From a virus: DNA of 64,000 nt. The notes under the pieces were generated by a model. The model had not been told where the DNA came from. It made no database searches and was given only the letters and a program-made list of their open reading frames with translations. The position numbers were made by a program, and so were the translations under genes. Of this stretch, positions 1 to 64,000 are shown in pieces; the first letter of the stretch is position 1; the number at the start of each line of letters is the position of its first letter. The stretch lies in the IMG/VR virus record IMGVR_UViG_3300037067_022543. One strand, given 5' to 3'.

Positions 1-1766
1 CTAACAATATCTATTGGCTTGTTGTTAAATTCTTCAATACCATATTTCTTAATAGAGTTTCTAATCAAAGAGCGAGTGTGATCTGTAAGAAACTTTATAT
101 AGTTTTCAACATTGAACCATTTGTTAGGATCATCTACGAAATTAATTCTATATGACACTGATAACTCAACATCAACAAGATCCTTAGTAGTTGCTGAAAT
201 CTTATCTGACACTTTGTTGTTTTTAACTCTCAAATATGCCGTTTTAATTAACCTATCATCATTTTTAGGGGTTCCAGTTGAAAGTTCAAGAATTTCCGGA
301 TTTTCGTCATATTCAAACAAAATAGTTTTAGGACCAACAACTACTTTTCTGTCGCCGCTATTGTTAACAACTTGAACAGCGTAACCCGTCCAAACTTTAA
401 CTGTAACAGCTCCGTCATATTTACTATTTATTGTTATAGTTCTTGGCTCAGTGAATTTTGTATTTCTACTCATTTCGTCAGCAGCAAAATCCTCTGCTCT
501 GACATTATCAGTACTATACATACTCATGCTTCTACTAAGTTTACGAACATCAACAACTCCTGATTCATTTAAACCAATTGCAGACAAGTCGTTGCCAATT
601 TTTTTATTGTAATCTTTAGCTTCTGAATTGCCAGGGTACAACAAATCAATAACTTTATCAGACAACACCCGTTTAACAATTACTTCTTTTCTTGGATCTG
701 GTAGAAACATTTTTGGACCTTGCACCAGATTGACTTCTCCGTTCTCCTTATTAAGAACATAACGGGCTTCGCCTTTTGGTATGGCTATTGCATACATAAT
801 AGTATCTTTACCATATCTAATAATAGCATGTTCAGCTCTTGGGTAATAAATTTTTTGGTCTTTTCCCGTAATGAACATTTCATCGCCTTCACTATATGAT
901 TTATCGCCATCTTTATCACCATCTTTATAATCTGCAAGAACCTTAATGTGTATTCCCATGTTATCATTAAGTTCTAATGCTTTAAATACTCGCTTGCCGT
1001 CCTTTTCAACAAAAGTTTCTGTTGGTTTTGGAAAAACAACTGATGGTCCACGAACATATCTCTTATCTCCGTTTTCGTCTAGCAACCAACAATATTCCAA
1101 TCGTTCAAGGGTAACAGCTTCGCGAACATATTCTTGACCGTTTTCACTCTTCAATATTTCCAGACCAGTTGGTGGGATATAAAAAGAAACTTCCGTTCCT
1201 TTAATTATAATCAATTGCCCCATTTTTAGTTCTTGCGGATTAATTGCTGTTTTGACAACATTAGTTCCGTCAGTCAATTTAATTACGGATGTTCCCCAAA
1301 ATTTTTTGGCTTGTTCTTCATTATAAACTCTAGCCACCAAATACTGGTTAGATCTTAATTGATGACCTTGCACAACTTCACCAATTTGTCTTGGGAAAAG
1401 AGCAAAAGTGCATGGTCCAGAAATGTTTATTTTTCTCCCCATATCAAGAGAAGGAGATTGTTGCTTGCCTTTTTGCGGACGAGTTTCGTGATTACCAGTA
1501 GGGGGATTGGTCAAAATAATGTATTCGCCTTCATTTGCAGAAGGGCATTGGCGAATAGCTTCTGGCTTAGTAACCTTAACGAACTTACCTTTTTCAGAAC
1601 TATAAACTACTGGAGTATCAGTATCTGCTAAACTTTGTTTACTTGGGCCTACAATACTAAACACATCTCCACTAGAATTGTCTTGAACCAAAGCATATTC
1701 GCCTTGAGCTACGATTAGATCTCCCCCGCGTTCCATACGATTATTAACTTCATAGTCTACTGCCAT
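1..1766 (-). CDS. Major vault protein (MVP)-like protein, N-terminal ~588 aa; C-terminus runs off the window start
   Basis: ATG at 1766-1764 preceded by AAAGGAGAAAAACT. Translation MAVDYEV...YALVQDNSSGDVFSIVGPSKQ and ...KVLADYKDGDKDGDKSYSEGDEMFITG...SYRINFVDDP aligns with MVP repeat segments ([46 protein letters not shown]). Not in the ORF track because the minus ORF is open to position 1. Confidence 0.8.
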   Translation of the reverse strand, partial: MAVDYEVNNRMERGGDLIVAQGEYALVQDNSSGDVFSIVGPSKQSLADTDTPVVYSSEKGKFVKVTKPEAIRQCPSANEGEYIILTNPPTGNHETRPQKGKQQSPSLDMGRKINISGPCTFALFPRQIGEVVQGHQLRSNQYLVARVYNEEQAKKFWGTSVIKLTDGTNVVKTAINPQELKMGQLIIIKGTEVSFYIPPTGLEILKSENGQEYVREAVTLERLEYCWLLDENGDKRYVRGPSVVFPKPTETFVEKDGKRVFKALELNDNMGIHIKVLADYKDGDKDGDKSYSEGDEMFITGKDQKIYYPRAEHAIIRYGKDTIMYAIAIPKGEARYVLNKENGEVNLVQGPKMFLPDPRKEVIVKRVLSDKVIDLLYPGNSEAKDYNKKIGNDLSAIGLNESGVVDVRKLSRSMSMYSTDNVRAEDFAADEMSRNTKFTEPRTITINSKYDGAVTVKVWTGYAVQVVNNSGDRKVVVGPKTILFEYDENPEILELSTGTPKNDDRLIKTAYLRVKNNKVSDKISATTKDLVDVELSVSYRINFVDDPNKWFNVENYIKFLTDHTRSLIRNSIKKYGIEEFNNKPIDIV

Positions 1767-1813
1767 AGTTTTTCTCCTTTGTTTTTAATCTTTGTTTTAT
1801 TTATACAATGAAA

Positions 1814-2011
1814 TTATTTTTTATCAACAAGTATTTTTATCTTTTTTGAATAGTCTTCTATTCCATCTTTTGTAATTATTTGTTTGCCTTCTTTTCTAGC
1901 TATTTTTCTTGCTTCACTTAAAAGGGAAGAATATGTTTTCCAACTCATAGAACCAGTATATCTACAATCAATAGGGCGTTCTGAAACCTTAATTATTTTT
2001 TTCATTATCAT
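1814..2011 (-). CDS. hypothetical small protein (65 aa)
   Basis: Minus-strand ORF, co-directional with its neighbours; belongs to a run of four short ORFs with 4-bp or larger overlaps, which suggests translational coupling. Confidence 0.4.
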   Translation of the reverse strand: MIMKKIIKVSERPIDCRYTGSMSWKTYSSLLSEARKIARKEGKQIITKDGIEDYSKKIKILVDKK

Positions 2012-2270
2012 CCTTCCCGCTCATAAATCCCATAGAATAACAAATGCGACTCATTAGATTAGACAACTCTCCTGCTTGTTTGTCAGTTAATTTTATTTTT
2101 GTTTTATTATTTTCCAATTCAATTTCACAAAAGTTAGGTTCTATTGCTATTACTGTTAGCAGGCCATCAATTTTTTCTCCTGAAGAAGATCCGAATGCTT
2201 TGTGGCATCCTTGTGAATATTCTTCGTAAGACATTTCCTTGTCAATTTCTTCTTGAGACATTACTTTCAT
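1989..2270 (-). CDS. hypothetical protein (93 aa)
   Basis: Minus-strand ORF overlapping both neighbours in ATGA style. Confidence 0.45.
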   Translation of the reverse strand: MKVMSQEEIDKEMSYEEYSQGCHKAFGSSSGEKIDGLLTVIAIEPNFCEIELENNKTKIKLTDKQAGELSNLMSRICYSMGFMSGKDDNEKNN

Positions 2271-2461
2271 TTAAGCATCCTTTCTTCATTGATTTTACTA
2301 TTTTTAGGGCATTTTTTGTTGTCGCAAATCTTACAATATTTACCAGGTTTTTTTATAAAACCAAGCAATCTGCTTTCATCTTCTGAAGTAAACCGTCTCC
2401 CTTCTTTTAATGCTTGTTTTTTAACCCATGCTAAAACTTCTTCTCTTGAATTAAAACTCAT
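2267..2461 (-). CDS. hypothetical small protein (64 aa, CxxC pair)
   Basis: Minus-strand ORF with a 4-bp overlap to its neighbours. Confidence 0.4.
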   Translation of the reverse strand: MSFNSREEVLAWVKKQALKEGRRFTSEDESRLLGFIKKPGKYCKICDNKKCPKNSKINEERMLK

Positions 2462-2640
2462 TTTATATCTCTTGCTCTATTCAATAAAACTTTTAAATCA
2501 ATCTCGTTACTTTTGTGTCTGCCTTTTGGATCATAATCAAAGATCAAATCTCTATTATTTTCAATACATTTTTCTATGGCTTTTTCGGTTTTATCATTAA
2601 AATAGTACCAGGAGTAAGAGTAGCATAATAAAATATACAT
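2458..2640 (-). CDS. hypothetical small protein (60 aa)
   Basis: Minus-strand ORF at the head of the small-gene run. Confidence 0.35.
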   Translation of the reverse strand: MYILLCYSYSWYYFNDKTEKAIEKCIENNRDLIFDYDPKGRHKSNEIDLKVLLNRARDIK

Positions 2641-2767
2641 TGTGCTTTATCTTGCATATATTCTCCTATTATACTTCTTGTTCTATATTTAAACAAAGTT
2701 GCCCTTTATTTGTTAATTTCATTCAATTAGCAACTTATTTATCTCCTAAAAACATATTCATTATTTT

Positions 2768-3082
2768 TTAAAGAACATATTTTAATATAGCTTCGCCTTT
2801 TTTCTTAGCTTCTTGCACAAATTTACTTTGTCTAGCCATTTCCATTATACTAACAAAACTAATGTCTTCAGTTGATTTTTCATCAATAACAACTATAGTG
2901 CCATTTACGCCGTCAGGAGTTAATATACTTTCTATGGGTATGATTTCTAAATATAATTTATCTTGAATTCTGCTAATTGTAACAGAACAGTTTCCTAAAT
3001 TACAAGCAGGAGGTAAATTGCCATTATTAATAGTTATATCCCTATCAAATTGTTCCCATGAGTTCTTGTCTGCTTTATTCAT
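2768..3082 (-). CDS. hypothetical protein (104 aa)
   Basis: ORF preceded on the minus strand by TTGACA-N16-TATAAAT and by AAGGAG 8 nt before the ATG. Confidence 0.6.
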   Translation of the reverse strand: MNKADKNSWEQFDRDITINNGNLPPACNLGNCSVTISRIQDKLYLEIIPIESILTPDGVNGTIVVIDEKSTEDISFVSIMEMARQSKFVQEAKKKGEAILKYVL

Positions 3083-3102
3083 TATATTTTCTCCTTTATA
3101 TT

Positions 3103-3132
3103 AATTTATACAATTTTATATTTAATTGTCAA
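3103..3132 (-). promoter_or_regulatory. sigma70-like promoter (-35 TTGACA, 16-nt spacer, -10 TATAAAT) followed by SD AAGGAG
   Basis: Minus strand reads TTGACAATTAAATATAAAATTGTATAAATTAATATAAAGGAGAAAATATAATG. Confidence 0.6.
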
Positions 3133-3321
3133 CATTATATTATTGGCCTTCTGGCCAAGTAAAGCAATCTGCACTTCCATTAAAAACACACCATGCTTCT
3201 TTTATTTTTTCAAAAAAGGTTCTGTATTTATAATTTATAGGACGTGATGGGACCCACTTCCCGTTAATTTCAGTTGTTGCTCTATTTATACTTATCTGTA
3301 AGTTTTTTAATGTCCACATGA

Positions 3322-4074
3322 TTATTTATCCTTATTACTTATAACAACCCCTTTTTTAAACATTTCTGTTACATCATTATACCATTCTCCAGTAAAATTA
3401 CATTCTAATGTTTGCCTTATCGGTTTTATATTATCAGCTGCTATAATTATATGAAATCTGTATTCACCTTTCTTCAATAAATTACATAAATTAGTAGGAT
3501 CTACTTCCGTATCTAAATATAAAATAGTTTTATAACAATCACAATCGTCTGCATTCTTGTAAACACGTTTATAAACTTTATTATACCATTTGTAGTTATC
3601 TTTAGGATTAATAATATGAAATAAATCACAATATTTTGTTAAACCAGGCGATACCCTGTACATGTTGTTTTTATCATCTATCGTGGATGTTTTAGACCAT
3701 TTTAAATTCATAGGAATATAGTCTTCTTTTTCTCTATAACTTTTATCAGGCTGCTTCTCTTCTATTTTTGCAAGAAAAATTTCTGAATTTTCAATTGGTG
3801 TAAATATTTTAAAAACATTAAAAACATTAGGATAGGTAGATGCTTTAAAAACACTAAAAAACTTAGGATAGACGTTTTCTACCCCAATTCTATAGTAAAA
3901 ACAATTTGAAGATAAATCTTCTCTCTGAATTAAAGTTTTAGAAATATTGTCTAGTGACATCCTTGTTATTGGTTTTATAAAAAATCTTTTTATGTTATCC
4001 TGAAATAAAGCTAAAAATGAAAGAATTAATGAAAGACTTGAAAAAACAATTGAAATCTTTTCTGTTAAAGTCAT
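3322..4074 (-). CDS. hypothetical membrane-anchored protein (250 aa)
   Basis: N-terminal hydrophobic segment (IVFSSLSLILSFLALF); Cys cluster near the C-terminus. Confidence 0.55.
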   Translation of the reverse strand: MTLTEKISIVFSSLSLILSFLALFQDNIKRFFIKPITRMSLDNISKTLIQREDLSSNCFYYRIGVENVYPKFFSVFKASTYPNVFNVFKIFTPIENSEIFLAKIEEKQPDKSYREKEDYIPMNLKWSKTSTIDDKNNMYRVSPGLTKYCDLFHIINPKDNYKWYNKVYKRVYKNADDCDCYKTILYLDTEVDPTNLCNLLKKGEYRFHIIIAADNIKPIRQTLECNFTGEWYNDVTEMFKKGVVISNKDK

Positions 4075-4107
4075 AATATTATCTCTCTTTTTGTTTTAAA
4101 TATATTA

Positions 4108-4380
4108 TTACCATGCTATTTTTTCAAGTTGGTCTTCTAGTTCTTTAATTCGTGCTTGCAACTTTCTGACACGAGAAGGTTCGGTATGTAAACTGTTTGG
4201 CCAACCGCAAAAAGTTTTAATCTGATTCCCACCTTCAGCAGCAGAAGCACAATCTTCTAATGTACGTCCCCATGTTGCAACTTGTTGTTTTTTTTCATGC
4301 TTCTCCCAACCAAAAACTATACACTGATCTAAACCAAATTTAACTGCAAAATCTTTTACGGATTTAATTGATATTCTCAT
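4108..4380 (-). CDS. hypothetical protein (90 aa)
   Basis: ORF with an upstream TTGACA-N16-TATAAAT promoter (4401-4430, minus strand) and AAGGA in SD position. Confidence 0.5.
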   Translation of the reverse strand: MRISIKSVKDFAVKFGLDQCIVFGWEKHEKKQQVATWGRTLEDCASAAEGGNQIKTFCGWPNSLHTEPSRVRKLQARIKELEDQLEKIAW

Positions 4381-4400
4381 TTTGTTTTCATCCTTTCCTT

Positions 4401-4430
4401 ATTTATAACTCAAAATCATATCTTGTCAAT
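4401..4430 (-). promoter_or_regulatory. sigma70-like promoter for 4108..4380
   Basis: Minus strand reads TTGACAAGATATGATTTTGAGTTATAAAT. Confidence 0.5.
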
Positions 4431-4537
4431 AACATTTTTTAATCTTTTTTCAGCATATTCACAATAGTTAGGGCTTATTTCTATCCCCATATATAATTTA
4501 GTTTAAAAATAAATTTTTACATTCATTATTAATTTTA

Positions 4538-4987
4538 TCATAATTTCAAATAGTTTTTAAAAGATATATCTCCAAAATACCCTTTTTGCATTTGAAGAAT
4601 ACAAGTTTGAACTCTAGACCCCTTAAAAACATTCCTCGGAAGATGTGTAATTGATTTTAATCCAAAGTTTATTATATCACTGGTTCTTTTAGTTGAATTA
4701 ATTAGAACTAACCATGGCATTAAGGCTATTATATTGTTACTCATTTCCATGCATCTATATAGTATTTTATATCCTAATTTCATGGGGGTAAACGGAGGAT
4801 TCATTACAATACAATCAAAAATTGATGATGACAGCTGAAAGAAGTCTTCTGGGGCTGTCACATTATAATTACCTAATTCTTTAACAATATTGCCTTCTCC
4901 AGGAGTTGGTTCTAATATGGTTTTGCATCCATTTGGAACTAATGAAACCATATATTTGCATATTTCTGGTGGAGTTTGAAAATTCAT
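4538..4987 (-). CDS. small gamma-class N6-adenine DNA methyltransferase-like protein
   Basis: Motif X QTPPEICKYM, motif I ILEPTPGEGN, motif IV VMNPPF. Confidence 0.55.
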   Translation of the reverse strand: MNFQTPPEICKYMVSLVPNGCKTILEPTPGEGNIVKELGNYNVTAPEDFFQLSSSIFDCIVMNPPFTPMKLGYKILYRCMEMSNNIIALMPWLVLINSTKRTSDIINFGLKSITHLPRNVFKGSRVQTCILQMQKGYFGDISFKNYLKL

Positions 4988-4995
4988 CTAAGAAA

Positions 4996-6102
4996 TTATA
5001 CAACAAAAATATCTTTAATAATATTTTTATTTCTTACAAGCCAATTATAAACATCTGTAACTGTATTTAAAACACTCTTTTTAGGTTTCCATCCACTTTC
5101 ATTCATTATTTTTGAATAATCTGTAACATAAAATGGGATATCTAATTCTCTTTCTTTTTCATCTTCTGATATATTTATTTTGTTATTAGTAACATTTTGA
5201 CATATTTGTGTTAACTCTTTTAATGAAACGCTATTTTCCATGCCACCTCCAACATTATAAACCTTACCATTATATTTTTTAATATTTGAAAGTTGAATTT
5301 TTAAAAGACTATATAAATCATCAATGTGCAAAACATCTCTGACTTGTTTGCCTTTGCCACCAAATCCTATATAACTCAATTTTCCACCAAAAAAGTGTTT
5401 AGCAACCCAAAAAGAAATTATTCCCTGATCATCTTTACCCATTTGCCACGGTCCTGCAATAACTCCACATCTATTGATAATCCCCATTATATCATATGTC
5501 TCTACATATTCCTGTATAATTATTTCAGAAGCTAATTTTGTTGCTCCGTACAAAGATCTCGTACCTTCAAGTGTAAATGATTCTGAAATGCCTTTTTCAT
5601 TTACTCCAACGATGTTCTGATTTTTAGATATTGAAAATCTATGAGGCAATTCATCAAAAGAAATCTTTGTTAATGGTTTTATAGGATAAACTCTGCTTGT
5701 GGAAATAAAAACAAAATCTGCTCCAGTTTGTCTTGCTGCTTCAATACAATTTATCGTTCCCATAAGATTGGTATTAATTATATATGCTGGAGATTCTTTA
5801 AGACCAGCAAGCACAGAAGGCTCTGCAGAACATTCTATGAATACATTTGGTTTTTGAGGGCAAAATTTTATTGCTTGAAATATATCATCTTTATTTCTAA
5901 CATCTCCATATACAAATATAACACCAGCTTGTTTTAGCCTATTGATGTTAATTTCGGAACCTCTTCTTTTAAGATTATCTAATGAAATCACACAATGGCA
6001 AGGGTTATCCTTCTTAAACTTTATTGCAAGGTTTGAGCCAACAAACCCAGCCCCTCCTGTAATAAAAATTGTTTTCAATATTAAATCCTTATATTTTTGC
6101 AA
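4996..6102 (-). CDS. NAD-dependent epimerase/dehydratase (extended SDR, sugar-nucleotide epimerase-like)
   Basis: Rossmann motif [12 protein letters not shown] at the N-terminus; catalytic YGATKLASE (YxxxK). Confidence 0.8.
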
Positions 6103-7147
6103 AGATCTTGTAAAATGCTACTCATGTTATGTTGATATTCCCAATTAGGATAATGATTTTTAAACTTAGAAACATCGGAAATATACCAAATATGGTCTCC
6201 ACTTCTGTTTTGATCAACATATTCTATATTAGCTTTTTTACCAACCATTTCTTCAATTTTAAATATTGCTTCCAGCATTGAAATATTTGAATATCTTGAC
6301 CCACCAATATTATAAACTTCTCCTTTTCTTGGGTTTTGATGAAAACTATCAAAAGCATTTATTAAATCAGAAGCGTGAATATTATCTCTGACTTGCTTAC
6401 CTTTATATCCAAAAATTTTGTATGGTTTTTCTGACTTTATGCACTTAACTAAAAATGCCAAAAAACCGTGCAGTTGTGCAGCAGAATGGCTAGAACCCGT
6501 CAAACAACCCCCTCTAAACACTACTGTTTTTAAGTTAAAATATCTTCCATATTCTTGGCACATAATATCGGCAGCGACCTTGCTTGCACCAAAAACACTA
6601 TGCTTTGATTGATCTATTGACATTGTTTCATCTATCCCATTGAAATATGGGTGGTCTTTTTTAATTTCAAATCTAGTTTCCATTTCTTCAAATGGCAAAA
6701 GGTTAGGAGTATCACCATATACTTTATTTGTTGAAGTAAATATAAAATTAGTTTCTGGAGCATAATTTCTTAAATTTTCTAACATAACCAAAGTACCAAA
6801 AGCGTTTACCCCAAAATCAGTAAAAGGTTCGCGAGCAGCCCAATCATGGGACGGTTGTGCAGCACAATGAACTATAAGCTCCAATTTTTTCCCATATTTC
6901 TTAAAAATGTCACTTATTTTTTCTTTATTTTGTATATTTATATTATAATGTTCATAATTATTAAATTGCTTAATAAGAGATTTTATATTCCAAGAAATAT
7001 TGCCGTCTTTGCCAAAGAAATATTTTCTAAAATTATTATCTATACCTATAACTTTTTTATTTTTTTTAGCATAAAACCTAACTGCTTCAGATCCTATTAA
7101 TCCTCCTGAACCAGTTACTAATATTGTGTCTTTTGTTGAAATAGATA
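6081..7147 (-). CDS. NAD-dependent epimerase/dehydratase (second copy); start codon non-canonical or unclear
   Basis: The track ORF 6081..6884 holds YGASKVAAD (YxxxK). The Rossmann motif [15 protein letters not shown] lies in frame upstream (to about 7147) with no ATG, GTG or TTG; only ATA or ATT overlapping the upstream TAA stop. Confidence 0.65.
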
Positions 7148-7954
7148 TTAACCCTTATGTTTAAAATATAAATCTGCTTGTCTTTTAATAATTTTTGCTT
7201 CTATAGGAGATTTTGAAAATTGAGTTATAGAATGAGGCTCAACCATTGAAACTATTTCTTTTATTGTTTTAATTCCAAATTTTTTATCAAACCAAAAAAA
7301 TAATGTATGCTCATCGTGGAAAGATGGCAAAGGACATTTTATTCCTCTTTTCGTTGTAACATAATACCAAGCATTAGATTTTAAACGTTGATATAATTCT
7401 TCATAAGTGTTTAAATATTCTTCCCACATAGTTTGATCATTACAATATATAACACATGAACATATTAGAGCATTTCTAACTATGCCTTTAATGTTTTCAT
7501 CTTCTGGTTTAATAGGAACTCTTTGGTCACGCCTATAATTACATCTTACGGGACTTTGAAAATGAGTTAAATTATCCTTTTTTAACCCATAAAGATCCCA
7601 CATTCTTTTATCTGGCCATTTTAAAATATTGACATCCATATCTAACAATAGCATTTCAGTACTCTTTCCAAATAGCTTAAAGGCTTCGTTTGCTAAATAT
7701 GTTTTGTTATAATAAATTGGAATTTCTGAGTGCGGTCTTGCATCTGGGTTAGAATTTATTTTAATAATATTTTTAACTTTTTTAGTTTTGAGATATTCTT
7801 CGTTTTTATCTCCTAAAACAAAATAAGTAAAAGGTTGAATATTGGGATTTTCTTTGAAAAAATAGTTCTCATTTGCTAAAGCAGTATCTACCATATTCCT
7901 TAATCTATCATCATAAACATTGCCAAATAAAGTTCTAATTATTATTTTACTCAT
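7148..7954 (-). CDS. hypothetical protein, possible glycosyltransferase (DxD-like LLLDMDV)
   Basis: ORF between the epimerases and the FkbM methyltransferase; weak DxD motif only. Confidence 0.4.
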
Positions 7955-8618
7955 TAAAAATCTCCTTTAAAAAAATACTTATGTGACTCCATCTCCTATG
8001 AGAAGAACAAAAAATCTTGTGACTATTTGAAAACTTATTTGCCCAAACAACTGTTTCCTTTTTGTCTATCACATTGGGAACACAATGATGAACTTCCATG
8101 CTTAGTCCCATGGAATTTCTTATTACATATTCTGAAGGAAAGTGACCAAAAATAACATATTCTCCACCTTCGGTATCAATTTTAATGAATAATCCTTTTA
8201 AATCAATATTGTATTTTTCAATAATACTACTCAACAAAAGAGAAGAACACCTTTCTTGCCCTGATACTTCCTTTGGAATATTAGAAAAAGAATGAGCTAA
8301 TGAACATTTTCCTGATATTTTTACAACTTCATCCCCATTTCCTAAAGCAATATTAAATGTTTCTATATCAAGGTTGGCTGTATTCTTTATTAAATTATTA
8401 TAATTTTCTTTATCTGGTTCTATGCTTATTATTCTAGCATTGGGATGAAAAAATCTAAAAGCAACAGAATACAAACCACAATTAGCTCCTATATCTAAAA
8501 TTGTTTTAATGCTATCCAAGGGGAATAGACCTATGCCATACATATACATATAAGGCAAAGAATAACTCCGCATTTCATTCAATAAAGCATCTTTACTGTG
8601 TTTTGGAATAATCATCAA
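7947..8618 (-). CDS. FkbM-family SAM-dependent methyltransferase
   Basis: DIGANCGLYSVAF motif. Confidence 0.7.
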   Translation of the reverse strand: MMIIPKHSKDALLNEMRSYSLPYMYMYGIGLFPLDSIKTILDIGANCGLYSVAFRFFHPNARIISIEPDKENYNNLIKNTANLDIETFNIALGNGDEVVKISGKCSLAHSFSNIPKEVSGQERCSSLLLSSIIEKYNIDLKGLFIKIDTEGGEYVIFGHFPSEYVIRNSMGLSMEVHHCVPNVIDKKETVVWANKFSNSHKIFCSSHRRWSHISIFLKEIFNE

Positions 8619-8724
8619 GATCCTTTTTCAATTAATATAGTATAATTATTCAACAAGGAAAATATTATGACCTTGAAAAAGGATTTTTTTTGTAAAAAAA
8701 GAATAATAAAAAAGGAGATAAAAC

Positions 8725-9045
8725 ATGAAAATTACCATGTCTAAACGTCAGTGGGAAGAATTAATTAATAGAGAAGAAACTTTAAACAAAAAAGATCAAT
8801 CAAAAGAAACAACTTGGAACAAAAAAGCTCAATCAGAAAATGCAAAAGATGTAATTTGTGATTCTGGTATAAAAGGATGGCAAGATAAATTACAAAATGT
8901 TTATCAATCTTTAGAAGAACTTATTTCTTATGATAATATATATGGAATTTGCAAAAGATTAGGATATGAAGATCCTAAAAAATGTTGGGAAGAAAACCCC
9001 ACTATACAGGGGTCTATTAATCCATCTGATTTAAAAAGGGTTTGA
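8725..9045 (+). CDS. hypothetical protein with conserved N-terminal leader (MKITMSKRQWEEL)
   Basis: SD AAGGAGATAAAAC before the ATG; first of three tandem plus-strand paralogs sharing the N-terminus. Confidence 0.6.
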   Translation: MKITMSKRQWEELINREETLNKKDQSKETTWNKKAQSENAKDVICDSGIKGWQDKLQNVYQSLEELISYDNIYGICKRLGYEDPKKCWEENPTIQGSINPSDLKRV

Positions 9046-9054
9046 AAGGAAAAC

Positions 9055-9381
9055 ATGAAAATTACATTATCTAAACAGCAATGGGAGTTCATCGGAAATA
9101 AAACAGGTTGGATTAAATCTGATAAAAAACCAATAAAAGATATAAATCAAAAAGCCCAACTAATCAAAAAAACCTATTTTTATCACATTAATTTAAATGA
9201 ACGTGGACAATTTTATGCCGATGTAAGAGATGAAAAAGGTAATACCATTTTTGAAATTAAGGGTTTTGAAATATTTGAAGACGGTTTCATGACAAATGTT
9301 AAAGACATGAACGGTTTGAAAAATTATTTAGTAAACCTAAGCTTAATTAGCAAACAAGACGAGTTGAAATATATAGGCTAA
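9055..9381 (+). CDS. hypothetical protein with conserved N-terminal leader (MKITLSKQQWEFIGNKTGWIK)
   Basis: SD AAGGAAAAC; the N-terminal 20 aa are shared with 9383, 61768 and 63338 family members. Confidence 0.6.
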   Translation: MKITLSKQQWEFIGNKTGWIKSDKKPIKDINQKAQLIKKTYFYHINLNERGQFYADVRDEKGNTIFEIKGFEIFEDGFMTNVKDMNGLKNYLVNLSLISKQDELKYIG

Positions 9382-9382
9382 C

Positions 9383-9727
9383 ATGAAAATTACATTATCT
9401 AAACAACAGTGGGAAATACTTGGTAATAAAAAACATATCACATCTCAAAATCTTGAAACAGTCAAAACTCTACCAAAACTTGATGACAGAGAAACAACTA
9501 GAGCAATAAGAGATGCTATTATTGCAGAAGAAGGAGCTATTAAGCAATATGAAGTTGTAGCAGATTCTACAAATAACAAAAAAATTTCTAAAGTTCTTCA
9601 AGATATAGCAGATGAAGAAAGAGTGCACGTTTTTGAATTACAAGAATTATTAAATTTTCTTTTGTCAGATGAAAAAAAGTTTGAACAAGATGGCAAAAAA
9701 GAAATTGCTGACTTAATGAAAAAATAA
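9383..9727 (+). CDS. leader-family protein with ferritin-like / rubrerythrin-like (EncFtn-like) C-terminal domain
   Basis: MKITLSKQQWEILGNK leader; AIIAEEGAIKQYE...ADEERVHVFEL resembles a diiron ExxH motif pair. Confidence 0.55.
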   Translation: MKITLSKQQWEILGNKKHITSQNLETVKTLPKLDDRETTRAIRDAIIAEEGAIKQYEVVADSTNNKKISKVLQDIADEERVHVFELQELLNFLLSDEKKFEQDGKKEIADLMKK

Positions 9728-9819
9728 AAATGGCGTATTGTAATATTCCTGTTGTCTTGCCATTAAGGCCGTACAGAAAATAAAACCTTACGCCATTTAA
9801 TATTTTAAAAACTTTCTAA

Positions 9820-10146
9820 TTAAAAAGGAAGATTGTCAGGGTCTTTATCTTCTATAGAAGGCAAATCTTCTTTTTTAGGTTCTGTTCCAGCAGAAACATT
9901 AGTGTTAGTCTTTGATGAATTTGATGAATTTGATGAAAGGGTTCCTACTGACTTTTCGCTTGGGATACTTAGATTAAGCCAACCGTTCCATTCTGAACCT
10001 ACAGGAAGACCGTTAATCTTAGCACTCAACTGCCCCTTTTCATTTTCAAAAACAGCACCACAAGTAAACCATCTGGCTTTCTTCTCACCATTAGATTCAT
10101 ACTCTCCAACTTTTGCAACTAAGTCATATTTTCTTTTTGAACTCAT
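9820..10146 (-). CDS. hypothetical protein with SSB-like acidic C-terminal tip (DKDPDNLPF)
   Basis: The C-terminus ends in D/E-rich ...LPF like bacterial SSB tails (DDDIPF); the N-terminal part is too short to be a canonical OB fold. Confidence 0.4.
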   Translation of the reverse strand: MSSKRKYDLVAKVGEYESNGEKKARWFTCGAVFENEKGQLSAKINGLPVGSEWNGWLNLSIPSEKSVGTLSSNSSNSSKTNTNVSAGTEPKKEDLPSIEDKDPDNLPF

Positions 10147-10220
10147 CGTTTCTCTCCTTTGTTTGTTGTTTATATATTATACAATATTATCTTGTTTTTT
10201 TATATTTAATTGTAATTTTA

Positions 10221-11249
10221 TTATACATCATCTTTAGGAAAGTTAATTTTTATTTTCACAAAAGATATTGACAATCTATTCCAAGTATATGTTACTCCAA
10301 TTCCATCATTTAGTTCAACTATTGATGGATAAGAAAAACTACCTTCTCCTTCTTGTATATGTACCTGTTTTTTCCAAGTTTTACCGTTATCATTTGACGA
10401 AATAAGAGATAATGGAGTCCTATCAGCCCAATTACCAGAAACAGGGTTATATACCAAAAATAATAAACCTCTGGTTTTAAGAATATCTATTCCACTATTA
10501 TTATTGGGCAATTCTATGGGGTAAGCTTGACTCCATGTTTCTCCATAATCAATAGAATCGCTTCTAAATATGAATCCTGCCGTACTACGCAACAACATGT
10601 GTACATTTCCGTCTGTAGACTCCCATAAGGTCGGCTGAATTACACCACCATATTTTCCATTTTTTAAACCATATCTTTTCCTATCAAAATCTATAAGTTT
10701 AGATTTTTTCCATGTTTTCCCTTCATTCTTACTAATATCAACAAATGATTTCCACACAACATCCTTAGGTTCAAACATATTACTATGAATGGTTTGTTCT
10801 ACTGAAGACGGGGCTACCCAATTACCATTTGACAAAACGATAGGTTTACTTCTAACTGGACCTCTGTCAAATTGGTCGTGAATGTGGTCAAAATCAATTT
10901 CATTTAAATTAATTAGTTCTTTTGGTTGACTCCATTTTTCGTTCTCAAAAACCATATAATATGTCACCCAAGCATCTATGGAAGTTCCCATTTTAAAAAA
11001 AAGATATGTTTTGTTTTTAAATGTAAACAAAACTGGGTTCCAATGAGCTACATCATCAACTTTAGCTATAATAGCAGGTTTACTCCAAAACTTTTCATTA
11101 GGAAATAGACACGACATCCATATTGCTGTATCCGGATTAGATTCTCTACTACCAGCAAACCAAGCAACAAATATTCTACCGTCTTTCAATTGAGTTATTG
11201 TTGACGCATGACATTGGGGAAAATATTTTTGTGGTTCAAATATCAGCAT
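10221..11249 (-). CDS. BNR/Asp-box repeat glycosyl hydrolase (sialidase-like)
   Basis: Three Asp-boxes: SKNEGKTW, SIDYGETW, SNDNGKTW. Confidence 0.7.
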   Translation of the reverse strand: MLIFEPQKYFPQCHASTITQLKDGRIFVAWFAGSRESNPDTAIWMSCLFPNEKFWSKPAIIAKVDDVAHWNPVLFTFKNKTYLFFKMGTSIDAWVTYYMVFENEKWSQPKELINLNEIDFDHIHDQFDRGPVRSKPIVLSNGNWVAPSSVEQTIHSNMFEPKDVVWKSFVDISKNEGKTWKKSKLIDFDRKRYGLKNGKYGGVIQPTLWESTDGNVHMLLRSTAGFIFRSDSIDYGETWSQAYPIELPNNNSGIDILKTRGLLFLVYNPVSGNWADRTPLSLISSNDNGKTWKKQVHIQEGEGSFSYPSIVELNDGIGVTYTWNRLSISFVKIKINFPKDDV

Positions 11250-11274
11250 TTAATTAAACCTTTCATAAAACAAC

Positions 11275-11721
11275 TTATATTTTCTTAACATCTTTATTAA
11301 TTTTTTTATTGGCAAAAATGTCGAAAGAACTTAATGCACAACCAGCTATTAAATTATGACCATAGCAGAACATTCTAAGTAAACCACTCTTTGGCAAACA
11401 ATCAATACTCCAAGGCATTATATCAATTTTAAATGGAACACCAATATTTTTTTCTGTCCATTTATAGCCATAACCACCAATACCGTTAATGTGCAAAACA
11501 TCACTACATCCTGAAAGTCTACATATTGGTTCATCTTTTATGCACGCTACAAAATCAATACATCTATAACCACTGTCATGCGTTTTCCTAGTAGGCAAAA
11601 TTACTAAGGAATCAAATTCTCCGATATCTTTATCAAATGATTCCCTATAAGGAAGGCTTTCAAAATCTTTTATGGTCATATTTGTTATTCTTTTTGATTT
11701 TGTTAATTCTTTTTTATTCAT
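11275..11721 (-). CDS. hypothetical protein (148 aa)
   Basis: ORF with AAAGGAAAT SD-like sequence upstream. Confidence 0.45.
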   Translation of the reverse strand: MNKKELTKSKRITNMTIKDFESLPYRESFDKDIGEFDSLVILPTRKTHDSGYRCIDFVACIKDEPICRLSGCSDVLHINGIGGYGYKWTEKNIGVPFKIDIMPWSIDCLPKSGLLRMFCYGHNLIAGCALSSFDIFANKKINKDVKKI

Positions 11722-11832
11722 TTTATTATTTCCTTTAATAATTTATTCATCTAAAGAATACAAACATTTAACATCTAAATCACCAACATTGCTGAAAATA
11801 TCTTTGTGTAGTAAAAATTAACATAATATCAT

Positions 11833-12210
11833 TCACCACCATAATTCTTGAAAATATTTAGAGAACAATTGCATTCCTTCATTATAACTCTTCCATTTGG
11901 CCTTGCAATCATCTCTACTAACTGCTTCATCCTGTTTTAGGTGCCATTCAAATGCAAAAATAATTTTATCCAAAATAATTTGCCATTCTCCTTGTTTTTG
12001 AAATTTGCATGGATAACACGGAGATATGTCTCTAAATCTTTTTAATCTAGGAAGGACAAATGCTGCAATAGTAGTGTTCAAGTTCCATGTTTCTGAATTA
12101 CAAAACCCCATTTCTTTCAATTGTTTTTTATACTTTTTATATCTTTCATCATGCTTATCTAAAAACATAGGGCATTTCATTGACCATTGCCATTTTTTAT
12201 CTGATTTCAT
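11833..12210 (-). CDS. hypothetical protein (125 aa)
   Basis: Minus-strand ORF in a co-directional array. Confidence 0.45.
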   Translation of the reverse strand: MKSDKKWQWSMKCPMFLDKHDERYKKYKKQLKEMGFCNSETWNLNTTIAAFVLPRLKRFRDISPCYPCKFQKQGEWQIILDKIIFAFEWHLKQDEAVSRDDCKAKWKSYNEGMQLFSKYFQELWW

Positions 12211-12221
12211 AAATACTCCAT

Positions 12222-12650
12222 TTATTCTTCAGAAACATTTAAACAAACAATATTTCCAGAAGATATACTATTATCTATTATTTCTCTAATTTCTTCATTA
12301 TGACGAGAAATTCTAATAGCAGCCAATTCCCAATCTTTTTTAAATTTATAATTGTCAACACTTTTTATCATTTCAATTGTTTCTTTATATTCTTTATCAA
12401 AATAATTGTCAATAAATTTCTTAACATCATCTATTCCCATAGCTTCTACGCGATTGCTGTCTGAATAGACTTCTGCTGTTTTAATCAGTTTTATAATGTT
12501 TGGATCTTTTCTGCCGCAATGGATACAAGGTTGAGAATTCTTAAAAGCAATAATAAAAGATGTTGAACTACTGTTAGAAACAAAGTTTTCTCTAATTTTC
12601 ATTTTTATCCTTTTGTTTTTTTTCTTCATTATTAAAGACATAAATTTCAA
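12222..12650 (-). CDS. hypothetical protein (142 aa)
   Basis: Minus-strand ORF. Confidence 0.45.
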   Translation of the reverse strand: MKFMSLIMKKKNKRIKMKIRENFVSNSSSTSFIIAFKNSQPCIHCGRKDPNIIKLIKTAEVYSDSNRVEAMGIDDVKKFIDNYFDKEYKETIEMIKSVDNYKFKKDWELAAIRISRHNEEIREIIDNSISSGNIVCLNVSEE

Positions 12651-12807
12651 AAAACTCGTTCAGTGCTTTAAAATCTCCATTTTTAGTTCTATCCCTTAAT
12701 TCTTTTAAATTATCCACAAATTCATTAATGGAAAACTCATAATATTGCTTTTCTTCTTTTTTGCAAATTAATGCATTTTTTAAACAATTTTCTATATTAC
12801 TTCTCAT
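12592..12807 (-). CDS. hypothetical small protein (71 aa)
   Basis: ORF overlapping the 3' end of its neighbour; weak call. Confidence 0.3.
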   Translation of the reverse strand: MRSNIENCLKNALICKKEEKQYYEFSINEFVDNLKELRDRTKNGDFKALNEFFEIYVFNNEEKKQKDKNEN

Positions 12808-13162
12808 TCCATTTCCCCGTTTCTTTAATTGCCCTAATAACTCTGTAGACTAGTTCTCCTTGATGTCCACCACGCTCTAACATTTCTTTTTCTTTTTCCC
12901 ATATTTTGCCAACCATATCTTTGCATTCTAGACACGTTATTATCTCGTTATAATAGTTTAGATTATCATAATCTTCATTAGTAGCATAACATTTTTCTAA
13001 AAACAAATATCTATGTTCCTTGCAAACATCCTTTTTACAAACATAGCAAGTTTCTATGGTAGCAAAACCACCAGCACGTCTATAATTTTTATCTGAAGAA
13101 CAATTACAAAAATCGCATTTGCATTCCTCAATTTTGACTTCAATTTTTTTATTGACCCTCAC
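12797..13162 (-). CDS. Cys-rich (zinc-finger-like) hypothetical protein
   Basis: GTG start; multiple CxxC pairs (CKCDFCNC, CYVCKKDVC). Confidence 0.45.
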   Translation of the reverse strand: MRVNKKIEVKIEECKCDFCNCSSDKNYRRAGGFATIETCYVCKKDVCKEHRYLFLEKCYATNEDYDNLNYYNEIITCLECKDMVGKIWEKEKEMLERGGHQGELVYRVIRAIKETGKWNEK

Positions 13163-13299
13163 TATTTATCCTTTAAAAATTTCTTTACTTTTTTATACAA
13201 CCTGCTATAAATTATACAAATTTAAATTAATTGTCAATAAATAAAAGATTATTAATTAAAAGTAAAGTATAATACTGATAAACAACAGGAGTATATGTT

Positions 13300-13602
13300 A
13301 TGGATAAAAACAAACACAAAGCTCTTATTGATGAATTCGTTGAAACCTGTCCTTGTAAGGATGAATATTGCTCTTTAAGGGAACTTATAATGCATCTTTT
13401 CCAAGATCCAAGAACTCTTGTACAAGCAAAATGTTTGGAAAAGTTTAAATATGAGCGTTCAAAAGAACTTGGTAAAGATATAGGAAGTGCAGCAGTAGCA
13501 GAATGGATAGATCTAGGTTTTGCAAAGAAATTTTCTGATTGTTATAGTGAAGATAAAACTATTAATCAAATTTATAAAGAAATAAAAAATAGCAAGGTTT
13601 GA
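13300..13602 (+). CDS. hypothetical protein (100 aa)
   Basis: Plus-strand ORF with SD AGGAG 7 nt before the ATG and TATAAT at 13268-13273. Confidence 0.5.
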   Translation: MDKNKHKALIDEFVETCPCKDEYCSLRELIMHLFQDPRTLVQAKCLEKFKYERSKELGKDIGSAAVAEWIDLGFAKKFSDCYSEDKTINQIYKEIKNSKV

Positions 13603-13614
13603 AATTATTATATA

Positions 13615-14061
13615 TTAATCCTTATGTTTTCCATATAACTGTCTATAACACTTAAAATACTTTATGGCATCTTTAACCCCGTTTAATATAGTAGCATCAT
13701 ATAGACAACCCTGAATCCATCCTGGGACATCCTGTATAGTTATATCATCAAAATAACAAACAATGGGTTTATTGTAAATAGCAGCAAAAGTTATTTCGCT
13801 TAATGTTCCTGCTCCTTTAAGAACTGCAGAATCTATTTTTACAAGAAAATGCTCGCAACGAATCAAGTTGTTAATGTCTCTAATAACAATATTATTAATT
13901 ACTTTTTGTTTATACAAAAAAGAACATTTTTTAGGAACCTTTATCTTGTCTGGAATAATGACATCATAATATTGCAAAAGAGATTCCTTAACTTCATTCC
14001 TCCAATTGAAAGGATCTTTTGATTTTTCTATTGCTCCTGACAAATATATACTTGGTTTCAT
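13615..14061 (-). CDS. nucleoside 2-deoxyribosyltransferase-like protein
   Basis: IYLSGAIE at the N-terminus and DSAVLKGAGTLSEITFAAIYNKPIV, matching the NDT/Rcl-type Rossmann motifs. Confidence 0.55.
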   Translation of the reverse strand: MKPSIYLSGAIEKSKDPFNWRNEVKESLLQYYDVIIPDKIKVPKKCSFLYKQKVINNIVIRDINNLIRCEHFLVKIDSAVLKGAGTLSEITFAAIYNKPIVCYFDDITIQDVPGWIQGCLYDATILNGVKDAIKYFKCYRQLYGKHKD

Positions 14062-15233
14062 AATTTACTTTCAATTTTTCCGCCACTAGTAATCTCTATA
14101 AATTCACATTTTTCCTGAAATTCTTTTAAGTTTTTAGCCCCAACATAAGAAAATGATGATTGCAAGCCATGTTTAATATGTTTTAAAATATGTTTAACAT
14201 GCCCCCTAAAAGGAGCCATTTTTGCAACTCCTTCTACAAATTCATTTGCATTTCCATTTGAAACTTTATTTTCTCCGCTAGCAGAACCAGCATAAACTTT
14301 ATAAAACTCCCCTCTTTCTCCTGTAAAAACATTTCCTGGAGTTTCTGTTGATCCGGACAACATGGAACCGAGCATAACTGCATGAGAATATTTTAAGCTC
14401 TTTGCAATATCTCCTATTGATGACATGCCTCCATCTGCAATTATCTTTATGTGTTTAATGCCTTGTCTTATAAACTCTTCATTAATTGATTCCAAAGCAT
14501 AAAGTTGAGGAACACCAACCCCCGTATTTTTCCTCGTTAAGCAGGCCGAACCAGGACCGACGCCGCACTTAATACAATCTGCTCCCCATTCTGCAATATC
14601 GTAAGCACCTTCTGGAGTTGAAACATTACCTGCTATAATATATATATCTTTTAATCCTTTTTCTTTTATCCATTTTAATATATTTTTCATTACTAAAGAA
14701 TGGCCATGGGCAATATCTATGCAAAATATTTTTGCTCCAGCTTCGTATAAACTGTCAAACCTTTTTTTATCTTCATCTTGAACTCCTATTGAAACTCCAA
14801 TTTCATGGTCTTTATTACAAATACTTTTAATATTAGGATGTATATTAAAAGTACTACTATTAAAACTACTACAAGATTCTGAATATTTATCTTCATCTTT
14901 TAAAATAACAGTTGAGTTTCCTAAACTAATAGTATTACTTATAAGCCCTTCATTAACAGAAAAATGGTTTTTAACTTCTAAAAAATCTTCTACAGCTTGT
15001 TCAATACTGCAAAATCTATGTAAAATTCCCATACCGCCATTTTCAATCATTGCTATTGACATTTTAACGCCGCAAATAGTCTTCATATTTGCTGCTATAA
15101 TTGGCAAATTTATCTTAAAAAATCCAAAATCACTAGATAAATCAACACTTCTTCTAGACTCTATTTCAGAATATTTGGGGACAATTAGTACGTCACTAAA
15201 TGTATATGCTTCTTTATTTATTTTTTTATCCAT
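14058..15233 (-). CDS. IMP dehydrogenase / GMP reductase family protein (no CBS insert)
   Basis: CIDIAHGHS and the catalytic loop GVGPGSACLTR of the IMPDH/GMPR TIM barrel. Confidence 0.8.
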   Translation of the reverse strand: MDKKINKEAYTFSDVLIVPKYSEIESRRSVDLSSDFGFFKINLPIIAANMKTICGVKMSIAMIENGGMGILHRFCSIEQAVEDFLEVKNHFSVNEGLISNTISLGNSTVILKDEDKYSESCSSFNSSTFNIHPNIKSICNKDHEIGVSIGVQDEDKKRFDSLYEAGAKIFCIDIAHGHSLVMKNILKWIKEKGLKDIYIIAGNVSTPEGAYDIAEWGADCIKCGVGPGSACLTRKNTGVGVPQLYALESINEEFIRQGIKHIKIIADGGMSSIGDIAKSLKYSHAVMLGSMLSGSTETPGNVFTGERGEFYKVYAGSASGENKVSNGNANEFVEGVAKMAPFRGHVKHILKHIKHGLQSSFSYVGAKNLKEFQEKCEFIEITSGGKIESKL

Positions 15234-15248
15234 AATTGTGCTCCTTTA

Positions 15249-15620
15249 TTATCCACCCATTTCAATATAATCTCTAGTAAAATTACGATAGGCATACCCG
15301 TCCTCATCAAATTTAATTGGATATTTTTCGTTGAAAACGCGGTCTTCTGCATCGTGTCTGCTCGTTGCTACTCTTGCTCTTGCTAAATTAACTTCCATTT
15401 CTTCTATTATCTTCCAATAATCTTCCCATTGTTTTTCCGTCAATTCACTATTGGATTGCCGCATATTTAGTAAAATTTCTTCTGACGGAAATATTTGCAA
15501 TAACTCTGCACTTGTGCCTATAGAGTTGAAACCCATGAGGTCTTCACATATGCCTTTAAGTTTTCTATAATGACTAATTAAATGATTGAAATATTTGTTC
15601 TCAATGTCAGTAATTTTCAT
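15249..15620 (-). CDS. hypothetical protein (123 aa)
   Basis: Minus-strand ORF. Confidence 0.45.
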   Translation of the reverse strand: MKITDIENKYFNHLISHYRKLKGICEDLMGFNSIGTSAELLQIFPSEEILLNMRQSNSELTEKQWEDYWKIIEEMEVNLARARVATSRHDAEDRVFNEKYPIKFDEDGYAYRNFTRDYIEMGG

Positions 15621-15630
15621 TTATTTTCCT

Positions 15631-15915
15631 TTAGAAGGAAGTCCACGCTAACTCTTTAAGTCTGGAATCCAAAACAGAGTTTTTAGTTGTTGTTTTTTTA
15701 TAAACCTTACCAGCTTTACTTTTTAATAAAGGGCATTTTTCTGGAAATCCAGTATCGCATTCTGGATGACTAATAACATAGGCGTTTTCTAGTTTGGTAT
15801 TATCAATTGAAGGGTGTTTGCATATCATCGCTGGGCCAGTACCGCCGTCAATTCCGTGAAAAGGGCATTGGTTACAATTCTCTATTTCTTTTTCTACTAT
15901 CATTTTTAATTTCAT
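15631..15915 (-). CDS. Cys-rich hypothetical protein (94 aa)
   Basis: CNQCPFH...CKH...CDTGFPEKC. Confidence 0.45.
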   Translation of the reverse strand: MKLKMIVEKEIENCNQCPFHGIDGGTGPAMICKHPSIDNTKLENAYVISHPECDTGFPEKCPLLKSKAGKVYKKTTTKNSVLDSRLKELAWTSF

Positions 15916-15982
15916 CGTGTTCTATCCCTTCTATTATACCAATTCCACGAAGTGTTTTTATATTTATTTATTCATAATCACA

Positions 15983-16681
15983 CTAATTGCTTATTTTTTC
16001 TGGTGGTCTTAATTTTTCGTCGCATTTATGATGCCATATTTTGTCACCATCCCAATTAGAAATTGCACTTTCTCCCCATTTAAATCCCTTCTTACAAATA
16101 GCACATCTATCAAACAAGAATCTCTTAATTTTCTCTAACGGATGAATTTGTAACTTCCAATGCCATATATGCCACTTTGGATGTTTATACCATGGGCGAA
16201 TCATTCTTAAATAAGATCTAACACATAAATAAAATAGATTTTCTACATCTTCTTTATTTTTAGTCATAGCACAATGTCTCAAATTATCTACAGGATTAGT
16301 ACATACATTTATTATTTCAACCATTTCCTTTGGAGAAATATTCCTTTTAAAACAACGCCACGATATTATTTGAAAAGTAGCTATAATAGTAGAAAAAGTG
16401 TCCATAATTGGCATATAATTATGGAACATCCCGCCAACACTACTTTCAAATTCAGCTTCTTTTTTAGATAATTCTTTTAGTTTCTTTGTTACTTTAGGAT
16501 AGCTATAGCCACAACTATCATCACTACCGTCTTTTTCAGGATCAACATGCCAAATAGTAATAAATGGCGTATGGTATTTTCTATCTTTACTATTAATTCT
16601 TAATAATTGATTCTGCGTAAGCCAAAAATCTTTATGCCAAAAGTAATGTATTTCAAATGCTACTGTCATAGGATCATGCAT
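15983..16681 (-). CDS. hypothetical protein with C-terminal zinc-binding motif
   Basis: CAICKKGF...HHKCDEK. Confidence 0.5.
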   Translation of the reverse strand: MHDPMTVAFEIHYFWHKDFWLTQNQLLRINSKDRKYHTPFITIWHVDPEKDGSDDSCGYSYPKVTKKLKELSKKEAEFESSVGGMFHNYMPIMDTFSTIIATFQIISWRCFKRNISPKEMVEIINVCTNPVDNLRHCAMTKNKEDVENLFYLCVRSYLRMIRPWYKHPKWHIWHWKLQIHPLEKIKRFLFDRCAICKKGFKWGESAISNWDGDKIWHHKCDEKLRPPEKISN

Positions 16682-16693
16682 CTATATTTCTCC

Positions 16694-17206
16694 TTACTCA
16701 AACCATTCGTTATTATAATCTTCAAGATATTTCATGCTTTCAAAATCTATATTTTTAACCATTTTGTTATATCTAACCAGTTGATTAATTGAAGGAATGC
16801 AATCAACCCATTTAGAAAAATGTTTATTTTCATCACAATAGTTTTCATCATTATCTTCGTTGAAACCACAAAGCTCATTATATTCATCTATTGACATAGT
16901 TGCTGGTTTGTTCTTGAATATAACATAAAAAGAATGTTTGTGATTATCACTACCGTCTTTATTCATATCGCAACAACCTTTTTCCAATCCATTTTTAGCT
17001 GTATCTTCTGATATTTCTTTAATCCCATCTTCTCTATAAAAAGTGAAATATGTTTTGCATTGGTTACATTGCATCAAACGAAGCAACCAGTTACCAACTT
17101 TGTAAGGAACTACCTCATTAGAGTTAATAACATCTGGTTGTTTACATTTAGGACAAATTACGACTCTCAATTCCGAATCGTCTCTGCAAACAGTATAATA
17201 TGACAT
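16694..17206 (-). CDS. Cys-rich hypothetical protein (170 aa)
   Basis: CPKCKQ...CNQCK zinc ribbon. Confidence 0.5.
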   Translation of the reverse strand: MSYYTVCRDDSELRVVICPKCKQPDVINSNEVVPYKVGNWLLRLMQCNQCKTYFTFYREDGIKEISEDTAKNGLEKGCCDMNKDGSDNHKHSFYVIFKNKPATMSIDEYNELCGFNEDNDENYCDENKHFSKWVDCIPSINQLVRYNKMVKNIDFESMKYLEDYNNEWFE

Positions 17207-17208
17207 AA

Positions 17209-17559
17209 TTACTCCTTATTTTCAAAACTGATAGCACCTTCTATATAAAATTTTCTATAATCACAAAGTGTTCTCCATTCCATATCACCATTTTCGTTTA
17301 AAAATTCTACCATGACTCCATGATTATATTGAACAGGAATAAGCCTAATTGTTCCTTTTTTACAATTTGGATAATCTGTATGGCTAACAATATCTACATA
17401 ACCACCTTTTTTAAGCACATCTACAAATTTACCTTTCTTAAATTCTGGTAGTATAGAACCAGAAAAACCATCTATTTTAATACCGTAAAAAACCTTATAG
17501 TACAAACTCCGTAAATCTCTCTTAAACCAAATCCATCTTAATTTTAATTTATTAATCAT
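17209..17559 (-). CDS. hypothetical protein (116 aa)
   Basis: Minus-strand ORF. Confidence 0.45.
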   Translation of the reverse strand: MINKLKLRWIWFKRDLRSLYYKVFYGIKIDGFSGSILPEFKKGKFVDVLKKGGYVDIVSHTDYPNCKKGTIRLIPVQYNHGVMVEFLNENGDMEWRTLCDYRKFYIEGAISFENKE

Positions 17560-17925
17560 TTAATCGATGTCCCATTTTTGTTGACCGCATTTTGGACATT
17601 TTAATTTGTCTTTATTTTTCTTGAATTCTTCATATGTCCTAACTAACATATTTCTAATCCTTTTTGCCCTTCTTTCTAAGTCCCAAGCCGTCAAATCTTG
17701 TCCTTTACAATATATTCCTTGATCATCTTTATAACTTATAATTTCAGGATTGCACCTAAAAAAAGATGAATCCATGTAAATTTTATCTTTAAACAAATCC
17801 TTTTCCATACCATCAATCAAATCTCTTCTAAAAGGGGTATATTTTCCAATTTCCCAAAAATCATCTTGAGACCAACCGCAATTTTTTCCATTGGGCAGTT
17901 TACCATGACAATGTAAGTAAGCCAT
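17560..17925 (-). CDS. hypothetical protein with C-terminal zinc ribbon (CPKCGQ)
   Basis: Minus-strand ORF. Confidence 0.45.
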   Translation of the reverse strand: MAYLHCHGKLPNGKNCGWSQDDFWEIGKYTPFRRDLIDGMEKDLFKDKIYMDSSFFRCNPEIISYKDDQGIYCKGQDLTAWDLERRAKRIRNMLVRTYEEFKKNKDKLKCPKCGQQKWDID

Positions 17926-17980
17926 TTTATTCCTCGTTTTTTAAATCACGGTCACATTATAAAAGTTTTTAGTTTTTATT

Positions 17981-18175
17981 TCAATTCTTTTTTGACTCAT
18001 GAACTGGTTTAAGAGATTTAATTTGTTTAGTTGTGTACGTTCCAAGACGTTTAATTTCATAATGACCACGTTTTCCAGTATATTCACCTTTATCGTCAAT
18101 ACAACACCAACAATCCACTTTCTCGGTATATAATTTTCCACAATCCTGACATTCCCATATAGTTAAATAAGCCAT
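17981..18175 (-). CDS. small zinc-ribbon protein (64 aa)
   Basis: CQDCGK...CWCC. Confidence 0.4.
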   Translation of the reverse strand: MAYLTIWECQDCGKLYTEKVDCWCCIDDKGEYTGKRGHYEIKRLGTYTTKQIKSLKPVHESKKN

Positions 18176-18176
18176 T

Positions 18177-18374
18177 TTATTCCTCAGTTTTTAAATCACA
18201 ACCACATTTTTGGCAGATGCCCTTTTCTTGAGCACATTTTGAACATGGTTCTTTTAACATTTTTATGGGCTCGTTTATATTGGCAACAAAGGATTTTTCG
18301 CCACAAATTTTACAAAAATACATTCCGTCACAAAATCTTGGCATATATTCAGAACACTTTTCGCACAATGTCAT
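18177..18374 (-). CDS. small zinc-ribbon protein (65 aa)
   Basis: CEKCSEY...CKICGEK...CSKCAQEKGICQKCGC. Confidence 0.4.
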   Translation of the reverse strand: MTLCEKCSEYMPRFCDGMYFCKICGEKSFVANINEPIKMLKEPCSKCAQEKGICQKCGCDLKTEE

Positions 18375-18590
18375 TTAATATTTCTCCACATCTTCGCATT
18401 TTGGGAACTTTTTTGCATTATTATAATTTTTCTTGTAGCACAAACAAATATGCCCTTCTGATAAGTGAGCAGTACACGCCCATTCTTTATTTTCTTTGCA
18501 TTTTATTTGCCACTTACAGAATTTTTTCATTCCCAAACCTCGTCTATTAATTCGTAAATCAAGTCCTTCTGTTCGTCGGTAAATTTCCAC
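18375..18590 (-). CDS. small Cys-rich protein (71 aa)
   Basis: ORF overlapping 18527..19120; weak call. Confidence 0.3.
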   Translation of the reverse strand: MEIYRRTEGLDLRINRRGLGMKKFCKWQIKCKENKEWACTAHLSEGHICLCYKKNYNNAKKFPKCEDVEKY

Positions 18591-19120
18591 CTTATGTTAA
18601 CATTCTTGTCTGCCCAATCTTTAGGATTGCTTTTCTTCTCTTCAGACATTGCACACCAATCTGCCACCATCTCAGCTAAAGATAAATCTGGCATATTAGT
18701 AGCATCAATTAATTTTCTAGGCTCATCTCTATCTTCGCGGTTAATTAAACCAATTTTTTCTCCACAATAAAATTCCGGATGATGCTTATTCTTACAAACA
18801 TGATGATTTGTTGCAGCGTTCATTTTTTCTTTCATATCTTCTGAAATTTCAAATTTTTCCCCATCATCCTTACATTTGTATTGCCAAGTTATGTAGATAT
18901 AGGGTTCTTTTTCTGGGTCTTTAAATTTGCTATCATCATGAACCTTGCCCCTTTCAACTAATTCCCCAAATCTTTCCTTGTCATAATCTGAAATTTTTTG
19001 GCAATATTTTCTAACCAAATCAATATGCAAATTAGTTCTTTTTTTAAAAAAATCTAACATTTCTTTTTCTATTTTTGTGATCTCGTCTTTTGATAAAGTT
19101 GCCGTTTTATACCATGTCAT
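18527..19120 (-). CDS. HD-domain phosphohydrolase (YfbR-like 5'-deoxynucleotidase family)
   Basis: LHIDLVRKY ... RGKVHDDSKF (H...HD motif pair). Confidence 0.5.
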   Translation of the reverse strand: MTWYKTATLSKDEITKIEKEMLDFFKKRTNLHIDLVRKYCQKISDYDKERFGELVERGKVHDDSKFKDPEKEPYIYITWQYKCKDDGEKFEISEDMKEKMNAATNHHVCKNKHHPEFYCGEKIGLINREDRDEPRKLIDATNMPDLSLAEMVADWCAMSEEKKSNPKDWADKNVNIRWKFTDEQKDLIYELIDEVWE

Positions 19121-19178
19121 TTATTATTCTCCTAATAACCTTATTGATAACCAATTTCAATAGCATGGGATCATGCTG

Positions 19179-19385
19179 CTATGTTGTTTTTTTCAACGGT
19201 TGGGATGTCCATCCGCACCAAGCGCAACTACCCGTAGCAACTGCCGGTGCCCAATTCTCTCTACCTCTTTCTGGTTCGCAATTGAAACATCTGACTAAGA
19301 ATAATTTTCCAGATTTGTCTCTAAAATTTGGATGTTTATCTTGAATACACTTATTTCGTATTTTCATGAAATGATTATACAACAA
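19179..19385 (-). CDS. small zinc-ribbon protein (68 aa)
   Basis: CFNCEPERG...CAWCGW. Confidence 0.35.
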   Translation of the reverse strand: MLYNHFMKIRNKCIQDKHPNFRDKSGKLFLVRCFNCEPERGRENWAPAVATGSCAWCGWTSQPLKKTT

Positions 19386-19418
19386 ATATAAAAAAACAAT
19401 GAATTTTAAAAAAATAAA

Positions 19419-19739
19419 TTATATGACATTATCAGGATTTAGAACTTCTCCCCATCTAATTTTATCTATGTCTATGTCATTAGAAGAAAGACCATCCAAT
19501 GTTATTTGTATGCCGCTACCGGACATGGCTTCTCTCAATTTACCATAAGCTATTTCTGCACACAGTTCTTTAATAGCTACTATTTTTTGTTCATTGGTCA
19601 TGTTTTTATCTAAAATAACTTTTGCACATCTATCGTCAGATTCAATTTCCCATTCTTCCATAAAAATCTCAACTCTGGCTTCTTTATCAAATCTCATAAA
19701 ATCTTGTGATGAGTCCCTAGATATTTTCTTTATATTCAT
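19419..19739 (-). CDS. hypothetical protein (106 aa)
   Basis: SD TAAGGAGAAGAC before the ATG. Confidence 0.5.
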   Translation of the reverse strand: MNIKKISRDSSQDFMRFDKEARVEIFMEEWEIESDDRCAKVILDKNMTNEQKIVAIKELCAEIAYGKLREAMSGSGIQITLDGLSSNDIDIDKIRWGEVLNPDNVI

Positions 19740-19785
19740 GTCTTCTCCTTAACCCACAAATTTAATGCAGGATTTGTGACTTACC

Positions 19786-20148
19786 ATGTATAATGATTAT
19801 TATGATTCAATATTTTTAATGAAAATACCTTTCAAAAAAATGAAATATAGAATTAAAAGAAAAATACAAAAAAAAATTAATAGTTCTGGAAAGCAACCGT
19901 GTGAGATATGCCATGAGACTTCTATACTAATCAATCATCATATAAATGGCAGAAACATCCCAGATGCTAATAAGGAATGGAATATTGTTGCTATTTGCGA
20001 TAATTGCCATAAATTAATACACACAGGTAAAAAAATTATAGAGGGTTGGTTTTTGACTACAGATGGCAAAAAACTGTTATGGCATTATAAGGACAAAGAA
20101 AGCATAACTGGAAAATCTTCAACCCCTTACTTAATACCACAAAACTAA
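19786..20148 (+). CDS. HNH endonuclease
   Basis: CEICHE...HHINGR...NIVAICDNCHKLIH. Confidence 0.7.
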   Translation: MYNDYYDSIFLMKIPFKKMKYRIKRKIQKKINSSGKQPCEICHETSILINHHINGRNIPDANKEWNIVAICDNCHKLIHTGKKIIEGWFLTTDGKKLLWHYKDKESITGKSSTPYLIPQN

Positions 20149-20150
20149 TT

Positions 20151-20519
20151 ATGAAAAAACACATACAAGCATTGACCAGTTCTATTTCAAAAAATAGATC
20201 TGCCTGGTTAATGGGTATATTAAATGTAATTGCGTCTATTATAATAGCAAGCGGTGGAGTAGATATTGCTCAAAATAAAACAGAAATAACCCAAAATAGA
20301 AGCGAAATATTCCAAAGCAAAGAAACAATTGCAACATTACACAAAAGAATAACCAATCTAGAAACAGAATTGAAAGAACGCGATACAAAGAATGAAGTTC
20401 AATTAGCAAAATTATTAATAGAAATTAATTGTCTTAAGGTTCACAGAATAGAATTGCGTGAAGATATTAATAGTTTGTCTCACAGAATAGACAGCATTAT
20501 GAGAAACAACTTGCAATAA
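20151..20519 (+). CDS. hypothetical membrane/coiled-coil protein
   Basis: N-terminal hydrophobic helix and heptad-like repeats; follows the HNH gene. Confidence 0.45.
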   Translation: MKKHIQALTSSISKNRSAWLMGILNVIASIIIASGGVDIAQNKTEITQNRSEIFQSKETIATLHKRITNLETELKERDTKNEVQLAKLLIEINCLKVHRIELREDINSLSHRIDSIMRNNLQ

Positions 20520-20525
20520 TTAGCT

Positions 20526-21653
20526 TCAAAAATCAAATAATGTTGATTTTTCTTTTGTTTCATTTTTTTCAACAATAGAAACAGAAGGAGAAACAGTTGA
20601 TTCTTCTTGTCTTTTAAAGATAATAATTTCTTTGCTCAATGATTTAATACTGTATTTTTCAAAATATTCTTGCAATTTATCAATTTGTGATTCATTTTCT
20701 TTTATTTCTGGTAAATCATTAATATCATCATCTACTTTTTTTAAGGAATATGCCACATCTAATCTATCTTGATACATTAATAACATTATTGCCTTTTGAG
20801 GTATAGGATCAATTTTCTTCCATTCTATAGCCAATGCAACTCCACTAAAAGGCATACCGTAATAAACATCTGGATATTTTTGCTTACCTGACTTGGTTTT
20901 TTGTAATCTTAAACTCTCTAAATCCAACATTGATTCTATTGCAGGGAAACTATCTTCTAAATGAGAATATTTTTTAACATAATAATTTAAAACATTTTTA
21001 TATGAAATGTGTTTTTGTATTTCTTCAAAAGACGTTTTATCCCCCCAAGATGGAATCCCAAAAATGTTATCTCCATTATCCCCCATTAATGCCCCTACAT
21101 CAACATATTGTTCCGGAGTTATCTTGTTATCTTTTTCAAAATCTTGCTTGGTAATTATTCTAAGGCGAAGCCCATCCCAAATGGAAACATTATCATGTAA
21201 AATTTGATAATAATCATGGTCTGTTGTGGAAACAATTATATTGTTATAGTCTCTCAATAATTTGCAATAGCTAGATATAACATCATCGGCTTCAAATTCG
21301 GGAAGATAAACCTGTTGAATCCCAGTATAATTAACGGCTTCTTGTAGTTGAGGAAGCTGATTATAAAAATCTATAAACTTTTCATCAGTCTTATTCTTTT
21401 CCCTGTTTGCCTTATATACTGATGGTATAATTTGCATTTTGCATTTTTCGGAAGATAGTTGCATTCTTCTTTTAGATTTGCCATCCCAACAAATAACAAA
21501 AGTACGATCCCTGAAATTCTTTTTTAGAGAAATTAGTGCCTTAAAAAATCCATAATGAATTCCAGTATGAATTCCCATGGAATCTTTTAAATCCCAAGAA
21601 CCAAAGGCCGATCTTATTGCCAAATTGTTTCCATCAATTAATAAATATTGCAT
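20526..21653 (-). CDS. 5'-3' exonuclease / flap endonuclease (T5 D15 / Pol I N-terminal type)
   Basis: MQYLLIDGNNLAIRSAF N-terminus (PIN-like FEN motif); size 375 aa. Confidence 0.8.
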   Translation of the reverse strand: MQYLLIDGNNLAIRSAFGSWDLKDSMGIHTGIHYGFFKALISLKKNFRDRTFVICWDGKSKRRMQLSSEKCKMQIIPSVYKANREKNKTDEKFIDFYNQLPQLQEAVNYTGIQQVYLPEFEADDVISSYCKLLRDYNNIIVSTTDHDYYQILHDNVSIWDGLRLRIITKQDFEKDNKITPEQYVDVGALMGDNGDNIFGIPSWGDKTSFEEIQKHISYKNVLNYYVKKYSHLEDSFPAIESMLDLESLRLQKTKSGKQKYPDVYYGMPFSGVALAIEWKKIDPIPQKAIMLLMYQDRLDVAYSLKKVDDDINDLPEIKENESQIDKLQEYFEKYSIKSLSKEIIIFKRQEESTVSPSVSIVEKNETKEKSTLFDF

Positions 21654-21667
21654 AGTTTGTTGTCCTT

Positions 21668-22852
21668 CTAATTAATTCTATGTTTTTTAACATAAACTTT
21701 ATCGTTGTTGGTAAGTTTTAAATGAACAAATTTAAAGTTTGACTTTAAAATATTTTCAACATGTTTTTTTTTATTGTTAATTTTATTCATATATTTATTG
21801 AAAATATATGCCTTTTTACCCCACCCTCGTGACATTTTATTATAACTAGTTACCTCAAAATAAGTATTTATTTCAGGAATATAAAAATCATATCTCTTTT
21901 TTCCAAAACCTTTATAAAGTCCATTTATTTTTATTTCTTTGTATTTATTTTTTAATGAAGTTAAATAAAAATATGCCTCGGTAAAAGAATCAAATTTGGT
22001 ATTGTCATCTAAAATTATTTTTACGCATAACGGACATCCATTTCCTCCGATAGACCTATTACATATTGCAGACTTCCATTCGTGCCCAGCCTTACACTTC
22101 CACCACACCTTTTTACGCGATTTACTTACTACATCTTTTGGAGTTAATTTGTTATTTCTATCATAATTCCATTCTTTTGCTAATTCTGGATTCTTTGTTA
22201 CTAAACAAGTTTCACTACAAACTTTGTGGCCGGAACAATAAGGGCAACCCCCTCCGCTAGCCCTGTAGCTAATATTAGCTTCCCATTCGTGCCCCTTTAT
22301 GCATTTCCACCATACTTTTTTATTACTAGTTGCTCCAACATTTTTCGGCATTAAATCTTTATTCTTAACATAATTCCACTCCCTACATAAATTTTTATTT
22401 AAAAATGCTAAAGAATTATCTTTACATATTTTTTGATTACAACAATATGGGCAACATCTTCCATCGTTTCGATTATTTATTTGTGCCACCCATTCGTGAC
22501 CATTTTTGCATTTCCACCATACTTTTTTATTACTACCTGTCGTAAAATCTTTTGGTGAAATTCCAATATTTTTTTTATAATTCCATTCTTTTACCAATTT
22601 TGGATTTATAGTAGCCAAACAATTGTCTGGACACACTTTGTGGCCAGAACAATAAGGACAACTACAACCATTATTTCTATCATTTATTTTGGCTCTCCAA
22701 CTATGACCATTTTTGCATTTCCACCATACTTCTTTATGACTACCAAAACTAACATCCTTGGGAGTTAAACCCATGTTCTTTTCAACATCCCACTCTTTGG
22801 AAAAATCCGGCCTAACAATTGATAATCTGTTTTTATTATTTAGTTTTTTCAT
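21668..22852 (-). CDS. zinc-ribbon repeat protein (4-5 repeats of WWKCKNGHEW...CPYCSG; DUF4379-like) with C-terminal Vsr/DUF559-like nuclease-fold domain
   Basis: Repeats GSNKKVWWKCKNGHEWVAQINNR..CPYC; C-terminal RYDFYIPEINTYFEV resembles the DUF559 core. Confidence 0.6.
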   Translation of the reverse strand: MKKLNNKNRLSIVRPDFSKEWDVEKNMGLTPKDVSFGSHKEVWWKCKNGHSWRAKINDRNNGCSCPYCSGHKVCPDNCLATINPKLVKEWNYKKNIGISPKDFTTGSNKKVWWKCKNGHEWVAQINNRNDGRCCPYCCNQKICKDNSLAFLNKNLCREWNYVKNKDLMPKNVGATSNKKVWWKCIKGHEWEANISYRASGGGCPYCSGHKVCSETCLVTKNPELAKEWNYDRNNKLTPKDVVSKSRKKVWWKCKAGHEWKSAICNRSIGGNGCPLCVKIILDDNTKFDSFTEAYFYLTSLKNKYKEIKINGLYKGFGKKRYDFYIPEINTYFEVTSYNKMSRGWGKKAYIFNKYMNKINNKKKHVENILKSNFKFVHLKLTNNDKVYVKKHRIN

Positions 22853-22945
22853 TTATACTCCTATATTATATAGGATTATTCTATATATGCCTATAAAATT
22901 CCTTTATTGGTAAGTTGTTTCCGTCAATCAATAAATAGTTCATTT

Positions 22946-23887
22946 CTACTCCTTGCTATTAATTAAAACTCCACCATGCAAATTTGAAAGTGTTTCTTCA
23001 TCTATCCTTTGAGAATCTATTAAATCTATATATTGCTTTGAATTACCCCAATTCTTGTGTTCTTTAAAAAATGATTCCTTATAATGTTTAAGAGTTGGAT
23101 CATTTAATTCTCCTATGTAACTCATGGTTGTGCAAATACTACTACTGTTTAGGCCATGCACAAAATCAAGTATATCATTTCCTTCTCCAAGAAAATCATC
23201 CATGCAAATATTATTATAAGAACCAATAGATATTTCTTTTTCAACAACATCTTTCTTATCTGGATTAACAAGATGGTTTTCAAGTTCTTTTATATCTAAT
23301 ATTGGCTCTATTATAGAATAATTATATTTCTCAAACATTTCTAATTTATGTTCCAAATGCTTTTTAAGAGTTTCTTTTTTAAAAGAAAAAGAAGACAAAT
23401 AAACATGGGGCATTGATTTAATAAAACCATAATAAGTAATAAAACAAGTGTTATTTTGACAATAGGTTAATTCTTTATTTTCTATCAGTTTAGATACTGT
23501 TGAAATGTAGTTCTTGGGATACAAACAATCATGTTCCATTAAAATAATAATATCTCCATTACACTTATTTAAAGAAAATATAAGTTGTTTAATAATAGTT
23601 TTAACAGAATACTCCATTTTTCCAAGAACATATGCCTTGCAATTAACATCATCAATATTAACTATAATATTCTTAGATATACAATTGTCAAACTTTTTAC
23701 TTTTGCTTTTACAGTCCCTTAAATTGGCATACTGAAAACCATTAGTTACAGGATAATGAGATGTAACTATTAATTCACAGTTGTTTTCCCTGCAATGACT
23801 AATACAAGATTCCAATGTAAACTTTAGAATACTTGGGGAAATAAGGTTATGGGTATAATAGAATACTGAAGTTTTAATTGATTTCAC
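22946..23887 (-). CDS. hypothetical protein, possible nucleotide-sugar glycosyltransferase
   Basis: Adjacent to the GT11 gene; MEHD and IDDV acidic motifs; weak. Confidence 0.4.
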   Translation of the reverse strand: MKSIKTSVFYYTHNLISPSILKFTLESCISHCRENNCELIVTSHYPVTNGFQYANLRDCKSKSKKFDNCISKNIIVNIDDVNCKAYVLGKMEYSVKTIIKQLIFSLNKCNGDIIILMEHDCLYPKNYISTVSKLIENKELTYCQNNTCFITYYGFIKSMPHVYLSSFSFKKETLKKHLEHKLEMFEKYNYSIIEPILDIKELENHLVNPDKKDVVEKEISIGSYNNICMDDFLGEGNDILDFVHGLNSSSICTTMSYIGELNDPTLKHYKESFFKEHKNWGNSKQYIDLIDSQRIDEETLSNLHGGVLINSKE

Positions 23888-24737
23888 CTTTGGCTATTTT
23901 AAATATGGTTTCTCTTTTTTCAAAAAAATAATCGCTTTCTTTTGGTATTTCTCTAACATAATTATACCTATTTTCGTCGTCTACTATTAAATTAACTTTA
24001 CCTCTTTTTATCCATCTTTCAGACCAATTTCCTCCAGAACTAAATGGAAGATAAATTTCTTTTGCGTTAGATAACCATGCAATCCACCAAGAATATGTGC
24101 TTTGACTAATAATCATTCTGTTGAAAAATGATGCAAAACTATAATGAACAAATGCATTGCCAAATAAGAAAATTGGATTATAATCATTAAACTTGTTAAA
24201 TGTTTCAGATTCAATTTCATCTGAAATTATAAATATTCTATTGAATTTAATATTCTTAAGTATTTTATCAAAATAATTAAACTTCAAATCTAATCTTAAA
24301 TCAATAAAATCACCTAACCTTTGAACAATTATAATATCATCAATATTTATTTTATCAACATTTATTTTCTCAAAAGAATTGTTTTTTCTTATTCTAAAAT
24401 CCAAATCTGAAATATTATTTATTTTCAAATCTGGTTTTAACCATTGTTTTATTTTTTCTTTGTGATTTTTATAAAATCTATATTGCTGCAAACTATATGG
24501 CATAACAAGTTGATGATGCTTATTATTTTCTATATCTTTTATAGTTTCGTCTACATTATGAAGATCTATTCTGATTTGGTTTTCTTTATGTTCTTCTCCA
24601 ACTATTGGAATTGTATTTGAAAAGCCTTCTATTTTTTTACAACGCAAAGCATAACCGAATCGTTCGGACAATATTCTGCCCAGACAATAAACAAAAAACC
24701 TATTTCCCATTCCCCCACGATATTTAAGTTGAATCAT
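23874..24737 (-). CDS. glycosyltransferase family 11 (alpha-1,2-fucosyltransferase-like)
   Basis: N-terminal GGMGNRFFVY matches the GT11 GGxGNQxFQY motif. Confidence 0.6.
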   Translation of the reverse strand: MIQLKYRGGMGNRFFVYCLGRILSERFGYALRCKKIEGFSNTIPIVGEEHKENQIRIDLHNVDETIKDIENNKHHQLVMPYSLQQYRFYKNHKEKIKQWLKPDLKINNISDLDFRIRKNNSFEKINVDKINIDDIIIVQRLGDFIDLRLDLKFNYFDKILKNIKFNRIFIISDEIESETFNKFNDYNPIFLFGNAFVHYSFASFFNRMIISQSTYSWWIAWLSNAKEIYLPFSSGGNWSERWIKRGKVNLIVDDENRYNYVREIPKESDYFFEKRETIFKIAKGEIN

Positions 24738-24895
24738 CTTTTCACTTTATTTAAAATATTTTATTTTTATAAGCTGAAACAACAAAATCATTATTACTGA
24801 AATAATTTACTATTTTATTAATTTTATCTTTTCTCTACTTGAAAATTCTTTAGGATTACTAATAAATAGCCACTTACATCCCAGATATGAATGTT

Positions 24896-25864
24896 TCATG
24901 GTTTTATGCTCTGGGAACAAATAAGATCTTTATTATCCCAGAAATGTTTTAATGCTACCTGTGTCAATCTCTCAACAAATTGTGCAGGACTATCACCTTC
25001 TCCCTTTTCTACTATTTTATCAATAAACTCAGGACAATCTGACAATATCCTTTTAGCTATTTTTATCCTACAATCCTTATCTAATTTCTTTAATTCAAAT
25101 GCCCTATCTATTCTGCCTGGTCTAGTTGAAATATTTGTTCCGTTAGGATCTTTATCAGTTCTTGGCTTCCCTAACGCTTCATCTAATAATTCTACTCTAT
25201 TCGTAGTTACTATGAGAAATAATCCATCTGTATTTTGAACACCGTCTATGCAATTTAAAAAACAATCAAATGTTAATAAATCTAAATTATTATTTCTATT
25301 TCTAACATTTTCTCTGCCGTTAAAAACAGCATCAACATCTTCAATTAATGCTATACATGGAGTACTTCCTAACATATTTGACCATTCTTTGCAAAATTCA
25401 TAATTAGACATACCAGAAATATCAAAAAAATGAATTGGTAAATCAAGATGCTGACCTATTGCCTTAGCTAAAGAAGTCTTACCTGTATTATGAGAAACTA
25501 TATGATTTGAATAATAACTATGTGCGTTGCTTTTTACTTCAATGTCGTAAGTATCTTTAATGCCAATATATTCTTTTGCAATTACTTTATCTAAACCAGT
25601 TTCTGTTAAAACAGAGTCTTTCCCAACCACAATGTCTTCTGCCGATTTCCATTTTTTATTTTTGCTCATAACCAAATGATCATCGGAACATCCTAAAGAT
25701 AGTCCACCATTAGTTCTCAATATGTATGCATTTTTATTTTTTTTATTATAAACATCTCCTATTTCCATCCACCCATCGGGAGTTTCTATTTCGTATATTC
25801 CGTCTTCATCAACTATTTTAAAAAAATCTTCTATTGAAATTTCTTTTTCGTCTCCAATTTGCAT
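24896..25864 (-). CDS. C-terminal intein fragment (~129 aa) fused to the C-extein of a BCS1-like AAA+ ATPase
   Basis: Intein block B LGCSDDHLVMS and blocks F/G DTYDIEVKSNAHSYYSNHIVSHN, followed by +1 Thr and TGKTSLAKAIG (second half of Walker A); sensor LIVTTN; SD AGGA 6 nt before the ATG. Confidence 0.7.
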   Translation of the reverse strand: MQIGDEKEISIEDFFKIVDEDGIYEIETPDGWMEIGDVYNKKNKNAYILRTNGGLSLGCSDDHLVMSKNKKWKSAEDIVVGKDSVLTETGLDKVIAKEYIGIKDTYDIEVKSNAHSYYSNHIVSHNTGKTSLAKAIGQHLDLPIHFFDISGMSNYEFCKEWSNMLGSTPCIALIEDVDAVFNGRENVRNRNNNLDLLTFDCFLNCIDGVQNTDGLFLIVTTNRVELLDEALGKPRTDKDPNGTNISTRPGRIDRAFELKKLDKDCRIKIAKRILSDCPEFIDKIVEKGEGDSPAQFVERLTQVALKHFWDNKDLICSQSIKP

Positions 25865-25902
25865 ATTATATCCTAATCTCTATTTTTATACTTGTCTACA
25901 AG

Positions 25903-26784
25903 CTACTGGACTATTATTTTTTTGTGCTTGCCATCATTGGACTTTTTTCTTATTTTTATCTTTGTTTCAGCAAGAACACATCCAGGGCTTCCGAAAAGTA
26001 GCCACCCTCTTTTCCAAGGGATAGATTTTGACCTATACCACTTCTCGCTATCCTTCCATCTTTCCATTTCTCCTACTAATGCATCTATTTCTTTTGGAAA
26101 AGCTAATACTTGCAAACTTCTTTTTTCGTCTTGATCTTCTCCTATATCATCAACTTTATATTTTAATATTCTTTTATCTCCAAGAAAAACATCTACATTG
26201 CATGTTATTGTTGCCATTCCTCCATCAGATGGAGCATACTTAGCTGTTTTTTCATCACCATTGCAAGATCGTCCTATGTGTCTATAAATCGTAAATCTAG
26301 ATCTTTTATCATTTTTAATACTCCTTTGATTTAATAACTCTATAGCGTCTATCATTAATTGTTCAATATCAAATGTTCCTCTAATAAAAGAAATAGATGC
26401 AGAACGTTGTTCTCCAATTTCAGATGATGTAACGGGCCTGTTATCATCCTTATTATCAGACATTGAAATAATTAATGGTTTCCAACCCTTCCAAAAAATT
26501 GTTTTGTCTTTAAAATTGACTTCTTCATATCCAATTATATGATGCTTTTTTATACTTTTGATATAATCTCTAAATGTTGAAAAAGAAAGCGGTTGAAATG
26601 GTGATCTTCTAAAATTTTTGACTAAATATACTTCCATCGCTTTTGGCAAATTTCTATCAATTCTAATAGTGACAATAAATAAACTTGATACTCTAGAAAA
26701 TAAAAACTTAATTTTACTCCAAACCAAACCAATAGTGGTAAATATTGCAGCTCCACCAAATACTGTTTCTAAATTATTTAACAT
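25903..26784 (-). CDS. N-extein of BCS1-like AAA+ ATPase (TM anchor, ...KRGWLLFGSPG) fused to a 25-aa N-terminal intein fragment (CVLAETKIKIRKKSNDGKHKKIIVQ)
   Basis: The extein ends in the first half of Walker A (GSPG), directly followed by Cys1 and block-A-like CVLAET; stop after 25 intein residues. Confidence 0.7.
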   Translation of the reverse strand: MLNNLETVFGGAAIFTTIGLVWSKIKFLFSRVSSLFIVTIRIDRNLPKAMEVYLVKNFRRSPFQPLSFSTFRDYIKSIKKHHIIGYEEVNFKDKTIFWKGWKPLIISMSDNKDDNRPVTSSEIGEQRSASISFIRGTFDIEQLMIDAIELLNQRSIKNDKRSRFTIYRHIGRSCNGDEKTAKYAPSDGGMATITCNVDVFLGDKRILKYKVDDIGEDQDEKRSLQVLAFPKEIDALVGEMERWKDSEKWYRSKSIPWKRGWLLFGSPGCVLAETKIKIRKKSNDGKHKKIIVQ

Positions 26785-26865
26785 AATATTTCTACAAAAT
26801 TAAAAGATAATTTATAAAGTTTATTGAACAATTATACAACAAAATATGAAAGGGAGATATTATTT

Positions 26866-27066
26866 ATGAGCATAGATACAGGTCAGGAAATTCCAAAAGA
26901 AATGGACATATTTTATAGTTCCTTAAGTTCATTTATTCCAACCGGCAAAACTTGGTCTGATTTAACTCCCCAAGAACAAGAAGAAATAAAAAATAAATAC
27001 AGATTTTCACCCATGAAACCTGGTATATATCAAGGTATCACAGGTATTGGAACAGATCCTTGCTGA
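26866..27066 (+). CDS. hypothetical small protein
   Basis: ATG at 26866 preceded by GGGAG; the track ORF 26824..27066 starts at an upstream TTG. Confidence 0.4.
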   Translation: MSIDTGQEIPKEMDIFYSSLSSFIPTGKTWSDLTPQEQEEIKNKYRFSPMKPGIYQGITGIGTDPC

Positions 27067-27083
27067 AATATCCGTTATTTAAA

Positions 27084-27293
27084 TTATTTCACAATATTGC
27101 CCAATAATTTGCCTAAATAATCAACAGCTTCTTTTTTTACAATCTTCCCTATACGATCTTTATATCCGAACAAACTTTCTTTATAATGATCTATAGGTGG
27201 CTTCTCTATATCTCCACAGAAATCTTCCCACTTATCATATGCTGGTTCTATTCCAGAAATTATTCCCAATGCCAATATTATTTTTGTTTTCAT
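27084..27293 (-). CDS. small secreted protein (signal peptide MKTKIILALGIISG)
   Basis: Hydrophobic N-terminus. Confidence 0.4.
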   Translation of the reverse strand: MKTKIILALGIISGIEPAYDKWEDFCGDIEKPPIDHYKESLFGYKDRIGKIVKKEAVDYLGKLLGNIVK

Positions 27294-27325
27294 GTTGGCT
27301 GTTATTCAACATTTTGAAAATCTTA

Positions 27326-27775
27326 CTACATATTTTTTCTGCAATAAAAAAACGCCACAATTCCTCCAATAACAAAACATATAAAAAATATTAAAAATGG
27401 AAGATTATCATTCTGTTTTTTAATTAACTTTGCGTTTTCAATTGTTGGGCCAATAGTAATATTATTATCTATATTAGTTTTTAAAATATGGGAATGTGCC
27501 GAATGATACAAAAATATTGGGACAACATTATAAAATTGTTTATACTGCGATATTCTGAAATTATAATACATAGGATTGTTTATAATTGGTTTTCTTACCA
27601 TCCTATATGGTTTTACCATTTTAGAAGGGTTTGGTCTATTAACATGTATAGAACGATTAATATGGGTTGAATGATTAATATGTACGGAATGACTAATATG
27701 TACCGGCCTAGCAAAACAAATAGTTCCCCAAATAAACATAAATATAATTAATGTCTGTGTATTTATTGTTTTCAT
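27326..27775 (-). CDS. secreted/membrane His-rich repeat protein
   Basis: Signal peptide, repeats VHISHSVHINHSTHINRSIHVNR, C-terminal TM helix. Confidence 0.5.
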   Translation of the reverse strand: MKTINTQTLIIFMFIWGTICFARPVHISHSVHINHSTHINRSIHVNRPNPSKMVKPYRMVRKPIINNPMYYNFRISQYKQFYNVVPIFLYHSAHSHILKTNIDNNITIGPTIENAKLIKKQNDNLPFLIFFICFVIGGIVAFFYCRKNM

Positions 27776-28875
27776 AAATATTTTTTATAAAAGTCTCCTC
27801 CTATTTTACCTATTGATCTAATAGCACTTGAAGAAATGTAATCGTATTCTCTACCACAAGGAATAAAAACAACCGAAATATTACCACCATATTTATCCTC
27901 AATAAATCTCAACTGATTAATCTCATAGTTGAAATCGTAACCATTTCTTAAGCCACGAATTAGTGTAACATTTGCATAGGCTTCTATTGATTTGATATAA
28001 TCTGACAAAAAACCAGAAAATGAGTCAACTTCATGAAAAGGAATTACAGATCTAATTTTATCTATATTATCATCTATATTGCCTTCTTTAAGGTTGTCTT
28101 TTTCTGGATTGCGACCAACAGCAATAATTACCTTATCAAAAAGCTTTTCTGCTTTTTCTAAAATATTACTATGCCCAATATGAAAAGGATTAAATGATCC
28201 AGCATAAATCCCAATATTTGGCACATAATTTTCTACATGTTTTATCAATAAAGAAATATTATGACGGTTTTTAAAGCACTTATCATGATTTTTCATTGAG
28301 TTTAAAAATTTAATTCTGCCTTCTTTATACTTATTATAATTATAAAATTGATATTCTTTTAAAATAAGATTATCATCTCTCAATAGTTCGTTAACATTAC
28401 CATAAATAAATGTCCATAAATCTGCCTCATTAAACCATTGAGATAATTTTGTTGTTCCTTCTTGATTTCCATACTGAGTTTCAAGAATCATTTTTTTAAT
28501 AATATTGGTATTAGATTTGTTGGCTTTCCCTGAAACAGAGCTTACAGCAACAAACCAATCTGATGAAAGTTCTTCATTATTGCTCACCCTATCTGAAGTT
28601 GGTCTTTTAGGATCATAAACCACATCATGGAAAAGAGCTACAAGTTGTAAAATTTCTCTTTCTCTGGAAGTATGATGAAATGAATCAATAAGATTAAACA
28701 AAAAACTTATGTGTTTAATATCGTGATAATACCTGTGTTTTTGTTCATAAGCATTAAGAGCATCATTAACAACTTCATTAATTCTTCCGCCAAAAAGATT
28801 ATTGGCAATTGAATTATGAAATAAAAGTTCTTCAATTGATTTTCTAATTGTTCTTTTGTCTAATAAACTTCCCAT
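27772..28875 (-). CDS. HD-domain protein fused to a phosphopantetheine adenylyltransferase (CoaD)-like nucleotidyltransferase
   Basis: N-terminal H...HD motifs (HDIKHISF, ALFHDVVYDP); C-terminal GIYAGSFNPFHIGH, LIRGLRNGYDFNYE and ISSSAIR, colinear with CoaD motifs. Confidence 0.7.
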   Translation of the reverse strand: MGSLLDKRTIRKSIEELLFHNSIANNLFGGRINEVVNDALNAYEQKHRYYHDIKHISFLFNLIDSFHHTSREREILQLVALFHDVVYDPKRPTSDRVSNNEELSSDWFVAVSSVSGKANKSNTNIIKKMILETQYGNQEGTTKLSQWFNEADLWTFIYGNVNELLRDDNLILKEYQFYNYNKYKEGRIKFLNSMKNHDKCFKNRHNISLLIKHVENYVPNIGIYAGSFNPFHIGHSNILEKAEKLFDKVIIAVGRNPEKDNLKEGNIDDNIDKIRSVIPFHEVDSFSGFLSDYIKSIEAYANVTLIRGLRNGYDFNYEINQLRFIEDKYGGNISVVFIPCGREYDYISSSAIRSIGKIGGDFYKKYL

Positions 28876-28901
28876 ATAATCTCCTCAAAACCATAGTCAT
28901 T

Positions 28902-29660
28902 TTAAATCCATTGTTCAATATAATTTCTGTCTTGTGTAAAAATTGGAATTGTGCGATCTTCAATAATATCTGTTCTGAAAACATCGTGATCGCTAATGTT
29001 TTTTTTAGCCTGTTTTTTATATAAGCAAATGCCGCGTTTCTTCCATATGTCTATATTATTCCAATTTATGCCTTTTTCTTTAAAAAGTTTTTCCTGAACT
29101 TGATCGTTATTTAATCCAGACATTTCCTTATGAGAAAAGTTTGCTTGTCCAAGTCCCTGAATACTATTTCTGGTACAATCATTTTGTCTCCAAATAAAAT
29201 AGTTGCAAACTTCTTCTTTAGGCAATACAAAGGCTCTGGAATCAAATAGTCCACAATCACTAATTTCTGGTGATTTTAAATTTAGAAATATAAAACATTT
29301 ATTAAAGCATATAGTAGCAATGGATGCAGATACACTAACAATTTTTTGAAGATTCTTTTCAAACCAAGCTTGCGTGTAAATATTTTCGTAATCTGTTGCC
29401 AAAATGCTGATTTCGTCAGATTGAATATAAGCTAACTTTGAACCTTGAATTTCTTCAAGCAAACCCCTGCCTGTATCAACCATAGCCATTGCAAAATCTT
29501 CATCGAAAGGCTTTTGAAATCCACTCCTTTGTGTAAAACTATGAAACGCCTTTCCATCAACTCTAATAATTAAAGGCATTCTACGAGTAAGATAATGAAG
29601 ATTAACTTCCTCGTACTGCTTCATACGATTTCCTAAAGAATCTGTTTCTATTGTTTTCAT
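28902..29660 (-). CDS. Thg1-like protein (tRNA-His guanylyltransferase / 3'-5' polymerase family)
   Basis: LIIRVDGKAFHSF, IQSDEISIL and FDSRAFVLP match Thg1/TLP catalytic motifs. Confidence 0.8.
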   Translation of the reverse strand: MKTIETDSLGNRMKQYEEVNLHYLTRRMPLIIRVDGKAFHSFTQRSGFQKPFDEDFAMAMVDTGRGLLEEIQGSKLAYIQSDEISILATDYENIYTQAWFEKNLQKIVSVSASIATICFNKCFIFLNLKSPEISDCGLFDSRAFVLPKEEVCNYFIWRQNDCTRNSIQGLGQANFSHKEMSGLNNDQVQEKLFKEKGINWNNIDIWKKRGICLYKKQAKKNISDHDVFRTDIIEDRTIPIFTQDRNYIEQWI

Positions 29661-29668
29661 TATTTTTC

Positions 29669-30514
29669 CTAATTATTTATAACAAAAATTTCTTCATTTT
29701 CATCAAATTTGCCATCATCCCACCAACGAACATCTGGAAAACACCAATTCAATTTCATTTCGTCATATATCATTTTGTTAGTTTCTGTGTTCTGAATATA
29801 TAACCTTATAGGCTTTATTTTCATAATGTCAACATATCTCGTCCTCAAATGTATAAAAGTATTCCAACTATGAACACTAATTCCAATGCCATCAATGTAG
29901 CCGTCAACCATCTTGACAAAGTTTTTAGTTAGAAATATTCCATTCGTTTGAAGATAAATTGGAGTATCCTTTGCAGCTTTCCGTCTCAAACAGCAAAGTA
30001 TAGCAACTAATTTAGGATAAAGCAAAGGCTCTCCACCAGAAACAATAATAGTTCTATATTTTTTTAAGTCAACTTCCTTCCCATCAAGATTAAAAATTTT
30101 TCCATTAAAATCTTGAAGTGGAATCCACTTTTTACTATATTCTTCCAACTTATTAATGCAATACTCGCACTTTAGATTGCAAGCCAAAGTAACCTTAATT
30201 CGGCATTTTGTTTTTTTAACAAAATTAAATTTGTTTTCTGTTTCCTTTTTCCGACCAGTATATAATTCCCAACAAATTGGACAACACTCATCTTTCGTAT
30301 GAAACTTACCTTGACTCCCGCTCAAATGATAATCCTTGCCAATTTTACCGCATAATGTTTTGCTATGTACTAACAAAATTGGTTCTATTGGTGAAATAGG
30401 AATATGCACCCATTTATCGTCAGAATAACAAAGTTCCATATATGGCATTATTTTTCTCCCATCAATCATAACATAAATCATAATTATTTTATGCACCAAT
30501 ATTGTATCCCACAT
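29669..30514 (-). CDS. radical SAM domain protein
   Basis: CNLKCEYC (CxxxCxxC) and SGGEPLL. Confidence 0.7.
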   Translation of the reverse strand: MWDTILVHKIIMIYVMIDGRKIMPYMELCYSDDKWVHIPISPIEPILLVHSKTLCGKIGKDYHLSGSQGKFHTKDECCPICWELYTGRKKETENKFNFVKKTKCRIKVTLACNLKCEYCINKLEEYSKKWIPLQDFNGKIFNLDGKEVDLKKYRTIIVSGGEPLLYPKLVAILCCLRRKAAKDTPIYLQTNGIFLTKNFVKMVDGYIDGIGISVHSWNTFIHLRTRYVDIMKIKPIRLYIQNTETNKMIYDEMKLNWCFPDVRWWDDGKFDENEEIFVINN

Positions 30515-30696
30515 GATGTTTTTTGCCAGGTTTCACGCTTTTTAAAATTATCGGAGGCATACATTGCCTATCAACATAATATTTTTCTTTAGAACTTCTA
30601 CCTAAAATAATAATCACAACTTACAAAGCTCTTTTTGTGTATCCATACTCCATACTCTAAACACTTTACTCTTACTAAAGTTCTCCACATTTCATC

Positions 30697-31196
30697 ACTA
30701 TGTTTTTCTTTCATTTGATTTTTCCCATTTATAAACTGGAATATTTTTCTTAAACCAGTTATGTTCTCTGCCTAGATTCAAATCTCTGATAGCTCTCTCC
30801 AAAAGATCTTCTCTTTCTCCTTCTGGTGGGCTATTTATGGAAATTCTATCATATATATAAGCTTCAAGTATATCATCAAAAGAAATCCGAATGGCAGCAT
30901 GTCCATCTAAAATAGATAGACAATTTTCTTCTGGTTTCCAACCCCAAATAGTACCAATATATTCCCTATTTTTAGTTTTTACAACTGCTATCCCAGGACC
31001 ATATTTATTTTCTGTTTTGTTTTTTATGTTGTTGATTTATTTCCTCCGCAATAACAGACTTAATTCTATGAACAGCATCCGATATTCCCTCATTTGGCAA
31101 TAATTGAGAAACAGCAAAAATTTCGTGTGCCAATCCATCAAGATTAACAATCCTATTAAGATTAGCAATTGTTATTGTTGTGTTTTTTTTCTTCAC
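30697..31196 (-). pseudogene. gene split by a frameshift in an A-rich tract (N-part is track ORF 31005..31196; C-part ~97 codons with no start, 30697..~31004)
   Basis: Downstream frame YGPGIAVVKTKNREYIGTIWGW...RKT has no ATG, GTG or TTG start; the junction sits in cataaaaaacaaaacagaaaataaata. Confidence 0.4.
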
Positions 31197-31416
31197 AATT
31201 ACCGTTCCTTTGATAAAAAACGTAACAAATAATAAAACAATGTCAAGAAAAAAATTACAAATTTACAACATGCCCATACTCTTTAAATACTTTACAGCAT
31301 TTATATATTTTAATGGAGTTCCCCAATTCTGAATAGCATTAATATGTATTCCAGCCGTCATATTTTTAAATTATACAAGAAAAGGATAAATATTTTAAAA
31401 ACAAGAATATAATAAC

Positions 31417-31874
31417 ATGAAAATTACACCTTGCGGCTCAAAAATACAAATAAATAGCGACAATCTCAATCGTTTTATAACAGCACAATCAGAAAATTAT
31501 AACAATGCCATTTCCGAATTAAAAAATGGGCAAAAGAGAACACATTGGATATGGTTCATCTTTCCACAAATTGATGGTTTGGCCATAGTTCAACGACAAA
31601 ATACTATTCTATAAAAAATTCAGAAGAAGCCAAACGATATTTGGAACATCCTATTCTTGGAGCAAGACTTCTGGAATGTGCCAAAACTCTTCTTGCTATT
31701 GAAGGACAACCAATCATTAAAATACTCGGAACGCCAGACGACTTGAAACTAAAATCTTCTATGACATTGTTTGCATCTATCTCAAATGGAGAAAATATAT
31801 TTAATGAAGTCATTGATAAATACTTTAATGGCAAATATGATGATGCTACGATTAGGTTGCTGGACAAGGTTTAA
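31417..31874 (+). pseudogene. DUF1810-like gene with an apparent -1 frameshift (track ORFs 31417..31614 and 31641..31874 are one gene)
   Basis: Frame a carries HWIWFIFPQIDGL and frame c continues GHSSTTKYYSIKNSEEAKRYLEHPILGARL. Re-reading one G at ggtttggcc restores ...FPQIDGLGHSS... Confidence 0.6.
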
Positions 31875-31916
31875 TAGTTGTCTAATTGAAAGAATATACC
31901 ATTAAATACAATAATA

Positions 31917-32783
31917 TTATAACGAATTATTATGCCTTACCCTATAATAAGAAACATATTTCTTTAACTTTTCAATACTTCTTTTAGAAAGATTAGAACG
32001 ATCTATCCCATATTTTTCAACTAATGCTTCAATCAAATCATTTGCAATTTCTTCATTAGATTTATTCCAGTCTACCTTAGACCAATCATATTTTCTGTTT
32101 GGACTATACTGCAATGTTTCAGGAGCGTATAAAGTTCTATATCTAGAAACCAATGATCTACTAATATTATATTCTTCTGCAATTTCTCTATTAGACTTAC
32201 TCCAATCAACTTGCGGTCCTAAAACAGACCAATCATATTGAGTGGGAATTGAATGAACTGTATTTGGGGCAAAAGTCTTCCTATTTCTTGGAACTGAACC
32301 AATAGAAACACCATTTTCTATGGCAATTTCTTCATTAGGCTTATTCCAGTCCACCTTAGACCAATCTATATTTTTTGGTCCAGAATTAAGTTTTGTATCA
32401 GGGGCTAATTTTGATCTCATTCCAGATATATGATCATAGCTCAAACCAATTTCTTGTGCAATTTCTTCATTAGATTTATTCCAGTCCACCTTAGACCAAT
32501 CTGGTTTTACTATTGTATTTGGGGCTAGTTTTCTCCTCATAAAACTAACATATCCCATGGGGGCTCCTATTTCTTGAGATATTTCTTTGTTTGTTTTATT
32601 CCAATCAACCTTGGAAAAATTATATTTCGGTTGCATTGTTTCTGGAGCGTATCTCTTTCTCATTCTAGAGACATAAACAGAAGACGCCCCTGATTCTTTT
32701 GCAATTTCTGATGTTGATTTGTTCCAATCAACCTTGGAAAAATCATATTCAGAAGCTATTTTATACATTGTGTACCAGTTCAT
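31917..32783 (-). CDS. tandem HTH-like repeat protein (MNWYTMYK...; repeats DWSKVDWNKSNEEIAQEIG..S.....MR.K.AP.T)
   Basis: About seven ~35-aa repeats; paralog of 34102..35052. Confidence 0.55.
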   Translation of the reverse strand: MNWYTMYKIASEYDFSKVDWNKSTSEIAKESGASSVYVSRMRKRYAPETMQPKYNFSKVDWNKTNKEISQEIGAPMGYVSFMRRKLAPNTIVKPDWSKVDWNKSNEEIAQEIGLSYDHISGMRSKLAPDTKLNSGPKNIDWSKVDWNKPNEEIAIENGVSIGSVPRNRKTFAPNTVHSIPTQYDWSVLGPQVDWSKSNREIAEEYNISRSLVSRYRTLYAPETLQYSPNRKYDWSKVDWNKSNEEIANDLIEALVEKYGIDRSNLSKRSIEKLKKYVSYYRVRHNNSL

Positions 32784-32938
32784 ATATTATATTTACTTCA
32801 AAAGTAGGTAGAATCCTTGCTTCTCTTTAAATATATTTTAAGAGATTGTTATTTACATTCAAAACACTAAAAGTGTTGTAATTTTACAATTAAAGAAATA
32901 AACTTAAATCAATAATATATTGGGGTAAAAAAATAATT

Positions 32939-33955
32939 ATGAATAATAAAGTCCTGTTAATATGCAAAAAACGTACAGTAGAATATGGTGTTTCTATAGG
33001 GCTAGTCAATTCTGCTACCTTCGTTGCAAATTTTTTAATAGCCAATGGCATACCTTCTAAAGTAGTTTCTGTTATAGATTCAAATTCAATAGACAAAGAA
33101 GTTTTTAACTACAAACCAACACATATTTTTATACAAGCCATATGGGTTCCACCATATAAAATGAAAGAACTTGTCATTAGATATCCAAAAATTAAATGGC
33201 AAATAAGAGTGCATAGTAAAATACCGTTTTTAGCCAATGAAGGAATAGCCATTAATTGGTTGTCTCAATACAATAATATAATAAAACAATTTAATAATTT
33301 AAGTGTTTCTGGAAATAGCATGGCTTTTGCAGACGCTATGCAAAAGTCAATGAATATGCCGGTTTATTATCTTCCAAATTTGTATTTTCTTAATCATAAT
33401 CCACCACAGAGAAAACCTATGGAAAATAAATATATTAATATTGGATGTTTTGGGGCTATACGCCCTCTTAAAAATCACTTATTGCAAGCCATGGCAGCTA
33501 TTTATGTTGGTAACAAAATAGGCAAACCAATAAGGTTTCATATAAACGGCGGAAGACCTGAACAAGGTGGAGAACAAATATTGAAAAATTTAAAATCTCT
33601 TTTTGATGCTTCATCTCCACATGAACTAATAAGCCATAAGTGGGAAGAGCATAATAAATTTTTGGAACTTGTTGCTAGTATGGACGTAGGTATGCAAGTT
33701 AGTATATCAGAAACCTATAACATTATTGCAGCTGATTTTGTAAACGTAGGAGTTCCAATTATCGGTTCACAAGAAATTTATTTGTTACCGTTTTTTAGAA
33801 AGGCTTGGGCGTTGAATATAAGCTCTATTATTTGCCATCTTTATGCAGCCTATAAAAGAGATAATTTCATAAAGAGATTCATTTGCAGCCAAAAACTGAA
33901 GGCTGACACTAGATCAGCAGGTAAGAAATGGTTGCTTTTTTTAAAAAAACAATAG
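32939..33955 (+). CDS. glycosyltransferase, GT-B (family 1-like)
   Basis: C-terminal SISETYNIIAADFVNVGVPIIGS resembles the GT1 nucleotide-sugar binding motif (E..G....EAmA.G.PVI). Confidence 0.45.
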   Translation: MNNKVLLICKKRTVEYGVSIGLVNSATFVANFLIANGIPSKVVSVIDSNSIDKEVFNYKPTHIFIQAIWVPPYKMKELVIRYPKIKWQIRVHSKIPFLANEGIAINWLSQYNNIIKQFNNLSVSGNSMAFADAMQKSMNMPVYYLPNLYFLNHNPPQRKPMENKYINIGCFGAIRPLKNHLLQAMAAIYVGNKIGKPIRFHINGGRPEQGGEQILKNLKSLFDASSPHELISHKWEEHNKFLELVASMDVGMQVSISETYNIIAADFVNVGVPIIGSQEIYLLPFFRKAWALNISSIICHLYAAYKRDNFIKRFICSQKLKADTRSAGKKWLLFLKKQ

Positions 33956-34101
33956 ACTTCTCAATGCTACTGAGATGCCTTGATACTACAATAATCTACT
34001 GGTTCAACTTGAGCTAAATTTAGTCTACCAGAAGAATAGTGAAATGGAAAAATTGTGGGACAGAAAAACAGGATCTTATCGTTAATAACAAACCCAATAA
34101 T

Positions 34102-35052
34102 TTAAAGTTGAAAATTATTGTCTAATTGAGAAGATTTATACCAGTTGAAAGAAGAAAACAATGATTTTAACGGTTCGGTCTCTTGTGGATTTGGTTTGTG
34201 AAGATAATGTCTAACTTTTCCAACATATGCTGTTAATTTTTCAAGATATCTTTCTGGAAGTTTAGACGGATCAAAATCTGGTTCTTTTTTTAACTCTTCA
34301 ATTAAAAATTCTGCTATTTGTCTATCTTTTTTATTCCAATCTACCAATTCCCATTTTAATTTTCTAGGTTGTTTTCGTAATGTCCATGGAGCATATTTTT
34401 TTCTATATCTAGAAATATATGCTGGATCAACATCTTTTTCTTCTGCAATATCTGTTGTTCTTCTAATCCCCCATGCAATTTGTGGACCTTCAGTTGTCCA
34501 GTCTGTTTCCTTCTCATAACGCTTAATAGTATCATTAGCCCAAAACGCCCTCATAGCGTGAACATAATGTATATTTCTATCGGTTTCTATTGAAATTTCC
34601 TTATCGGATTTTACTTTCCATTCCACTTTTGCCCAGTCAACTTTAGCTATTGTATCTGGAGCACATCTCCTCCTCATGCGAGAAACACTAGTGGGATGAA
34701 GTCCTGTTTCTTGAACAATTTGCTTTGTTGATTTGTTCCAATCAATATCGGAACATTTTAAATATTCTTTTATTGTATCTAAAGCAAAACGTCTTCTCAT
34801 TTTTCCAACTTGGTTTTCTCCCTTCCCAATTTCTTGAGATATAACTTTGTTAGACTTGCTCCAGTCTATTTTTGACCAATCAAAATACTTAGTTTTTGTT
34901 TCAGGAGCACATATTACTCTTAAATGATAAATATAACTCATACTTAGTCCAGTTTCTTGCGAAATTTCAGCAGTGGATTTGCTCCAATCTATATCTGAAC
35001 AATCATATTTTGGTTTGCTGTATGTAGTTTTATATAATGTATACCAATTCAT
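34102..35052 (-). CDS. tandem HTH-like repeat protein (MNWYTLYK..., paralog of 31917..32783)
   Basis: Same repeat unit (IDWSKSNKVISQEIG...). Confidence 0.55.
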   Translation of the reverse strand: MNWYTLYKTTYSKPKYDCSDIDWSKSTAEISQETGLSMSYIYHLRVICAPETKTKYFDWSKIDWSKSNKVISQEIGKGENQVGKMRRRFALDTIKEYLKCSDIDWNKSTKQIVQETGLHPTSVSRMRRRCAPDTIAKVDWAKVEWKVKSDKEISIETDRNIHYVHAMRAFWANDTIKRYEKETDWTTEGPQIAWGIRRTTDIAEEKDVDPAYISRYRKKYAPWTLRKQPRKLKWELVDWNKKDRQIAEFLIEELKKEPDFDPSKLPERYLEKLTAYVGKVRHYLHKPNPQETEPLKSLFSSFNWYKSSQLDNNFQL

Positions 35053-35094
35053 ATATTGATATTACAAAAAAATGAGTTGATAATCCTTTAAAAA

Positions 35095-35171
35095 TGGTGA
35101 TCTCGGAGGAATTCGAATCCCCAATTTCTTCCACGTCAAGGAAGCACATTAACCAATTATGTTACGAGACC
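35095..35171 (-). tRNA. tRNA-Val (anticodon GAC), CCA encoded
   Basis: Manual fold: acceptor GGTCTCG/CGAGATC, anticodon arm CTTCC-TTGACGT-GGAAG, T-arm GGGGATTCGAATTCCTC. Confidence 0.65.
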
Positions 35172-36214
35172 AAACTGGTGCTCCTGGCAGGAATTAAACC
35201 CACTTCTACGGGATGAGAACCAGTCGTTTTATTCGGTAAACTATAGGAGCCAAAATTCTTAATCCTATCTAAAAAACTGTCCAATTTGTTTTCTGGATAT
35301 AAATCTGACGGTATTATTTCTATAAATTTTAAATTGTTGTCTTTTACTATTTTGCGTTTGAGTTCTACTACTTTATCATATTCTTCCACCTGCCCTATTA
35401 AACCGAAATATTCTACCAATATATTATAATATGGTAAATAAAAATCACAATCCATATTGCTATTGGGATATTTTTTATTTCTTTCGTGATTTATTTTATT
35501 TATAAAAAACCAATCGTCTACTATTTTTTCAGATATGCTGTCTGCCATATGATTGTCTTGACATTTCAATCTAGTTTTTTGAAATTTACTTTTGTTTGGT
35601 TTTAATCCGCAAAAACTAACGGCTTTATTCCATGTTCCAAAAAATCTTATGGTAGCAGACAATAATCTTATTAAACAATCTCTTTTTTGAGGAGTTCTAT
35701 TAATTTTTTGAGATAATTGTATTATTTTATTAATTACTTCGTCTTTGGTATATGGAGAAAATCCAAACTGATATATTTTTCCGCATTTTGCAGAACAACA
35801 CTTGATTCTTTTTCTCGATGGATGGAATTTTTTTCCACAAATAACGCAGTTCATTTCTTCAAGCATTATTTTATTTTGTGTTTTAAGATATTTTCTAATT
35901 GAATTTCTAGTTTTTTCTGATATTTCTTTTCTTTTTTCATCACTAAAAATTCTATTTTTATTATTTACTACTGCTGCACAAGAATTGCAACAATAAAATT
36001 TCTTTGTTTTACTTCTTTTATAATCACAATTTCCAACCACAATATCTTTTCCACAGTTATAACATTTTAGATTTTTAGATTTTGTTTTAAATTGTATTCT
36101 GCATTCTTTGCTACAAAAAAACTTCCATTTTTGTTTATTCGACCAATTATAATTCCTAGCTGGCATACCAAAATGATGGTGGCAGAAAGAACACTCGACA
36201 TCAATATCTACCAT
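35162..36214 (-). CDS. N-terminal zinc-ribbon repeats + C-terminal DUF559/Vsr-like endonuclease-fold protein
   Basis: Multiple CxxC pairs; DCDFYLPYYNILVEYFG matches the DUF559 core. The ORF as called reads through tRNA-like 35176..35251, so the true 3' end is uncertain. Confidence 0.5.
   Translation of the reverse strand: MVDIDVECSFCHHHFGMPARNYNWSNKQKWKFFCSKECRIQFKTKSKNLKCYNCGKDIVVGNCDYKRSKTKKFYCCNSCAAVVNNKNRIFSDEKRKEISEKTRNSIRKYLKTQNKIMLEEMNCVICGKKFHPSRKRIKCCSAKCGKIYQFGFSPYTKDEVINKIIQLSQKINRTPQKRDCLIRLLSATIRFFGTWNKAVSFCGLKPNKSKFQKTRLKCQDNHMADSISEKIVDDWFFINKINHERNKKYPNSNMDCDFYLPYYNILVEYFGLIGQVEEYDKVVELKRKIVKDNNLKFIEIIPSDLYPENKLDSFLDRIKNFGSYSLPNKTTGSHPVEVGLIPARSTSLVS
35176..35251 (-). tRNA. 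tRNA-like element (possible Glu, anticodon CTC) with acceptor and anticodon-stem mismatches and a non-canonical T-loop
   Basis: Manual fold GCTCCTA...CAGGAGC A CCA; T-loop TTTAATT lacks C56. Confidence 0.3.
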
Positions 36215-36312
36215 AAGAATAACTCCTTTTATATAATTATTCTTTAATATGTCGGCAATCTCCTACTTGAACCTTCAATTATTTGTATTATTTTTTAGGA
36301 CGGTTCAAAAAA

Positions 36313-36390
36313 TGGTGTCGCCATCGGGACTCGAACCCGAACTTTTCAGGATGAAAACCTGATGTGTTAGCCAGTTACACCATGGCGACA
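36313..36390 (-). tRNA. tRNA-Glu (anticodon TTC), CCA encoded
   Basis: Acceptor TGTCGCC/GGCGACA, anticodon arm TCAGG-TTTTCAT-CCTGA, T-arm GGGTTCGAGTCCC. Confidence 0.7.
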
Positions 36391-36395
36391 TAAGT

Positions 36396-36487
36396 TGGTC
36401 AGAGGGGTGGGATTTGAACCCACGATTACCTTGCGGTTTTCCTCCTGCGCCCAAGGCAGGCGTTCTACCAAGCTGAACTACCCTCTG
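36396..36487 (-). tRNA. tRNA-Pro-like (anticodon TGG, G37) with a 20-nt variable region containing a GNRA-capped hairpin (ACC-GCAA-GGT)
   Basis: Perfect acceptor CAGAGGG/CCCTCTG, Pro-type D-loop AGCTTGGTA, anticodon arm CCTGC-CTTGGGC-GCAGG, T-arm GTGGGTTCAAATCCCAC; variable region AGGAAAACCGCAAGGTAATC. Confidence 0.55.
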
Positions 36488-36495
36488 TACAAAAT

Positions 36496-36572
36496 TGGCA
36501 CTCCTGACAGGACTTGAACCTGCACAATCCCACGTTCGTAGCGTAGTGCCCTTCCAATTAGGCCACAGGAGC
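36496..36572 (-). tRNA. tRNA-Arg (anticodon ACG), CCA encoded
   Basis: Acceptor GCTCCTG/CAGGAGT, anticodon loop CTACGAA, T-arm GCAGGTTCAAGTCCTGT. Confidence 0.7.
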
Positions 36573-36606
36573 ATTATACATTAAATTTTCAAATATCAAT
36601 AAAAAA

Positions 36607-36686
36607 TGGTGGGCATGGTGGGATTTGAACCCACGACCTTCTGTGTATCAGACAGACGCTGCTAAAACCAGCTGAGCTACATGCCC
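36607..36686 (-). tRNA. tRNA-Ile (anticodon GAT), CCA encoded
   Basis: Acceptor GGGCATG/CATGCCC, anticodon arm TCTGT-CTGATAC-ACAGA, T-arm GTGGGTTCAAATCCCAC. Confidence 0.7.
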
Positions 36687-36729
36687 ATAATTATGCATTA
36701 TTAAGTTTTCAAATAACAAAACTAAAAAT

Positions 36730-36804
36730 GGTCCGGACCATCCAGAATCGAACTGGAGCCTTCAAGTTCACAGCATGACGGGCTACCACTACCCCATAGT
36801 CGGC
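36730..36804 (-). tRNA. tRNA-His-like (anticodon GTG) with genomically encoded G-1; one C.C mismatch in the acceptor stem
   Basis: Anticodon arm TCATG-CTGTGAA-CTTGA, T-arm TCCAGTTCGATTCTGGA, G immediately 5' of acceptor CCGACTA; the 3' side is TGGTCCG-G-ACCA. Confidence 0.45.
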
Positions 36805-36813
36805 ATCAAAAAG

Positions 36814-36900
36814 TCGGGAAGGTCGGATTTGAACCGACAATGCATTATTTCAGCTCCTGCTTCCAAAGCAGGTCGAGTACCAGTTATCTTCTACTTCCCG
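36814..36900 (-). tRNA. degenerate tRNA-like element (anticodon TGG, A37; irregular D-arm; 17-nt variable region), no CCA
   Basis: Acceptor CGGGAAG/CTTCCCG and T-arm GTCGGTTCAAATCCGAC are intact; the anticodon stem CCTGC/GCAGG is identical to that of tRNA-Pro-like 36396..36487. Confidence 0.35.
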
Positions 36901-36937
36901 TTTTATTCTTATTTTTCAAAGATCACTCATCAAAAAG

Positions 36938-37011
36938 TCGAGCAGGACAGCTTCTCTCCAGCGACCTTCACATCACAAACGTGCCGTTCTACTGAACTGA
37001 ACTACTGCTCG
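36938..37011 (-). tRNA. degenerate tRNA-like element (pseudo-tRNA; anticodon TGT region; T-arm destroyed)
   Basis: Acceptor CGAGCAG/CTGCTCG and D-stem GTTC/GAAC are present; T-loop replaced by AGAGAAG; shares the 3' trailer ACTTTTTGATG with 36814..36900. Confidence 0.3.
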
Positions 37012-37050
37012 TTAAATTCTTATATTTTCCACTCTTCCTTCCGTTAACCC

Positions 37051-37096
37051 CCTACAATCTCCTACAATCTCCTACAATCTCCTACAATCTCCTACA
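37051..37096. repeat. 10-bp direct tandem repeat CCTACAATCT x4 plus a partial copy
   Basis: Read directly from the sequence, immediately next to the degenerate tRNA-like elements. Confidence 0.85.
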
Positions 37097-37100
37097 CGCA

Positions 37101-37142
37101 AAAAGCCACCTTATATGGGTTTCCCCTTACAAGGTGGCTTTT
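37101..37142. terminator. bidirectional intrinsic terminator-like hairpin (AAAAGCCACCTT ... AAGGTGGCTTTT)
   Basis: 12-bp perfect stem with an 18-nt loop, flanked by an A-tract on one side and a T-tract on the other. Confidence 0.55.
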
Positions 37143-37432
37143 AGAAGGCTATGGGCTATTCCAGACCCCTTCCATGCCACCTTGTGATGGGTGGTTCTTC
37201 ATGGCGAATAGGTTCTGGAATAATTAATTTCATTTTATTTTTTCTTTCAGTTCTTTATTTATACAACAAATATAAAAAATATCCTTCTTTTATTACATTT
37301 TTTTTATCACTTATTATTCATAACGTCTTATACTTTAAATTCAGGCATTTTATCAAAACAACCAACATATCCCCCTTAAAATATCTAATAGTGTTCCCGT
37401 TTTTTTCTTTTCTATTAAACTGTTACGCTTTA

Positions 37433-37460
37433 CTTATACCATAAAATATTTTATTGTCAA
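37433..37460 (-). promoter_or_regulatory. sigma70-like promoter (TTGACA-N16-TATAAG) directed toward the tRNA cluster
   Basis: Minus strand reads TTGACAATAAAATATTTTATGGTATAAG. Downstream lie a 16-codon ORF with SD AAGGGGGA, then the hairpin, the tandem repeat and the tRNAs. Confidence 0.4.
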
Positions 37461-37497
37461 CATTTATTTTAAAAAAAATAACATCATAAAAACATTT

Positions 37498-37857
37498 TTA
37501 AATTATGCCAGATTTATGCATAATTTCCATCATCATCCCCCAAAAATTGCCCATGCAATGTTCATATGTTTCTTTGTCTAATAACTTAAGATCAACAATA
37601 GACACATCTAATAATCCGTGACGGCAAACCACATCGTCCCAGAAAAATTCAGTTTTCCATATAATGTATTTAACTTTTTCTAGACGTTTATCTGTCAAAC
37701 CATTTGGACGATAACTTTTGGGTAAAGATACAAAGTGTTTCCATACTTCATTTTTCTTTTCGTCATTTATCATCATAATTATTCTTATTATTAAATATCC
37801 TACTAATTCTTCAATCATTTTGTATCCAATATAATAAATTATTATTTTTTGCAACAA
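37498..37857 (-). CDS. hypothetical protein (119 aa)
   Basis: Minus-strand ORF. Confidence 0.45.
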   Translation of the reverse strand: MLQKIIIYYIGYKMIEELVGYLIIRIIMMINDEKKNEVWKHFVSLPKSYRPNGLTDKRLEKVKYIIWKTEFFWDDVVCRHGLLDVSIVDLKLLDKETYEHCMGNFWGMMMEIMHKSGII

Positions 37858-38030
37858 CTACAAGAACAGTTACATTTGGGGGCATCAGAATCTTCTTTAA
37901 TAAAAAATCCAGAATTGCCTAATTCTTTTTGTTCAACTCTGTATCCACAATCACCGCACCAAATTGGACCAGTAGGTTGCCTGTATTGGCAAACATTTTT
38001 ACTATTGCATCTGGGACATTTAACTTTCAT
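37842..38030 (-). CDS. small zinc-ribbon protein (62 aa)
   Basis: CPRCNSKNVC...CGDCGY...CNCSCSCC. Confidence 0.4.
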   Translation of the reverse strand: MKVKCPRCNSKNVCQYRQPTGPIWCGDCGYRVEQKELGNSGFFIKEDSDAPKCNCSCSCCKK

Positions 38031-38247
38031 ATTTTTACTCCAGTACTATTTTGCCATCTATACTACAGGATGAAAATTTTGCATCATTTACTTGTGATAA
38101 TACTTTTTTAATCATAATTTCTTGTTCTTCAGAGAGTTCATTATTGTTTATATATCTAATAAGATATTGGACAATTATCTTTTCATCTTCGCACATCAAA
38201 CCTTGTACTAATTCATTTAAAGTCTTCGTTTTATTTCTCCTAAAATA

Positions 38248-38649
38248 TTACAAATTATCTAAAGTTCTAAAAATCATAAATAAATTGATAAGGTTTCTTT
38301 TGTCAGTTTCTTTGTACTCGTTATCTCCTCCAAAAGAAACAAAACCTTTTAGAGAAAGTTCTTTGTACCATTGTTCTTCTGCCTCCGGCGTAAGATTAAT
38401 AAACTCTCCAATACACTCTTTTATATCTAAATTAAGTGGATCTGATAATTTTTCTATTGCATCTCTATTAATCCAAGAATATTGTTTTCTAACTATACCT
38501 ATAAATACTTTACAATCAATATCAACTATATCTGGCAAACAAATAGCGACATCCCCAGTCATCTTTTCTAATGACCTGACAATTGCTTCTCCAAATCTTT
38601 TCTTTACTCCAATTTTGCCATCTTTTACGTAGTCAAATATGTTGAGCAT
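38248..38649 (-). CDS. hypothetical protein (133 aa)
   Basis: Minus-strand ORF. Confidence 0.45.
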   Translation of the reverse strand: MLNIFDYVKDGKIGVKKRFGEAIVRSLEKMTGDVAICLPDIVDIDCKVFIGIVRKQYSWINRDAIEKLSDPLNLDIKECIGEFINLTPEAEEQWYKELSLKGFVSFGGDNEYKETDKRNLINLFMIFRTLDNL

Positions 38650-38668
38650 AAAAAAATACTCCTTTTTA

Positions 38669-38896
38669 TCACCATCGGTTTGAATTAATAATATTCTGTG
38701 TTTCTTCGGATTCTATAATTTTTTCTAAATCTTTTCTATTAATACCCTCTGCAAATACAACATCAATACCACATTTTTTACATTTATCTCTAAAGGATTG
38801 AGTGTCCTTATCAACTAAACCAAATGTTTTAGAAAGTTTATTAAAATATTTTTTTCTTTTAATTAATAGTTTTTTAAGGTCAATAAACATAAACAA
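38669..38896 (-). CDS. hypothetical small protein (75 aa)
   Basis: Preceded by promoter 38928..38955 (TTGACA-N16-TATAAA) and SD AAGGA. Confidence 0.45.
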   Translation of the reverse strand: MFMFIDLKKLLIKRKKYFNKLSKTFGLVDKDTQSFRDKCKKCGIDVVFAEGINRKDLEKIIESEETQNIINSNRW

Positions 38897-38927
38897 AATC
38901 CTTTATTTAGTTCTTATTTAATTCTTA

Positions 38928-38955
38928 TTTATACATTAATTTCCTGTATTGTCAA
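38928..38955 (-). promoter_or_regulatory. sigma70-like promoter with A/T-rich upstream element (AAAATAATCCTTGACA)
   Basis: Minus strand reads TTGACAATACAGGAAATTAATGTATAAA; the shared upstream motif also occurs at 51853, 61738 and 63329. Confidence 0.55.
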
Positions 38956-39002
38956 GGATTATTTTTGACCATCTTTCTGACATAATCATCAATAATACTT
39001 TA

Positions 39003-39563
39003 TTAACTATTTTTATTTAATTCTTCTCCAATTCCAATTTCTTTTAATATAGCCATCAGAAAGCTTGTCATTTTAGGAGTGAATCCTCTACGAACAATAA
39101 TTTCATTAAAATCATCAGGAGAAACCATCCCATGTTTATATTGAAATTTTTCACAATCTAAAAATATATTAGTAAAACAGCACAAACTAATCCACATTTC
39201 TATTTCTTGCTGTATTAAATGTCCCCATTTAAATAAAATATTATTATCTTCGGGATATTGTTTGGAATCATCAGTCAAACAATTCTCTAAAAATAATAAT
39301 TCTTTATTCCATACTTCACAATACTTTTCAAACATTGTCTTGTAAGTTAATTCCATTTTAGATTGCAAATCAATAATAAACATACCTTTTTTCCAAGTCG
39401 CATCTATATCTTCTTGTATTTTTTCTTTATTTTCTGGAAATAGTTCTCTAATATATTTTTGATTAGTCAAGCAGTTCAATAGGTTTTCAAGATATGATTT
39501 TGATATTGTTATTGTATCTTGGTATTTACCATTTTGCCATTCTCTATCATAGATCTTTTTCAT
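39003..39563 (-). CDS. hypothetical protein (186 aa)
   Basis: Minus-strand ORF. Confidence 0.5.
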   Translation of the reverse strand: MKKIYDREWQNGKYQDTITISKSYLENLLNCLTNQKYIRELFPENKEKIQEDIDATWKKGMFIIDLQSKMELTYKTMFEKYCEVWNKELLFLENCLTDDSKQYPEDNNILFKWGHLIQQEIEMWISLCCFTNIFLDCEKFQYKHGMVSPDDFNEIIVRRGFTPKMTSFLMAILKEIGIGEELNKNS

Positions 39564-39571
39564 ATAATCCT

Positions 39572-39778
39572 TTATTTTATGTTAAATATTAAAAACGTAA
39601 TTATAAAAAAAACTATTCCTAATATTAAAATTATTGCTTGTATTTTATGAGAAAATTCACAATTTTGTTTCCATTTCCATAGTTCTGGATCTATTTCTGC
39701 AATGGTTCTAGCCCCAGCTCTTATTCTCTTTTCAAATTCTGATTTACCTATTGGTAGCGGAGGCGGCATATAGCTCAT
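39572..39778 (-). CDS. small membrane protein (68 aa, C-terminal TM helix)
   Basis: ILILGIVFFIITFLIF. Confidence 0.35.
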   Translation of the reverse strand: MSYMPPPLPIGKSEFEKRIRAGARTIAEIDPELWKWKQNCEFSHKIQAIILILGIVFFIITFLIFNIK

Positions 39779-40167
39779 TTTATGTCATCTTCCCATATAT
39801 CTTGTTCATATTTAATTCCAGCACAAAAAGAAATGAATAACAATTTTAATACATCCTCACTAAACACTTCTTTATTTCCAATTTCGTTTTTAAACCATTT
39901 TAAAAATGCTTTTTTTTCTGATAGCATGGCATTATAAGGTAAGGGTATATGCTTTTCGCAATAAACTTTACCTTTTTTAATAGCATCCATACAACCTTCT
40001 GGTCCATTCTGTCTAGAAATTCCCCAATCAGCCCTTTCAGAACAAACAACGCAACTATCAGCGTATAAATCTCCTAAGCTTATTAATACTTCTCCAGACA
40101 TGTTGATTGGATAATAAAATTTTAATAACTCAGCAGCATCAGTTAAATTTGTTACATTTTTTTCCAT
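39775..40167 (-). CDS. hypothetical Cys-containing protein (130 aa)
   Basis: Minus-strand ORF with a 4-bp overlap to its neighbour. Confidence 0.45.
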   Translation of the reverse strand: MEKNVTNLTDAAELLKFYYPINMSGEVLISLGDLYADSCVVCSERADWGISRQNGPEGCMDAIKKGKVYCEKHIPLPYNAMLSEKKAFLKWFKNEIGNKEVFSEDVLKLLFISFCAGIKYEQDIWEDDIK

Positions 40168-40191
40168 ATGTTCACTATGTATTATATGATT

Positions 40192-40449
40192 CTAAATATA
40201 TCTACCAATTATTTTTTTTAAACAATGTTGGCAAATGTCACATTTAACTGAAACACCATCGCCAAATACAGATCCATAACCACCAACAAAATCAATGTTA
40301 TGAAATTCTTGTACTTCTGAAATATTTTCTTCTTCGCATTTGTATTCTTTTAGGCATATATCACAAATAATACTTGATGGTATTTTCTCAATTCTTGTTG
40401 CTTCTTTGTATTTAATCATGTTCGTCTGTCTCCATAATCGGTCTTTCAA
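40192..40449 (-). CDS. small zinc-ribbon protein (85 aa)
   Basis: CDICLKEYKC...CDICQHC. Confidence 0.4.
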   Translation of the reverse strand: MKDRLWRQTNMIKYKEATRIEKIPSSIICDICLKEYKCEEENISEVQEFHNIDFVGGYGSVFGDGVSVKCDICQHCLKKIIGRYI

Positions 40450-40663
40450 CTTTTTTAACGGCTGGTGTTCCTATTAGACCGTCAACAGAATATTTTAAAT
40501 ATGGATTACAATTATCATAAGCACAGCCCTTGCCCCAAATGCCGTCCACAACTTTGGCATAGCATTCGTGAGCTTTTCTGTCTTCTCTAATCTCAGGGTC
40601 AATCCAGTTAGATACAGCAGTATTTGTTAAGCCACCACATTTTGCACATTCAATTACAGGCAT
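40412..40663 (-). CDS. small Cys-containing protein (83 aa)
   Basis: CAKCGG... N-terminus. Confidence 0.4.
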   Translation of the reverse strand: MPVIECAKCGGLTNTAVSNWIDPEIREDRKAHECYAKVVDGIWGKGCAYDNCNPYLKYSVDGLIGTPAVKKVERPIMETDEHD

Positions 40664-40674
40664 AATTTATTCTC

Positions 40675-40896
40675 CTATGAACACTGTAACATAAAACCAG
40701 CTTCTTCCATTGGTTTTCTATGTAATTTAACCATTTGTTGAGCAAGGGACGGATTAAATCGCCCCTTAGTTTCCTTCATAATCTTACCCACGACATAACT
40801 TTCACAATCTTCTTGTTTTTTGTTATTAGGATTTTTAAATATAAATTCTTTCATACCAGAATCTATCAAACAGGCAATACTTATTATATCTTTCAC
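40675..40896 (-). CDS. hypothetical small protein (73 aa)
   Basis: Minus-strand ORF. Confidence 0.35.
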   Translation of the reverse strand: MKDIISIACLIDSGMKEFIFKNPNNKKQEDCESYVVGKIMKETKGRFNPSLAQQMVKLHRKPMEEAGFMLQCS

Positions 40897-40905
40897 AATT
40901 TCTCC

Positions 40906-41463
40906 CTATTCAAATTTTTTAATATCTTTGAAAGTGTATGGTTCTAAATAATCAGGATTATCAATTAAGATTTGCTTGCCATAATTGTTTTTAGGATTAA
41001 TAACTAACGGAGATTTAATAATTATAACTCCTTCTGAAAAGACTCCTTTAGCTATATTTCCCTTATCTACTTTAACAATAGTAAGAAAAACAAGATCATC
41101 TGAAGATGATGCATTTAATGCCATTTTATCTTCTTCGCTTGGAGTTGGCTTATAATCCTTAAAAATAAAAAAGGGATCAATACACATAAAGCTAAGTTTT
41201 GTTTCTCCACAAAAGTTCATTATAATAAAAGGGTTACTTTTATCATTAAAAACAAAAGCAAATTCCTTATTGTCTTTAAAACCAGGTAAACCGTCTGGAA
41301 AGTAAAACATCTTTTCTGAAAATCCCCTATTAGAAATAAGATTTTTGTAAGGAATTTTCTTCTTCTGATTTTTACCAAGATATCCCAACATATTTAACTG
41401 AACTAAACTCATTTTAATTCTCCTTGTATTAAAGAAACTTTTATTTGAACCATTTATAACCAA
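40906..41463 (-). CDS. fliW: FliW homolog (flagellar assembly factor / CsrA antagonist family, DUF180)
   Basis: FYFPDGLPGFKDNKEFAFVF, FMCIDPFFIFKDYKPTPSEEDKMALN and IIKSPLVINPKNNYGKQILID are colinear with the FliW motifs (F.P.GLPGF, ID.PF.IF.DY.P...EED, AP.IINL.N..GKQ). The true start may be the internal MSLVQLNML. Confidence 0.7.
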   Translation of the reverse strand: MVINGSNKSFFNTRRIKMSLVQLNMLGYLGKNQKKKIPYKNLISNRGFSEKMFYFPDGLPGFKDNKEFAFVFNDKSNPFIIMNFCGETKLSFMCIDPFFIFKDYKPTPSEEDKMALNASSSDDLVFLTIVKVDKGNIAKGVFSEGVIIIKSPLVINPKNNYGKQILIDNPDYLEPYTFKDIKKFE

Positions 41464-41475
41464 TAGTGTTGCATT

Positions 41476-41892
41476 TTAATCAAATACCATCATTTCATCC
41501 CATAATTTATATTTGTCTTTATTTATACAAAAAACAATTGTAAAATCATCAGAACATTTATCTATTTTATCTAATGATTCTCTTGCAGCTCTAACAACCA
41601 AACAATCTTTCCATAATAAGTTTTCTCCTAACTCCGGAACAAATACTATCTTTTTGTTTAATTTAATTGCTTTATTTATTGATGAAACATATGAATTAAC
41701 AAGTTCTTGCCAATCATTTTTATTAATTTGAGAAGAAGCATTAGATGAACATGATGGAACAGATACAAGTATTATATTAAATTTTTCTTTATATTCACAA
41801 AAAGGTTCAAATTGTGATGGATTCTTATTTTTTTGTACAATTTCAATGTCATAATTTTGATCTTTTTTACTGGTTGTAATTTTAACTTGCAC
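41476..41892 (-). CDS. hypothetical protein, weak macro-domain-like features
   Basis: NIILVSVPSCSSNAS ... KIVFVPELGENL is loosely reminiscent of macro-domain motifs; low confidence. Confidence 0.35.
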   Translation of the reverse strand: MQVKITTSKKDQNYDIEIVQKNKNPSQFEPFCEYKEKFNIILVSVPSCSSNASSQINKNDWQELVNSYVSSINKAIKLNKKIVFVPELGENLLWKDCLVVRAARESLDKIDKCSDDFTIVFCINKDKYKLWDEMMVFD

Positions 41893-41901
41893 CCTAATGG
41901 A

Positions 41902-42099
41902 TTATGCTCCATAATCTACAACTTTAATAAAACCACATTCATAACATCCTTTAAGACATAGTGTATTATGTTTACCCATCCTTTTGCCATTTGATTCCCA
42001 CATAGCATTGTCTAAAAAGTAAGTAAACGTATGACCATGATTGCATAAAAGTTGTTTAAATATCTTTTTAACTCTATTTAAAAATTGTAATATATTCAT
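41902..42099 (-). CDS. small Cys/His protein (65 aa)
   Basis: Minus-strand ORF. Confidence 0.35.
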   Translation of the reverse strand: MNILQFLNRVKKIFKQLLCNHGHTFTYFLDNAMWESNGKRMGKHNTLCLKGCYECGFIKVVDYGA

Positions 42100-42108
42100 G
42101 AAAATTCC

Positions 42109-42573
42109 TTATATTTTGCTAAACCAAATGTTGCAAGCCAATTTCTCTTTACAACTTGGGCACGTAATCCCGTTTTCTCTAGCTTCATCTGCTGTAATTA
42201 ATCTTTCTTTGCATTTATCACAATACATATCAGTTATGCCCTTATCATAATATGTCCTATTGTTCTTGTCAACAATTTCTCTTTCCCATATTATACCGTC
42301 TTTTTGACAAAATAGCTGTATTCTTTTGCCTATTATTTTAATATTTTCCGTGTTGGGAAGAGTAACAAGAGCATATTCTCTTCCTTCTTGTTTATTTTTA
42401 TATAAATGGTCTTTAATATCTTGAGTTATAGATTTAGAATTGATAATATGGTCTATATAAGCAATTGGCCATTCTTTATATAGTGAAAACCCAGTATTAA
42501 AGCATTTGCATTTTTCGTTCTTACAAACAAATTCATATCCTGCTACATTTCTATTTTCTTTAGATTGGCTCAT
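42109..42573 (-). CDS. Cys-rich zinc-ribbon protein (154 aa)
   Basis: CKNEKCKC...CDKCKERL...CPSCKEKLAC. Confidence 0.45.
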   Translation of the reverse strand: MSQSKENRNVAGYEFVCKNEKCKCFNTGFSLYKEWPIAYIDHIINSKSITQDIKDHLYKNKQEGREYALVTLPNTENIKIIGKRIQLFCQKDGIIWEREIVDKNNRTYYDKGITDMYCDKCKERLITADEARENGITCPSCKEKLACNIWFSKI

Positions 42574-42585
42574 TTATTCCTTTTC

Positions 42586-43146
42586 TTAATTATATTCAAC
42601 CATCCAATCATCGGCTAACATATCTTTAATGTCACAAAAAAGTTCATGATCTTCTATATAATTTTCACTTTCCCTTACCAACAGCAGTTCGCCGTCTTCA
42701 GATCTGGAAACAGCAATCATATCCATGCCTTCTCCTCTTGTACGCCAACCTTTTCTACAAGCTCTTTTACCATTAAGAATTTCACGCAATGGAAACTGAC
42801 GACAAACAACCCAACCTTCTAGTTCACAATGCGAATCACGTGAATCACTTAGACCTAATTTATTAATTTCCCAAGGATGTCTTATTCCATTTAAAAAATC
42901 ATCATCTATCCAAATTTCAACAGAACTAATTTGTTCTATATCTGATTTATATTTCCTACCATCAAAATATTCAACTCCTATAACTACTGTTTCTTTTCCT
43001 GTTAAATTGTCATGAACTTTTTCACCAACAAAGAAAGGAAGATTTATGGTTTTAGATGGTGGTAGATTAATTTTAGTTTCTATAACAATATTATCCCCAA
43101 CATTATAATTTATAGTTTTATTCATAGCAATGATATTATTTCCCAT
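42586..43146 (-). CDS. hypothetical protein (186 aa)
   Basis: Minus-strand ORF. Confidence 0.45.
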   Translation of the reverse strand: MGNNIIAMNKTINYNVGDNIVIETKINLPPSKTINLPFFVGEKVHDNLTGKETVVIGVEYFDGRKYKSDIEQISSVEIWIDDDFLNGIRHPWEINKLGLSDSRDSHCELEGWVVCRQFPLREILNGKRACRKGWRTRGEGMDMIAVSRSEDGELLLVRESENYIEDHELFCDIKDMLADDWMVEYN

Positions 43147-43607
43147 TGATCTGATTCCATTATTCTGTCTATTTCTCTTTCACCCATCATGCAACTAACA
43201 TCTACAAAAGCATATGAATTTGGTATATGTTGCCAACCATGTTTTATTTGTCCGAAAGTATATACAAAAATATTAGAAGACTTTCTATTAATTTTTGTTC
43301 CGTTATACTCTTCCATTAGTTTCCAAAAACGTTCTGCCATACTTAAATTAATAAAAAAGCAAAAGCAAATTCTTTTATCAATAATTGCTAATTTAACACA
43401 CTTATTTATTATAAAAAATGTGTTACCAGTTCTTCTACCAAAATCAAGGTGAAGAGTTCTGAAATCCTTATTGACACATTTTATATCATATTTAAGTAGA
43501 TGATTAACACTATTTTCCATATATTCTAACTGTTTTTCTTTTGCAGACCAAGCAAATTCTCTTGCCGCTTCAAATCTATATAAATAACATTTATTAGTTA
43601 CATCCAT
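43122..43607 (-). CDS. hypothetical protein (161 aa)
   Basis: Minus-strand ORF. Confidence 0.45.
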   Translation of the reverse strand: MDVTNKCYLYRFEAAREFAWSAKEKQLEYMENSVNHLLKYDIKCVNKDFRTLHLDFGRRTGNTFFIINKCVKLAIIDKRICFCFFINLSMAERFWKLMEEYNGTKINRKSSNIFVYTFGQIKHGWQHIPNSYAFVDVSCMMGEREIDRIMESDQWEIISLL

Positions 43608-43649
43608 TGGAACGTCTCCTTGCCCTGACTAGGGACTATTTTTAACATA

Positions 43650-44135
43650 TTATACACAATATTTTTTTATTTTTAAATAGAGCTTGTAGAAGTTTTTATC
43701 ATTATATAAAATTCCTATTCCACCATTTTTAATCCATTCTTGAATATTATCTTCTCTATCGTCTATTAAAACAGAAATTGGTGTTGCATATCCCTGCTTT
43801 TCTTCTCTCTGACAAAAAAATGAAGTTAAATTACCAAGGTTGTTTTTTATCCACATTTTCTTACCTTCAAGAGTGTATATTCCATCTTTTTTGTAAGCAG
43901 ACAAAATAATTGGACTGCTTTTGCTGACTAATTTGTAGAGATCTTTTCCATTTTTAGTCCAAGCCATTTCAGACCAAAATTTAACTCCTTGCTTATTAAC
44001 AGTATTCCAAAAAACATCTTGATTTATTTTCTTTTCTTTTATTTCTGATTCAGTCCACATTCCCAAACCAATAAGTGAACCCATTAAATCAGTTATAACA
44101 TCATCCATATCTAAATATATCTGAAACCTTCTCAT
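43650..44135 (-). CDS. HAD-superfamily 5'(3')-deoxyribonucleotidase (NT5C-like)
   Basis: N-terminal IYLDMDDVITDL (DxDxV HAD motif I); size ~160 aa typical of NT5C. Confidence 0.5.
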   Translation of the reverse strand: MRRFQIYLDMDDVITDLMGSLIGLGMWTESEIKEKKINQDVFWNTVNKQGVKFWSEMAWTKNGKDLYKLVSKSSPIILSAYKKDGIYTLEGKKMWIKNNLGNLTSFFCQREEKQGYATPISVLIDDREDNIQEWIKNGGIGILYNDKNFYKLYLKIKKYCV

Positions 44136-46030
44136 TTAGTCAAACCTGCTTCCTTTAAAAATTGACTTGGGTAACAAATCCTATAATTATCTCCAAATCC
44201 ACCTATTTTTCTTTTTCTACAAGATGAAACAAATAGCATTTTTTCAGCCCTAGTCATTGCAACATAAAACAACCTTCTTTCTTCTTCCTCTCCATCTGGT
44301 TCTGTCATTGCTCTTGCGTGTGGCAATATTTCTTTTTCTACACCAACAACAAGAACAACCGGAAACTCTAACCCCTTAGCAGCGTGAATAGTCATTAGTG
44401 TAATCTGATTTTTATTACTACTATCGTCAGATGATGTATATAAGGATATTTTTTGCAAAACTTCATCACAGCTTAACTTTTTATTTTCTTCTGTATTAAT
44501 AGAATTAATAAACTCGTAAACGTTTTCTATTCTATCATTAACATCTTTCCTATTACTATTTTCTAAAACTCCTTCATAATGGATAGACTTAATTATGTGA
44601 GTAAGTATATGAGACGCTTCTTTGTATTGGCAACCATATGCTTCTTTTAGTAAATCAACAGATGCTTGAGACCTTCTTGACAACTTACTATAAACCTTTT
44701 GACAAACATTAACGAATCCTATTTCTCCTTTATGAAATTCTTCTTCTATTATTTTAATTGTTTTTGGACCTATTCCGTCCAATAAGTTAGCCACTCTTGA
44801 AAAAGCGACAACATCTTTATCATTAGCAAAAAGCTTTAGCATAGCCATGCAATCTTTTATTTCAGATCTTTCATAAAAACTAAATCCACCTACTATTTTG
44901 TAAGCCATCCCCATTCTAACGCATGTTTCTTCTAATATTCTGCTCATGAAGTTGGTTCTATATAAAATTACAAAACTATTAGGAGAACAATTAGATGAAG
45001 TTAATAGGTTTGAAATCTTGTTTACAATAAAATTAGCTTCTTGTTCTGGATCTAAAAATTCATTATATTGAACAGGATGACCGTCTTTATTTAGTGTTTC
45101 AAAAACCTTATCTATTCTTTTTTTATTTCTTTTTATTAAGTTATCAGATACCTTAACTATTTGTGGGGTTGAACGATAGTTATAGGTTAATTTTATTATT
45201 TTAATATCTTTATTTTCTTTAATAAAATCATCTATGTTTTCATATCTAGCCCCTCTAAACTGATAAATGGACTGGTCTGGGTCTCCTACCACAAATACAT
45301 TTTTATGTTTTTCTGACAAAAGTTTAATTAAGGCAAATTGAGCGTAATTGGTGTCTTGAGCTTCATCTACCTGCAGATATTGGTGAGAGTTTTGAATTTT
45401 ATTTCTTGGCAAATCATTGTTTTGCATTAATATTATTGATTCATATAACAAACCAGAAAAATCAACACATTTGAATTTCTTTAAATATTCAATATATGTT
45501 TTAGAAACATCTACAAATTTATCTACCATACTTAAATCAGAACAAATTTCAGAAAAAAAATTATTCCAAGAACCTTCTTGTGATAAATCAATTAAATCTT
45601 CTCTGGCTGTATTAATAACATTTGCAATGGCATCAGAATCCATTTCCTTCTTAAATTTTTCATACTTTTGTCTAATAATCTTATTTATTAGATCTTTTTG
45701 TTCTCCAGAATCAAGAATGGTAAAATTCCTTGGCAAATCAGCATAATGTCCAAATTGTCTTAAAACCTTTGCACATAACGCATGAAATGTTCCAACAAAC
45801 ATATTACTGTGATTACTATTTAGTGAAGTGGAAATTCTTTGTTTCATTTCCCTTGCAGCTTTATTTGTAAATGTCAAAGAAATAATATTTTTTGGTTCAA
45901 TACCACTGTTGATTAACCGAACCGTGCGTTCTACTAGTACTCTTGTTTTTCCAGAGCCTGGAACTGCTACAACAAGGCATGGCCCTGTTGTATGGTTGGC
46001 TGCTTCTTCTTGTTTTTCGTTTAATTGCAT
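44132..46030 (-). CDS. UvrD/Rep/PcrA-family SF1 DNA helicase
   Basis: AVPGSGKT (Walker A), TFTNKAAREM, VVGDPDQSIY. Confidence 0.85.
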   Translation of the reverse strand: MQLNEKQEEAANHTTGPCLVVAVPGSGKTRVLVERTVRLINSGIEPKNIISLTFTNKAAREMKQRISTSLNSNHSNMFVGTFHALCAKVLRQFGHYADLPRNFTILDSGEQKDLINKIIRQKYEKFKKEMDSDAIANVINTAREDLIDLSQEGSWNNFFSEICSDLSMVDKFVDVSKTYIEYLKKFKCVDFSGLLYESIILMQNNDLPRNKIQNSHQYLQVDEAQDTNYAQFALIKLLSEKHKNVFVVGDPDQSIYQFRGARYENIDDFIKENKDIKIIKLTYNYRSTPQIVKVSDNLIKRNKKRIDKVFETLNKDGHPVQYNEFLDPEQEANFIVNKISNLLTSSNCSPNSFVILYRTNFMSRILEETCVRMGMAYKIVGGFSFYERSEIKDCMAMLKLFANDKDVVAFSRVANLLDGIGPKTIKIIEEEFHKGEIGFVNVCQKVYSKLSRRSQASVDLLKEAYGCQYKEASHILTHIIKSIHYEGVLENSNRKDVNDRIENVYEFINSINTEENKKLSCDEVLQKISLYTSSDDSSNKNQITLMTIHAAKGLEFPVVLVVGVEKEILPHARAMTEPDGEEEERRLFYVAMTRAEKMLFVSSCRKRKIGGFGDNYRICYPSQFLKEAGLTK

Positions 46031-46075
46031 AAATTTAAATTATACAAATTTTATGAGGTTGTCAATACTTTTAAC

Positions 46076-46504
46076 CTATAAATAAATTGTTATAAATAAA
46101 TTGTGCAAAATAATTAGTAGTGAAATTAGTGGTTTTGAAGAGACGCAAATAGAAAATACAGCAATGATAACAGATGTTAGTGATAAAGATATTGCCCGTT
46201 TTATGTAATTTGATTGTTTTTCATAATAATGTCTAGAAATAAGAGTACCACAAAGACTTTTTTCAACATCAATTACTTCAAGGATAATACTTTTAGAAAC
46301 AAGCAAAATATTATAATCCCATAATTCATCAACACAATATTTTGAAATATTGTCCAATTTTTCTTTATCTTTTATAATATGAACTAATCTTTTCCATTTC
46401 TTTATACGTTCATTTCCATCCTTTATCACGCCTTTAAGATCCAAAAAATCTTTAGTAGATAAAATAACTTCCTGCATATATTGTTTGGCTTCTTTTTCAC
46501 TCAT
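46076..46504 (-). CDS. hypothetical membrane protein (C-terminal TM helices)
   Basis: LTSVIIAVFSICVSSKPLISLLIIL. Confidence 0.45.
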   Translation of the reverse strand: MSEKEAKQYMQEVILSTKDFLDLKGVIKDGNERIKKWKRLVHIIKDKEKLDNISKYCVDELWDYNILLVSKSIILEVIDVEKSLCGTLISRHYYEKQSNYIKRAISLSLTSVIIAVFSICVSSKPLISLLIILHNLFITIYL

Positions 46505-46596
46505 TTATATTTCCTTTTTAAATTGCCTAAAAAAATCTTTAAATCTCTTGCTCTTATAAACTTTATAATATGCCTACTGGAATGTTATTTGTTTTA

Positions 46597-47220
46597 TCAT
46601 ATATTGTCAAATAATCTTGGATAATCATCTTCTTCTTCGCCATTTTCTGATTCTATTTGTTGTTCGTCTACTTTCTTTAAATCACTAATAATTCCCCTAT
46701 CAATATCTACTTTTTCTAACCATTCCTTCATGTTGTTTAACCAAATCTGAACATGATCCGTTGATGCTTTATGGGGAAATTTGAAAGAATAGTCTAAAGC
46801 TCCATTCGGATATCTCCCTTTTGGATGCATTATAGTAGGAGTAGTACTTGTAAAAACAATATTATCGTATACTACCTTAATGTATTCAATAGTTATTTCT
46901 GCATATTTAGAAACTAATTTAAGTAAACGAAGACGACACTCTTTTATATTATCTGACATTATATCAACACCATAAATTGTTTGAAGTGCCCGCAATGGAT
47001 CGTGCCCCTTTTTGAGTTTGCGTTTGAGAACTTCCACCAGCATATTGCCGTTGCCACAAGCTGGATCACAACATGTTTTATCTTCTTCCCACACTTCTTC
47101 AGGAAGCTTGTCTAGCATTTCGTTGATAAGAAATAGGGGAGTAAAATCTTCCGCCGTTTGCTTTTTTCTTTTTTTACGACGCTCATAGTTGGTTGTTTGC
47201 ATTGTTATATTTCTTTTCAA
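46597..47220 (-). CDS. N6-adenine methyltransferase-like protein (motifs X, I, II present; motif IV degenerate)
   Basis: TTG start; FTPLFLINEM (motif X), CCDPACGNGNMLVEV (motif I), IYGVDI (motif II); no NPPY. Confidence 0.5.
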   Translation of the reverse strand: MKRNITMQTTNYERRKKRKKQTAEDFTPLFLINEMLDKLPEEVWEEDKTCCDPACGNGNMLVEVLKRKLKKGHDPLRALQTIYGVDIMSDNIKECRLRLLKLVSKYAEITIEYIKVVYDNIVFTSTTPTIMHPKGRYPNGALDYSFKFPHKASTDHVQIWLNNMKEWLEKVDIDRGIISDLKKVDEQQIESENGEEEDDYPRLFDNI

Positions 47221-47222
47221 TT

Positions 47223-48431
47223 TTAATCAATAAACTTTTTCCAAAAATCTTTGCGAAAATATGGAATAATGTTACGATCAACCACTCCTATTCCTGCTGT
47301 ATTTTTAGTTGTCGTTGCTCTATTTATTTTTTGGAATTTTTCAGATGTTAATGCTTTTACTATTGCGTCGAAATTTTCTACTCTATCAACAATTGCAAAC
47401 GCCCACTGCGTCATTCCATATTCTCCTTTGGTGTCTTTTATAATTCCAAAATTACAACCATCTCCAATAATAATCTTGGGAATTTCAAAATGCCCCTTTT
47501 CAATTGTATTGGAATAATAATATTTAGCTTCGTTTTTAACATTTATTGAATACACACAAGGATATATAAATTTATTTATTTTTTCTTTACTCATCCATTT
47601 TTGTCTACCTTCATATGCAGAAAAACTATGTAGAATTTTAACTTTTTCTTCATCGTCTTTGGCAATCAATGACGAAACTTCATTTAACATAGAATTGGGA
47701 ATGAAAGGCATTTTTTGTAGATCAATTATGCTTTTTAGTCCATTTCTGTCAACAACTGTAGTTTTAATAGGATCGGTGGAATTTCTAATTATATACCAAT
47801 CATAACATGTTGAAGTACCAAAAATTTCCTGCCCATCTTTATTATCGTGCATTTCCAGATAAATAATTTGAAGTTTTGTCATTTTTTTACCAATTTTTTC
47901 TGCAAAAAAACCAGCCCCGCGCCAACCGGGCGGGTTAACAGAAACAACATACCCATTGTCTTTAACTAATGCAAAAGATTTTTCTACAAACCCGTTCCAT
48001 ATTGAATCTTTAGAACCATTTGCTGCTTGATAAGGAGGATTCATAAGAATAAAATCAAATTTTTTACCACCGAAAATTTTCATATTTTTAATTCCTTTTT
48101 TATTAAACTTAACAATTTTATATTGAACTCCATAAAAATTAGGATCTTTTAGCAAATTAACCTTATGTTGACAATCTGTAATAAACCAAATCTTATTGCC
48201 CATTATACCATAATCTTTCAACAATATTTCAATGAACTCAAGATTAAATACTGCAAAATCCTTATCAATAATAGTAGTGTTATTTTTTAGTTCCCCAATA
48301 ATCTGATGACAAAGACAATACGGAGTAAAAACATTTTGTATATTATTTTTGGGACATTTATTAATTCTTTCAATTTGAAACTGCAATTCTTCCTGCCAAA
48401 CTTTTTCAATTTCATTTTTATAAATTTCCAT
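47223..48431 (-). CDS. gamma-class N6-adenine DNA methyltransferase (NPPY), candidate MTase(-TRD) component of a Type ISP/IIG-like RM module
   Basis: VFTPYCLCHQIIGEL (motif X) and ILMNPPYQAANGS (motif IV). Confidence 0.65.
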   Translation of the reverse strand: MEIYKNEIEKVWQEELQFQIERINKCPKNNIQNVFTPYCLCHQIIGELKNNTTIIDKDFAVFNLEFIEILLKDYGIMGNKIWFITDCQHKVNLLKDPNFYGVQYKIVKFNKKGIKNMKIFGGKKFDFILMNPPYQAANGSKDSIWNGFVEKSFALVKDNGYVVSVNPPGWRGAGFFAEKIGKKMTKLQIIYLEMHDNKDGQEIFGTSTCYDWYIIRNSTDPIKTTVVDRNGLKSIIDLQKMPFIPNSMLNEVSSLIAKDDEEKVKILHSFSAYEGRQKWMSKEKINKFIYPCVYSINVKNEAKYYYSNTIEKGHFEIPKIIIGDGCNFGIIKDTKGEYGMTQWAFAIVDRVENFDAIVKALTSEKFQKINRATTTKNTAGIGVVDRNIIPYFRKDFWKKFID

Positions 48432-48448
48432 AATTGACCTTTTTTATA

Positions 48449-51055
48449 TCAAGACATTTTATTTAATAACATTTCAAGAGTGTCTTTGCCACATTTCCAT
48501 GCTGTTTTTCCATTCATGTTTTGCCCAGCAACCACAGAAGCAGCTCCACTGGGAGACTTAAATGAAATATCTTTTACGACAATCCATTTTGAATTTATAA
48601 AACCTTCTTTAATAAGTCTTTCTCTTTCGTTTAAATAGCTTTTAGAAATCCCCATATTAGTATTAGAACTGATCGAAGATCCATTAAGAAGAACAAAATT
48701 GCCTTTGCGGACTACTCCCTTGGCCACTATATTTTTACGAGGAAGGGTTAATATAAAATCATTAGATGCATTAATTGCTGAAAATCCACTAAATTTAGGC
48801 TTAATTTGGTCTATATCACCAACCAATTTTGACAATCTAGAGCGAATTTTAGATCTCTCTATTTCTATTTTTTTATTAAAGTCATTTTGTTTTTTTTTGT
48901 CTTCAATAGAATTTAACACTTGGCAATTAAATTCATATTCAAATAATTCTGGTTCCTTATGTATTTTTTCAATCCTGGGTGGAGCAACAATAATCATCTT
49001 GCCGTCATAAGATTCTTCATTATTAATATTTTCATAAGGACAATAACCTAGGTTGTTTTGAATTTGCTCTACTATTGTTTCTATATTGTTTCTATTAATG
49101 TCTGTAAATCCCAAATACCTAGGCATGATAACATAACAGAAGGGCTTAAAAAATTTACCGCTATAACAATCTGATGGTAGTATCTCTTTCAATAGAATTC
49201 TTTCGCGATCAAAAGGATGTATTCTCTCCCCTCTACCAACAGTTTGGTGCGAAGTTATGTCACTCATATCTCCAAATGGAAGAATAGCGTTAATTCCTGG
49301 AACATCCCACCCTTCTCCTACCATAGCAATATGTAAAATAATAGCTTTTTCATCTGGTTTTTTTTCTAACAACTCTTCCATAAACTTGTTGATATTTTCT
49401 TCATTTGATGGATATTCTACACCATCTCTATAAATCTTCCAGTCACTAGAAATAGCATAAATAGCAACATCTGGTCTATCCTTCTGATATTTCATAAATG
49501 TTTTAGATTTTATAATTTCAGAATACGATTGACCGCCGGAACATTTAACCAACATTTTTATTGCATTCAAATTACTATTAATAGAATGCTTTTCGTTAAG
49601 TTTTTCTACTTCTTGATATGCTCCCCAAACAATGTGGGCATTAATTTCGGCATTCTTTGTAATTTCTTCCTGTGTAGCAGTATGAATATTAATATGTTCT
49701 CCAAGAACAGCGTTGGTAACTGTAAAATGGCAAACCATAGGTCTTACAATTTTACCACAATCAATCATTTCTCTAGGGGACCTTCTGGAAATAACCGGAC
49801 CAAATAACTTGATATTATCCATTCCTTCTCCGTCTAAAACTGGAATGTCTGGAGTTCCACTAAGCCCTTGGGTAGCAGTATAATAAACTATTATTGGGCA
49901 TAAACGCAATGCATTTTCAGAAACCACAATTTTTCTCTTATCCTCTGGGATACTTCTGCCCTTAACTATATTATGTGCTTCATCACAGTTCATGAGTTTA
50001 AATTTAATCTCTGCTTTTATAATTTTAAAAACAGAATGATAAGTTGTAAAAACAAAAACAGGACCATTAGCATCATTAATAGCCTTATTTAATTCTATAA
50101 TATTTGTAGTGTTAACTACATCTTCTATTCCGCGAGACTTTCTTGCTTCATTATCGTTATCATAATCACCAGAAGTAAAATTAATAATTGTACAATTAAA
50201 AATACCGTACTGCATTAATCTATCAATAATCTTGCCGATTCCTTGTTTCCCCAATGTAATTCTTGGAACAACAAAAAGAATTTTAGAGCAAGGATCATTA
50301 TGGATATGTTTTTTAATTAGCCTAATCGAGTGTTCCATCATAATTTCGCTTTTGCCAGTCCCGGTTGGCCAAATGACTTGAAATTTTCCACTTTCAATTT
50401 TGAGTAAGTCTCTTATTGCAGTTTCTTGATATTCATCAGGAATAAATGGCTCCTTCAATGGTGTTATTTCTTTTTTGGCATCTTCAAGAGAATTCTTATA
50501 AGACAACCAAAAATCAATATTATTATTGACCATATTTTTGATTTCTTCTATGCCATAAACTTGAGTTCTTTCGGAATCCACAAAATTCTTTTTAGTGTTT
50601 TCGTGAAAATCTTTAGCATCAGTAAAAATATTAAATATCTTTTCGTTTGAAGAAAGATCAAATCCATCAAGATAATCAGACTGAGCAAAATATTCTGTCA
50701 CCTGACTATTTCCATCTGTCAAAAATTCTTTGCCATTAAAGGCTAAAAAAGTAGTTACAACACAATTACCCCTATTACCTTGTCCATGAGCTTTATATTT
50801 ATGCCTTACAGAATTTATTGTTTCATAATTTTTAATTCCGATAATATCATCAAAATAAAGAATCATTGCTTCAACAAATGACTGAAAACCGCTTTCCGTA
50901 TAGTTCTGGGGATTTTTATCAAATACTGATAGATTTTTTAAGTTTTGACTAAATTTTTCATAAGTGTAATCATTTGGGATTAGTGCTTCTGCTCTTGAAA
51001 CAGTGCCATTATATAATTTAAACTTAAAGACATGACGAGTTTTTATTGTTTTCAT
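48449..51055 (-). CDS. SF2 helicase/translocase (DEAH box; Type I/III/ISP restriction-enzyme-like ATPase)
   Basis: VIWPTGTGKSEIM (Walker A), LMNCDEAHNI (DEAH), QTVGRGERI (motif VI). Confidence 0.8.
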   Translation of the reverse strand: MKTIKTRHVFKFKLYNGTVSRAEALIPNDYTYEKFSQNLKNLSVFDKNPQNYTESGFQSFVEAMILYFDDIIGIKNYETINSVRHKYKAHGQGNRGNCVVTTFLAFNGKEFLTDGNSQVTEYFAQSDYLDGFDLSSNEKIFNIFTDAKDFHENTKKNFVDSERTQVYGIEEIKNMVNNNIDFWLSYKNSLEDAKKEITPLKEPFIPDEYQETAIRDLLKIESGKFQVIWPTGTGKSEIMMEHSIRLIKKHIHNDPCSKILFVVPRITLGKQGIGKIIDRLMQYGIFNCTIINFTSGDYDNDNEARKSRGIEDVVNTTNIIELNKAINDANGPVFVFTTYHSVFKIIKAEIKFKLMNCDEAHNIVKGRSIPEDKRKIVVSENALRLCPIIVYYTATQGLSGTPDIPVLDGEGMDNIKLFGPVISRRSPREMIDCGKIVRPMVCHFTVTNAVLGEHINIHTATQEEITKNAEINAHIVWGAYQEVEKLNEKHSINSNLNAIKMLVKCSGGQSYSEIIKSKTFMKYQKDRPDVAIYAISSDWKIYRDGVEYPSNEENINKFMEELLEKKPDEKAIILHIAMVGEGWDVPGINAILPFGDMSDITSHQTVGRGERIHPFDRERILLKEILPSDCYSGKFFKPFCYVIMPRYLGFTDINRNNIETIVEQIQNNLGYCPYENINNEESYDGKMIIVAPPRIEKIHKEPELFEYEFNCQVLNSIEDKKKQNDFNKKIEIERSKIRSRLSKLVGDIDQIKPKFSGFSAINASNDFILTLPRKNIVAKGVVRKGNFVLLNGSSISSNTNMGISKSYLNERERLIKEGFINSKWIVVKDISFKSPSGAASVVAGQNMNGKTAWKCGKDTLEMLLNKMS

Positions 51056-51057
51056 TT

Positions 51058-51792
51058 TTATTTACTAACCATATTATGAAACGTTTTCCAGAAAATAGGA
51101 TTATCGCCACAAACAGACTTTAAAGACAAAATTTCAGTTGGGTCATTATGGTCATTGTTCTGCATATAAATTCCGCCAGATTCCTCTTGAGCTATAAATT
51201 TTAATCTTCCATGAAAAAATCCTCCAAGAGTCTTCCAATTTATATCGTGAGCAAGTGTAAAAACGAACATTTGATCTTTGCTAGTCTTCCCAACTTTATA
51301 CCTAAATTTTGAAGTCCAATGAAAAGTTCTTAATCTTCGCCTTGTATTGTCTAAACTTTCTGACCAATTGCCATATTTAATTTGAACAGTAACAGTTCTT
51401 TCGTCTTTTGTTATTCCAGTTCCGTCTACACCAACATCTTGATCCTCTCCATCAGTTGTAAAAAACGGTTCATAATTATAAATACCCCAAGTTCTACCAT
51501 ATGCTTTCAAAACATATTCGCCAAAAACTTCAGTTACATCGCCCTTAAAATGTTTTGCCCCTTCTTCACCGAATTTATCAAAAAATTCTACTGTTTCTGA
51601 CTTGCTAATAATTTTAGCATATTTTTCTATTCTACTAATAAAACAAGATAAAGTACTACAATCTTCCAATAGCTCATTCCAACAACTAATTGCCGTTCTT
51701 CTGGGATGAATAATTTCTATTGTAGCAATATCTTTGTCTATCAAAATATTATCTGCAGTATTTTCTGAATTTTTTTTTATTTGTTTTTTCAT
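51058..51792 (-). CDS. PD-(D/E)xK (Mrr-like) restriction endonuclease-domain protein
   Basis: DVGVDGTGITKDERTVTVQIKYG core; stop-AA-ATG junction to the helicase gene. Confidence 0.5.
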   Translation of the reverse strand: MKKQIKKNSENTADNILIDKDIATIEIIHPRRTAISCWNELLEDCSTLSCFISRIEKYAKIISKSETVEFFDKFGEEGAKHFKGDVTEVFGEYVLKAYGRTWGIYNYEPFFTTDGEDQDVGVDGTGITKDERTVTVQIKYGNWSESLDNTRRRLRTFHWTSKFRYKVGKTSKDQMFVFTLAHDINWKTLGGFFHGRLKFIAQEESGGIYMQNNDHNDPTEILSLKSVCGDNPIFWKTFHNMVSK

Positions 51793-51973
51793 TTGTTATT
51801 CCGGGTATCATTACTTATTTATGTAATATAAAGTATTATAAAAAAATAAAAATGTCAAGAATTATTTTAACAAAAAAGAATTATTTCGGATTTTGGATCT
51901 ACATCTTTAAAACTTGTAATATTCACAAATTAAAACATTGGGGCATCTATCATATTTCATCTTTTACCCCTCA

Positions 51974-52180
51974 TTAATCATCAAATCCCCTAAAACTTTC
52001 TGGAAGTCTGGCCTTGAGTTCTAATTTTAATTGTTTAAATTGCCACATTCCTCTTCCAGTAAAAAAACCATCTTGATCATCACCACTTGCTGCATCAATA
52101 GTTTCCAGTAATAAAACATTGTCAGGCATTGCTTTTATACGTTTAATTGCTTCTTTTTGCCAAATAAGTAATTTTTTCAT
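51974..52180 (-). CDS. hypothetical small protein (68 aa)
   Basis: Minus-strand ORF. Confidence 0.35.
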   Translation of the reverse strand: MKKLLIWQKEAIKRIKAMPDNVLLLETIDAASGDDQDGFFTGRGMWQFKQLKLELKARLPESFRGFDD

Positions 52181-52407
52181 CTTTCAACATTTTCCAAAAT
52201 ATTTGTAGGAGGCAAATTGGATTTTAATTCTTTTATCTCTTTGTCTTGGTCAATAGATGCAAGAATATATATTGCACAAGATAATGTCCAAAAAAGAATA
52301 GTAAGATGATTTACTTTTTCATTACAAAAAATAATTCCTGCTATAGATAAAAATACTGAAAAAACACAAGCAACAAGTGTAAATAATGCGAGAGGAACTA
52401 TAAGCAT
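52177..52407 (-). CDS. small 2-TM membrane protein (paralog of 52420..52686)
   Basis: Two hydrophobic helices plus the shared motif ELKSNLPPTN. Confidence 0.45.
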   Translation of the reverse strand: MLIVPLALFTLVACVFSVFLSIAGIIFCNEKVNHLTILFWTLSCAIYILASIDQDKEIKELKSNLPPTNILENVER

Positions 52408-52419
52408 TTTTCTTTCTCC

Positions 52420-52686
52420 TCATTTTTCAATAGATTTAACAACTATTGAGTTTGATGTTATGTTGCTTTCCAAAACTATAGCAGTTTTATTTGTAGTTGG
52501 CAAACTAGATCTTAATTTATTCAATTCTTGATTTTCACAAAAGAATAAAAGTGCCCAAAGCATACAACAAAAAGTCCATATAATGCCACCTTTGTAATTT
52601 GATGGATTGATTATATCATCAAAAATAGACAACCCTGCACATAAAAAAACAACTAACGCTAAAAAACCACTAATAGTTAAAATCAT
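52420..52686 (-). CDS. small 2-TM membrane protein (paralog of 52177..52407)
   Basis: Two hydrophobic helices plus NKLRSSLPTTN. Confidence 0.45.
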   Translation of the reverse strand: MILTISGFLALVVFLCAGLSIFDDIINPSNYKGGIIWTFCCMLWALLFFCENQELNKLRSSLPTTNKTAIVLESNITSNSIVVKSIEK

Positions 52687-53393
52687 AATTTCTCCTTATT
52701 TATTTCAATAATTCTATTATACAAAACATGATACTTACCATCATCAATTTCTTCATGCCAATGACCGCAATAGAATTCTTTAAAAGTAACAGATTGAATA
52801 ATGTTGTCAAGAAAATTACTTACAGAACAATTATTTCTTTTATATGAAAACTTAAAACCAACTTTTTGAACTATAGAATCTGGTAAAGTATGAGCAAAAA
52901 TATAATCAACATTATTGCCATTTTTTTTCAAGTTTGAAATAGCATTATTCTTCTGTTCTTCACTTATTTCTTCTTCCTTCCACCATGATATATCTTCTGT
53001 TCTCCCTTCTTTATCGTGGCTCTTTGCCCCACCAATAGTTAAAATTCTTTTGTTATCAATAGTATATATTTCCCCACGCTTTAGATAAAATATTGAATCT
53101 GACACTACCCCTACCTTACCACCAAGAAAGGAAGATTCATCTAGTTGCAATAATCTTTTATGATTTTCATGATTTCCACATACAAACAAAGTAGTCCAAG
53201 GTTTTTTATCAAACCATTTCTTATAATATAACTCCCATTTCGTTTCTATAACATCCCAAATAAAACCAAAATCACCAAGAATAATTAAATAATCATCCCC
53301 TGATAAGGTTTTTCCTAATGGCCAATTTCTACTGGAAAGCCTTTTATAACCAAGCTCTCCATGAATATCACCAGTTAAAAATATTCTAGACAT
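52683..53393 (-). CDS. calcineurin-like metallophosphoesterase
   Basis: GDIHG, ILGDFGF and GNHENH motifs. Confidence 0.7.
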   Translation of the reverse strand: MSRIFLTGDIHGELGYKRLSSRNWPLGKTLSGDDYLIILGDFGFIWDVIETKWELYYKKWFDKKPWTTLFVCGNHENHKRLLQLDESSFLGGKVGVVSDSIFYLKRGEIYTIDNKRILTIGGAKSHDKEGRTEDISWWKEEEISEEQKNNAISNLKKNGNNVDYIFAHTLPDSIVQKVGFKFSYKRNNCSVSNFLDNIIQSVTFKEFYCGHWHEEIDDGKYHVLYNRIIEINKEKL

Positions 53394-53396
53394 AAA

Positions 53397-54080
53397 TTAT
53401 CTTTTGTAAATATAAAGGTTGTCGTGTATTCCCTCCCATTGTGCCATATCAATTATATTATCTAATTTAAAATTATCAGAAACAAAATCAAAAAAATTAT
53501 CATCAGCCGTACAACCGTATTTATCCTCTCCAATATAGATTAAGGTATTACCATTATATTCAGAAACACAATTATAAGCCATTGGAGTATCATAAGGAGG
53601 CCAACACAAAAACAAGGCTTTATCTTGATGGAGAGAAACAATCTTTCTTTCAGCATTATCAATGGGGTAATAATTTCCAATCAAATTAACTGGATAATAA
53701 AAATGAATGTTTTTATTCTTGCCAATGTCATAAGCAACTATGTCTACCCCATAATCTGCCAAAATACTTGCCCAGTAGCCCCTTCCTGCCCCTATCTCTA
53801 CTATACCCATGTCTTTAGTTGTTTTAACTATTTGGTCAATTGCTTTTTGATCTGTGACTGCCCAAGAATATATTTCTACTAATTTGTTTCTACAAGAGAC
53901 TTTATCACAGAAAGAAAATGGTTCTTTGTTTGATAATGACTCAAAATCAAAGTTAAAAAAATTAGGAAACTTCTTATTCAAAAAGTCTTTAACTTCAGAA
54001 GACTTTTTACCAGAATTATAAATTTTTGTATATAAATCAAAATACGCATTAGTTTTCATAATCAAGATGAAATCTTCCAT
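53397..54080 (-). CDS. class I SAM-dependent methyltransferase
   Basis: VEIGAGRGYWASILADYGVDIVAYD (GxGxG plus acidic residue). Confidence 0.6.
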   Translation of the reverse strand: MEDFILIMKTNAYFDLYTKIYNSGKKSSEVKDFLNKKFPNFFNFDFESLSNKEPFSFCDKVSCRNKLVEIYSWAVTDQKAIDQIVKTTKDMGIVEIGAGRGYWASILADYGVDIVAYDIGKNKNIHFYYPVNLIGNYYPIDNAERKIVSLHQDKALFLCWPPYDTPMAYNCVSEYNGNTLIYIGEDKYGCTADDNFFDFVSDNFKLDNIIDMAQWEGIHDNLYIYKR

Positions 54081-54361
54081 ACATTAGCAGATCTAAACAA
54101 CATAAAAACACCTGTTAAAAAGACAAATATAGAATAACCAATGTTGCTGCCATCAAGTAGAGATACCCACCAAGTTATTCCACAAACAACTAAAAACAAT
54201 AACCAAACATTCTTTTCTCCGTCTATTCCCATATAAATGCCAAAAAAAGACAAAATTAATGCAAGTAGATAAATAAAAAAGCTGGCAATCCAAAAAATAA
54301 AAAACCAAGCAATAGCAAGTATAAATCCCCCCCAAATTAATGCAATAAATATAGCAAACAT
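54062..54361 (-). CDS. hypothetical multi-pass membrane protein (99 aa)
   Basis: Strongly hydrophobic throughout. Confidence 0.4.
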   Translation of the reverse strand: MFAIFIALIWGGFILAIAWFFIFWIASFFIYLLALILSFFGIYMGIDGEKNVWLLFLVVCGITWWVSLLDGSNIGYSIFVFLTGVFMLFRSANVWKISS

Positions 54362-54442
54362 ATTTTTACCTATTTCTATGGTTCTTATTAACTCTCTTTT
54401 GTCAATAAACTACCATGTTTAAGTAAAAAGTCAAGAAAAATA

Positions 54443-54778
54443 TTATTTAATAAATTCATCCATAAGATGCTTTTTTATCTTTTTCTCTAATTTATTAGCA
54501 AGTTCGTGAGCTTCCAAATATTTTAACTTCTTGTATTTCATTTGTTCTCTTTCATACAGTTCATGGATTAAAATAAATCTAAGTTCAAAAAGATCAATAT
54601 GAGCATCAATCCATATTTCTGAATCTGGAATGAATTTTTTAATAGCATTAGTAGAATTAATGCCATATGCTTGATCATTGCCGCCGTCTACAAAATCCAT
54701 CCAAAACTTAACTCCAACTTCACAAGCGTTGACAAAATATATATTAATATCTTCTACAGTACCTATTTTCTTTTGCAA
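54443..54778 (-). CDS. hypothetical protein (111 aa)
   Basis: Minus-strand ORF. Confidence 0.45.
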   Translation of the reverse strand: MQKKIGTVEDINIYFVNACEVGVKFWMDFVDGGNDQAYGINSTNAIKKFIPDSEIWIDAHIDLFELRFILIHELYEREQMKYKKLKYLEAHELANKLEKKIKKHLMDEFIK

Positions 54779-54992
54779 ATTTCTTTATCTTTTTTTGATA
54801 TATGTGAAGAAACATAGTCTTTTATTTCTTGTAAGCCATCTTGTTTAAAAATTTTGTTTACTTCACTTATTATTTTATTAATTTCTATCATTTTATTTCT
54901 CTACGCAAAAAAGGATACATTAATTTTTCCAAAAATGTATCCCAAAAACCTATTCAAATATTATATCTTAACCGTTGCCAACTCAGTATTGC

Positions 54993-55208
54993 CTATCTTT
55001 TCACTGGTACTTCTTTCTTAAAATAAAACATAATATAACCACTTACAGTAACAACTGACACTAATTCTAAACCCTTTTTGCCCATTTCATTCAATATTGT
55101 TTGTTGCTCTTCAGTGTTCATATATTTTGAATTTAATCCTATACCGCCAACAACATATTTAAACTTTTTCATAACTTGTCTCCTTGAACAAACAAGAACA
55201 TTTATCAA
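54993..55208 (-). CDS. hypothetical small protein (71 aa)
   Basis: Minus-strand ORF. Confidence 0.35.
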   Translation of the reverse strand: MINVLVCSRRQVMKKFKYVVGGIGLNSKYMNTEEQQTILNEMGKKGLELVSVVTVSGYIMFYFKKEVPVKR

Positions 55209-55581
55209 TTCTAATACCTTTTTTTATTTTATCTTCTATATATTCTACAGGTATTTTATATTCTTTTGCTAATTTTATTTCTGCTTGAACACCCAGTGAT
55301 TTATTCCATCCCCTTATTTTGAAAACAATTAACCTATCACATTTAGATATAAACTTTTCATCAAAATCCAGCCAATATTTCCAATCTGTAGGCATTTTAT
55401 ATTTTCCAGCCATAACATGACCATAAGCAATTGGAGAAAAAACAAAATTTCCTTTTCTAATAAGATAAGCAGTTAATCTAAGTACTTTCTCAAATCTTTC
55501 ATGCATTACTTTTTTAGATGTGTGAGTATATGGGCTTGCAAGATATATTAATTCTTTATCATTTTTATTATTCATAATCAT
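55159..55581 (-). CDS. nucleoside 2-deoxyribosyltransferase-like protein (DUF1937-like)
   Basis: LIYLASPY ... CDRLIVF ... GWNKSLGVQAEIKLA. Confidence 0.45.
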   Translation of the reverse strand: MIMNNKNDKELIYLASPYTHTSKKVMHERFEKVLRLTAYLIRKGNFVFSPIAYGHVMAGKYKMPTDWKYWLDFDEKFISKCDRLIVFKIRGWNKSLGVQAEIKLAKEYKIPVEYIEDKIKKGIRIDKCSCLFKETSYEKV

Positions 55582-56420
55582 TCAAATAAATTCTTATTGG
55601 TTAATTGATAATTTTTCCACAAACTTTCAACTTTAGTCTTAGGTCTTTCTTTTCCATCTACAGTATGAACATCGAAATCTACCCTAATCCAATTATTGTT
55701 CTTTAATAACCTTTCATATTCATCATTATTATACCCAGAAAGAAGAATTTTTGATTTAGAATTAATAATTTTATCAATAAAAATTTTCTGCTTTTCGTTA
55801 TCCATATCAACCTTATACCTTACATTTGTTCTTCTGGAATGGTGATATGGTGGATCAGCATAAATAAATACATTTTCTGAGTTATATTCGTCTACCATCT
55901 TTAAGGCATCTTTATTAGTTATAATAACTCTTGAAAGCCTCTGATGAACCGGTTCAAGATTATCTACTGTTGACAACATATCTGAAATACTTTTAGACAT
56001 GTTCCTTCTAATAATTAAATTCATTGAAAATCCGCCTATGCCATTTCTAGATGTTCTATTAACAATGAAGTACTTATAAGCCCTGTCAACAATTGAAAGA
56101 CTATCTCTTCTTAATGACTGAATATATTCTTTACGCAATTGTTCTGAATAATATGTTAAATCACATTTTTCTTTGAAAATTTTAAAAAGAAGTGGATCTG
56201 AAATTGATTTAAATAAAGAATAAACATTTTCTTCTAAATCATTATATATTTCAATAGGAGTATTTGGAGATTTTTGAAATAAAATTGAGCCCCCACCACC
56301 AAAAGCTTCCAGATAAGTATCATATGTATCATCAGAAGGAAAGTGCTTTATAATTTCCTTATACATACCACCTTTACCGCCAAAATATCTAATGGGTGAA
56401 TTCATTTTTATATTATACAA
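55578..56420 (-). CDS. Dam-like (D12 class) N6-adenine DNA methyltransferase
   Basis: RYFGGKGGM N-terminus, YLEAFGGGGS (motif I) and YADPPYHH (motif IV). Confidence 0.75.
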   Translation of the reverse strand: MYNIKMNSPIRYFGGKGGMYKEIIKHFPSDDTYDTYLEAFGGGGSILFQKSPNTPIEIYNDLEENVYSLFKSISDPLLFKIFKEKCDLTYYSEQLRKEYIQSLRRDSLSIVDRAYKYFIVNRTSRNGIGGFSMNLIIRRNMSKSISDMLSTVDNLEPVHQRLSRVIITNKDALKMVDEYNSENVFIYADPPYHHSRRTNVRYKVDMDNEKQKIFIDKIINSKSKILLSGYNNDEYERLLKNNNWIRVDFDVHTVDGKERPKTKVESLWKNYQLTNKNLFE

Positions 56421-56428
56421 TATTTTTA

Positions 56429-57259
56429 TTAATCAAACAAATTGATCTTAGCATTTTCTATTCTATCAACTGCTTTGTCTATATATCCTTTATCCCTCTC
56501 TATGCCAATAAACTTTCTCTTAGTCTTAATACAAGCCACTGCAGTTGTTCCTGATCCCATAAAAGGATCCAATACGACATCGCCAACAAAGCTTCCAAGT
56601 TTAATACATCTATATGGGATAGACAAGGGAAATGGGGCTGGATGATCAACTTTTCTTTCAGGAGGGATATTCCATATCTGCATACCAAATTCTTTAAATT
56701 CTTCATTATTCAGTGAAGATAGCTTTCTTAAATCATCACTTATATTTCTAAATCCATTCTTTTTGAACCACAAGATGTATTCAACTTCTTGAACAATTGG
56801 TATTGAGCCTGGGCTACCAAATCTTCCATAACTACCCAACATCCTTAAAGAACCACCAGTAGCATGTTTATTCCTTATTTTTTTCCACAAAATCATTTCT
56901 TTATAATCTATTTTTTTAGAAAGATAAGAAATTAATTCGGCGTGAGTTGGTAAAGTTATATTCTTTTTTAATTCGCTTTTTAGAGATGTATGAGAATCAT
57001 CTATATTAATCCATAAGTGACCTGCATTTTCCAAAATATTTATACAATAATCAAAAATACCATAAAGCATTTTTAGATAAGATTGATAATTTACAAGAAG
57101 ATTATCCCATTTTCTTATATCTTCATATTCTCTGTTGACAAAATAAGGTGGGGATGTAACAACAAGATTAACTTTATTATTTAGTTGGGGAAGAATTTCA
57201 AAACTATCTCCCAAATACAATGCTATATCATTTTTACAATAATACGGAGTAATTGACAT
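56429..57259 (-). CDS. beta-class DNA methyltransferase (N4-cytosine or N6-adenine)
   Basis: VVTSPPYF (motif IV) precedes DPFMGSGTT (motif I). Confidence 0.75.
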   Translation of the reverse strand: MSITPYYCKNDIALYLGDSFEILPQLNNKVNLVVTSPPYFVNREYEDIRKWDNLLVNYQSYLKMLYGIFDYCINILENAGHLWINIDDSHTSLKSELKKNITLPTHAELISYLSKKIDYKEMILWKKIRNKHATGGSLRMLGSYGRFGSPGSIPIVQEVEYILWFKKNGFRNISDDLRKLSSLNNEEFKEFGMQIWNIPPERKVDHPAPFPLSIPYRCIKLGSFVGDVVLDPFMGSGTTAVACIKTKRKFIGIERDKGYIDKAVDRIENAKINLFD

Positions 57260-57430
57260 CTTTCATCCAATAATTTATAACAATTATAAAAGTACAACAT
57301 TAATTATGGTCTTCCGATTCTGTCACCATATCTCCCTTTTGGATACTCTTTGGTATATCCACCATGATCATCGCTATCGGGTATTCTAATTTATTGATCG
57401 TCTACATGAATTAATTAATGTTTAATATTA

Positions 57431-57694
57431 TTAACTTACGTGATTGCACAATTCAATTGCTTGATCTAAATCTTCCTTCATCATCTCAAGACAAACCTTA
57501 ACAGCACGTGTAGCCCACTCTTCTGCTTTTTCTTTTTTGAGATGCAATTTTGAAATATTAAATTTATATTTTTCTAACCAAAACCTGTCATAACCATGTT
57601 CAACAAGAAACGGACAATTTTTAATGTGTTTATAATTATTGAAACCTTCAAGTTTATTTTTTGTTTTTGTTTTTATTTTTAAGTTTCCTTCCAT
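57431..57694 (-). CDS. hypothetical small protein (87 aa)
   Basis: Minus-strand ORF. Confidence 0.4.
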   Translation of the reverse strand: MEGNLKIKTKTKNKLEGFNNYKHIKNCPFLVEHGYDRFWLEKYKFNISKLHLKKEKAEEWATRAVKVCLEMMKEDLDQAIELCNHVS

Positions 57695-57986
57695 TATTAA
57701 CTAAAAAATCATAAAGTTTTTTAGTTGTTGAAAGATCGTGTTTGTTATTTTTTTTGTCCCACCAAGCTTTTTCAACATGTTCGTATATCCACCAACTAAT
57801 CCAATCACCATCATCATTCATAGTTTCTTTTAATAATTCAGAAAGAGCCCAATATTTTTTGTTCTTTGTATTAAACATAACCCAAGAATCACAAACAAGT
57901 TCCAAAGCACGACCAACATCTTCATCAATTTTATCTTGCTCTTTTATAGAACTGATTATCTTGTCAAACAACTCAAATGAGATCAT
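57654..57986 (-). CDS. hypothetical protein (110 aa)
   Basis: Minus-strand ORF. Confidence 0.45.
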   Translation of the reverse strand: MISFELFDKIISSIKEQDKIDEDVGRALELVCDSWVMFNTKNKKYWALSELLKETMNDDGDWISWWIYEHVEKAWWDKKNNKHDLSTTKKLYDFLVNNGRKLKNKNKNKK

Positions 57987-58060
57987 ATTTTTCCTTTAAT
58001 AACTGTATAATGCATCATAACTTAACCATTGTTATAATGCATTATACAAATTATTTAAGA

Positions 58061-59983
58061 TTATTTCTTTTTATCATCAACCATTTCAAAATCAGCATCA
58101 ATTACATCACCTTGTGCATCTTTTTTGTCTTTAATGTTATCAGATGTTTGTTCAGATGTTTTTTCTTTAGAATTCTTTGCTTTTTCATATAATTCAGAAG
58201 AAACAGAATGCATAGATTCATTAAGTGATTCCATTTTTTCCTTAATTGTCTTAACATCTTCAGATTTAATGGCAGATTTCAATTCTTCTATTTTCTTTTC
58301 AACATCTATTTTTTTATCAGAAGAAATCTTTTCAGAATTATCTTTCAGCATTTTCTCTGTTTGATAAACAACATTTTCTGCTATGTTCTTTGTTTCGATT
58401 TTTTCCCTTGAATCCTTATCTTCTTGAGAATGTTCTTCTGCATCTTTAACCATTTCTTTAATTTCTTTTTCAGTCAATCCACTAGATGCTGTTATGGTTA
58501 TCTTTTGTTCCTTATTTGTTCCCAAATCTTTTGCAGAAACATGTAAAATACCATTAGCATCTATATCAAATGCCACTTCTATTTGAGGTGTTCCACGCAT
58601 AGCAGGAGGAATACCATCAAGATGAAAACGCCCTAATGATTTATTACCTTTTGCCATTTGTCTTTCGCCTTGCAAAACATGTATTTCTACGGCAGGTTGG
58701 TTGTCAGCTGCAGTACTAAATATTTCTGACTTGCGTGTTGGTATGGTGGTATTTCTCTCAATCAATTTTGTATAAACTCCACCCAATGTTTCTATCCCTA
58801 AAGAGAGGGGAGTAACATCTAACAGCAACACATCTTTTACATCTCCCTTAATAATACCTCCTTGTATAGAAGCCCCAACTGCAACTACTTCATCTGGATT
58901 AACGCCTTTATGAGGTTCTTTTCCAAATGTCGCTTGAACAACATCTTGAACTTTAGGCATTCTGGTCATTCCTCCAACCATAACAACTTCATTAATATCT
59001 TTATAATCCAAACTAGAATCTTTCACGCATTTTTTGACTGGTGAAAGAGTTCTGCTAATTAAATCATCAACTAGTTGTTCTAGTTTAGATCTGGACAAGT
59101 TAATATTTAAATGTTTTGGTCCAGAAGCATCAGCAGTAATAAAAGGAAGATTAATATCAGTTTGTTGAGATGAAGATAACTCACATTTAGCTTTTTCAGC
59201 AGCTTCCTTCAATCTTTGCAAAGCCATACTATCTTTTGACAAATCAATGCCGTTATCTTTTTTGAATTCAGAAGTCAACCATTGGATAATAAGTTGATCA
59301 AAATCATCTCCACCAAGATGGGTGTCACCATTAGTAGATTTAACTTCAAAAACTCCATCTCCTATATCCAAAATAGAAATATCAAAAGTTCCACCACCAA
59401 GATCATAAACAGCAATCTTTTCATCCTTCTTTTTGTCCATACCATAGGCTAAAGAAGCAGCAGTTGGCTCATTAATTATTCTTAACACTTCAAGACCAGC
59501 AATCTTTCCAGCATCCTTTGTGGCTTGCCTCTGACTATCATTGAAATATGCTGGCACAGTTATAATTGCTTGTGTAACACTTTCCCCCAAATAAGATTCT
59601 GCATCTGTTTTCAACTTTTGCAAAATCATAGATGATATTTCAGGAGGAGAATAAGTCTTGCCATCTACTTCAACATGGGCATCACCATTTTTTGCTTTTA
59701 CTATTTTATATGGTACTAATGATATTTCGTGAGCTACTTCATCATATTTTCTTCCCATAAACCTTTTAATTGAATAAACAGTGTTTTTGGGGTTAGTCAC
59801 TGATTGCCTTTTAGCTGATTGCCCAACAAGCCTTTCTCCGCTTTTAGTGAATGCTACTATTGAAGGAGTTGTTCTACTGCCTTCTGCATTTGGAATAACA
59901 ACAGGTTGCCCGCCTTCCATAACAGCCATACAGCTATTTGTAGTTCCCAAGTCTATACCTATAACCTTATTCGATTTAGCCAT
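58061..59983 (-). CDS. dnaK: Hsp70 chaperone DnaK (bacterial type)
   Basis: [33 protein letters not shown]; full-length 640 aa; TATAAT and AAGGAA upstream. Confidence 0.9.
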
Positions 59984-60024
59984 TTTTTATTTCCTTTCGA
60001 TGTTATTTTTTATTATACAATATA

Positions 60025-60435
60025 TTAATCTATTTTTATTAATGAAACATATGGTTCTTTTTTTGCTTTTGGAATAATAATTTCCAGTACTCCTTCTTTA
60101 TATGAAGCTTTAACATTTTCAATAACTATATCTTCTGGAATTAAAATTGAACGACTAAATGAACCATAAAACCTTTCTTGAATAGGAATATTAACCAGTT
60201 GTTCATTTTCAATTTCATTCTTTTTTTCTCCACTAATAGACAATATGTTATTGTCTTCTATACTAATTTTTATTTCTTCCTTTTTCATGCCAGGAATGCT
60301 AAACTTAAATAAAAATAAATCTTCCCTTTCAATAGCATCCATTTCTGGAAATGTTTTTTTACATTCCATATCACCAAATATACTTCTAGCAATACCGATA
60401 CCGTTAACAGATCTACTACAACTTGAAGAATTCAT
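60025..60435 (-). CDS. Hsp20 / alpha-crystallin family small heat-shock protein
   Basis: Alpha-crystallin domain (SISGEK...ERFYGSFSRSILIPEDI...EGVLEIIIPK); SD AAAGGAGG. Confidence 0.8.
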   Translation of the reverse strand: MNSSSCSRSVNGIGIARSIFGDMECKKTFPEMDAIEREDLFLFKFSIPGMKKEEIKISIEDNNILSISGEKKNEIENEQLVNIPIQERFYGSFSRSILIPEDIVIENVKASYKEGVLEIIIPKAKKEPYVSLIKID

Positions 60436-60622
60436 AAATAACCTCCTTTAATTAATTGTTTGAAAAATATATAAGCATCTATCATGCCAAATAAATACTA
60501 TTATTTATAACTAAATGAATATCAATAAAATAAAATAAAATAGTGTAAATATTAAAAATTAAATACGAGTAAATATGGCACACTTTATATGGGGCAATGA
60601 TAAATAATGGCACAGTTAAAAA

Positions 60623-60700
60623 TGGTAGGTGCGGAGGGATTTGAACCCCCAACCCCCGAGATATAAGCTCGGTGCTCTAACCAGTTGAAGCTACGCACCC
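60623..60700 (-). tRNA. tRNA-Ile (anticodon TAT, AUA-reading), CCA encoded
   Basis: Acceptor GGGTGCG/CGCACCT, anticodon arm CCGAG-CTTATAT-CTCGG, T-arm GGGGGTTCAAATCCCTC. Confidence 0.6.
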
Positions 60701-60712
60701 ATATTTCTCAAA

Positions 60713-60787
60713 TGGCTGCCCGACCAGGATTTGAACCTAGACTAACACGTTCAGAGCGTGTCATGCTGCCAATTACACTATCGGGCA
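60713..60787 (-). tRNA. tRNA-Gln (anticodon CTG), CCA encoded
   Basis: U1:A72 acceptor TGCCCGA/TCGGGCA, anticodon arm ACACG-CTCTGAA-CGTGT. Confidence 0.65.
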
Positions 60788-60793
60788 ATAAAG

Positions 60794-60865
60794 TTGTCCC
60801 GCCTGGAATTGAACCAGGTCTAGAACGTTCAAAGCGTCCTGTGCAGACCTTTACACCACGGGACA
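60794..60865 (-). tRNA. tRNA-Gln (anticodon TTG), no CCA
   Basis: Acceptor TGTCCCG/CGGGACA, anticodon arm GGACG-CTTTGAA-CGTTC, T-arm CCTGGTTCAATTCCAGG. Confidence 0.65.
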
Positions 60866-60870
60866 ATAAA

Positions 60871-61239
60871 TCATATTTTAACATTTAACTCTTCAATATC
60901 AAAATTATGCCTAAACGATTGTTTTTTTAATTTTTCTTCTTCATCTTTTAGTTTTTTAACTTTTTCTTCTGCAAATTCTTTTCTCATAAAATAGCCATGT
61001 TCCATATAATCAATCCATCTTCCTCTACTATCTTCACAGTTTTCTTTAACCCTATATATCTTGAAAGATCCACCTTGAATAAAATGATCTACTAATTCAT
61101 TTATTGAAGCACAGTTGAGACAACCTTCATTATGGCCGTTATAGCTAGTATTTAAGGTCTCCCTCAATACATCTCTTATTGTAACTGGCTTATCTATTAT
61201 AATACCTATTTCTTTTTTACTCTCAACTATTGTTTCCAT
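60871..61239 (-). CDS. hypothetical protein (122 aa)
   Basis: Minus-strand ORF directly downstream of tRNA-Asp. Confidence 0.45.
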   Translation of the reverse strand: METIVESKKEIGIIIDKPVTIRDVLRETLNTSYNGHNEGCLNCASINELVDHFIQGGSFKIYRVKENCEDSRGRWIDYMEHGYFMRKEFAEEKVKKLKDEEEKLKKQSFRHNFDIEELNVKI

Positions 61240-61274
61240 ATTATTTCTCCTTTTTAATTATTATTTTATAAAGT

Positions 61275-61348
61275 TGGCGGGGCCGATGGGAGTTGAACCC
61301 ACGCAGGAAAATAGACAGTTTCCCATTCTACCGTTAAATCACGGCCCC
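61275..61348 (-). tRNA. tRNA-Asp (anticodon GTC), CCA encoded
   Basis: Acceptor GGGGCCG/CGGCCCC, anticodon arm GGAAA-CTGTCTA-TTTCC. Confidence 0.7.
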
Positions 61349-61421
61349 ATTTTTCAAAGAGCATTTGCAATTTTAGTTTAAATAGTCTCAACCACGTAAA
61401 GGTATTGCATATATGAGACCG

Positions 61422-61504
61422 CTCCATCGGTAGGACTTAAACCTACAAACCCTTACGGGCGTCTGGTTAACAGCCAGATGCGGTTATCATTTCGCCACGA
61501 TGGA
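61422..61504 (-). tRNA. atypical tRNA-Asn-like (anticodon GTT) with a 15-nt variable region forming a CCC-GTAA-GGG (GNRA) hairpin; G18G19 and C56 not conserved
   Basis: Acceptor TCCATCG/CGATGGA, anticodon arm TCTGG-CTGTTAA-CCAGA, T-arm GTAGGTTTAAGTCCTAC. Confidence 0.45.
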
Positions 61505-61532
61505 ATTAAATTTTTCAAAGAACGCCACACGC

Positions 61533-61568
61533 AAAAAAACCTTCAGACATCTGCCTGAAGGCTTTTTA
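61533..61568. terminator. intrinsic terminator-like hairpin (CCTTCAG-N8-CTGAAGG + T5), A-tract on the other side
   Basis: 7-bp perfect stem. Confidence 0.55.
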
Positions 61569-61595
61569 AGACTTAACAACAAGAAAGCAGTTAAG

Positions 61596-61620
61596 CCAAA
61601 GCCTTCACGCTTTGGTTTAT
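61596..61620. terminator. second hairpin (CCAAAGC-cttcac-GCTTTGG + TTTAT)
   Basis: 7-bp perfect stem. Confidence 0.45.
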
Positions 61621-61715
61621 ATCCTGATTATCTTGTATTATATTTTTCATTTTATTACTTTTAATCTAACTATCACATACAATTGAATTTATACTATTAT
61701 TCTTTTGATTCTCTA

Positions 61716-61743
61716 TTTATACCAAAAAATCCTTTATTGTCAA
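61716..61743 (-). promoter_or_regulatory. sigma70-like promoter (TTGACA-N16-TATAAA) with the shared upstream motif TTAAAATAATTC
   Basis: Minus strand reads TTAAAATAATTCTTGACAATAAAGGATTTTTTGGTATAAA. Confidence 0.55.
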
Positions 61744-61767
61744 GAATTATTTTAAAATATTTTATTC

Positions 61768-62007
61768 TTAATCTTTTTTAGTATCTTTTCTCCAATCTGT
61801 TGTTCCTTTTACTTTATCAACAATTGATGCACAATAAGCCCCAGGATTACCCTTATCTTTATTTTTATCAATACACTCATCAATAAATCCGTGCTCCTTT
61901 GGGCTATGTTTGTATTTTTTCTTTTTCTTTGCTTCCTCTATTTTTAACCATCCTGTTTTTTCACCAATGAATTCCCATTGACTTTTAGATAATTTAATTG
62001 TTGCCAT
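61768..62007 (-). CDS. leader-family small protein (MATIKLSKSQWEFIGEKTGWLK...)
   Basis: N-terminus matches the MKITLSKQQWEFIGNKTGW family. Confidence 0.55.
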   Translation of the reverse strand: MATIKLSKSQWEFIGEKTGWLKIEEAKKKKKYKHSPKEHGFIDECIDKNKDKGNPGAYCASIVDKVKGTTDWRKDTKKD

Positions 62008-62091
62008 ATTTATCTCCCATTTTGTTTTATAAATACAGTAGACTATTTATTCAATACTTGAGATGGCTAATCCTTTATGAAAATAGCATAT

Positions 62092-62742
62092 TTAAATACT
62101 TTTTTGACATGGATTAATTATCATACTTATTGTGCTTCTAGAACAATCAAAGTGTTTTGCAATATCTATTTGCCTCATTCCATCTTTATACATTTTAAAA
62201 ACTTCGCTTCTACTAAGCGGAGTCCTTTGTTCTTTAAGAGTTATAACTTTTTCATAAATTATTTTTTTCAATTCATTAAATTTATCTACATTTATATGCT
62301 CTTGCCTATGACAATTGGCACAAATAATTTCGCAATTATTTATCTCTTCCATAAAAACATCCAAAGAAACTTTTTTATTTCTATTTATAATATCACTAAC
62401 AATAAAATTTTTTTTCCCAAAATGATGAAAATCTAAACTAGCTAAATTTTCACCTCTGTATCCGCACCTATGACACTTGGTAAATTTATTATCTAAAAAT
62501 ATTTTGGCTTTCTCGTCGTTATGTCTACTGCTAACGCAATGTGTTTCTTTATGACAATTAACACATAATAAAATACATTTGGATATTTCTTTTTTTAAAA
62601 TACTCCATCTATAATGTTTTAATTTGGCTATTATATTTAATTTGTTGGAATTATGGTGAAAATCCAAACAAAAAATATCAGAATTACCGCATTTACTGCA
62701 TTTTCCTCCCAATAAGTTTATGGCTTTTATTTTCTTGCCCAA
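62092..62742 (-). CDS. HNH homing-endonuclease-like protein with C-terminal HTH
   Basis: CSKCGNSD...FHHN...CVNCH and, later, CANCHRQEH; C-terminal IDIAKHFDCSRSTISMIIN is HTH-like. Confidence 0.65.
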   Translation of the reverse strand: MGKKIKAINLLGGKCSKCGNSDIFCLDFHHNSNKLNIIAKLKHYRWSILKKEISKCILLCVNCHKETHCVSSRHNDEKAKIFLDNKFTKCHRCGYRGENLASLDFHHFGKKNFIVSDIINRNKKVSLDVFMEEINNCEIICANCHRQEHINVDKFNELKKIIYEKVITLKEQRTPLSRSEVFKMYKDGMRQIDIAKHFDCSRSTISMIINPCQKSI

Positions 62743-62850
62743 ACAAGAACATAACGCATATCTTCTTTATTTAATGTCATTTTGTTAAACTCCCTTTTAA
62801 ATATTTATTCATAACGCAGTTGAACAAATCCTTTTTATTTTTTATAAAAA

Positions 62851-62926
62851 TGGCAGAAGCGGCAGGCCACGATCCTGCAACTGAGGATTTGGAGTCCCCT
62901 ATTTTGCCCACTTAAACTACGCTTCT
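62851..62926 (-). tRNA. tRNA-Trp (anticodon CCA), CCA encoded
   Basis: Perfect acceptor AGAAGCG/CGCTTCT, anticodon arm GGGGA-CTCCAAA-TCCTC, T-stem GCAGG/CCTGC with an unusual loop ATCGTGG. Confidence 0.55.
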
Positions 62927-62954
62927 ATTGAAATAGCATTTATCCTATCACGCA

Positions 62955-62998
62955 AAAAACCCAACAGATTTTTCCGTTGGGGTTGTTGTCAATCACAA
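62955..62998. terminator. terminator-like hairpin (CCCAAC-N10-GTTGGG flanked by A6 and GTTGTT)
   Basis: Visible inverted repeat. Confidence 0.4.
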
Positions 62999-63306
62999 TC
63001 TGTGAATATAGAATGGCTAACCATCAACCCAAATGATGTTCTGGTTATTTCGCCAATTATCTGTTTTTTTAATTTTCATAATTATTGTATTCTTATATTT
63101 TTTTATTTTTACCTACAAAAAAATGATGTTGCTGTGACCATTTTTAAATTATCATACAACTTTTTAATTAAAACATTAATCCTATTATTATGCCAATTAT
63201 AAACAATAATCTTTTCTCAAAAAATAGCAAGGGCGTATAAATAATATTTATTTTTCCAACTTTTATAACTGTTCTATTATTCACACAATTGTCCTTTTGA
63301 ATTCAA

Positions 63307-63334
63307 AATATACTACTAAACAAGATAATGTCAA
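63307..63334 (-). promoter_or_regulatory. sigma70-like promoter (TTGACA-N16-TATATT) with upstream motif AAAATAAATC
   Basis: Minus strand reads TTGACATTATCTTGTTTAGTAGTATATT. Confidence 0.5.
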
Positions 63335-63337
63335 GAT

Positions 63338-64000
63338 TTATTTTATAGAATTTTGAAACTGTTCTGCTTGTGTAGGCATTGCTTTCATTTCTCCTACATC
63401 TTTCATCATAGACTTTCCAATGAAAATGCCCAAAATAACAAGAATAATAGCAGCAATTAATCTGGCATCAAGCGTTAATGCTTCCTTTGCCAATGCTTTG
63501 CTTGATGCTGTTGTTTTCAATTTATTTATCATTTGATTTGCTTGATTAATAATATCAGATGTTATTCCTGCTTGTTCTGGAGCAACCTTATTATTTTGAA
63601 TATTATCTACTATATCTAATGCTGAATTAAAACCTGGCATTCTGCTAAGAAATTTATAAACTAGTGGATGCTTGTTCTTTAATGTTTCAGCTATGTTTTG
63701 TGAATTTGCAATTTTAATAACATTTAAATTTTTAGCCTGTAATTCTTGGATGGTTTCTGGCATAGCAAAGTTTCTTGCTTTTGCTTCCAAATATATTTCC
63801 TTTAATGTCCCGTCAAACACAGACTCAATTACTCCAGAAGCGTCTCTAATTGTTGCAGTATAAGAAAAATTTGGGTCTAGAACATCTGGTCCTGAAAGGG
63901 TCATGGTTCTGCCTGTATTGTTTTTATCTATTATTCTTTTTGAATTTGCATATTTAATCCAACCTGTTTTATTACCAATAAATTCCCATTGCTGCTTGGA
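63338..64000 (-). CDS. leader-family protein with C-terminal TM helix; N-terminus beyond the window end (in-frame ...SKQQWEFIGNKTGWIKYANS visible at 63940-64000)
   Basis: The track ORF 63338..63904 continues in frame upstream to the window edge and encodes the QQWEFIGNKTGWIK leader. Confidence 0.55.
   Translation of the reverse strand, partial: SKQQWEFIGNKTGWIKYANSKRIIDKNNTGRTMTLSGPDVLDPNFSYTATIRDASGVIESVFDGTLKEIYLEAKARNFAMPETIQELQAKNLNVIKIANSQNIAETLKNKHPLVYKFLSRMPGFNSALDIVDNIQNNKVAPEQAGITSDIINQANQMINKLKTTASSKALAKEALTLDARLIAAIILVILGIFIGKSMMKDVGEMKAMPTQAEQFQNSIK

Follow-up and report, generated by a model that had tools for sequence, protein, structure and literature searches.

The gene at the start of the window, by which we mean the whole 64,000-nucleotide stretch of viral DNA analysed here (IMG/VR record IMGVR_UViG_3300037067_022543), is a major vault protein (MVP) gene of prokaryote and phage type, and we consider it likely that it belongs to a probable huge phage and that its product is a self-assembling, non-virion cage in the infected cell. 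In reverse-strand translation a stop-free frame of 588 codons covers positions 1-1766 (minus strand) from a start ATG at 1766-1764, and its assignment as the 5' part of an MVP gene is drawn from the open frame itself, Pfam, sequence matches in the PDB, AlphaFold models compared by Foldseek, and homologues. The frame exits the window start, so that just ~72% of the expected ~820 residues are visible; judged by full-length relatives of that size, what lies past the window edge is the remainder of the shoulder, followed by the cap helix and a C-terminal tail. A Shine-Dalgarno sequence, AAGGAG, can be read on the same strand at 1779-1774, 7 nt 5' of the ATG, in agreement with the canonical site described in an earlier, sequence-only reading of this DNA, and the three peptides quoted there as vault-like were located at residues 24-44, 275-301 and 538-547. 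A promoter scan returned 34 sites against 26 +/- 6 expected in shuffled sequence, a result that is uninformative in AT-rich DNA, as was the terminator scan of the window.

The domain map of the window protein follows the order of a vault protein, with beta repeats leading into a helical, R8-like domain that contains a floppy loop, then an R9-like repeat and the shoulder. An N-terminal array of small beta-sheet vault repeats occupies residues 1 to ~512 (positions 231-1766, minus strand), as delineated by the secondary structure of the model, Foldseek and an HMM pairing that places residues 215-347 opposite rat MVP 276-409. The array probably comprises about seven repeats, a count read by eye and not from coordinates, compared with nine in rat MVP. 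One of these repeats is an R8-like domain that contains two helices in the secondary structure of the models, and within it lies a variable linker at residues 398-447 (426-575, minus strand) whose pLDDT is below 50 in both models and whose columns are poorly conserved in alignments A1 and A2. The R9-like repeat at residues 454-510 (237-407, minus strand) is recognised by Pfam Vault_3 and aligns with human MVP 458-519; it carries the loop S496-T-G-T-P-K501 (STGTPK; 264-281, minus strand), placed by translation and alignment to human MVP. The first two thirds of the SPFH-like shoulder domain, matched by Pfam MVP_shoulder, follow at residues 516-587 (6-221, minus strand).

Profile searches and predicted structures show this protein to be a true MVP homologue, as proposed earlier; neither outcome named there as refuting, the lack of a significant HMM hit or a fold unrelated to vault repeats such as a generic SPFH/band-7 fold, was seen. 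Pfam MVP_shoulder matched the window protein at E 2.1e-13 (50.8 bits, cut-off 25) over profile positions 2-79 of 118, and the domain is complete in relatives, at E about 1e-27. Vault_3 was likewise above its cut-off (E 1.7e-8, 34.9 bits against 28.8), whereas Band_7 fell below it (20.3 bits against 23.6, E 6e-4). When PDB sequences were searched with phmmer, the matches were major vault proteins only, collinear with the window protein at E 1e-9 and covering repeats R6-R8 and R9, and a profile of the family matched rat MVP at E 9e-32, in a collinear alignment that begins at R9 and takes in the whole cap helix, up to residue 817. PHROGs, NCBIfam and PADLOC yielded no family that matches the window MVP. 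The AlphaFold model of the window fragment has a pLDDT of 66.5, with residues 190-266 very conserved yet poorly modelled. Against the PDB, all 16 Foldseek matches of this model with E <= 0.001 were to MVP (E 9e-20 to 8e-9), including the crystal structure of murine MVP R1-R7 (E 5e-9), which consists of repeats only and has no SPFH domain. The full-length relative P0001, 57% identical to the window protein, was modelled with a pLDDT of 85.2 and a pTM of 0.64, and its model contains a single helix of ~130 residues at 622-751 that aligns with the rat cap helix. This model matched MVP structures at E 6e-34 to 8e-28 with TM up to 0.52, and the murine R1-R7 structure at E 5e-16 with a target-normalised TM of 0.55.

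The shoulder fold brings into consideration a generic SPFH/band-7 scaffold of the HflK/C, flotillin, stomatin or prohibitin type, in which the protein would form a membrane-attached ring or cage and not a vault. Such SPFH cages, QmcA among them, share with MVP the shoulder fold and a closed SPFH ring capped by a helical barrel, and they were found by Foldseek with the window and P0001 models at E 1e-3 to 1e-7; the Band_7 signal, although below its cut-off, and a very weak HflK match (16 bits against a threshold of 159) point the same way, and in some viral loci a separate flotillin-like gene adjoins the MVP gene. Against this, SPFH cages are membrane-anchored and have no vault repeats, whereas the ~510 residues that precede the shoulder here are vault repeats that match the R1-R7 structure and Vault_3, and no hydrophobic N-terminal anchor is seen in the sequence. 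MVP matches, at 1e-20 to 1e-34, also surpass every SPFH match by 13 to 26 orders of magnitude. The generic SPFH reading is thus largely refuted, and we regard it as highly improbable.

That MVP is best known from eukaryotes could also point to eukaryotic contamination or an assembly chimera. The gene, however, shares strand and AT-richness with its neighbours and has a close Shine-Dalgarno sequence, and its product shares 50-57% identity with thousands of proteins from phages and bacteria, as against 14-16% (structure-based) with mammalian MVP; these observations refute a eukaryotic origin, to which we give almost no credence. The sequence-only reading had considered MVP essentially a eukaryotic protein and the gene unusual for that reason, a view that is outdated. 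Bacterial MVPs were described earlier (Daly 2013, PMC3762200; a 2019 preprint, bioRxiv 10.1101/872010), the 'first viral MVPs' have been described since (bioRxiv 10.1101/2023.11.10.566534), as have vault proteins of Borgs (10.1101/2024.11.05.622173). At about 50% identity we find the family on at least 246 viral contigs of IMG/VR and at 392 or more loci in species genomes of bacteria and archaea. Homologues of ~800-850 residues number more than 6000, as do the protein clusters at 90% identity recovered from metagenomes, and at 50% identity the family forms at least 746 clusters. Identity is ~45-58% across phages and distant bacterial phyla, and 24 columns are invariant among 136 family sequences. 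Several relatives already bear the name 'major vault protein' in JGI annotation. The window gene is a further member of a family already reported in bacteria and phages, and in this respect adds little new.

Among these relatives, the bacterial MVPs (Saprospira, Microscilla, Corallococcus, Plesiocystis and others; PMC3762200, 10.1101/872010) belong to the same family at ~48-54% identity to the window MVP and resemble it in length, domain order and the weak Band_7 signal in the shoulder, but they are chromosomal genes, mostly of gliding or filamentous bacteria. The phage MVPs ctOa11 and ct2Ri15 (Caudoviricetes sp.; 10.1101/2023.11.10.566534) come from uncultured tailed phages and are ~811 residues long; their describers place them closest to bacterial MVPs, predict models with repeats, shoulder and cap helix, and found no TEP1 or PARP4 homologue. 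Compared by description, since neither record is among the matches in the phage collection searched, they differ in being human-gut phages related to Firmicutes phages, whereas the window is AT-rich and tRNA-rich and has MVP relatives on contigs of 100-500 kb. In a rough neighbour-joining tree with very short internal branches, the window MVP lies inside a virus-dominated clade, 62 of 71 genome-derived MVPs form one clade, and phage MVPs form several deeper ones.

The wider content of the window indicates that it is most likely part of a huge (jumbo) bacteriophage genome, in keeping with the prokaryotic, phage-like context proposed from the sequence. Its GC content is ~30%, and 92 of its 120 ORFs lie on one strand. 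It carries 13-15 tRNAs in clusters and no rRNA (Rfam at the gathering threshold returned 15 tRNAs only), several DNA methyltransferases and HNH/homing endonucleases, helicases, Thg1 and Hsp70 with PHROG matches, and many tiny ORFs without family matches. The closest relatives of its MVP are encoded on contigs of 100-500 kb from viruses or metagenomes (the nearest on viral ones of up to 482 kb), where a sigma factor, DNA polymerase B and a prohead protease of T4 type also occur. Other window genes have homologues in the flanks of viral MVP genes, Thg1 in 11 of them, a phosphatase in 5 and an exonuclease in 3, while only two bacterial flanks are matched, through the widely conserved IMPDH and Hsp70. 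The gene was found in no cultured phage in INPHARED, MVP matches in the reference phage collection were to huge phages of 462-735 kb only, and the first 20 kb of the window matched none of the reference phages in megablast.

The scan of 50 of the 120 window ORFs showed no capsid, portal or terminase, and for this reason the designation as phage draws on evidence that is strong but indirect. This absence, the existence of cellular MVP homologues and the presence of genes typical of cells (Hsp70, IMPDH, sugar epimerases and FliW) would fit a window taken from a bacterial chromosome, for example that of an AT-rich, small-genome bacterium with a cellular MVP. The strong bias to one strand, the many tiny ORFs without family matches, the tRNA clusters without rRNA, and the several homing endonucleases and DNA methyltransferases argue otherwise, as do the genes shared with viral MVP flanks and with just two bacterial ones, the position of the protein in a virus-dominated clade, and reference-phage matches confined to huge phages. 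We therefore consider a bacterial chromosome improbable, and a huge phage genome remains the preferred origin of the window.

How the protein would work is suggested by comparison with eukaryotic vaults. Rat (4V60) and human (9BW5) MVP are collinear with this family through an R1-like start, repeats, an R8-like domain with a disordered loop, R9, shoulder and cap helix, the window gene being read through a partial shoulder and the rest taken from relatives. Structure-based identity is 14-20%, and the eukaryotic protein has nine repeats where the window protein probably has seven. Many MVP copies would pack laterally through their repeats, as in eukaryotic MVP, and the C-terminal helices would bundle, so that infected cells would contain a soluble, hollow cage of vault type in their cytoplasm. 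All full-length relatives have the long C-terminal helix, which in the MVP family spans ~150 residues and bundles with its neighbours; the window gene itself is known without its last ~230 residues, among them the cap helix, which drives assembly. Exact-protein look-ups of two neighbouring window genes, and a search for an exact 48-base stretch of the DNA in IMG/VR and in JGI metagenome contigs, gave no match, so that the source contig is absent from these collections. From homology and unusually strong conservation we infer that assembly into a cage may occur, and the shell or compartment put forward in the sequence-only reading is accordingly kept as a best guess from homology. The eukaryotic vault is a 78-mer, composed in animals of 39-mer halves; with what seem to be ~7 repeats rather than nine, a cage of the window MVP would probably be shorter than the animal vault.

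Such a cage would do without PARP4, TEP1 and vault RNA, the partners of MVP in eukaryotes. At the gathering threshold Rfam detected no vault RNA in the window, and Pfam detected no PARP, TROVE, VIT/VWA or DUF4062 domains, as analogues of PARP4 or TEP1, in the 50 window proteins scanned (~70 small ORFs lying outside). Nor did BLAST clustering of 3847 ORFs from 165 MVP loci reveal a conserved partner gene, the commonest neighbour family being present in at most 19 of the 165 loci. The 150 immediate neighbours in viral loci belong to scattered Pfam families, 39 of which were matched.

These neighbours also bear on whether MVP might be built into the phage particle as a structural or internal protein, be it head-internal, decorating or tail-associated. 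Many virion proteins of huge phages are uncharacterised, one relative has a prohead protease gene ~8 kb from MVP, and 'virion structure' was left open as a role in the 2023 preprint (10.1101/2023.11.10.566534). On the other side, of the 39 Pfam families matched by immediate neighbours in viral loci, the 25 commonest include no capsid, portal, tail or baseplate family. The flank of MVP in the window holds RNA-repair, nucleotide and auxiliary genes and not a virion module, relatives show replication, RNA-repair and nucleotide genes, and a ~50%-identical protein occurs in bacterial chromosomes beside housekeeping genes (LepA, PFOR, chemotaxis, ferritin) in a neighbourhood free of phage genes. Given these neighbours and the chromosomal copies, we reject the reading of MVP as a virion-module gene, and a place in the particle seems to us improbable; a non-virion cage is the reading we retain.

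The vault-like proteins of Borgs (Methanoperedens; 10.1101/2024.11.05.622173) offer a further parallel, since they too are encoded by MVP-like genes on very large prokaryotic extrachromosomal or virus-like elements, and their multimer predictions are said to form barrel segments (10.1101/2024.11.05.622173). Compared by description, Borgs differ in having an archaeal host and in being another kind of element. In one huge-phage relative an Hc1 histone-like gene lies directly 5' of MVP, which echoes the histone neighbourhood of the Borg genes (10.1101/2024.11.05.622173). The window differs in this respect, as the 65-residue, lysine-rich ORF upstream of its MVP gene has no Pfam Hc1 match and no BLASTP similarity to the Hc1-like protein of that relative; it is not Hc1-like.

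The earlier reading had further suggested that the putative shell may be relevant to a family of small proteins with a common leader, and this link was not borne out. Five window proteins have in common a 20-residue N-terminal leader, MKITLSKQQWEFIGNKTGWIK, on unrelated bodies, an arrangement that resembles the cargo tags of other protein compartments and would fit an MVP shell enclosing these proteins with the leader as loading tag. Their genes, however, show no linkage to the MVP gene, lying 7-62 kb from it, and a regular-expression search found the motif in none of 166 other MVP loci (2.96 Mb). As a degenerate DNA pattern the leader is absent from IMG/VR, and the longest member gave no tblastn match in reference phages; MVP is widespread, whereas the leader seems lineage-specific. 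Cargo loading through this leader is accordingly very unlikely. In phage T4, internal proteins bear a capsid-targeting sequence by which they are packed into the head. By analogy, the simpler reading is that the leader may be a T4-style capsid-targeting sequence on head-packed proteins, which fits the T4-type prohead protease found in a relative.

A possible ligand of the cage is suggested by the loop at residues 496-501. In alignment, STGTPK of the window protein corresponds to the 'keyhole loop' S501-A-G-R-P-K506 of human MVP, which helps to bind NAD+ or ADP(-ribose) (PMC12280208). Human MVP is reported to bind NAD+, ADP and ADP-ribose between shoulder domains (PMC12280208; 10.64898/2026.05.01.722283), and the first of these sources lists R504, K506, R507, P508, H509, R511, L517, D521, F522, W545 and others as pocket residues and gives affinities of only tens of micromolar. 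The S-x-G-x-P-K loop is thus present in eukaryotic and in phage and bacterial MVPs, and across 136 members of the phage/bacterial family its S and K are invariant and its G and P at least 90% conserved, which places the NAD+ loop of the human vault among the few invariant motifs of the family. Most other residues of the human NAD+ pocket differ (R507, P508, H509, R511, D521, F522 and W545 are mostly not conserved), and just past the loop an acidic residue replaces the basic ones of human MVP. Structural constraint alone may account for the conservation of the loop. Speculatively, the invariant loop, set between neighbouring subunits, could bind an adenine nucleotide through its phosphate-bearing forms, NAD+ or ADP-ribose for example, and the cage might therefore buffer or sequester such nucleotides during infection.

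In an extension of the cage model, the cage would act as a sponge or reservoir that takes up nucleotides (NAD+, ADP-ribose or signals related to them) and would help the phage against host defences that deplete NAD+ or signal through ADP-ribose. Besides nucleotide binding by human MVP and the invariant loop core, this idea can draw on genes for NAD synthase, NUDIX, NADAR (twice) and an NMNAT-like protein near MVP in phage loci, and on an NMNAT-like gene and a weak Tad2-like match in the window. The divergence of the remaining pocket, with acidic and not basic residues after the loop, tells against it, as does the modest affinity quoted above for the human protein. The NAD-related genes occur only once or twice each among the 150 neighbours and are common in huge phages anyway, and no PADLOC or anti-defence family was matched; the PADLOC models gave no match for either the window MVP or P0001. 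A sponge function is therefore unlikely in our view, whereas a vault-like cage as such is the reading we favour.

In summary, our work places a vault protein in the setting of a probable huge phage and suggests where the function of vaults, which has been an open question since 1986, might be approached. Among the less appreciated points are that the gene is very common in huge phages, that in our rough tree the phage copies are more diverse than the bacterial ones, that no neighbour is fixed, and that the NAD+ loop of the human vault is among the few invariant motifs. What the cage does could be studied far more simply with an MVP that is strongly conserved and partner-free, as in huge phages and bacteria. 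The most far-reaching possibility, which we consider a long shot, is that huge phages build vault-like cages as a compartment or sponge, for example holding NAD+ or ADP-ribose through the S-x-G-x-P-K loop against NAD-based immunity or enclosing phage proteins, and that the phage lineage is old and diverse enough to have been a source of the bacterial and conceivably of the eukaryotic vault. If this were true, the long-mysterious vault would gain a simple system for functional tests.

The window opens on the 5' part of a major vault protein (MVP) gene, an uninterrupted frame of 588 codons (1-1766, minus strand) that starts at an ATG at 1766-1764 and reaches the window edge without a stop codon. 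An AAGGAG motif at 1779-1774 (minus) lies 7 nt 5' of this ATG, which bears out the canonical SD described in the sequence-only reading, and all three peptides quoted there are found in the translation. Since relatives recovered by metagenome protein search are about 800-850 aa long and the gene is cut by the edge, some 230 C-terminal residues are absent from the window copy. Exact-protein queries with neighbouring window genes had no match, nor did an exact 48-base DNA query of IMG/VR and JGI metagenomes.

The gene product is almost certainly a homologue of MVP, the building block of the animal vault particle, as that reading had proposed, with Pfam, PDB sequence, family-profile and structure-prediction evidence all in agreement. 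The Pfam MVP_shoulder (E 2.1e-13, 50.8 bits against a cut-off of 25) and Vault_3 (E 1.7e-8, 34.9 bits against 28.8) models exceed their cut-offs, while Band_7 scores below its own. A sequence search of all PDB chains returned major vault proteins only (E 1e-9), in collinear alignments that pair window residues 231-389 with MVP 295-440 and 454-581 with MVP 458-592. A family profile built from 49 members matched rat MVP at E 9e-32, in an alignment that extends from repeat 9 across the shoulder and the entire cap helix as far as residue 817.

Structure prediction bears directly on the alternative of a generic SPFH or band-7 fold only. The AlphaFold2 model of the window fragment (mean pLDDT 66.5, weak at residues 190-266 and 398-447) gave 16 PDB matches with E <= 0.001, every one of them MVP (best E 9e-20), including murine R1-R7 crystal structures that lack the SPFH domain (E 2e-9 to 8e-9); SPFH cages ranked after MVP, at E 1e-3 only. 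A model of P0001, a full-length relative 57% identical to the window MVP, was computed from 136 diverse sequences and is of good quality (pLDDT 85.2, pTM 0.64). In fold comparison it scores E 6e-34 to 8e-28 against vault structures (TM up to 0.52) and E 5e-16 against R1-R7 (target-normalised TM 0.55), with SPFH cages at E 1e-7 or worse. Because both models match vaults, R1-R7 among them, far ahead of SPFH cages, a generic SPFH fold alone is very unlikely. The predicted P0001 chain comprises beta repeats to about residue 355, an R8-like helix pair, a disordered loop (397-425), an R9-like repeat, the shoulder (492-620) and a single helix (622-751). From the strand pattern and the HMM pairing of profile positions 215-347 with rat MVP residues 276-409, there appear, by our reading, to be about seven repeat domains in the predicted window-type protein rather than nine.

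The domain order of a vault protein is complete in this family, conservation is very strong, and no anchor or partner was seen. We consider it likely that the protein forms a self-assembling, non-virion cage: copies would pack side by side along their repeats, as in eukaryotic MVP, and the C-terminal helices would bundle to close a hollow shell within the infected cell's cytoplasm; given about seven repeats, its barrel would be shorter than that of the animal vault. A further possibility within this cage model, that the assembled protein binds nucleotides, concerns the loop S-x-G-x-P-K, whose Ser and Lys belong to the only 24 invariant columns of the 136-sequence alignment and whose Gly and Pro are nearly invariant. 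In the window it reads S496-T-G-T-P-K501 (nt 264-281, minus) and aligns with human S501-A-G-R-P-K506, which, according to two reports, is the core of a "keyhole loop" binding NAD+, ADP and ADP-ribose between adjoining shoulder domains (PMC12280208; 10.64898/2026.05.01.722283). NAD-related genes close to some phage MVP genes offer a weak echo of such a role, but the human pocket residues R507, P508, H509, R511, D521, F522 and W545 are mostly different in phage and bacterial MVP, and an acidic residue directly follows the loop. For these reasons we regard nucleotide binding as improbable.

We clustered 3847 ORF proteins from 165 MVP loci; MVP was found in 156 of these, every other family in at most 19, and the recurring neighbours were ordinary huge-phage genes (metallophosphatases, Thg1, RNA ligase, kinase, NAD synthase). 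For 150 genes lying no more than two places from MVP in viral loci, the commonest Pfam families were Band_7 (4), RNA ligase (3), NADAR (2) and Thg1 (2), and the 25 most frequent of the 39 families matched included no capsid, portal or tail family. Rfam found no vault RNA in the window, and a Pfam scan of 50 window proteins found no PARP, TROVE, VWA or DUF4062 domain. On this evidence, the protein seems to need no constant partner and to act apart from the virion genes. Eight viral loci (for example 8012-9565 of L057) encode a flotillin-like SPFH protein of 517 aa that has a hydrophobic segment at its N-terminal end; in six of them its gene is two or three genes upstream of MVP. The gene immediately upstream of MVP on a 482-kb phage contig encodes a 63-aa histone-like Hc1 protein (L003 9778-9969; L004 6327-6518), recalling the histone-vault neighbourhood reported for Borgs; the 65-aa ORF upstream of the window gene is unrelated to it.

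Indirect evidence makes a huge phage the most probable source of the window. Its GC content is about 30% with negative GC skew throughout, the minus strand carries 92 of the 120 ORFs called, and many small ORFs have no family match. The tRNA genes, 13 by ARAGORN and 15 by Rfam, form two clusters (35095-37011 and 60623-62926, minus), and no rRNA was found; the two that Rfam adds are at 35179-35250 and 36938-37011. The calls include two tRNA-Pro(TGG) of unusual length (88 and 92 nt) and a tRNA-Ile whose anticodon is TAT. Annotated genes encode UvrD and ResIII helicases, a 5'-3' exonuclease, homing endonuclease proteins of HNH/DUF4379 type, several DNA methyltransferases and IMPDH; no capsid, portal or terminase gene was seen among the annotated genes of the 64 kb. 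In the reference phage collection MVP matches only LR756500, LR756501 and LR756503, uncultured huge phages of 462-735 kb (50% identity). The best MVP relatives come from contigs as long as 373-482 kb, which also encode DNA polymerase B, dUTPase, a T4-type prohead protease (Peptidase_S77), ribosomal protein L12 and a sigma factor. Homologues of other window genes turn up beside MVP in viral loci (Thg1 in 11, a metallophosphatase in 5, the exonuclease in 3, UvrD in 2), and bacterial flanks hold almost none.

Several further genes of this presumed phage deserve mention. Three adjoining genes (27772-30514, minus) encode an NMNAT-like cytidylyltransferase fused to a phosphohydrolase-like N-terminal part, a Thg1 tRNA-His guanylyltransferase and a radical-SAM protein. 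Two paralogues (31917-32783 and 34102-35052, minus; 43% identical) with helix-turn-helix or sigma-region-4-like motifs enclose a plus-strand gene and adjoin a tRNA cluster. A FliW homologue (40906-41463, minus; Pfam E 5.5e-25) might interfere with host CsrA control, because bacterial FliW binds the regulator CsrA as well as flagellin. The 186-aa product of 42586-43146 (minus) resembles the Thoeris anti-defence protein Tad2 weakly over its C-terminal 60 residues (E 2e-4, 22.1 bits against a cut-off of 25), with no PADLOC match. A pair of overlapping paralogues for NAD-dependent sugar epimerases/dehydratases, together with a BNR sialidase-like gene (4996-6884 and 10221-11249, minus), suggests phage-encoded sugar modification or glycan cleavage. 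Hsp70/DnaK is full-length (58061-59983, minus; Pfam HSP70 E 3e-273), and its gene, like that of MVP, has a GC content above its local surroundings.

Five window proteins share only an N-terminal leader of about 20 residues, MKITLSKQQWEFIGNKTGWIK, and have unrelated bodies (8725-9045, 9055-9381 and 9383-9727, plus; 61768-62007 and 63338 to beyond 64000, minus, the last running off the window end). The sequence-only reading had suggested that a shell formed by MVP may be relevant to this family. None of the 166 other MVP loci has the motif, a search of IMG/VR with it as a degenerate DNA pattern was negative, and the longest member has no match in reference phages; a link to MVP, or a role as a vault cargo tag, finds no support. 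Internal proteins of T4 carry a capsid-targeting leader, and by analogy MKITLSKQQWEFIGNKTGWIK could be a tag of that type, a simpler reading than a cargo signal.

The family itself is large. A word-indexed search that scored 8000 candidates yielded 6261 MVP-family proteins (90%-identity clusters) at E <= 1e-5, several of them already named "major vault protein" by JGI, and when all 50%-identity representatives were searched exhaustively, 746 clusters reached E <= 1e-30, 1200 reached E <= 1e-10 and 1617 reached E <= 1e-3. Two peptide patterns alone located MVP on at least 246 viral contigs of IMG/VR, with lengths of 100-500 kb in many cases, and at no fewer than 392 loci in GTDB species genomes of many phyla. 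True chromosomes are among the latter (a 3.9-Mb Vulcanimicrobiota contig and a 1.6-Mb scaffold); MVP adjoins LepA, PFOR and HemN-like genes in an Eremiobacterota contig, and CheB/CheR and ferritin genes in a Riflebacteria contig. Family copies are 45-55% identical to the window MVP, and mean identity is 45% among viral copies, 58% among genome copies and 45% between the two. In a rough midpoint-rooted neighbour-joining tree, to be taken as a hint only because its internal branches are very short and sampling is skewed towards similarity with the window MVP, one clade holds 62 of 71 genome copies, and viral copies form several deeper clades, with the window copy inside a virus-dominated one. 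Among the GTDB loci (L085-L164) a few MVPs, such as that of L097, fall in virus-dominated clades and others are clearly chromosomal; several MVP contigs in bins of the candidate phyla radiation and other MAGs, for example L097 and L090 (328,883 bp, Magasanikiibacteriota), may be mis-binned huge phages.

The view of MVP as essentially a eukaryotic protein, which would make it unusual here, is outdated. Bacterial homologues have been described since 2013 (PMC3762200; 10.1101/872010), two phage MVPs were reported in 2023 (10.1101/2023.11.10.566534) and vault-like proteins of Borgs in 2024 (10.1101/2024.11.05.622173), and the window gene thus adds another member to a described family; we found no description in the literature of MVP as a common huge-phage gene. 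In BFVD the sole near full-length viral match was an 802-aa Harvfovirus sp. protein (A0A3G5A4K1, E 3e-14), the rest being SPFH-only proteins. Annotated just as "prohibitin domain-containing", it aligns over about 870 columns with the full-length phage-type model and may be an unrecognised vault-like protein of a eukaryotic giant virus. The window copy, cut short by the edge, adds little to what the literature already reports, and the family as a whole could provide a simple model in which to tackle the unsolved problem of what vaults do.

Follow-up and report, generated by a model that had tools for sequence, protein, structure and literature searches.

A scattered set of carbohydrate-active genes in a probable large, lytic bacteriophage

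Phage-driven modification of O-antigen and tailspike sialidases are established phenomena. In the Cluster O mycobacteriophages, as PMC11600133 relates, an O-methyltransferase gene is followed by three glycosyltransferase genes, and these enzymes modify capsid and tail-tube proteins (Freeman 2023). Elsewhere, phage glycosyltransferases of the GT-A and GT-B folds install mono- to trisaccharides on 5hmC, and their gene clusters can hold epimerases and secondary glycosyltransferases (Pyle et al., bioRxiv 10.1101/2023.12.21.572611). A further point of comparison is CDP-tyvelose 2-epimerase (TyvE): such enzymes carry out an NAD-dependent C2 epimerisation that converts CDP-Glc into CDP-Man, and some of them also turn GDP-Glc into GDP-Man (PMC13098431, PMC12188384).

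Here we describe a 64,000-nucleotide stretch of viral DNA (IMG/VR record IMGVR_UViG_3300037067_022543; hereafter ‘the window’) in which a sugar-handling gene set, itself an already known type of phage cargo, is real but scattered: one methyltransferase, several glycosyltransferases, two epimerase-like enzymes and one sialidase-fold protein (Table 1). The reading to which we lean, with slightly better than even confidence, is that the auxiliary cargo of a large, probably huge and lytic phage includes several independent carbohydrate-active modules, with a four-gene cassette at their core.

The element and a compact four-gene cassette

The window probably derives from a large bacteriophage, one likely to be both huge and lytic. 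It holds 13 tRNA genes and encodes a DnaK with relatives in, among others, uncultured phages of 630-640 kb; matches to PHROG families comprise HNH endonucleases, a deoxyribonucleotidase and DNA methylases, of which there are many. Nearly all genes occupy one strand, and an SD-like core precedes 28 of the 49 genes with an ATG start. In a scan of ~50 ORFs no virion gene came up, which leaves no room for an argument from closeness to capsid or tail genes. The same ORFs gave no lysogeny gene, with neither integrase nor repressor among them, and no gene of Gtr type or for a membrane polymerase/flippase. Most gene calls of the initial annotation hold; what gave way are the coordinates of SDR2, the family-threshold placement of the glycosyltransferases, and the idea that the epimerase, methyltransferase and sialidase-like genes sit together. 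The carbohydrate genes instead fall into four separate loci without forming one cluster, and divergent plus-strand genes (8725-9727) stand between the cassette and the BNR_2 gene.

Table 1. Coordinates of the carbohydrate-related features in the window
Feature	Coordinates	Strand	Details
Small ORF	4538..4987	-	149 aa; 8 nt downstream of SDR1; EPTPGEG and NPPF motifs
SDR1, CDP-tyvelose-2-epimerase-like extended SDR	4996..6102	-	368 aa; Thr/Tyr/Lys triad intact; TSR for TNK
SDR2, CDP-tyvelose-2-epimerase-like extended SDR	6081..7142	-	~353 aa; Phe for catalytic Tyr
Recombination/divergence tract	6110..7011	.	Inside SDR2; blastn and difference map against contig L001
Orphan GT-A-fold DxD glycosyltransferase	7148..7954	-	268 aa; GT-A fold, invariant DxD
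FkbM-family SAM-dependent methyltransferase	7947..8618	-	223 aa; cassette gene 1; TIGR01444, PF05050, phrog_8156
BNR_2 six-bladed-propeller protein	10221..11249	-	342 aa; Asp-boxes; PF13088; transcription unit apart from cassette
313-aa ORF, possible GT-A/GT2-like partner	22946..23887	-	14-nt overlap with stop of GT11-like ORF
Divergent GT11-type fucosyltransferase-superfamily member	23874..24737	-	287 aa; fold, motifs, transitive homology
Divergent GT-B glycosyltransferase, ‘group 1’/GT4 type	32939..33955	+	338 aa; alone on plus strand

The cassette (4996-8618) is surrounded by DNA- and nucleotide-metabolism genes. Its four minus-strand genes are tightly packed in the order FkbM, GT-A, SDR2, SDR1; they overlap successively by 8 nt (the FkbM stop with the next start), 1-3 nt and 22 nt, and are translationally coupled. 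The methyltransferase call is borne out, since the protein passes curated cutoffs (TIGR01444 fkbM_fam, 6e-18, 65.7 bits against a cutoff of 37.7), with further matches to PF05050 (2.8e-8) and the methyltransferase family phrog_8156 (9.7e-11). What had been listed as a putative DxD protein has the GT-A fold of a glycosyltransferase; confidence in its model is limited (mean pLDDT 66.5; below 50 at residues 123-164 and 234-268), and in structure it comes closest to protein/glycan transferases of the GT8 and toxin types rather than to JGT or TarP-like enzymes. The small ORF downstream of SDR1 has a weak match to PF02384 (N6_Mtase; E=0.001, under cutoff) and is kept in contig L001 at 94.6%; it may encode a mini methyltransferase, and only with doubt can it be counted as part of the cassette.

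That two sugar-nucleotide SDRs are present, as originally proposed, is confirmed by PF01370 (1.3e-35 for SDR1, 1.4e-35 for SDR2). TyvE (PDB 1ORR and 9RL0) is the best solved relative of both (1e-38 to 1e-42): SDR1 matches 9rl0 at 3.5e-42 and 1orr at 2.8e-40, with the next SDR class at 1.3e-22, and SDR2 gives 3.7e-41, 1.5e-38 and 1.5e-23, respectively, so that in each case TyvE structures beat every other SDR class by ~18 orders of magnitude. The earlier range for SDR2, 6081..7147, is rejected, its length being indivisible by three; an open frame runs from 6081 to 7148 and offers no ATG, GTG or TTG ahead of 6884. From SD spacing, the most plausible start is an ATT at 7142-7140, 9 nt past an AAGGG core.

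Both SDRs share with TyvE the extended-SDR architecture and the phosphate-binding arginines (GKQVRD and R299), but their identity to it is just ~34-35%, the VAM segment is missing and the full TyvE signature is absent from each. The remaining likeness is divided between the copies: SDR1 has the Tyr, Lys and Gln205 but carries TSR in place of TNK, a segment at which the substitutions N125A and K126A inactivate TaTyvE, whereas SDR2 retains TNK but has His at the Q205 position and Phe at the catalytic Tyr of the SDR triad (‘hsvFgasK’ aligned with ‘hspYgcsK’). The TSR of SDR1 and the lost Tyr of SDR2 leave the epimerase step uncertain. CDP-sugar pathway genes (RfbF/G/H/S) are not present; this, the low identity and the signature changes make TyvE orthology and the substrate of the SDRs uncertain.

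Comparison with related contigs is instructive. L001 is near-identical to the window, with zero differences across 7012-21249; all 150 differences fall within 6110-7011, past which L001 has a 390-bp insertion and ~92% identity across SDR1. A sharp recombination breakpoint falls within the cassette in strains that are otherwise identical, a pattern to be expected if the module undergoes diversifying exchange. The junction at SDR2 is conserved in L001 and L011, and the SDR2 frame is open and conserved in three strains, including an 80%-identical allele with the same Phe, which argues for purifying selection over decay. In L012, in which GT-A is 64% identical, the gene is again directly followed by a TyvE-like SDR; this one is 45% identical to TaTyvE and retains TNK, Tyr, Lys, Gln205 and both phosphate arginines. 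Related contigs nevertheless carry the GT-A and epimerase pair and the BNR_2 gene separately: L003 and L004 have BNR_2 without the cassette, L010 has the GT11-like gene without the 313-aa ORF or BNR_2, and L009 has a truncated GT-A relative, without an SDR, adjoining a dCMP deaminase gene. Modules found apart in this way may not cooperate, and the fucosylated, methylated glycan of the initial annotation, taken as one coherent product, is not supported.

Carbohydrate genes outside the cassette

Fold, motifs and transitive homology together place the GT11-like ORF among the enzymes of the fucosyltransferase superfamily, as had been suggested, although its own PF01531 score (E=0.11, 12.2 bits) does not reach the cutoff of 23.9. 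It has the superfamily fold and matches three motifs of GT11 alpha-1,2-fucosyltransferases, G-x-G-N-x-F-x-Y (N-terminal), x-R-x-G-D-(Y/F) and S-T-(F/Y)-S-W-W, and it is homologous over its full length to a phage protein scoring above the GT11 threshold. In the 636-kb deposited uncultured huge phage LR756504.1, a homolog lies inside a GT25-GT10-GT11-PglD-DegT cluster, from which it follows that multi-enzyme glycan sets occur in huge phages; our ORF differs in having an extra ~20-residue insertion (LKPDLKINNISDLDFRIRKN) and in not lying within a comparable multi-gene glycan cluster. A glycosyltransferase role for the overlapping 313-aa ORF, also proposed earlier, is unproven: its PF00535 (GT2) match is sub-threshold (E=0.007, 16.7 bits; cutoff 23.3), neither IMG/VR nor the phage collection yielded a homolog, and it is missing from the syntenic relative L010. 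The gene previously called GT1-like does encode a GT-B enzyme, but one of divergent GT4 type. Its own best Pfam match, GT4-conflict at 0.024, fails the threshold, and it has no sequence match in the PDB, profile search included; its family spans 1,088 representative clusters (490 at <=1e-30), and the 28 relatives sampled matched PF20706 GT4-conflict (12), PF13692 (12) and PF00534 (5). In HMM searches, then, the GT11-like and the GT-B enzyme are placed only indirectly, and the sialidase-like ORF at the level of fold or superfamily, not in GH33.

The latter, a BNR_2 protein (PF13088, 1e-60), has more than 7,400 homologs, among them bacterial ‘sialidase family proteins’ of 45-50% identity, whereas PDB sialidases are matched at just 2e-5 (single sequence) or 8e-11 (profile). 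It shares its six-bladed propeller and Asp-boxes with GH33 exo-alpha-sialidases (S. pneumoniae NanA/NanB) and phage endosialidase tailspikes, and its invariant residues (H14, E36, R129, E151, Q205, R221, R277, Y307 and R325) include counterparts of the sialidase nucleophile Tyr and of two of the three arginines. In contrast to those enzymes, it has an invariant Gln at the position of the nucleophile's Glu partner and a His at that of the RIP arginine. The Asp-box protein of the initial annotation thus has a sialidase-like fold, but it is remote from true sialidases and its active site is non-canonical. The gene's neighbours in the window are nucleotide-metabolism genes; in related large contigs it is conserved (51-61% identity) beside IMPDH, exonuclease or DUF5662.

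Proposed function, rival explanations and known systems

From the observed gene identities, folds, motifs, linkage and strain variation, we infer the following substrates, order of steps and acceptor. In the cytoplasm of the infected cell, a TyvE-like SDR with tightly bound NAD would convert a host nucleotide-hexose to its epimer, most probably the one at C2. SDR1, since its triad is intact, would be the likelier active copy, and SDR2, with its Phe for Tyr, would more probably serve as an altered or non-redox partner. The GT-A enzyme would use its DxD/metal site to transfer the epimerised sugar to an acceptor, and the FkbM enzyme would O-methylate the transferred sugar. The GT11-type fucosyltransferase (with its coupled 313-aa ORF) and the GT4-type GT-B enzyme could lengthen the same or a different glycan, drawing on host GDP-fucose or other host donors. 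It had been supposed that the element's own enzymes suffice; no sugar-1-phosphate nucleotidyltransferase, GDP-mannose dehydratase or GDP-fucose synthase came to light in the window, so host nucleotide sugars would be needed. The acceptor may be a protein or a lipid/polysaccharide glycoconjugate, and candidates are the phage's own virion proteins, as in the Cluster O mycobacteriophages, or a host envelope glycan; these data do not tell the two apart. The BNR_2 protein would be a cytoplasmic sugar-processing enzyme, inherited separately, acquired from bacteria and conserved in this phage clade. Against this reading, the genes around the cassette serve DNA and nucleotide metabolism, a setting that suits a DNA target no less well.

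It is possible, but in our view unlikely, that there is no shared pathway, and that these genes are unrelated horizontally acquired cargo, some of it decaying, whose co-occurrence in one 30-kb stretch is incidental. The independent inheritance of modules in L003/L004, L009 and L010 would fit, as would the position of the cassette in a recombination-prone variable region and the signs of decay (no catalytic Tyr and no canonical start codon in SDR2, no TNK in SDR1). Against this, the SDR2 frame and its Phe are maintained among strains, the adjacency of GT-A and SDR persists to 64% protein identity, and the four cassette genes are translationally coupled. We find it more improbable still that the target is DNA, with the GT-A enzyme (possibly also the GT-B) glycosylating hydroxymethylated bases, and the SDRs and methyltransferase tailoring the donor or the attached sugar, thereby shielding the genome from host restriction. 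Such activities are known from phages, genes for DNA methyltransferases, helicases and nucleotide metabolism are densely packed in the window, and the L009 relative of GT-A adjoins a dCMP deaminase gene. However, Pfam searches of ~50 window ORFs (64 kb of a larger genome) yielded no 5mYOX/TET-JBP dioxygenase and no thymidylate-synthase-like hydroxymethylase; DNA-modification pathways are usually clustered, and ~65% of glycosyltransferase contigs without such a neighbour were judged less likely to be DNA-acting (bioRxiv 10.1101/2023.12.21.572611). The structural matches of GT-A also point elsewhere.

Quite improbable, finally, is the interpretation offered originally: a temperate element that converts host serotype by a fucosylated, methylated surface glycan, and whose virion sialidase depolymerises capsule or receptor. 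The window does encode glycosyltransferases, a methyltransferase and a protein of sialidase fold, but the ORFs scanned yielded no lysogeny, Gtr-type or membrane polymerase/flippase gene, and the phage is probably lytic. Nor does the BNR_2 protein look like a virion sialidase: quite apart from its Gln and His substitutions, it consists of the propeller alone, lacks a signal peptide and any tail-fibre, N-terminal virion-attachment or anchor domain, and is encoded among metabolic genes; it has only two matches in 50,697 phage records, and its bacterial homologs occur in sugar-catabolic loci with no obvious secretion genes near. GH33 enzymes and endosialidase tailspikes differ from it in their lectin, anchor or trimerisation domains and signal peptides, and BNR_2 belongs instead to a large uncharacterised bacterial subfamily of those sugar-catabolic loci.

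The reading that we prefer, of independent modules around a cassette, can be set beside two described systems. Like the phage DNA sugar-hypermodification clusters (C5-MT/5mYOX or ThyS with a glycosyltransferase; Pyle et al., bioRxiv 2023.12.21.572611), the window has GT-A and GT-B enzymes and epimerase-like enzymes amid DNA-metabolism genes. It differs in that it yielded neither a 5mYOX nor a ThyS partner, in the structural neighbours of its GT-A, and in its fucosyltransferase-like enzyme, fucose and fucosyltransferases having no occurrence in the text of that preprint. The Cluster O and related mycobacteriophage cassettes, as set out in PMC11600133, belong to an unrelated phage lineage and host and have three tandem glycosyltransferases, where we find one orphan GT-A and two TyvE-like SDRs; the methyltransferase here is, in a further difference, FkbM-type, and no capsid or tail genes were found near the cassette. 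In both, however, a methyltransferase gene lies immediately upstream of the glycosyltransferase gene(s), all of the enzymes are soluble and cytoplasmic, and the cassette is accessory.

A cassette of methyltransferase, GT-A and TyvE-like genes

The initial annotation had placed glycan-building enzymes on a phage-like element, a proposal that is largely correct, and well above chance; its interpretation of these genes is right in part. Four of the genes form a minus-strand cassette in which the ends of the genes overlap (see the table below). The FkbM methyltransferase was recognized as proposed, with scores above the cutoffs of both TIGR01444 (65.7 bits; cutoff 37.7) and PF05050 (34.5 bits; cutoff 22.7). 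Its gene overlaps the start of the next, which encodes a protein with a Rossmann-like GT-A core and an acidic DxD motif after the fourth strand. This GT-A protein is an orphan: it belongs to no curated family (no match in Pfam with E up to 10, in NCBIfam or in PHROGs), and only eight relatives are known.

Features of the window, with coordinates in window positions
Feature	Position	Strand	Description
Cassette	4996-8618	-	Four genes, ends overlapping
FkbM methyltransferase	7947-8618	-	
GT-A protein	7148-7954	-	Orphan
SDR2	6081-7142	-	TyvE-like; frame open to 7148
SDR1	4996-6102	-	TyvE-like
Vault-like protein	1-1766	-	Partial
104-aa ORF	2768-3082		
250-aa ORF	3322-4074		
Tandem paralogs	8725-9727	+	106, 108 and 114 aa
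BNR_2 protein	10221-11249	-	Sialidase-fold propeller
DUF4379 protein	21668-22852	-	394 aa, four repeats
313-aa ORF	22946-23887	-	
GT11-like ORF	23874-24737	-	
AAA+ ATPase, downstream ORF	24896-25864	-	Split at Walker A
AAA+ ATPase, upstream ORF	25903-26784	-	Split at Walker A
Auxiliary gene run	27772-30514	-	
HD/CoaD-like fusion	27772-28875	-	Within auxiliary run
GT-B ORF	32939-33955	+	Divergent
tRNA array	35095-36900	-	
FliW homolog	40906-41463	-	PF02623
Tad2-like match	42586-43146	-	PF11195
tRNA array	60623-62926	-	

The two remaining members of the cassette had been described as NAD-dependent sugar-nucleotide epimerase/dehydratases. Both are indeed extended SDRs (PF01370, ~1e-35 each), but they are not generic ones: judged by sequence, the best solved relatives of each are the two CDP-tyvelose 2-epimerase structures, 9rl0 and 1orr (3.5e-42 and 2.8e-40 for SDR1; 3.7e-41 and 1.5e-38 for SDR2), and the next-best structural class for both, the dTDP-glucose 4,6-dehydratases, follows only at ~1e-22 (1.3e-22 and 1.5e-23, respectively). 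TyvE enzymes perform an NAD-dependent C2 epimerisation via a 2-keto intermediate; their known reactions are CDP-Glc to CDP-Man, the interconversion of CDP-paratose and CDP-tyvelose and, for some of the enzymes, GDP-Glc to GDP-Man (PMC13098431, PMC12188384). A 2026 structural paper (PMC13098431) gives the signature of TaTyvE as a Thr124/Tyr164/Lys168 triad, a TNK segment in which N125A and K126A each abolish activity, a VAM segment, Gln205, and Arg237 and Arg299 on the alpha-phosphate.

We aligned both SDRs, their alleles and one relative to the TaTyvE sequence. Only SDR1 has the catalytic triad whole; it also keeps Gln205 and both arginines, with T-S-R in place of T-N-K. SDR2, in contrast, retains T-N-K together with both arginines, but His replaces Gln205 and Phe replaces the catalytic Tyr (‘hsvFgasK’ vs ‘hspYgcsK’), such that its triad reads T/F/K. 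The VAM segment is absent from both proteins, which have PSV (SDR1) and PSH (SDR2) at this position. The same Phe recurs in the SDR2 allele of L001, a near-identical relative contig; this allele is only 80% identical to that of the window, and the substitution is therefore maintained rather than a sequencing error.

Another distinguishing feature of SDR2 is its start. There is no ATG, GTG or TTG before codon 89, which is why the gene caller applied to a related contig gives a fragment of 234 aa; the frame, however, extends without interruption back to the GT-A stop codon, and it overlaps this upstream TAA. The GT-A/SDR2 junction, AAGGGTTAATATCTATT, is conserved in L001 and in L011, a relative with the GT-A gene that came from a municipal landfill metagenome (contig Ga0172380; PMC9723747). 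An in-frame ATT at 7142-7140 lies 9 nt after an AAGGG core, within the 4-10 nt spacing of other genes, whereas the alternative ATA at 7148 is only 3 nt from the core; the ATT is the likely start codon.

A single metagenome scan recovered one further relative, L012, in which a GT-A protein 64% identical to that of the window is followed directly by a single TyvE-like SDR, whose gene starts normally with ATG. This SDR shares 45% identity with TaTyvE and has retained TNK, Tyr, Lys, Gln205 and the two arginines. Since L012 repeats the order of GT-A gene and TyvE-like SDR, we regard this pair as the conserved core, and its conservation supports the idea that the transferase uses the epimerase’s product. 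In L001 the pair comes together with the FkbM gene, and in L011 the GT-A gene is preceded by an ORF whose length matches; in L012 no ORF of FkbM length is seen in the short stretch that precedes the GT-A gene.

The cassette and its surroundings vary between close relatives. L001 and the window do not differ at all over 7012-21249, and all 150 differences fall within 6110-7011, inside SDR2; beyond this tract, 390 bp with an additional 96-aa ORF are inserted in L001, and SDR1 is ~92% identical. We therefore place a recombination breakpoint inside the cassette. Further evidence for a variable neighbourhood is that 2641-4120 of the window is missing from L001, which is otherwise closely related; the 250-aa and 104-aa ORFs in this segment have no family matches. 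A scan of 2500-11800 found promoter-like sites at the chance level (57 vs 56.9 expected) and eight terminator-like sites vs 3.5 expected, which define no operon boundary.

The flanks also hold further genes. Just downstream of the cassette is an 810-aa Major-Vault-Protein-like protein, partial in the window and full-length in L001:18113-20545 (PF11978 MVP_shoulder, 3.7e-23, 82 bits; PF17795 Vault_3, 4e-8; weak SPFH/Band_7); its gene is unusual cargo for a phage-like element. On the other side, between the cassette and the BNR_2 gene, run three divergent ORFs, tandem paralogs that all start MKIT(M/L)SK(R/Q)QWE, the third of which has a weak rubrerythrin/ferritin-like match.

The propeller protein and the distal glycosyltransferase-like ORFs

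The gene read as a three-Asp-box sialidase encodes a single domain (PF13088, 205.9 bits, residues 24-316 of 342) with two canonical Asp-boxes and one near-canonical (SIDYGETW, SNDNGKTW, SKNEGKTW). What this BNR_2 protein has in common with GH33 is the six-bladed propeller with Asp-box repeats; what it lacks is the pair of nucleophile Tyr and Glu partner. In an alignment to NanA, Y307 corresponds to the nucleophile Tyr (chain residue 453), but it is Q205 that sits opposite the Glu partner (chain 348), and this Gln is invariant in 25 diverse members. R221 matches the second Arg, and R277 is two residues from the third. These NanA residues, which we take to be numbered E647, R663, R721 and Y752, are consistent with a constant offset of 299 in the alignment. 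For NanB, ungapped extension of an 8-bit N-terminal alignment tentatively sets R-I-P opposite H14-A15-S16; H14 is invariant. True sialidases are remote from BNR_2 (2e-5 by sequence, 8e-11 by family profile).

The family is very large: there are more than 7,400 matches, and bacterial entries named ‘sialidase family protein’ are 45-50% identical. Bacterial homologs lie in sugar-catabolic loci with an AraC regulator, a GFO/IDH/MocA oxidoreductase, an SDR and an alpha-L-fucosidase; at another bacterial locus a 3-keto-disaccharide hydrolase and a GH3 enzyme adjoin. BNR_2-like proteins are encoded in only two of 50,697 phage entries, both of them short and unannotated, and a literature search for PF13088 in phages yielded nothing useful. 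The gene is also kept in two related large contigs (61% and 51% identity), beside IMPDH in each; in L003, one of the two, an exonuclease and DUF5662 are neighbours as well. The epimerase/methyltransferase cassette is absent from both contigs. The proposed role as a sialidase-type depolymerase does not fit a bare 342-aa propeller with no anchor or lectin domain and an N-terminus, MLIFEPQKYFPQCHAST, that by inspection has no hydrophobic signal. We conclude that BNR_2 is a putative clade-conserved cytoplasmic sugar-processing enzyme; it is not a virion depolymerase, nor can it be shown to be a sialidase.

The distal genes proposed as glycosyltransferases fared differently from one another. The GT11-like ORF has a single Pfam hit, PF01531, which on its own falls short (12.2 bits vs a threshold of 23.9; E=0.11). 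It does match a PHROG glycosyltransferase family (1.6e-8), the motifs conserved in its family of ten are G-x-G-N-x-F-x-Y, Q-R and S-Q-S-T-F-x-W-W, and its structural model (pLDDT 84.6) has a fucosyltransferase-superfamily GT-B-like fold, for which NodZ, Arabidopsis FUT1, POFUT1/2 and FUT8 rank ahead of generic GT-B enzymes. The decisive evidence is a homolog in LR756504.1, an uncultured 636-kb phage (tblastn, 8e-19; hhalign, 99.8% probability, E 2e-28, full-length over 236 columns), which itself passes PF01531 (35.1 bits vs 23.9) and in which the motifs correspond: HiRlGDY to vQRLGDF, and HSTFSWWAAYL to SQSTYSWWIAWL. The putative GT11 assignment stands, by transitive homology. In LR756504.1 the homolog belongs to a deposited but unannotated cluster (209573-224241) of GT25, GT10 fucosyltransferase, GT11, PglD-like acetyltransferase and DegT aminotransferase; deposited huge-phage genomes therefore already hold multi-enzyme glycan clusters with fucosyltransferases. 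This cluster adjoins ORFs with Met-tRNA synthetase and class II tRNA-synthetase domains. A literature search on fucosyltransferases in jumbo phages gave nothing useful.

The ‘GT1-like’ ORF also has no hit of its own above cutoff (best Pfam, GT4-conflict, 0.024), although its family is large (1,088 representative clusters). When 28 homologs 39-47% identical to it were sampled, 12 matched GT4-conflict (best 2.2e-6), 12 Glyco_trans_1_4 and five Glycos_transf_1, so that ~40% reach Pfam group-1/GT4 models; by this comparison the ORF is classed as a divergent GT-B enzyme. In the PDB, neither sequence nor profile searches produced a significant match for the GT-A orphan, the GT11-like ORF or the GT-B ORF. 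The end of the GT11-like ORF is overlapped by the 313-aa ORF. The only match of the latter, to GT2, is below threshold; relatives were not detected, and the ORF is absent from L010, a syntenic relative with the GT11-like gene; hhalign gave a probability of 0.2% for kinship with the GT-A orphan family. No relatives of BNR_2, of the GT-A orphan or of the 313-aa ORF came up when IMG/VR was scanned. A 287-aa ORF after BNR_2 in L004, a related large contig, was considered as an ortholog of the GT11-like ORF; the two are equal in length and have no similarity (E=0.061).

Genome context

The window (GC ~30%) carries almost all of its genes on the minus strand and, on indirect evidence, probably belongs to a huge bacteriophage. 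Its 13 tRNA genes form two arrays. Its proteins include DnaK and HSP20, helicases of the UvrD and ResIII/DEAD types, IMPDH, a 5'-3' exonuclease, a Thg1-like enzyme, a radical-SAM protein, HNH endonucleases and no fewer than four DNA methyltransferases. A JGI contig of 103,289 bp encodes identical proteins. No deposited phage was found when 24 kb were compared by megablast with 50,697 phage records; the closest phage relatives by protein, all of them distant, are uncultured genomes of 595-642 kb. Low GC, HSP70 and the DUF4379 repeats had raised the alternative of a giant eukaryotic virus (Nucleocytoviricota). This origin was rejected because the Mimivirus-type promoter motif AAAATTGA is not enriched (20 found vs 24.6 expected), because bacterial-type Shine-Dalgarno-like cores lie 4-10 nt upstream in 28/49 genes with an ATG start, and because the PHROG matches in the window are phage-type. 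No virion, integration or lysogeny genes were found among the ~50 of its ORFs that were scanned with Pfam or PHROGs. As to the host, a search of genome contigs with SDR1 gave a sole match, in Bacteroidales and 25% identical, which offers no clue. The window also encodes a homolog (5.5e-25) of FliW, a flagellin-assembly factor and CsrA antagonist; this may point to a flagellated host whose FliW/CsrA circuit is manipulated.

Several other features deserve mention in their own right. The tRNA arrays include tRNA-Ile(TAT) and two copies of tRNA-Pro(TGG) whose lengths (88 and 92 nt) are unusual. The Walker A motif of an AAA+ ATPase is interrupted by what resembles a naturally split intein whose N-fragment is very short: the last residues of the upstream ORF are ...LLFGSPG|CVLAETKIKIRKKSNDGKHKKIIVQ*, and the downstream ORF reads MQIGDEKE...SNHIVSHN|TGKTSLAKA, with the TIGR01443 intein C-terminal motif; in L010 the ATPase is uninterrupted (...SAPGCGKTSLAKA; 75% identity over the extein). 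L010 also carries an IS605 OrfB/TnpB (Cas12f-like TNB) gene at 3714-4769, between exonuclease and DUF5662, where the window has none. The DUF4379 protein, built from four treble-clef zinc-finger repeats (1.1e-76), is encoded between the GT11-like locus and the exonuclease. The auxiliary run is unusual in its content, which includes a fusion of an HD-phosphohydrolase with a CoaD-like nucleotidyltransferase, a Thg1-like tRNA-His guanylyltransferase (2.5e-30) and the radical-SAM protein (3.8e-13); L003 likewise has Thg1, plus a CoaBC (DFP) gene. There is, in addition, a weak match to a Tad2-like Thoeris anti-defence domain (E=2.3e-4, below cutoff).

The proposed glycan, its possible target and known systems

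The initial annotation had combined these genes into one pathway run entirely by the element’s own enzymes, with serotype conversion among its outcomes. The window contains no GDP-fucose or sugar-activation genes, and host nucleotide sugars must therefore be used. One candidate for such an enzyme, the HD/cytidylyltransferase-like fusion, has CoaD/PPAT as its best model (TIGR01510, 100.2 bits vs a cutoff of 103.3) and so looks like coenzyme metabolism, not sugar activation. Bearing in mind that the modules are inherited separately in relatives, a single joint pathway does not follow. Serotype conversion is not supported either: the ORFs scanned in the window, of at least 100 aa, include no integration/lysogeny module and no Gtr-type or O-antigen-modifying membrane enzyme.

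No structural genes were identified in the window. The main rival to a glycan on protein or cell surface is DNA hypermodification, in which phage glycosyltransferases act on DNA bases. Glycosylation of 5hmC by GT-A and GT-B enzymes of phages, in some cases along with epimerases and secondary glycosyltransferases, is documented (bioRxiv 2023.12.21.572611), and the cassette sits among DNA-metabolism genes; this route, however, requires a 5mYOX dioxygenase or a thymidylate-synthase-like hydroxymethylase, usually clustered with the glycosyltransferase, and Pfam found neither a 5mYOX (TET/JBP) enzyme nor such a hydroxymethylase among the ~50 window ORFs scanned. The most novel scheme that we entertain would have a huge phage building its own methylated glycan from parts that lack characterised counterparts: the orphan GT-A, confined to this phage group, would be fed by the TyvE-like pair, acting as an active subunit and a Tyr-less pseudo-enzyme subunit; the conserved cytoplasmic enzyme of sialidase fold, in which His and Gln replace Arg and Glu, would act on the same sugar or on a competing one of the host by a new glycoside chemistry; and the acceptor could be the virion or even DNA. 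We consider this scheme improbable as a whole.

Glycosylation by phages can alter virion recognition (glycosylated mycobacteriophage capsids draw a weaker neutralising-antibody response), evasion of DNA restriction and the infected-cell surface. The present locus offers a concrete module for such work, comprising methyltransferase, orphan GT-A and TyvE-like SDRs, from an uncultured huge-phage lineage of landfill and other metagenomes, and with it two odd proteins: an SDR that has TNK but Phe for its catalytic Tyr, and a sialidase-fold protein with a remodelled active site from a bacterial family of more than 7,400 members without assigned function. Glycosylation cargo in phages is an already known theme, which is extended here; current understanding is not overturned. 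The unusual parts are the orphan GT-A, the Tyr-less TyvE-like SDR with its non-canonical start, and the remodelled sialidase-fold protein, rare in phages. The closest documented analogue in gene order is provided by the Cluster O mycobacteriophages, where, according to PMC11600133, an O-methyltransferase and tandem glycosyltransferases modify capsid and tail-tube proteins; here, too, a methyltransferase gene adjoins a glycosyltransferase gene.

Follow-up and report, generated by a model that had tools for sequence, protein, structure and literature searches.

In bacteriophage T4, a short N-terminal capsid-targeting sequence (CTS; 10-19 residues), MKTYQEFIAE, is common to unrelated, fast-evolving small proteins, namely IPI, IPII, IPIII, Alt and the gp67/gp68-type core proteins. 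T4 genes 67 and 68 lie between genes 20 and 21. The T4 internal proteins are highly diverse, also from one related phage to another, with the CTS alone conserved, and the CTS suffices to load foreign proteins into the prohead core (PMC3012670, PMC9026906). In encapsulins, a short terminal peptide steers diverse cargo into an HK97-fold shell. Encapsulin targeting peptides are usually C-terminal, and their consensus differs from the peptide described here. Many non-structural proteins are also packaged in the heads of other phages, as the head-internal anti-restriction (Dar) proteins of P1 and the ejection proteins of SPN3US and phiKZ. We know of no single long conserved leader on all cargo in the P1, SPN3US or phiKZ systems; systems of the SPN3US/phiKZ type have short cleavage motifs (A/S/G-x-E) and proteases resembling T4 gp21. 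For giant phages such as SPN3US and phiKZ, published reports describe packaged proteins whose N-terminal propeptides are cleaved by the prohead protease (PMC7411985, PMC10052503, PMC12810830). Our literature search for the concept returned only work on T4, SPN3US and phiKZ, and none of the papers searched contained any of the leader strings given below.

The window analysed here, a single stretch of 64 kb, is a fragment of an uncultivated huge phage. It contains five genes with a common N-terminal leader, named below by the coordinates of their starts or ends:

8725-9045, + strand: leader-family gene 1, 106 aa, from the ORF list; leader HMM E = 7.8e-5
9055-9381, + strand: leader-family gene 2, 108 aa; leader HMM E = 3.5e-16
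9383-9727, + strand: leader-family gene 3, 114 aa; predicted EncFtn/EncB-like half-ferritin behind a short hybrid leader, MKITLSKQQWEILGNKKHITSQ
61768-62007, - strand: leader-family gene 4, 79 aa, start MATIKLSKSQWE; leader HMM E = 3.3e-13
63338->64000, - strand: leader-family gene 5, cut by the window end; start MKITLSKQQWEFIGNKTGWIKYA

When all six frames were searched for SKxQWE, allowing no more than one substitution, exactly five sites were found in the 64 kb, each at the start of an ORF (8725, 9055 and 9383 on the plus strand, 62007 and >64000 on the minus strand). This bears out the initial annotation, which had listed five genes with a common N-terminal leader and divergent downstream parts. 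The N-termini follow the pattern MKI(T/K)LSKxQWExIGxKxGWxKxAQ and diverge completely afterwards, and the cargo regions show no relationship to one another. A leader HMM built from metagenomic members recognised all five genes (E = 3.5e-16, 3.3e-13, 3.5e-10, 2.4e-7 and 7.8e-5). The same annotation had called the leader near-identical in all five; the full 24 residues are present in genes 9055 and 62007 and in the truncated gene (>64000), but in genes 8725 and 9383 the match is limited to the first 13-15 residues (MKITMSKRQWEEL.. and MKITLSKQQWEILGNKK..). Leader-bearing genes make up about 5% of the window genes. Their neighbours are sugar-modification, tRNA and homing-endonuclease genes, with no head genes among them. 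Neither the leader nor four of the five cargoes belong to a Pfam, PHROG or NCBIfam family. A promoter and terminator scan of 8500-9950 was uninformative, and megablast with 25 kb of the window gave no match to cultured or annotated phages.

When the DNA of the five gene starts was aligned, synonymous differences were seen (CAG/CAA, GAA/GAG, TTC/TTT and ATC/ATT), and no upstream conservation was found beyond the ribosome-binding site. Thus selection acts on the leader peptide. Across the family the consensus is MKI(K/T)LSKxQWExIGKK(A/T)GW(I/M)KxAQ, 24 residues long and starting with Met1 in nearly all members. Information in the sequence logo is near maximal at positions 1-21 and collapses after position 24; the W, G and Q residues are invariant, and the near-invariant residues include two Trp and two Gly. 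This degree of conservation far exceeds the needs of a simple amphipathic targeting helix. It had been proposed that the leader is cleaved after ..QWE, as at the glutamate that ends the T4 peptide. That proposal is not supported: E11 is only 80% conserved, near-invariance runs on for 13 more positions to K21-x-A23-Q24, and the protease of related loci is gp19-like and not T4 gp21.

AlphaFold2 predicts a lone leader helix (residues 7-18) followed by a disordered linker, with no packing against the cargo. In the predicted helix, W10, I13, A17 and M/I20 would lie on one face, flanked by lysines. The residues of the logo are hydrophilic (S, K, Q, E, G, K, K), and it contains neither a hydrophobic run nor an RR motif nor a Cys. 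A Sec/Tat or lipoprotein signal was considered and rejected, as there is no h-region of 7-15 residues, twin-Arg or lipobox. The leader profile matched no PDB chain even at E ≤ 10, and a supposed likeness to the N-terminal helix of encapsulin shell proteins was dropped for that reason. Some proteins have internal or tandem in-frame copies of the leader that lack Met and retain the peptide, so that the leader is not strictly an N-terminal signal. The leader is kept across contigs of 30-41% GC.

The leader family comprises 1,236 cluster representatives (50% identity) at E ≤ 1e-3. JGI metagenomes yielded 244 leader relatives, and the loci that we fetched contain 169 unique leader ORFs of 16-382 aa, with up to eight per locus. 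The family is essentially confined to viral and metagenomic contigs. A search of GTDB with one genome per species gave true members on three short MAG contigs only (L039, L043, L044). A cellular origin of the leader was considered on the strength of GTDB pattern matches, which included four in Cloacimonadota MAGs, and was rejected when the HMM confirmed only these three contigs. The consensus leader gave nothing in a tblastn search of 50,697 cultured or annotated phage records.

Cargo modules are shuffled, fused and split between phages, with each separate polypeptide bearing its own leader. Behind a single leader, the cargoes of genes 8725, 9055, 9383 and 63338 are also found combined in other ways (P0005, L070, L060, P0002). 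Over some 1,236 cluster representatives the leader is thus a tag on unrelated cargo, as had been suggested, and not part of one globular domain with full-length homology. Other cargoes include lysine-rich small proteins, zinc ribbons and AAA ATPases (P0146, L077). The median pI of the cargo is about 6; it is not uniformly basic, unlike that of T4. Many leader genes lie amid genes for replication and repair (RecJ, ligase, endonuclease).

The window genes illustrate this arrangement. Gene 8725 has a truncated leader (about 8725-8763) and then a cargo domain (..VICDSGIKGWQDKLQNVY..GYEDPKKCWEENPTIQGSINPSDLKRV), and gave no match in Pfam, PHROG or NCBIfam. Elsewhere its cargo follows a full leader; P0005 joins it to the 9055 cargo, and L070 to the 9383 cargo. 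In gene 9055, the full leader MKITLSKQQWEFIGNKTGWIKS (9055-9126) is followed by a disordered linker and by a cargo of predicted beta-beta-beta-alpha-beta fold (YFYHINLNERGQFYADVR..FEIKGFEIFEDGFM..). Its AlphaFold2 model has a leader helix (residues 7-17) of low pLDDT, with values below 50 for residues 22-35 and of 86-90 for the cargo; a Foldseek search of the PDB with the cargo fold found nothing significant. The 9055 cargo is leaderless in P0010 and P0011, and follows other modules elsewhere.

Gene 62007 begins with the leader variant MATIKLSKSQWEFIGEKTGWLK (62007 down to about 61942), followed by a poly-Lys linker and a conserved 40-aa domain with two helices and two Cys residues (SPKEHGFIDECI..PGAYCASIVDKVKGTTDWRK), which a profile search showed to be the commonest cargo type. 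Its AlphaFold2 model (mean pLDDT 61) has a leader helix at residues 8-18, disorder at 24-30 and two cargo helices. When the 79-aa product was compared with cultured or annotated phages, the only matches were to the cargo and all were insignificant. The gene cut by the window end is complete on an overlapping contig (L001), where its product is 225 aa long and starts MKITLSKQQWEFIGNKTGWIK; full-length copies are found in L001, L002 and L003. This product has two cargo modules, the second of which ends in a hydrophobic helix, AAIILVILGIFIG, near the C-terminus. In other phages (L060, P0019, L111, P0169) the two modules are found apart, each following the leader.

One of the five genes had been described as ferritin- or rubrerythrin-like, and this was sustained and narrowed for 9383, the third plus-strand gene. 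Its best PDB matches are the P. furiosus EncFtn 5n5e (1.3e-6), 7s8t, 2e0z (the Pfu encapsulin fusion) and 7s5k, and the matches include M. xanthus EncC/EncB. Pfam gave Rubrerythrin at 1.4e-6 (29.1 bits, above the cut-off) and EncFtn-like at 4e-3 (17.3 bits; cut-off 27). The NCBIfam scores, for EncB_fam (1.3e-17, 63.8 bits; cut-off 90) and TIGR04535 (3.9e-14, 52.6 bits; cut-off 125), are under the family cut-offs. The protein is a half-ferritin hairpin with the ligands Glu, Tyr and Glu-x-x-His: its aiiaEe..qY and adEErvH segments align with the E, Y and EExxH di-iron ligands of 5n5e, 7s8t and 2e0z. Judged by sequence, the 9383 cargo is an EncFtn/EncB-like half-ferritin. The characterised members of the family that it resembles are enclosed in HK97-fold shells. 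The C-terminus of the 9383 product (..KFEQDGKKEIADLMKK) and those of its homologues are acidic tails, in which no encapsulin targeting motif was recognised on reading them against the consensus.

Leader genes also occupy fixed positions in head modules of related phages. The gene order there is AAA ATPase, P339, one to three leader genes, P475, portal, zero to two leader genes, U623, protease-scaffold, decoration protein, major capsid protein (MCP) and a further leader gene. This synteny of leader slots was found in at least six distinct lineages, and the cargoes in the slots are non-orthologous between phages. The AAA ATPase in this order is a large AAA+ protein, whose gene is conserved two positions ahead of the leader slot. 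The flanking proteins P339 and P475 have no relatives in Pfam, PHROG or the PDB. Of 23 dereplicated loci with a length of 8 kb or more, 7 contained head genes. Enrichment of leaders near head genes is modest (roughly 30% observed against a rough chance estimate of about 10%), with the synteny partly inherited.

The MCP of related loci belongs to PF05065 (Phage_capsid). In loci L008, L009/L055 and L012, it is 55-56% identical to gp27 of Bacillus phage G (PDB 6wkk, E = 3.9e-96), the portal is 34-35% and the protease 44% identical to phage G gp14 and gp19, respectively. By these identities the loci belong to a phage-G-like (Donellivirus-related) megaphage lineage. Their protease, a homologue of phage G gp19 and not of T4 gp21, is fused to a scaffold of about 1,850 aa, and its active-site motifs NHD and GVSMG can be read as HK97-like. 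The sole putative tie of the window phage to this head module is its membership of the leader family.

In phage G itself, an N-terminus of the type MKRLIKKA recurs on gp12 and gp13, before the portal, and on gp17 and gp20, after it. It is also found on gp346, a ferritin-like protein that has been reported in purified virions. The four genes around the portal are small and lie in the slots that leader genes fill in the related loci of this phage lineage, and MKRLIKKA looks like the start and the end of the long leader placed side by side (MKI..IKTAQ). The phage G peptide differs in being only about eight residues long, in being missed by the leader HMM, and in its presence on about 20% of 85 sampled phage G ORFs. 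No description of the MKRLIKKA-type N-terminus was found in the literature searched.

Taken with the T4 precedent, these observations suggest that the leader may be a capsid-targeting peptide of phage-G-like megaphages, analogous to the CTS of the T4 internal proteins, a reading that we prefer to the others and find about evenly balanced between belief and doubt. It is supported by the architecture of tag and cargo, the scale and modularity of the family, its viral restriction, the head synteny, the EncFtn-like cargo and the parallel in phage G. The 24-residue N-terminus would be a transferable sorting peptide, joined via a short disordered linker to many unrelated small cargoes. It would bind a conserved prohead component, for which the scaffold portion of the protease-scaffold protein, the portal and the inner face of the capsid are candidates, and the cargo would thereby be enclosed in the capsid. 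The prohead protease may then remove the leader near its conserved K-x-A-Q end. The cargoes would be internal or ejected head proteins, including the EncFtn-like ferroxidase (9383), lysine-rich proteins, zinc ribbons and the membrane-helix protein, and the window genes would behave like the head-module copies.

The analogy with T4, already drawn in the initial annotation, gains indirect support from the related phages, in which leader genes with non-orthologous cargo fill head-module slots by the portal, protease-scaffold and MCP, including the stretch between portal and protease; it does not extend to the position of the five window genes, which lie in no head module. There are further differences. 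The leader has no similarity to the T4 CTS, MKTYQEFIAE; it is longer (24 aa) and far more conserved, and occurs in internal copies. Its end lacks the L/I-x-E cleavage motif of gp21, and it has no PHROG match. The capsid is of phage-G/HK97 type, with a gp19-like protease-scaffold fusion in place of gp21/gp22. The leader family is at least two orders of magnitude larger than that of the CTS.

Several observations count against a capsid tag. The share of tagged genes, about 5% in the window and about 20% of sampled phage G ORFs, may be too high for all of the products to be packaged. AAA ATPases (P0146, L077) are unexpected passengers. The window leader genes stand outside any head module, internal leader copies occur, and the cargo is not uniformly basic. 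The modest enrichment near head genes and a conservation beyond what an amphipathic targeting helix needs count against it as well. A broader proposal, which we put forward tentatively and think rather unlikely, is that phage-G-like megaphages use a general N-terminal sorting code. The long leader, a short M-K-I-x-K-x-A-Q form and MKRLIKKA would be variants with a common hydrophobic-K-x-A-Q core. In each genome the code would direct dozens of different proteins, an encapsulated-ferritin-type ferroxidase among them, into the giant capsid, and the virion would double as an encapsulin-like nanocompartment.

Were the leader a capsid tag, no phage protein-packaging signal known to us would match it in size or conservation; it marks more than a thousand cargo families in uncultivated phages related to the one megaphage that has been cultivated. 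Candidate packaged, and possibly injected, proteins could then be identified from sequence alone, and by analogy with the T4 internal proteins some cargoes could be anti-defence or host-takeover factors. An encapsulated-ferritin homologue inside a virus capsid would be relevant to the evolutionary link that has been proposed between encapsulins and the capsids of phages, and the general sorting code, if real, would be a living phage-side counterpart of encapsulin cargo loading. The leader would also provide a natural, programmable tag of 24 residues for loading proteins into HK97-type shells. Even if it is not a packaging signal, a near-invariant peptide on many unrelated proteins would still suggest an undescribed recognition system in huge phages.

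Such a system might be a tag for a chaperone, unfoldase or protease (an AAA+ ATPase, a ClpXP-like protease or Hsp70) that governs folding, timing or degradation in the infected cell without packaging. The AAA+ ATPase gene conserved two genes upstream of the leader slot is consistent with this, as are the Hsp70, Hsp20 and AAA ATPase encoded in the window. Phage G has been described as encoding ClpXP, and the start of the leader, with Met followed by basic and hydrophobic residues, is presumably similar to the N-terminal motifs that ClpX recognises. General quality control would account better than packaging for the large proportion of phage G ORFs that are tagged. A degron, however, needs no 24 near-invariant residues with two Trp and two Gly, and such a tag explains neither the fixed hypervariable slots flanking the portal and protease nor the leader on an encapsulated-ferritin-type protein. 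We consider it unlikely.

We are similarly doubtful that the leader is an intracellular localisation or assembly module, that is, an amphipathic Trp/Lys-rich helix binding membrane or DNA, or an oligomerisation peptide at a phage structure other than the capsid. The predicted one-faced helix with its flanking lysines would suit such a role, the internal and tandem copies fit a reusable binding motif, and the location of many leader genes amid RecJ, ligase and endonuclease genes points the same way. Yet the leader lacks the hydrophobic core typical of membrane anchors and has no match to a PDB chain (E ≤ 10), Pfam or NCBIfam, and such a module would account neither for the head-module slots nor for the EncFtn-like cargo.

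The EncFtn/EncB-like cargo of gene 9383 would also fit a separate phage nanocompartment, encapsulin-like or vault/MVP-like, as the target of the leader instead of the virion, an alternative raised in the initial annotation. The MVP-like shell protein previously assigned to the window was not recovered: no Linocin/encapsulin, Vault/MVP or Band_7 Pfam match (E ≤ 1e-3) was obtained among all non-overlapping window ORFs of at least 80 aa. The HK97-fold gene of related loci encodes the true MCP of the virion (55% identity to phage G gp27), and its module also contains the portal and prohead protease genes. Read against the encapsulin consensus, the leader is unlike the targeting peptides, and the 9383 C-terminus lacks one. 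A separate compartment therefore appears very unlikely.

There is equally little to recommend the view that the 5′ coding region is conserved for a function at the nucleic-acid level, as a translation enhancer or recombination homology patch, with no role for the peptide. A/T-rich Lys codons after the ATG would favour translation initiation, and the three tandem genes resemble an inserted cassette: in L070 a single fused gene takes the place of the three in the window, with the junction inside the 9383 leader (..ILG|NKKHIT against ANKNGKKQVV). However, synonymous sites vary while amino acids are retained, the leader is kept over contigs of 30-41% GC, its W, G and Q are invariant, and in-frame internal copies without ATG retain the peptide.

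That the genes encode RiPP-type precursors, with a leader read by a modifying enzyme such as the radical SAM protein of the window (29669-30514) and variable parts as core peptides, is hardly credible despite the conserved leader and hypervariable, often Cys-rich C-terminus, since the cargoes form folded domains and reach about 380 aa (among them the half-ferritin, AAA ATPases and the confidently modelled beta-beta-beta-alpha-beta domain), neighbour clustering shows no recurrent adjacent modifying enzyme, and the genes are scattered, some of them inside head modules.

Apart from the capsid-tag question, the alternative N-terminus MHIDSGNMIL.. of EncFtn-like homologues was considered as a second multi-cargo leader. 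It does not appear to be one, as an IMG/VR pattern scan gave chance matches only; it is absent from the neighbouring genes on a 508-kb contig. The homologues of gene 9383 number 197 and carry several alternative N-termini.

The motif SKxQWE occurs at five sites in the window, all at the very start of an open reading frame (ORF) in a six-frame search. The five leader genes are as follows.

8725-9045, plus strand: first 13-15 leader residues only
9055-9381, plus strand: full leader
9383-9727, plus strand: first 13-15 leader residues only
61768-62007, minus strand (gene 62007): full leader
63338->64000, minus strand: full leader; the gene runs past the window end

The near-identical leader that the initial annotation had placed on all five genes is thus complete in 9055, 62007 and 63338, and abbreviated in 8725 and 9383. 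Its companion observation, that the leader is joined to unrelated C-terminal parts, was borne out, as the five proteins showed no relationship beyond the leader. The overlapping contig L001 supplied the complete 63338 product, which is 225 aa long with the N-terminus MKITLSKQQWEFIGNKTGWIK. The cargo of 62007 carries a conserved motif (HGFIDECI..PGAYCASIVDK) and gave weak, non-significant tblastn matches (E = 0.2-4) in haloarchaeal tailed viruses, all in head-assembly proteins annotated as portal, head morphogenesis or gpO-like scaffold.

When gene 9055 was used as query, full-length relatives were recovered together with proteins that had only the leader in common. A leader profile search yielded 173 further proteins, all of 84 aa or less, although an exhaustive scan showed that the true length range differs. 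This HMMER scan of 1.84 billion cluster representatives gave 1,236 matches at E <= 1e-3, including a few repeat-driven false positives (for example P0151 and P0155), and in nearly all of them the leader match lay at residues 1-26. The logo reads M K I K/T L S K s Q W E x I G k K A/T G W i/m K x A q, with near-maximal conservation through position 21 and a collapse beyond position 24. Confirmed relatives numbered 244 in JGI metagenomes, and seven leader loci were present in IMG/VR. In GTDB, with one genome per species, true members were found on three short MAG contigs only. The leader had no match in 50,697 deposited phage genomes or among PDB sequences, no family in PHROGs, Pfam or NCBIfam, and no description in the literature searched.

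The 104 fetched loci contained 205 leader ORFs (169 unique), which are 16-382 aa long; the most in one locus was eight, on a 6.5-kb contig. Their cargo comprises zinc ribbons, lysine-rich mini-proteins, acidic domains, AAA ATPases, a half-ferritin and many family-less domains. AlphaFold2, run with family alignments on two window proteins, predicted the leader as a lone helix (residues 7-18, modest confidence), followed by a disordered linker and then an independent cargo domain. The cargo modules are shuffled between phages. That of 8725 forms a fusion with the 9055 cargo in one relative (P0005) and with the 9383 cargo in another (locus L070), with one leader each. The 9055 cargo, recognised by the motif INLNERGxFxADVR..FEIKGFxIFEDG and of a fold without a significant PDB match, also stands behind a zinc ribbon (P0002, P0004 and P0006) or the 63338 N-terminal module (L060), and occurs without leader in P0010 and P0011 (NCBI, 79 aa). 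P0011 belongs to a cluster of 77 sequences, the longest contig being 135 kb, apparently another kind of contig. The two modules of 63338 are found singly behind the leader in other phages. Each module therefore gains its own leader on becoming a separate polypeptide, and the three tandem window genes look like the product of such a split. The 9383 junction lies within the leader (..ILG|NKKHITSQNLE, where the fused gene of L070 has ..ANKNGKKQVVSQNLE). A minority of proteins contain internal or tandem leader copies, with other residues in place of Met-Lys. The leader is thus not strictly dependent on a free N-terminus, and these proteins could be polyproteins.

In related phages, leader genes lie inside the head module. 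A 52-kb IMG/VR contig (L009/L055) has the following gene order.

1-4: AAA ATPase, P339, leader gene, P475
5: portal (phrog_16240, 1.8e-39), with an intein
6-7: two leader genes, then U623
8: 1,882-aa protein, N-terminal head maturation protease (phrog_18299), the remainder long, repetitive and scaffold-like
9-10: 181-aa protein, then the 288-aa major capsid protein (MCP; Pfam Phage_capsid)

The 1,882-aa protein contains NHD and GVSMG, which we take to be HK97-like active-site motifs. Neighbour clustering showed the same order in other lineages. P339 and P475 are separated by one to three leader genes in five of six distinct P339 lineages, and additional leader genes lie 3′ of the portal or MCP gene. 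The proteins in these slots are non-orthologous from phage to phage; judged from gene order, the slots are variable positions within a conserved head module. Head genes were present in 12 of 77 dereplicated locus groups and in 7 of the 23 groups of at least 8 kb, against a rough, uncomputed chance expectation of about 10% (taking a head module of about 25 kb and a genome of several hundred kb), and the synteny reflects shared ancestry as well as function. Other leader genes adjoin replication and repair genes, and no head genes lie near the five window copies. P339, P475, U623 and the large upstream AAA+ ATPase had no Pfam, PHROG or PDB relatives (L009/L014, L063, L076, L108/L113, L126 and L044); they are candidate partners of the leader. 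The portal gene of L009 (11811-15269, plus strand) has an intein with a LAGLIDADG domain and a C-terminal DUF559/MTES_1575 endonuclease-like domain. Nine loci, among them L057 (474-767), have the gene for a 98-aa protein, which by eye we presume to be HPr-like, next to one type of leader gene (P0013-like).

The 288-aa MCP matched its Bacillus phage G counterpart, gp27 (PDB 6wkk; E = 3.9e-96, 55% identity), and the portal and protease have homologues in gp14 and gp19 of that phage. These matches place the leader family in uncultivated relatives of phage G, itself the only cultivated megaphage (PMC12484599); the window phage is linked to this lineage through its leader-family membership, its capsid genes lying outside the window. 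Phage G lacks the long leader. Two of its regions were sampled (1-40000 and 236000-262000 of NC_023719) for starts of the type MKRLIKKA, for which we found no description in the literature searched; the first 40 kb had 11 among 56 ORFs, and the region around 250 kb had 6 among 29 (17/85, about 20%). Carriers include gp12 and gp13, directly 5′ of the portal gene, and gp17 and gp20, between portal and MCP; these are the slots that leader genes occupy in L009/L055-type head modules. The NUDIX hydrolase gp334 also begins with this motif, and gp346 starts MKRLFKKAL, followed by an acidic linker and a ferritin-like region. The ferritin-like region is annotated in the phage G paper, which reports gp346 in purified particles and likewise gp349 (PMC12484599); gp349 does not have the motif. 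In LR745208.1, a 485-kb uncultured phage (L137), ORFs from 18704 and 26331 flank the MCP gene and share the 29-residue N-terminus MTTLRSKLIRLAH..PLLKEA (MTTLRSKLIRLAHxxPxLRPxLLPLLKEA), distinct from both the leader and the phage G motif. Such sharing hints that phage-G-like megaphages may generally carry N-terminal leaders specific to their lineage.

The data are consistent with a transferable sorting peptide and, by analogy, the leader may well be a packaging tag. The closest known analogue is the T4 capsid targeting sequence, a 10-19-residue N-terminal propeptide that is the sole conserved part of diverse internal proteins, suffices to direct foreign proteins into the prohead core and is removed by the prohead protease (PMC9026906, PMC3012670). 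The two share the tag-plus-cargo build, cargo that is diverse among relatives and, for the leader in related phages, placement among head genes. The leader differs in sequence, greater length, extreme conservation, family size and internal copies, and lacks an L/I-x-E site; unlike T4, leader phages have phage-G/HK97-type assembly with a protease-scaffold fusion. Cleavage after QWE, as first proposed, is unlikely because the invariant part extends 13 residues further. If there is any cleavage, the K-x-A-Q boundary would be the better candidate site. The main rival readings, both rather improbable and about equally so, are a tag recognised by a chaperone or protease and a motif for localisation or assembly within the cell.

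The best PDB matches of 9383 were all encapsulin-associated ferritin-like proteins (Pyrococcus furiosus EncFtn 5n5e, 1.3e-6; Myxococcus xanthus EncC/EncB; and 2e0z, a P. furiosus EncFtn-encapsulin fusion), with Glu, Tyr and Glu-x-x-His ligands aligned, which upholds the ferritin-like assignment made initially. In NCBIfam, 9383 matched EncB_fam (1.3e-17) and TIGR04535 (3.9e-14), both under the curated cut-offs. Reading of the 9383 C-terminus revealed no recognisable encapsulin-type targeting peptide. The ferritin-like cargo speaks for a separate nanocompartment as the target of the leader, a reading that is nevertheless unlikely. A purely nucleic-acid function of the leader region is also unlikely: the five gene starts differ at synonymous positions and are not conserved 5′ of the ribosome-binding site, so that selection acts on the peptide, not the DNA. 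A RiPP leader is unlikely as well.

Close homologues of 9383 numbered at least 197, at 60-70% identity. Among the 120 listed, the N-terminus before the core was the long leader in 26, MHIDSGNMILFxKxAQ in 52, a short M-[KR]-I-x-x-[KR]-x-A-Q form in 26 and another in 16; AQ or SQ directly precedes the conserved core in all types. The MHIDSGNMIL form does not seem to serve as a second multi-cargo leader. In L125, a long-leader gene (10001-10096) lies immediately 5′ of an EncFtn-like gene (10359) with a MYIDSGNMIL.. N-terminus, so that a single phage has both types. The short form resembles the long leader with its middle removed (MKI-(..LSKSQWEFIGKKTGW..)-IKTAQ) and also the phage G motif, and short-form starts occur on unrelated ORFs in leader-bearing loci and on P339. 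A unification of the three is possible, as a lead rather than a result.

The window (30% G+C) presents the picture of a piece of a very large phage. It encodes Hsp70, UvrD helicase, IMP dehydrogenase, a 5′-3′ exonuclease, a helicase and methylase pair, sugar epimerases, an FkbM methyltransferase, a BNR sialidase-like protein, Thg1, a radical SAM protein, FliW, several DNA methyltransferases and Hsp20, with many small ORFs without any family and no ribosomal or other core cellular genes. A search of its non-overlapping ORFs (80 aa or longer; E <= 1e-3) detected no gene for capsid, portal, terminase, encapsulin or vault/MVP, and the MVP-like shell protein of the initial annotation was not recovered. 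Thirteen tRNA genes lie in two clusters (35095-36900 and 60623-62926), with two unusually long tRNA-Pro(TGG) predictions (92 and 88 nt) and a tRNA-Ile(TAT). Further window genes are listed here.

24896-26784, minus strand: AAA ATPase (AAA domain by Pfam), two ORFs split at Walker A (..LLFGSPG|CVLAETKI..stop, then ..SNHIVSHN|TGKTSLAKAIG)
31917-32783 and 34102-35052, minus strand: two paralogous proteins made of five or six repeat units (about 40 aa each), both starting MNWYT.YK
18527-19120, minus strand: DUF5662 protein, N-terminus MTWYKTATLSK

By eye, the P-loop interruption in the ATPase resembles an intein or split intein. The repeat (DWSKVDWNKSNEEIAxExG..S..YVSxMRRKxAP) is HTH_23-like, and the leader proteins P0081 and P0112 have one such repeat as cargo. 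A protein similar in appearance to the DUF5662 protein is encoded by L010 (5620-6216, minus strand), with the N-terminus MKIIKIAEKE. The two N-termini are similar to the W/I-hydrophobic-K-x-A core at the end of the leader, a hint that further proteins may bear short tags.
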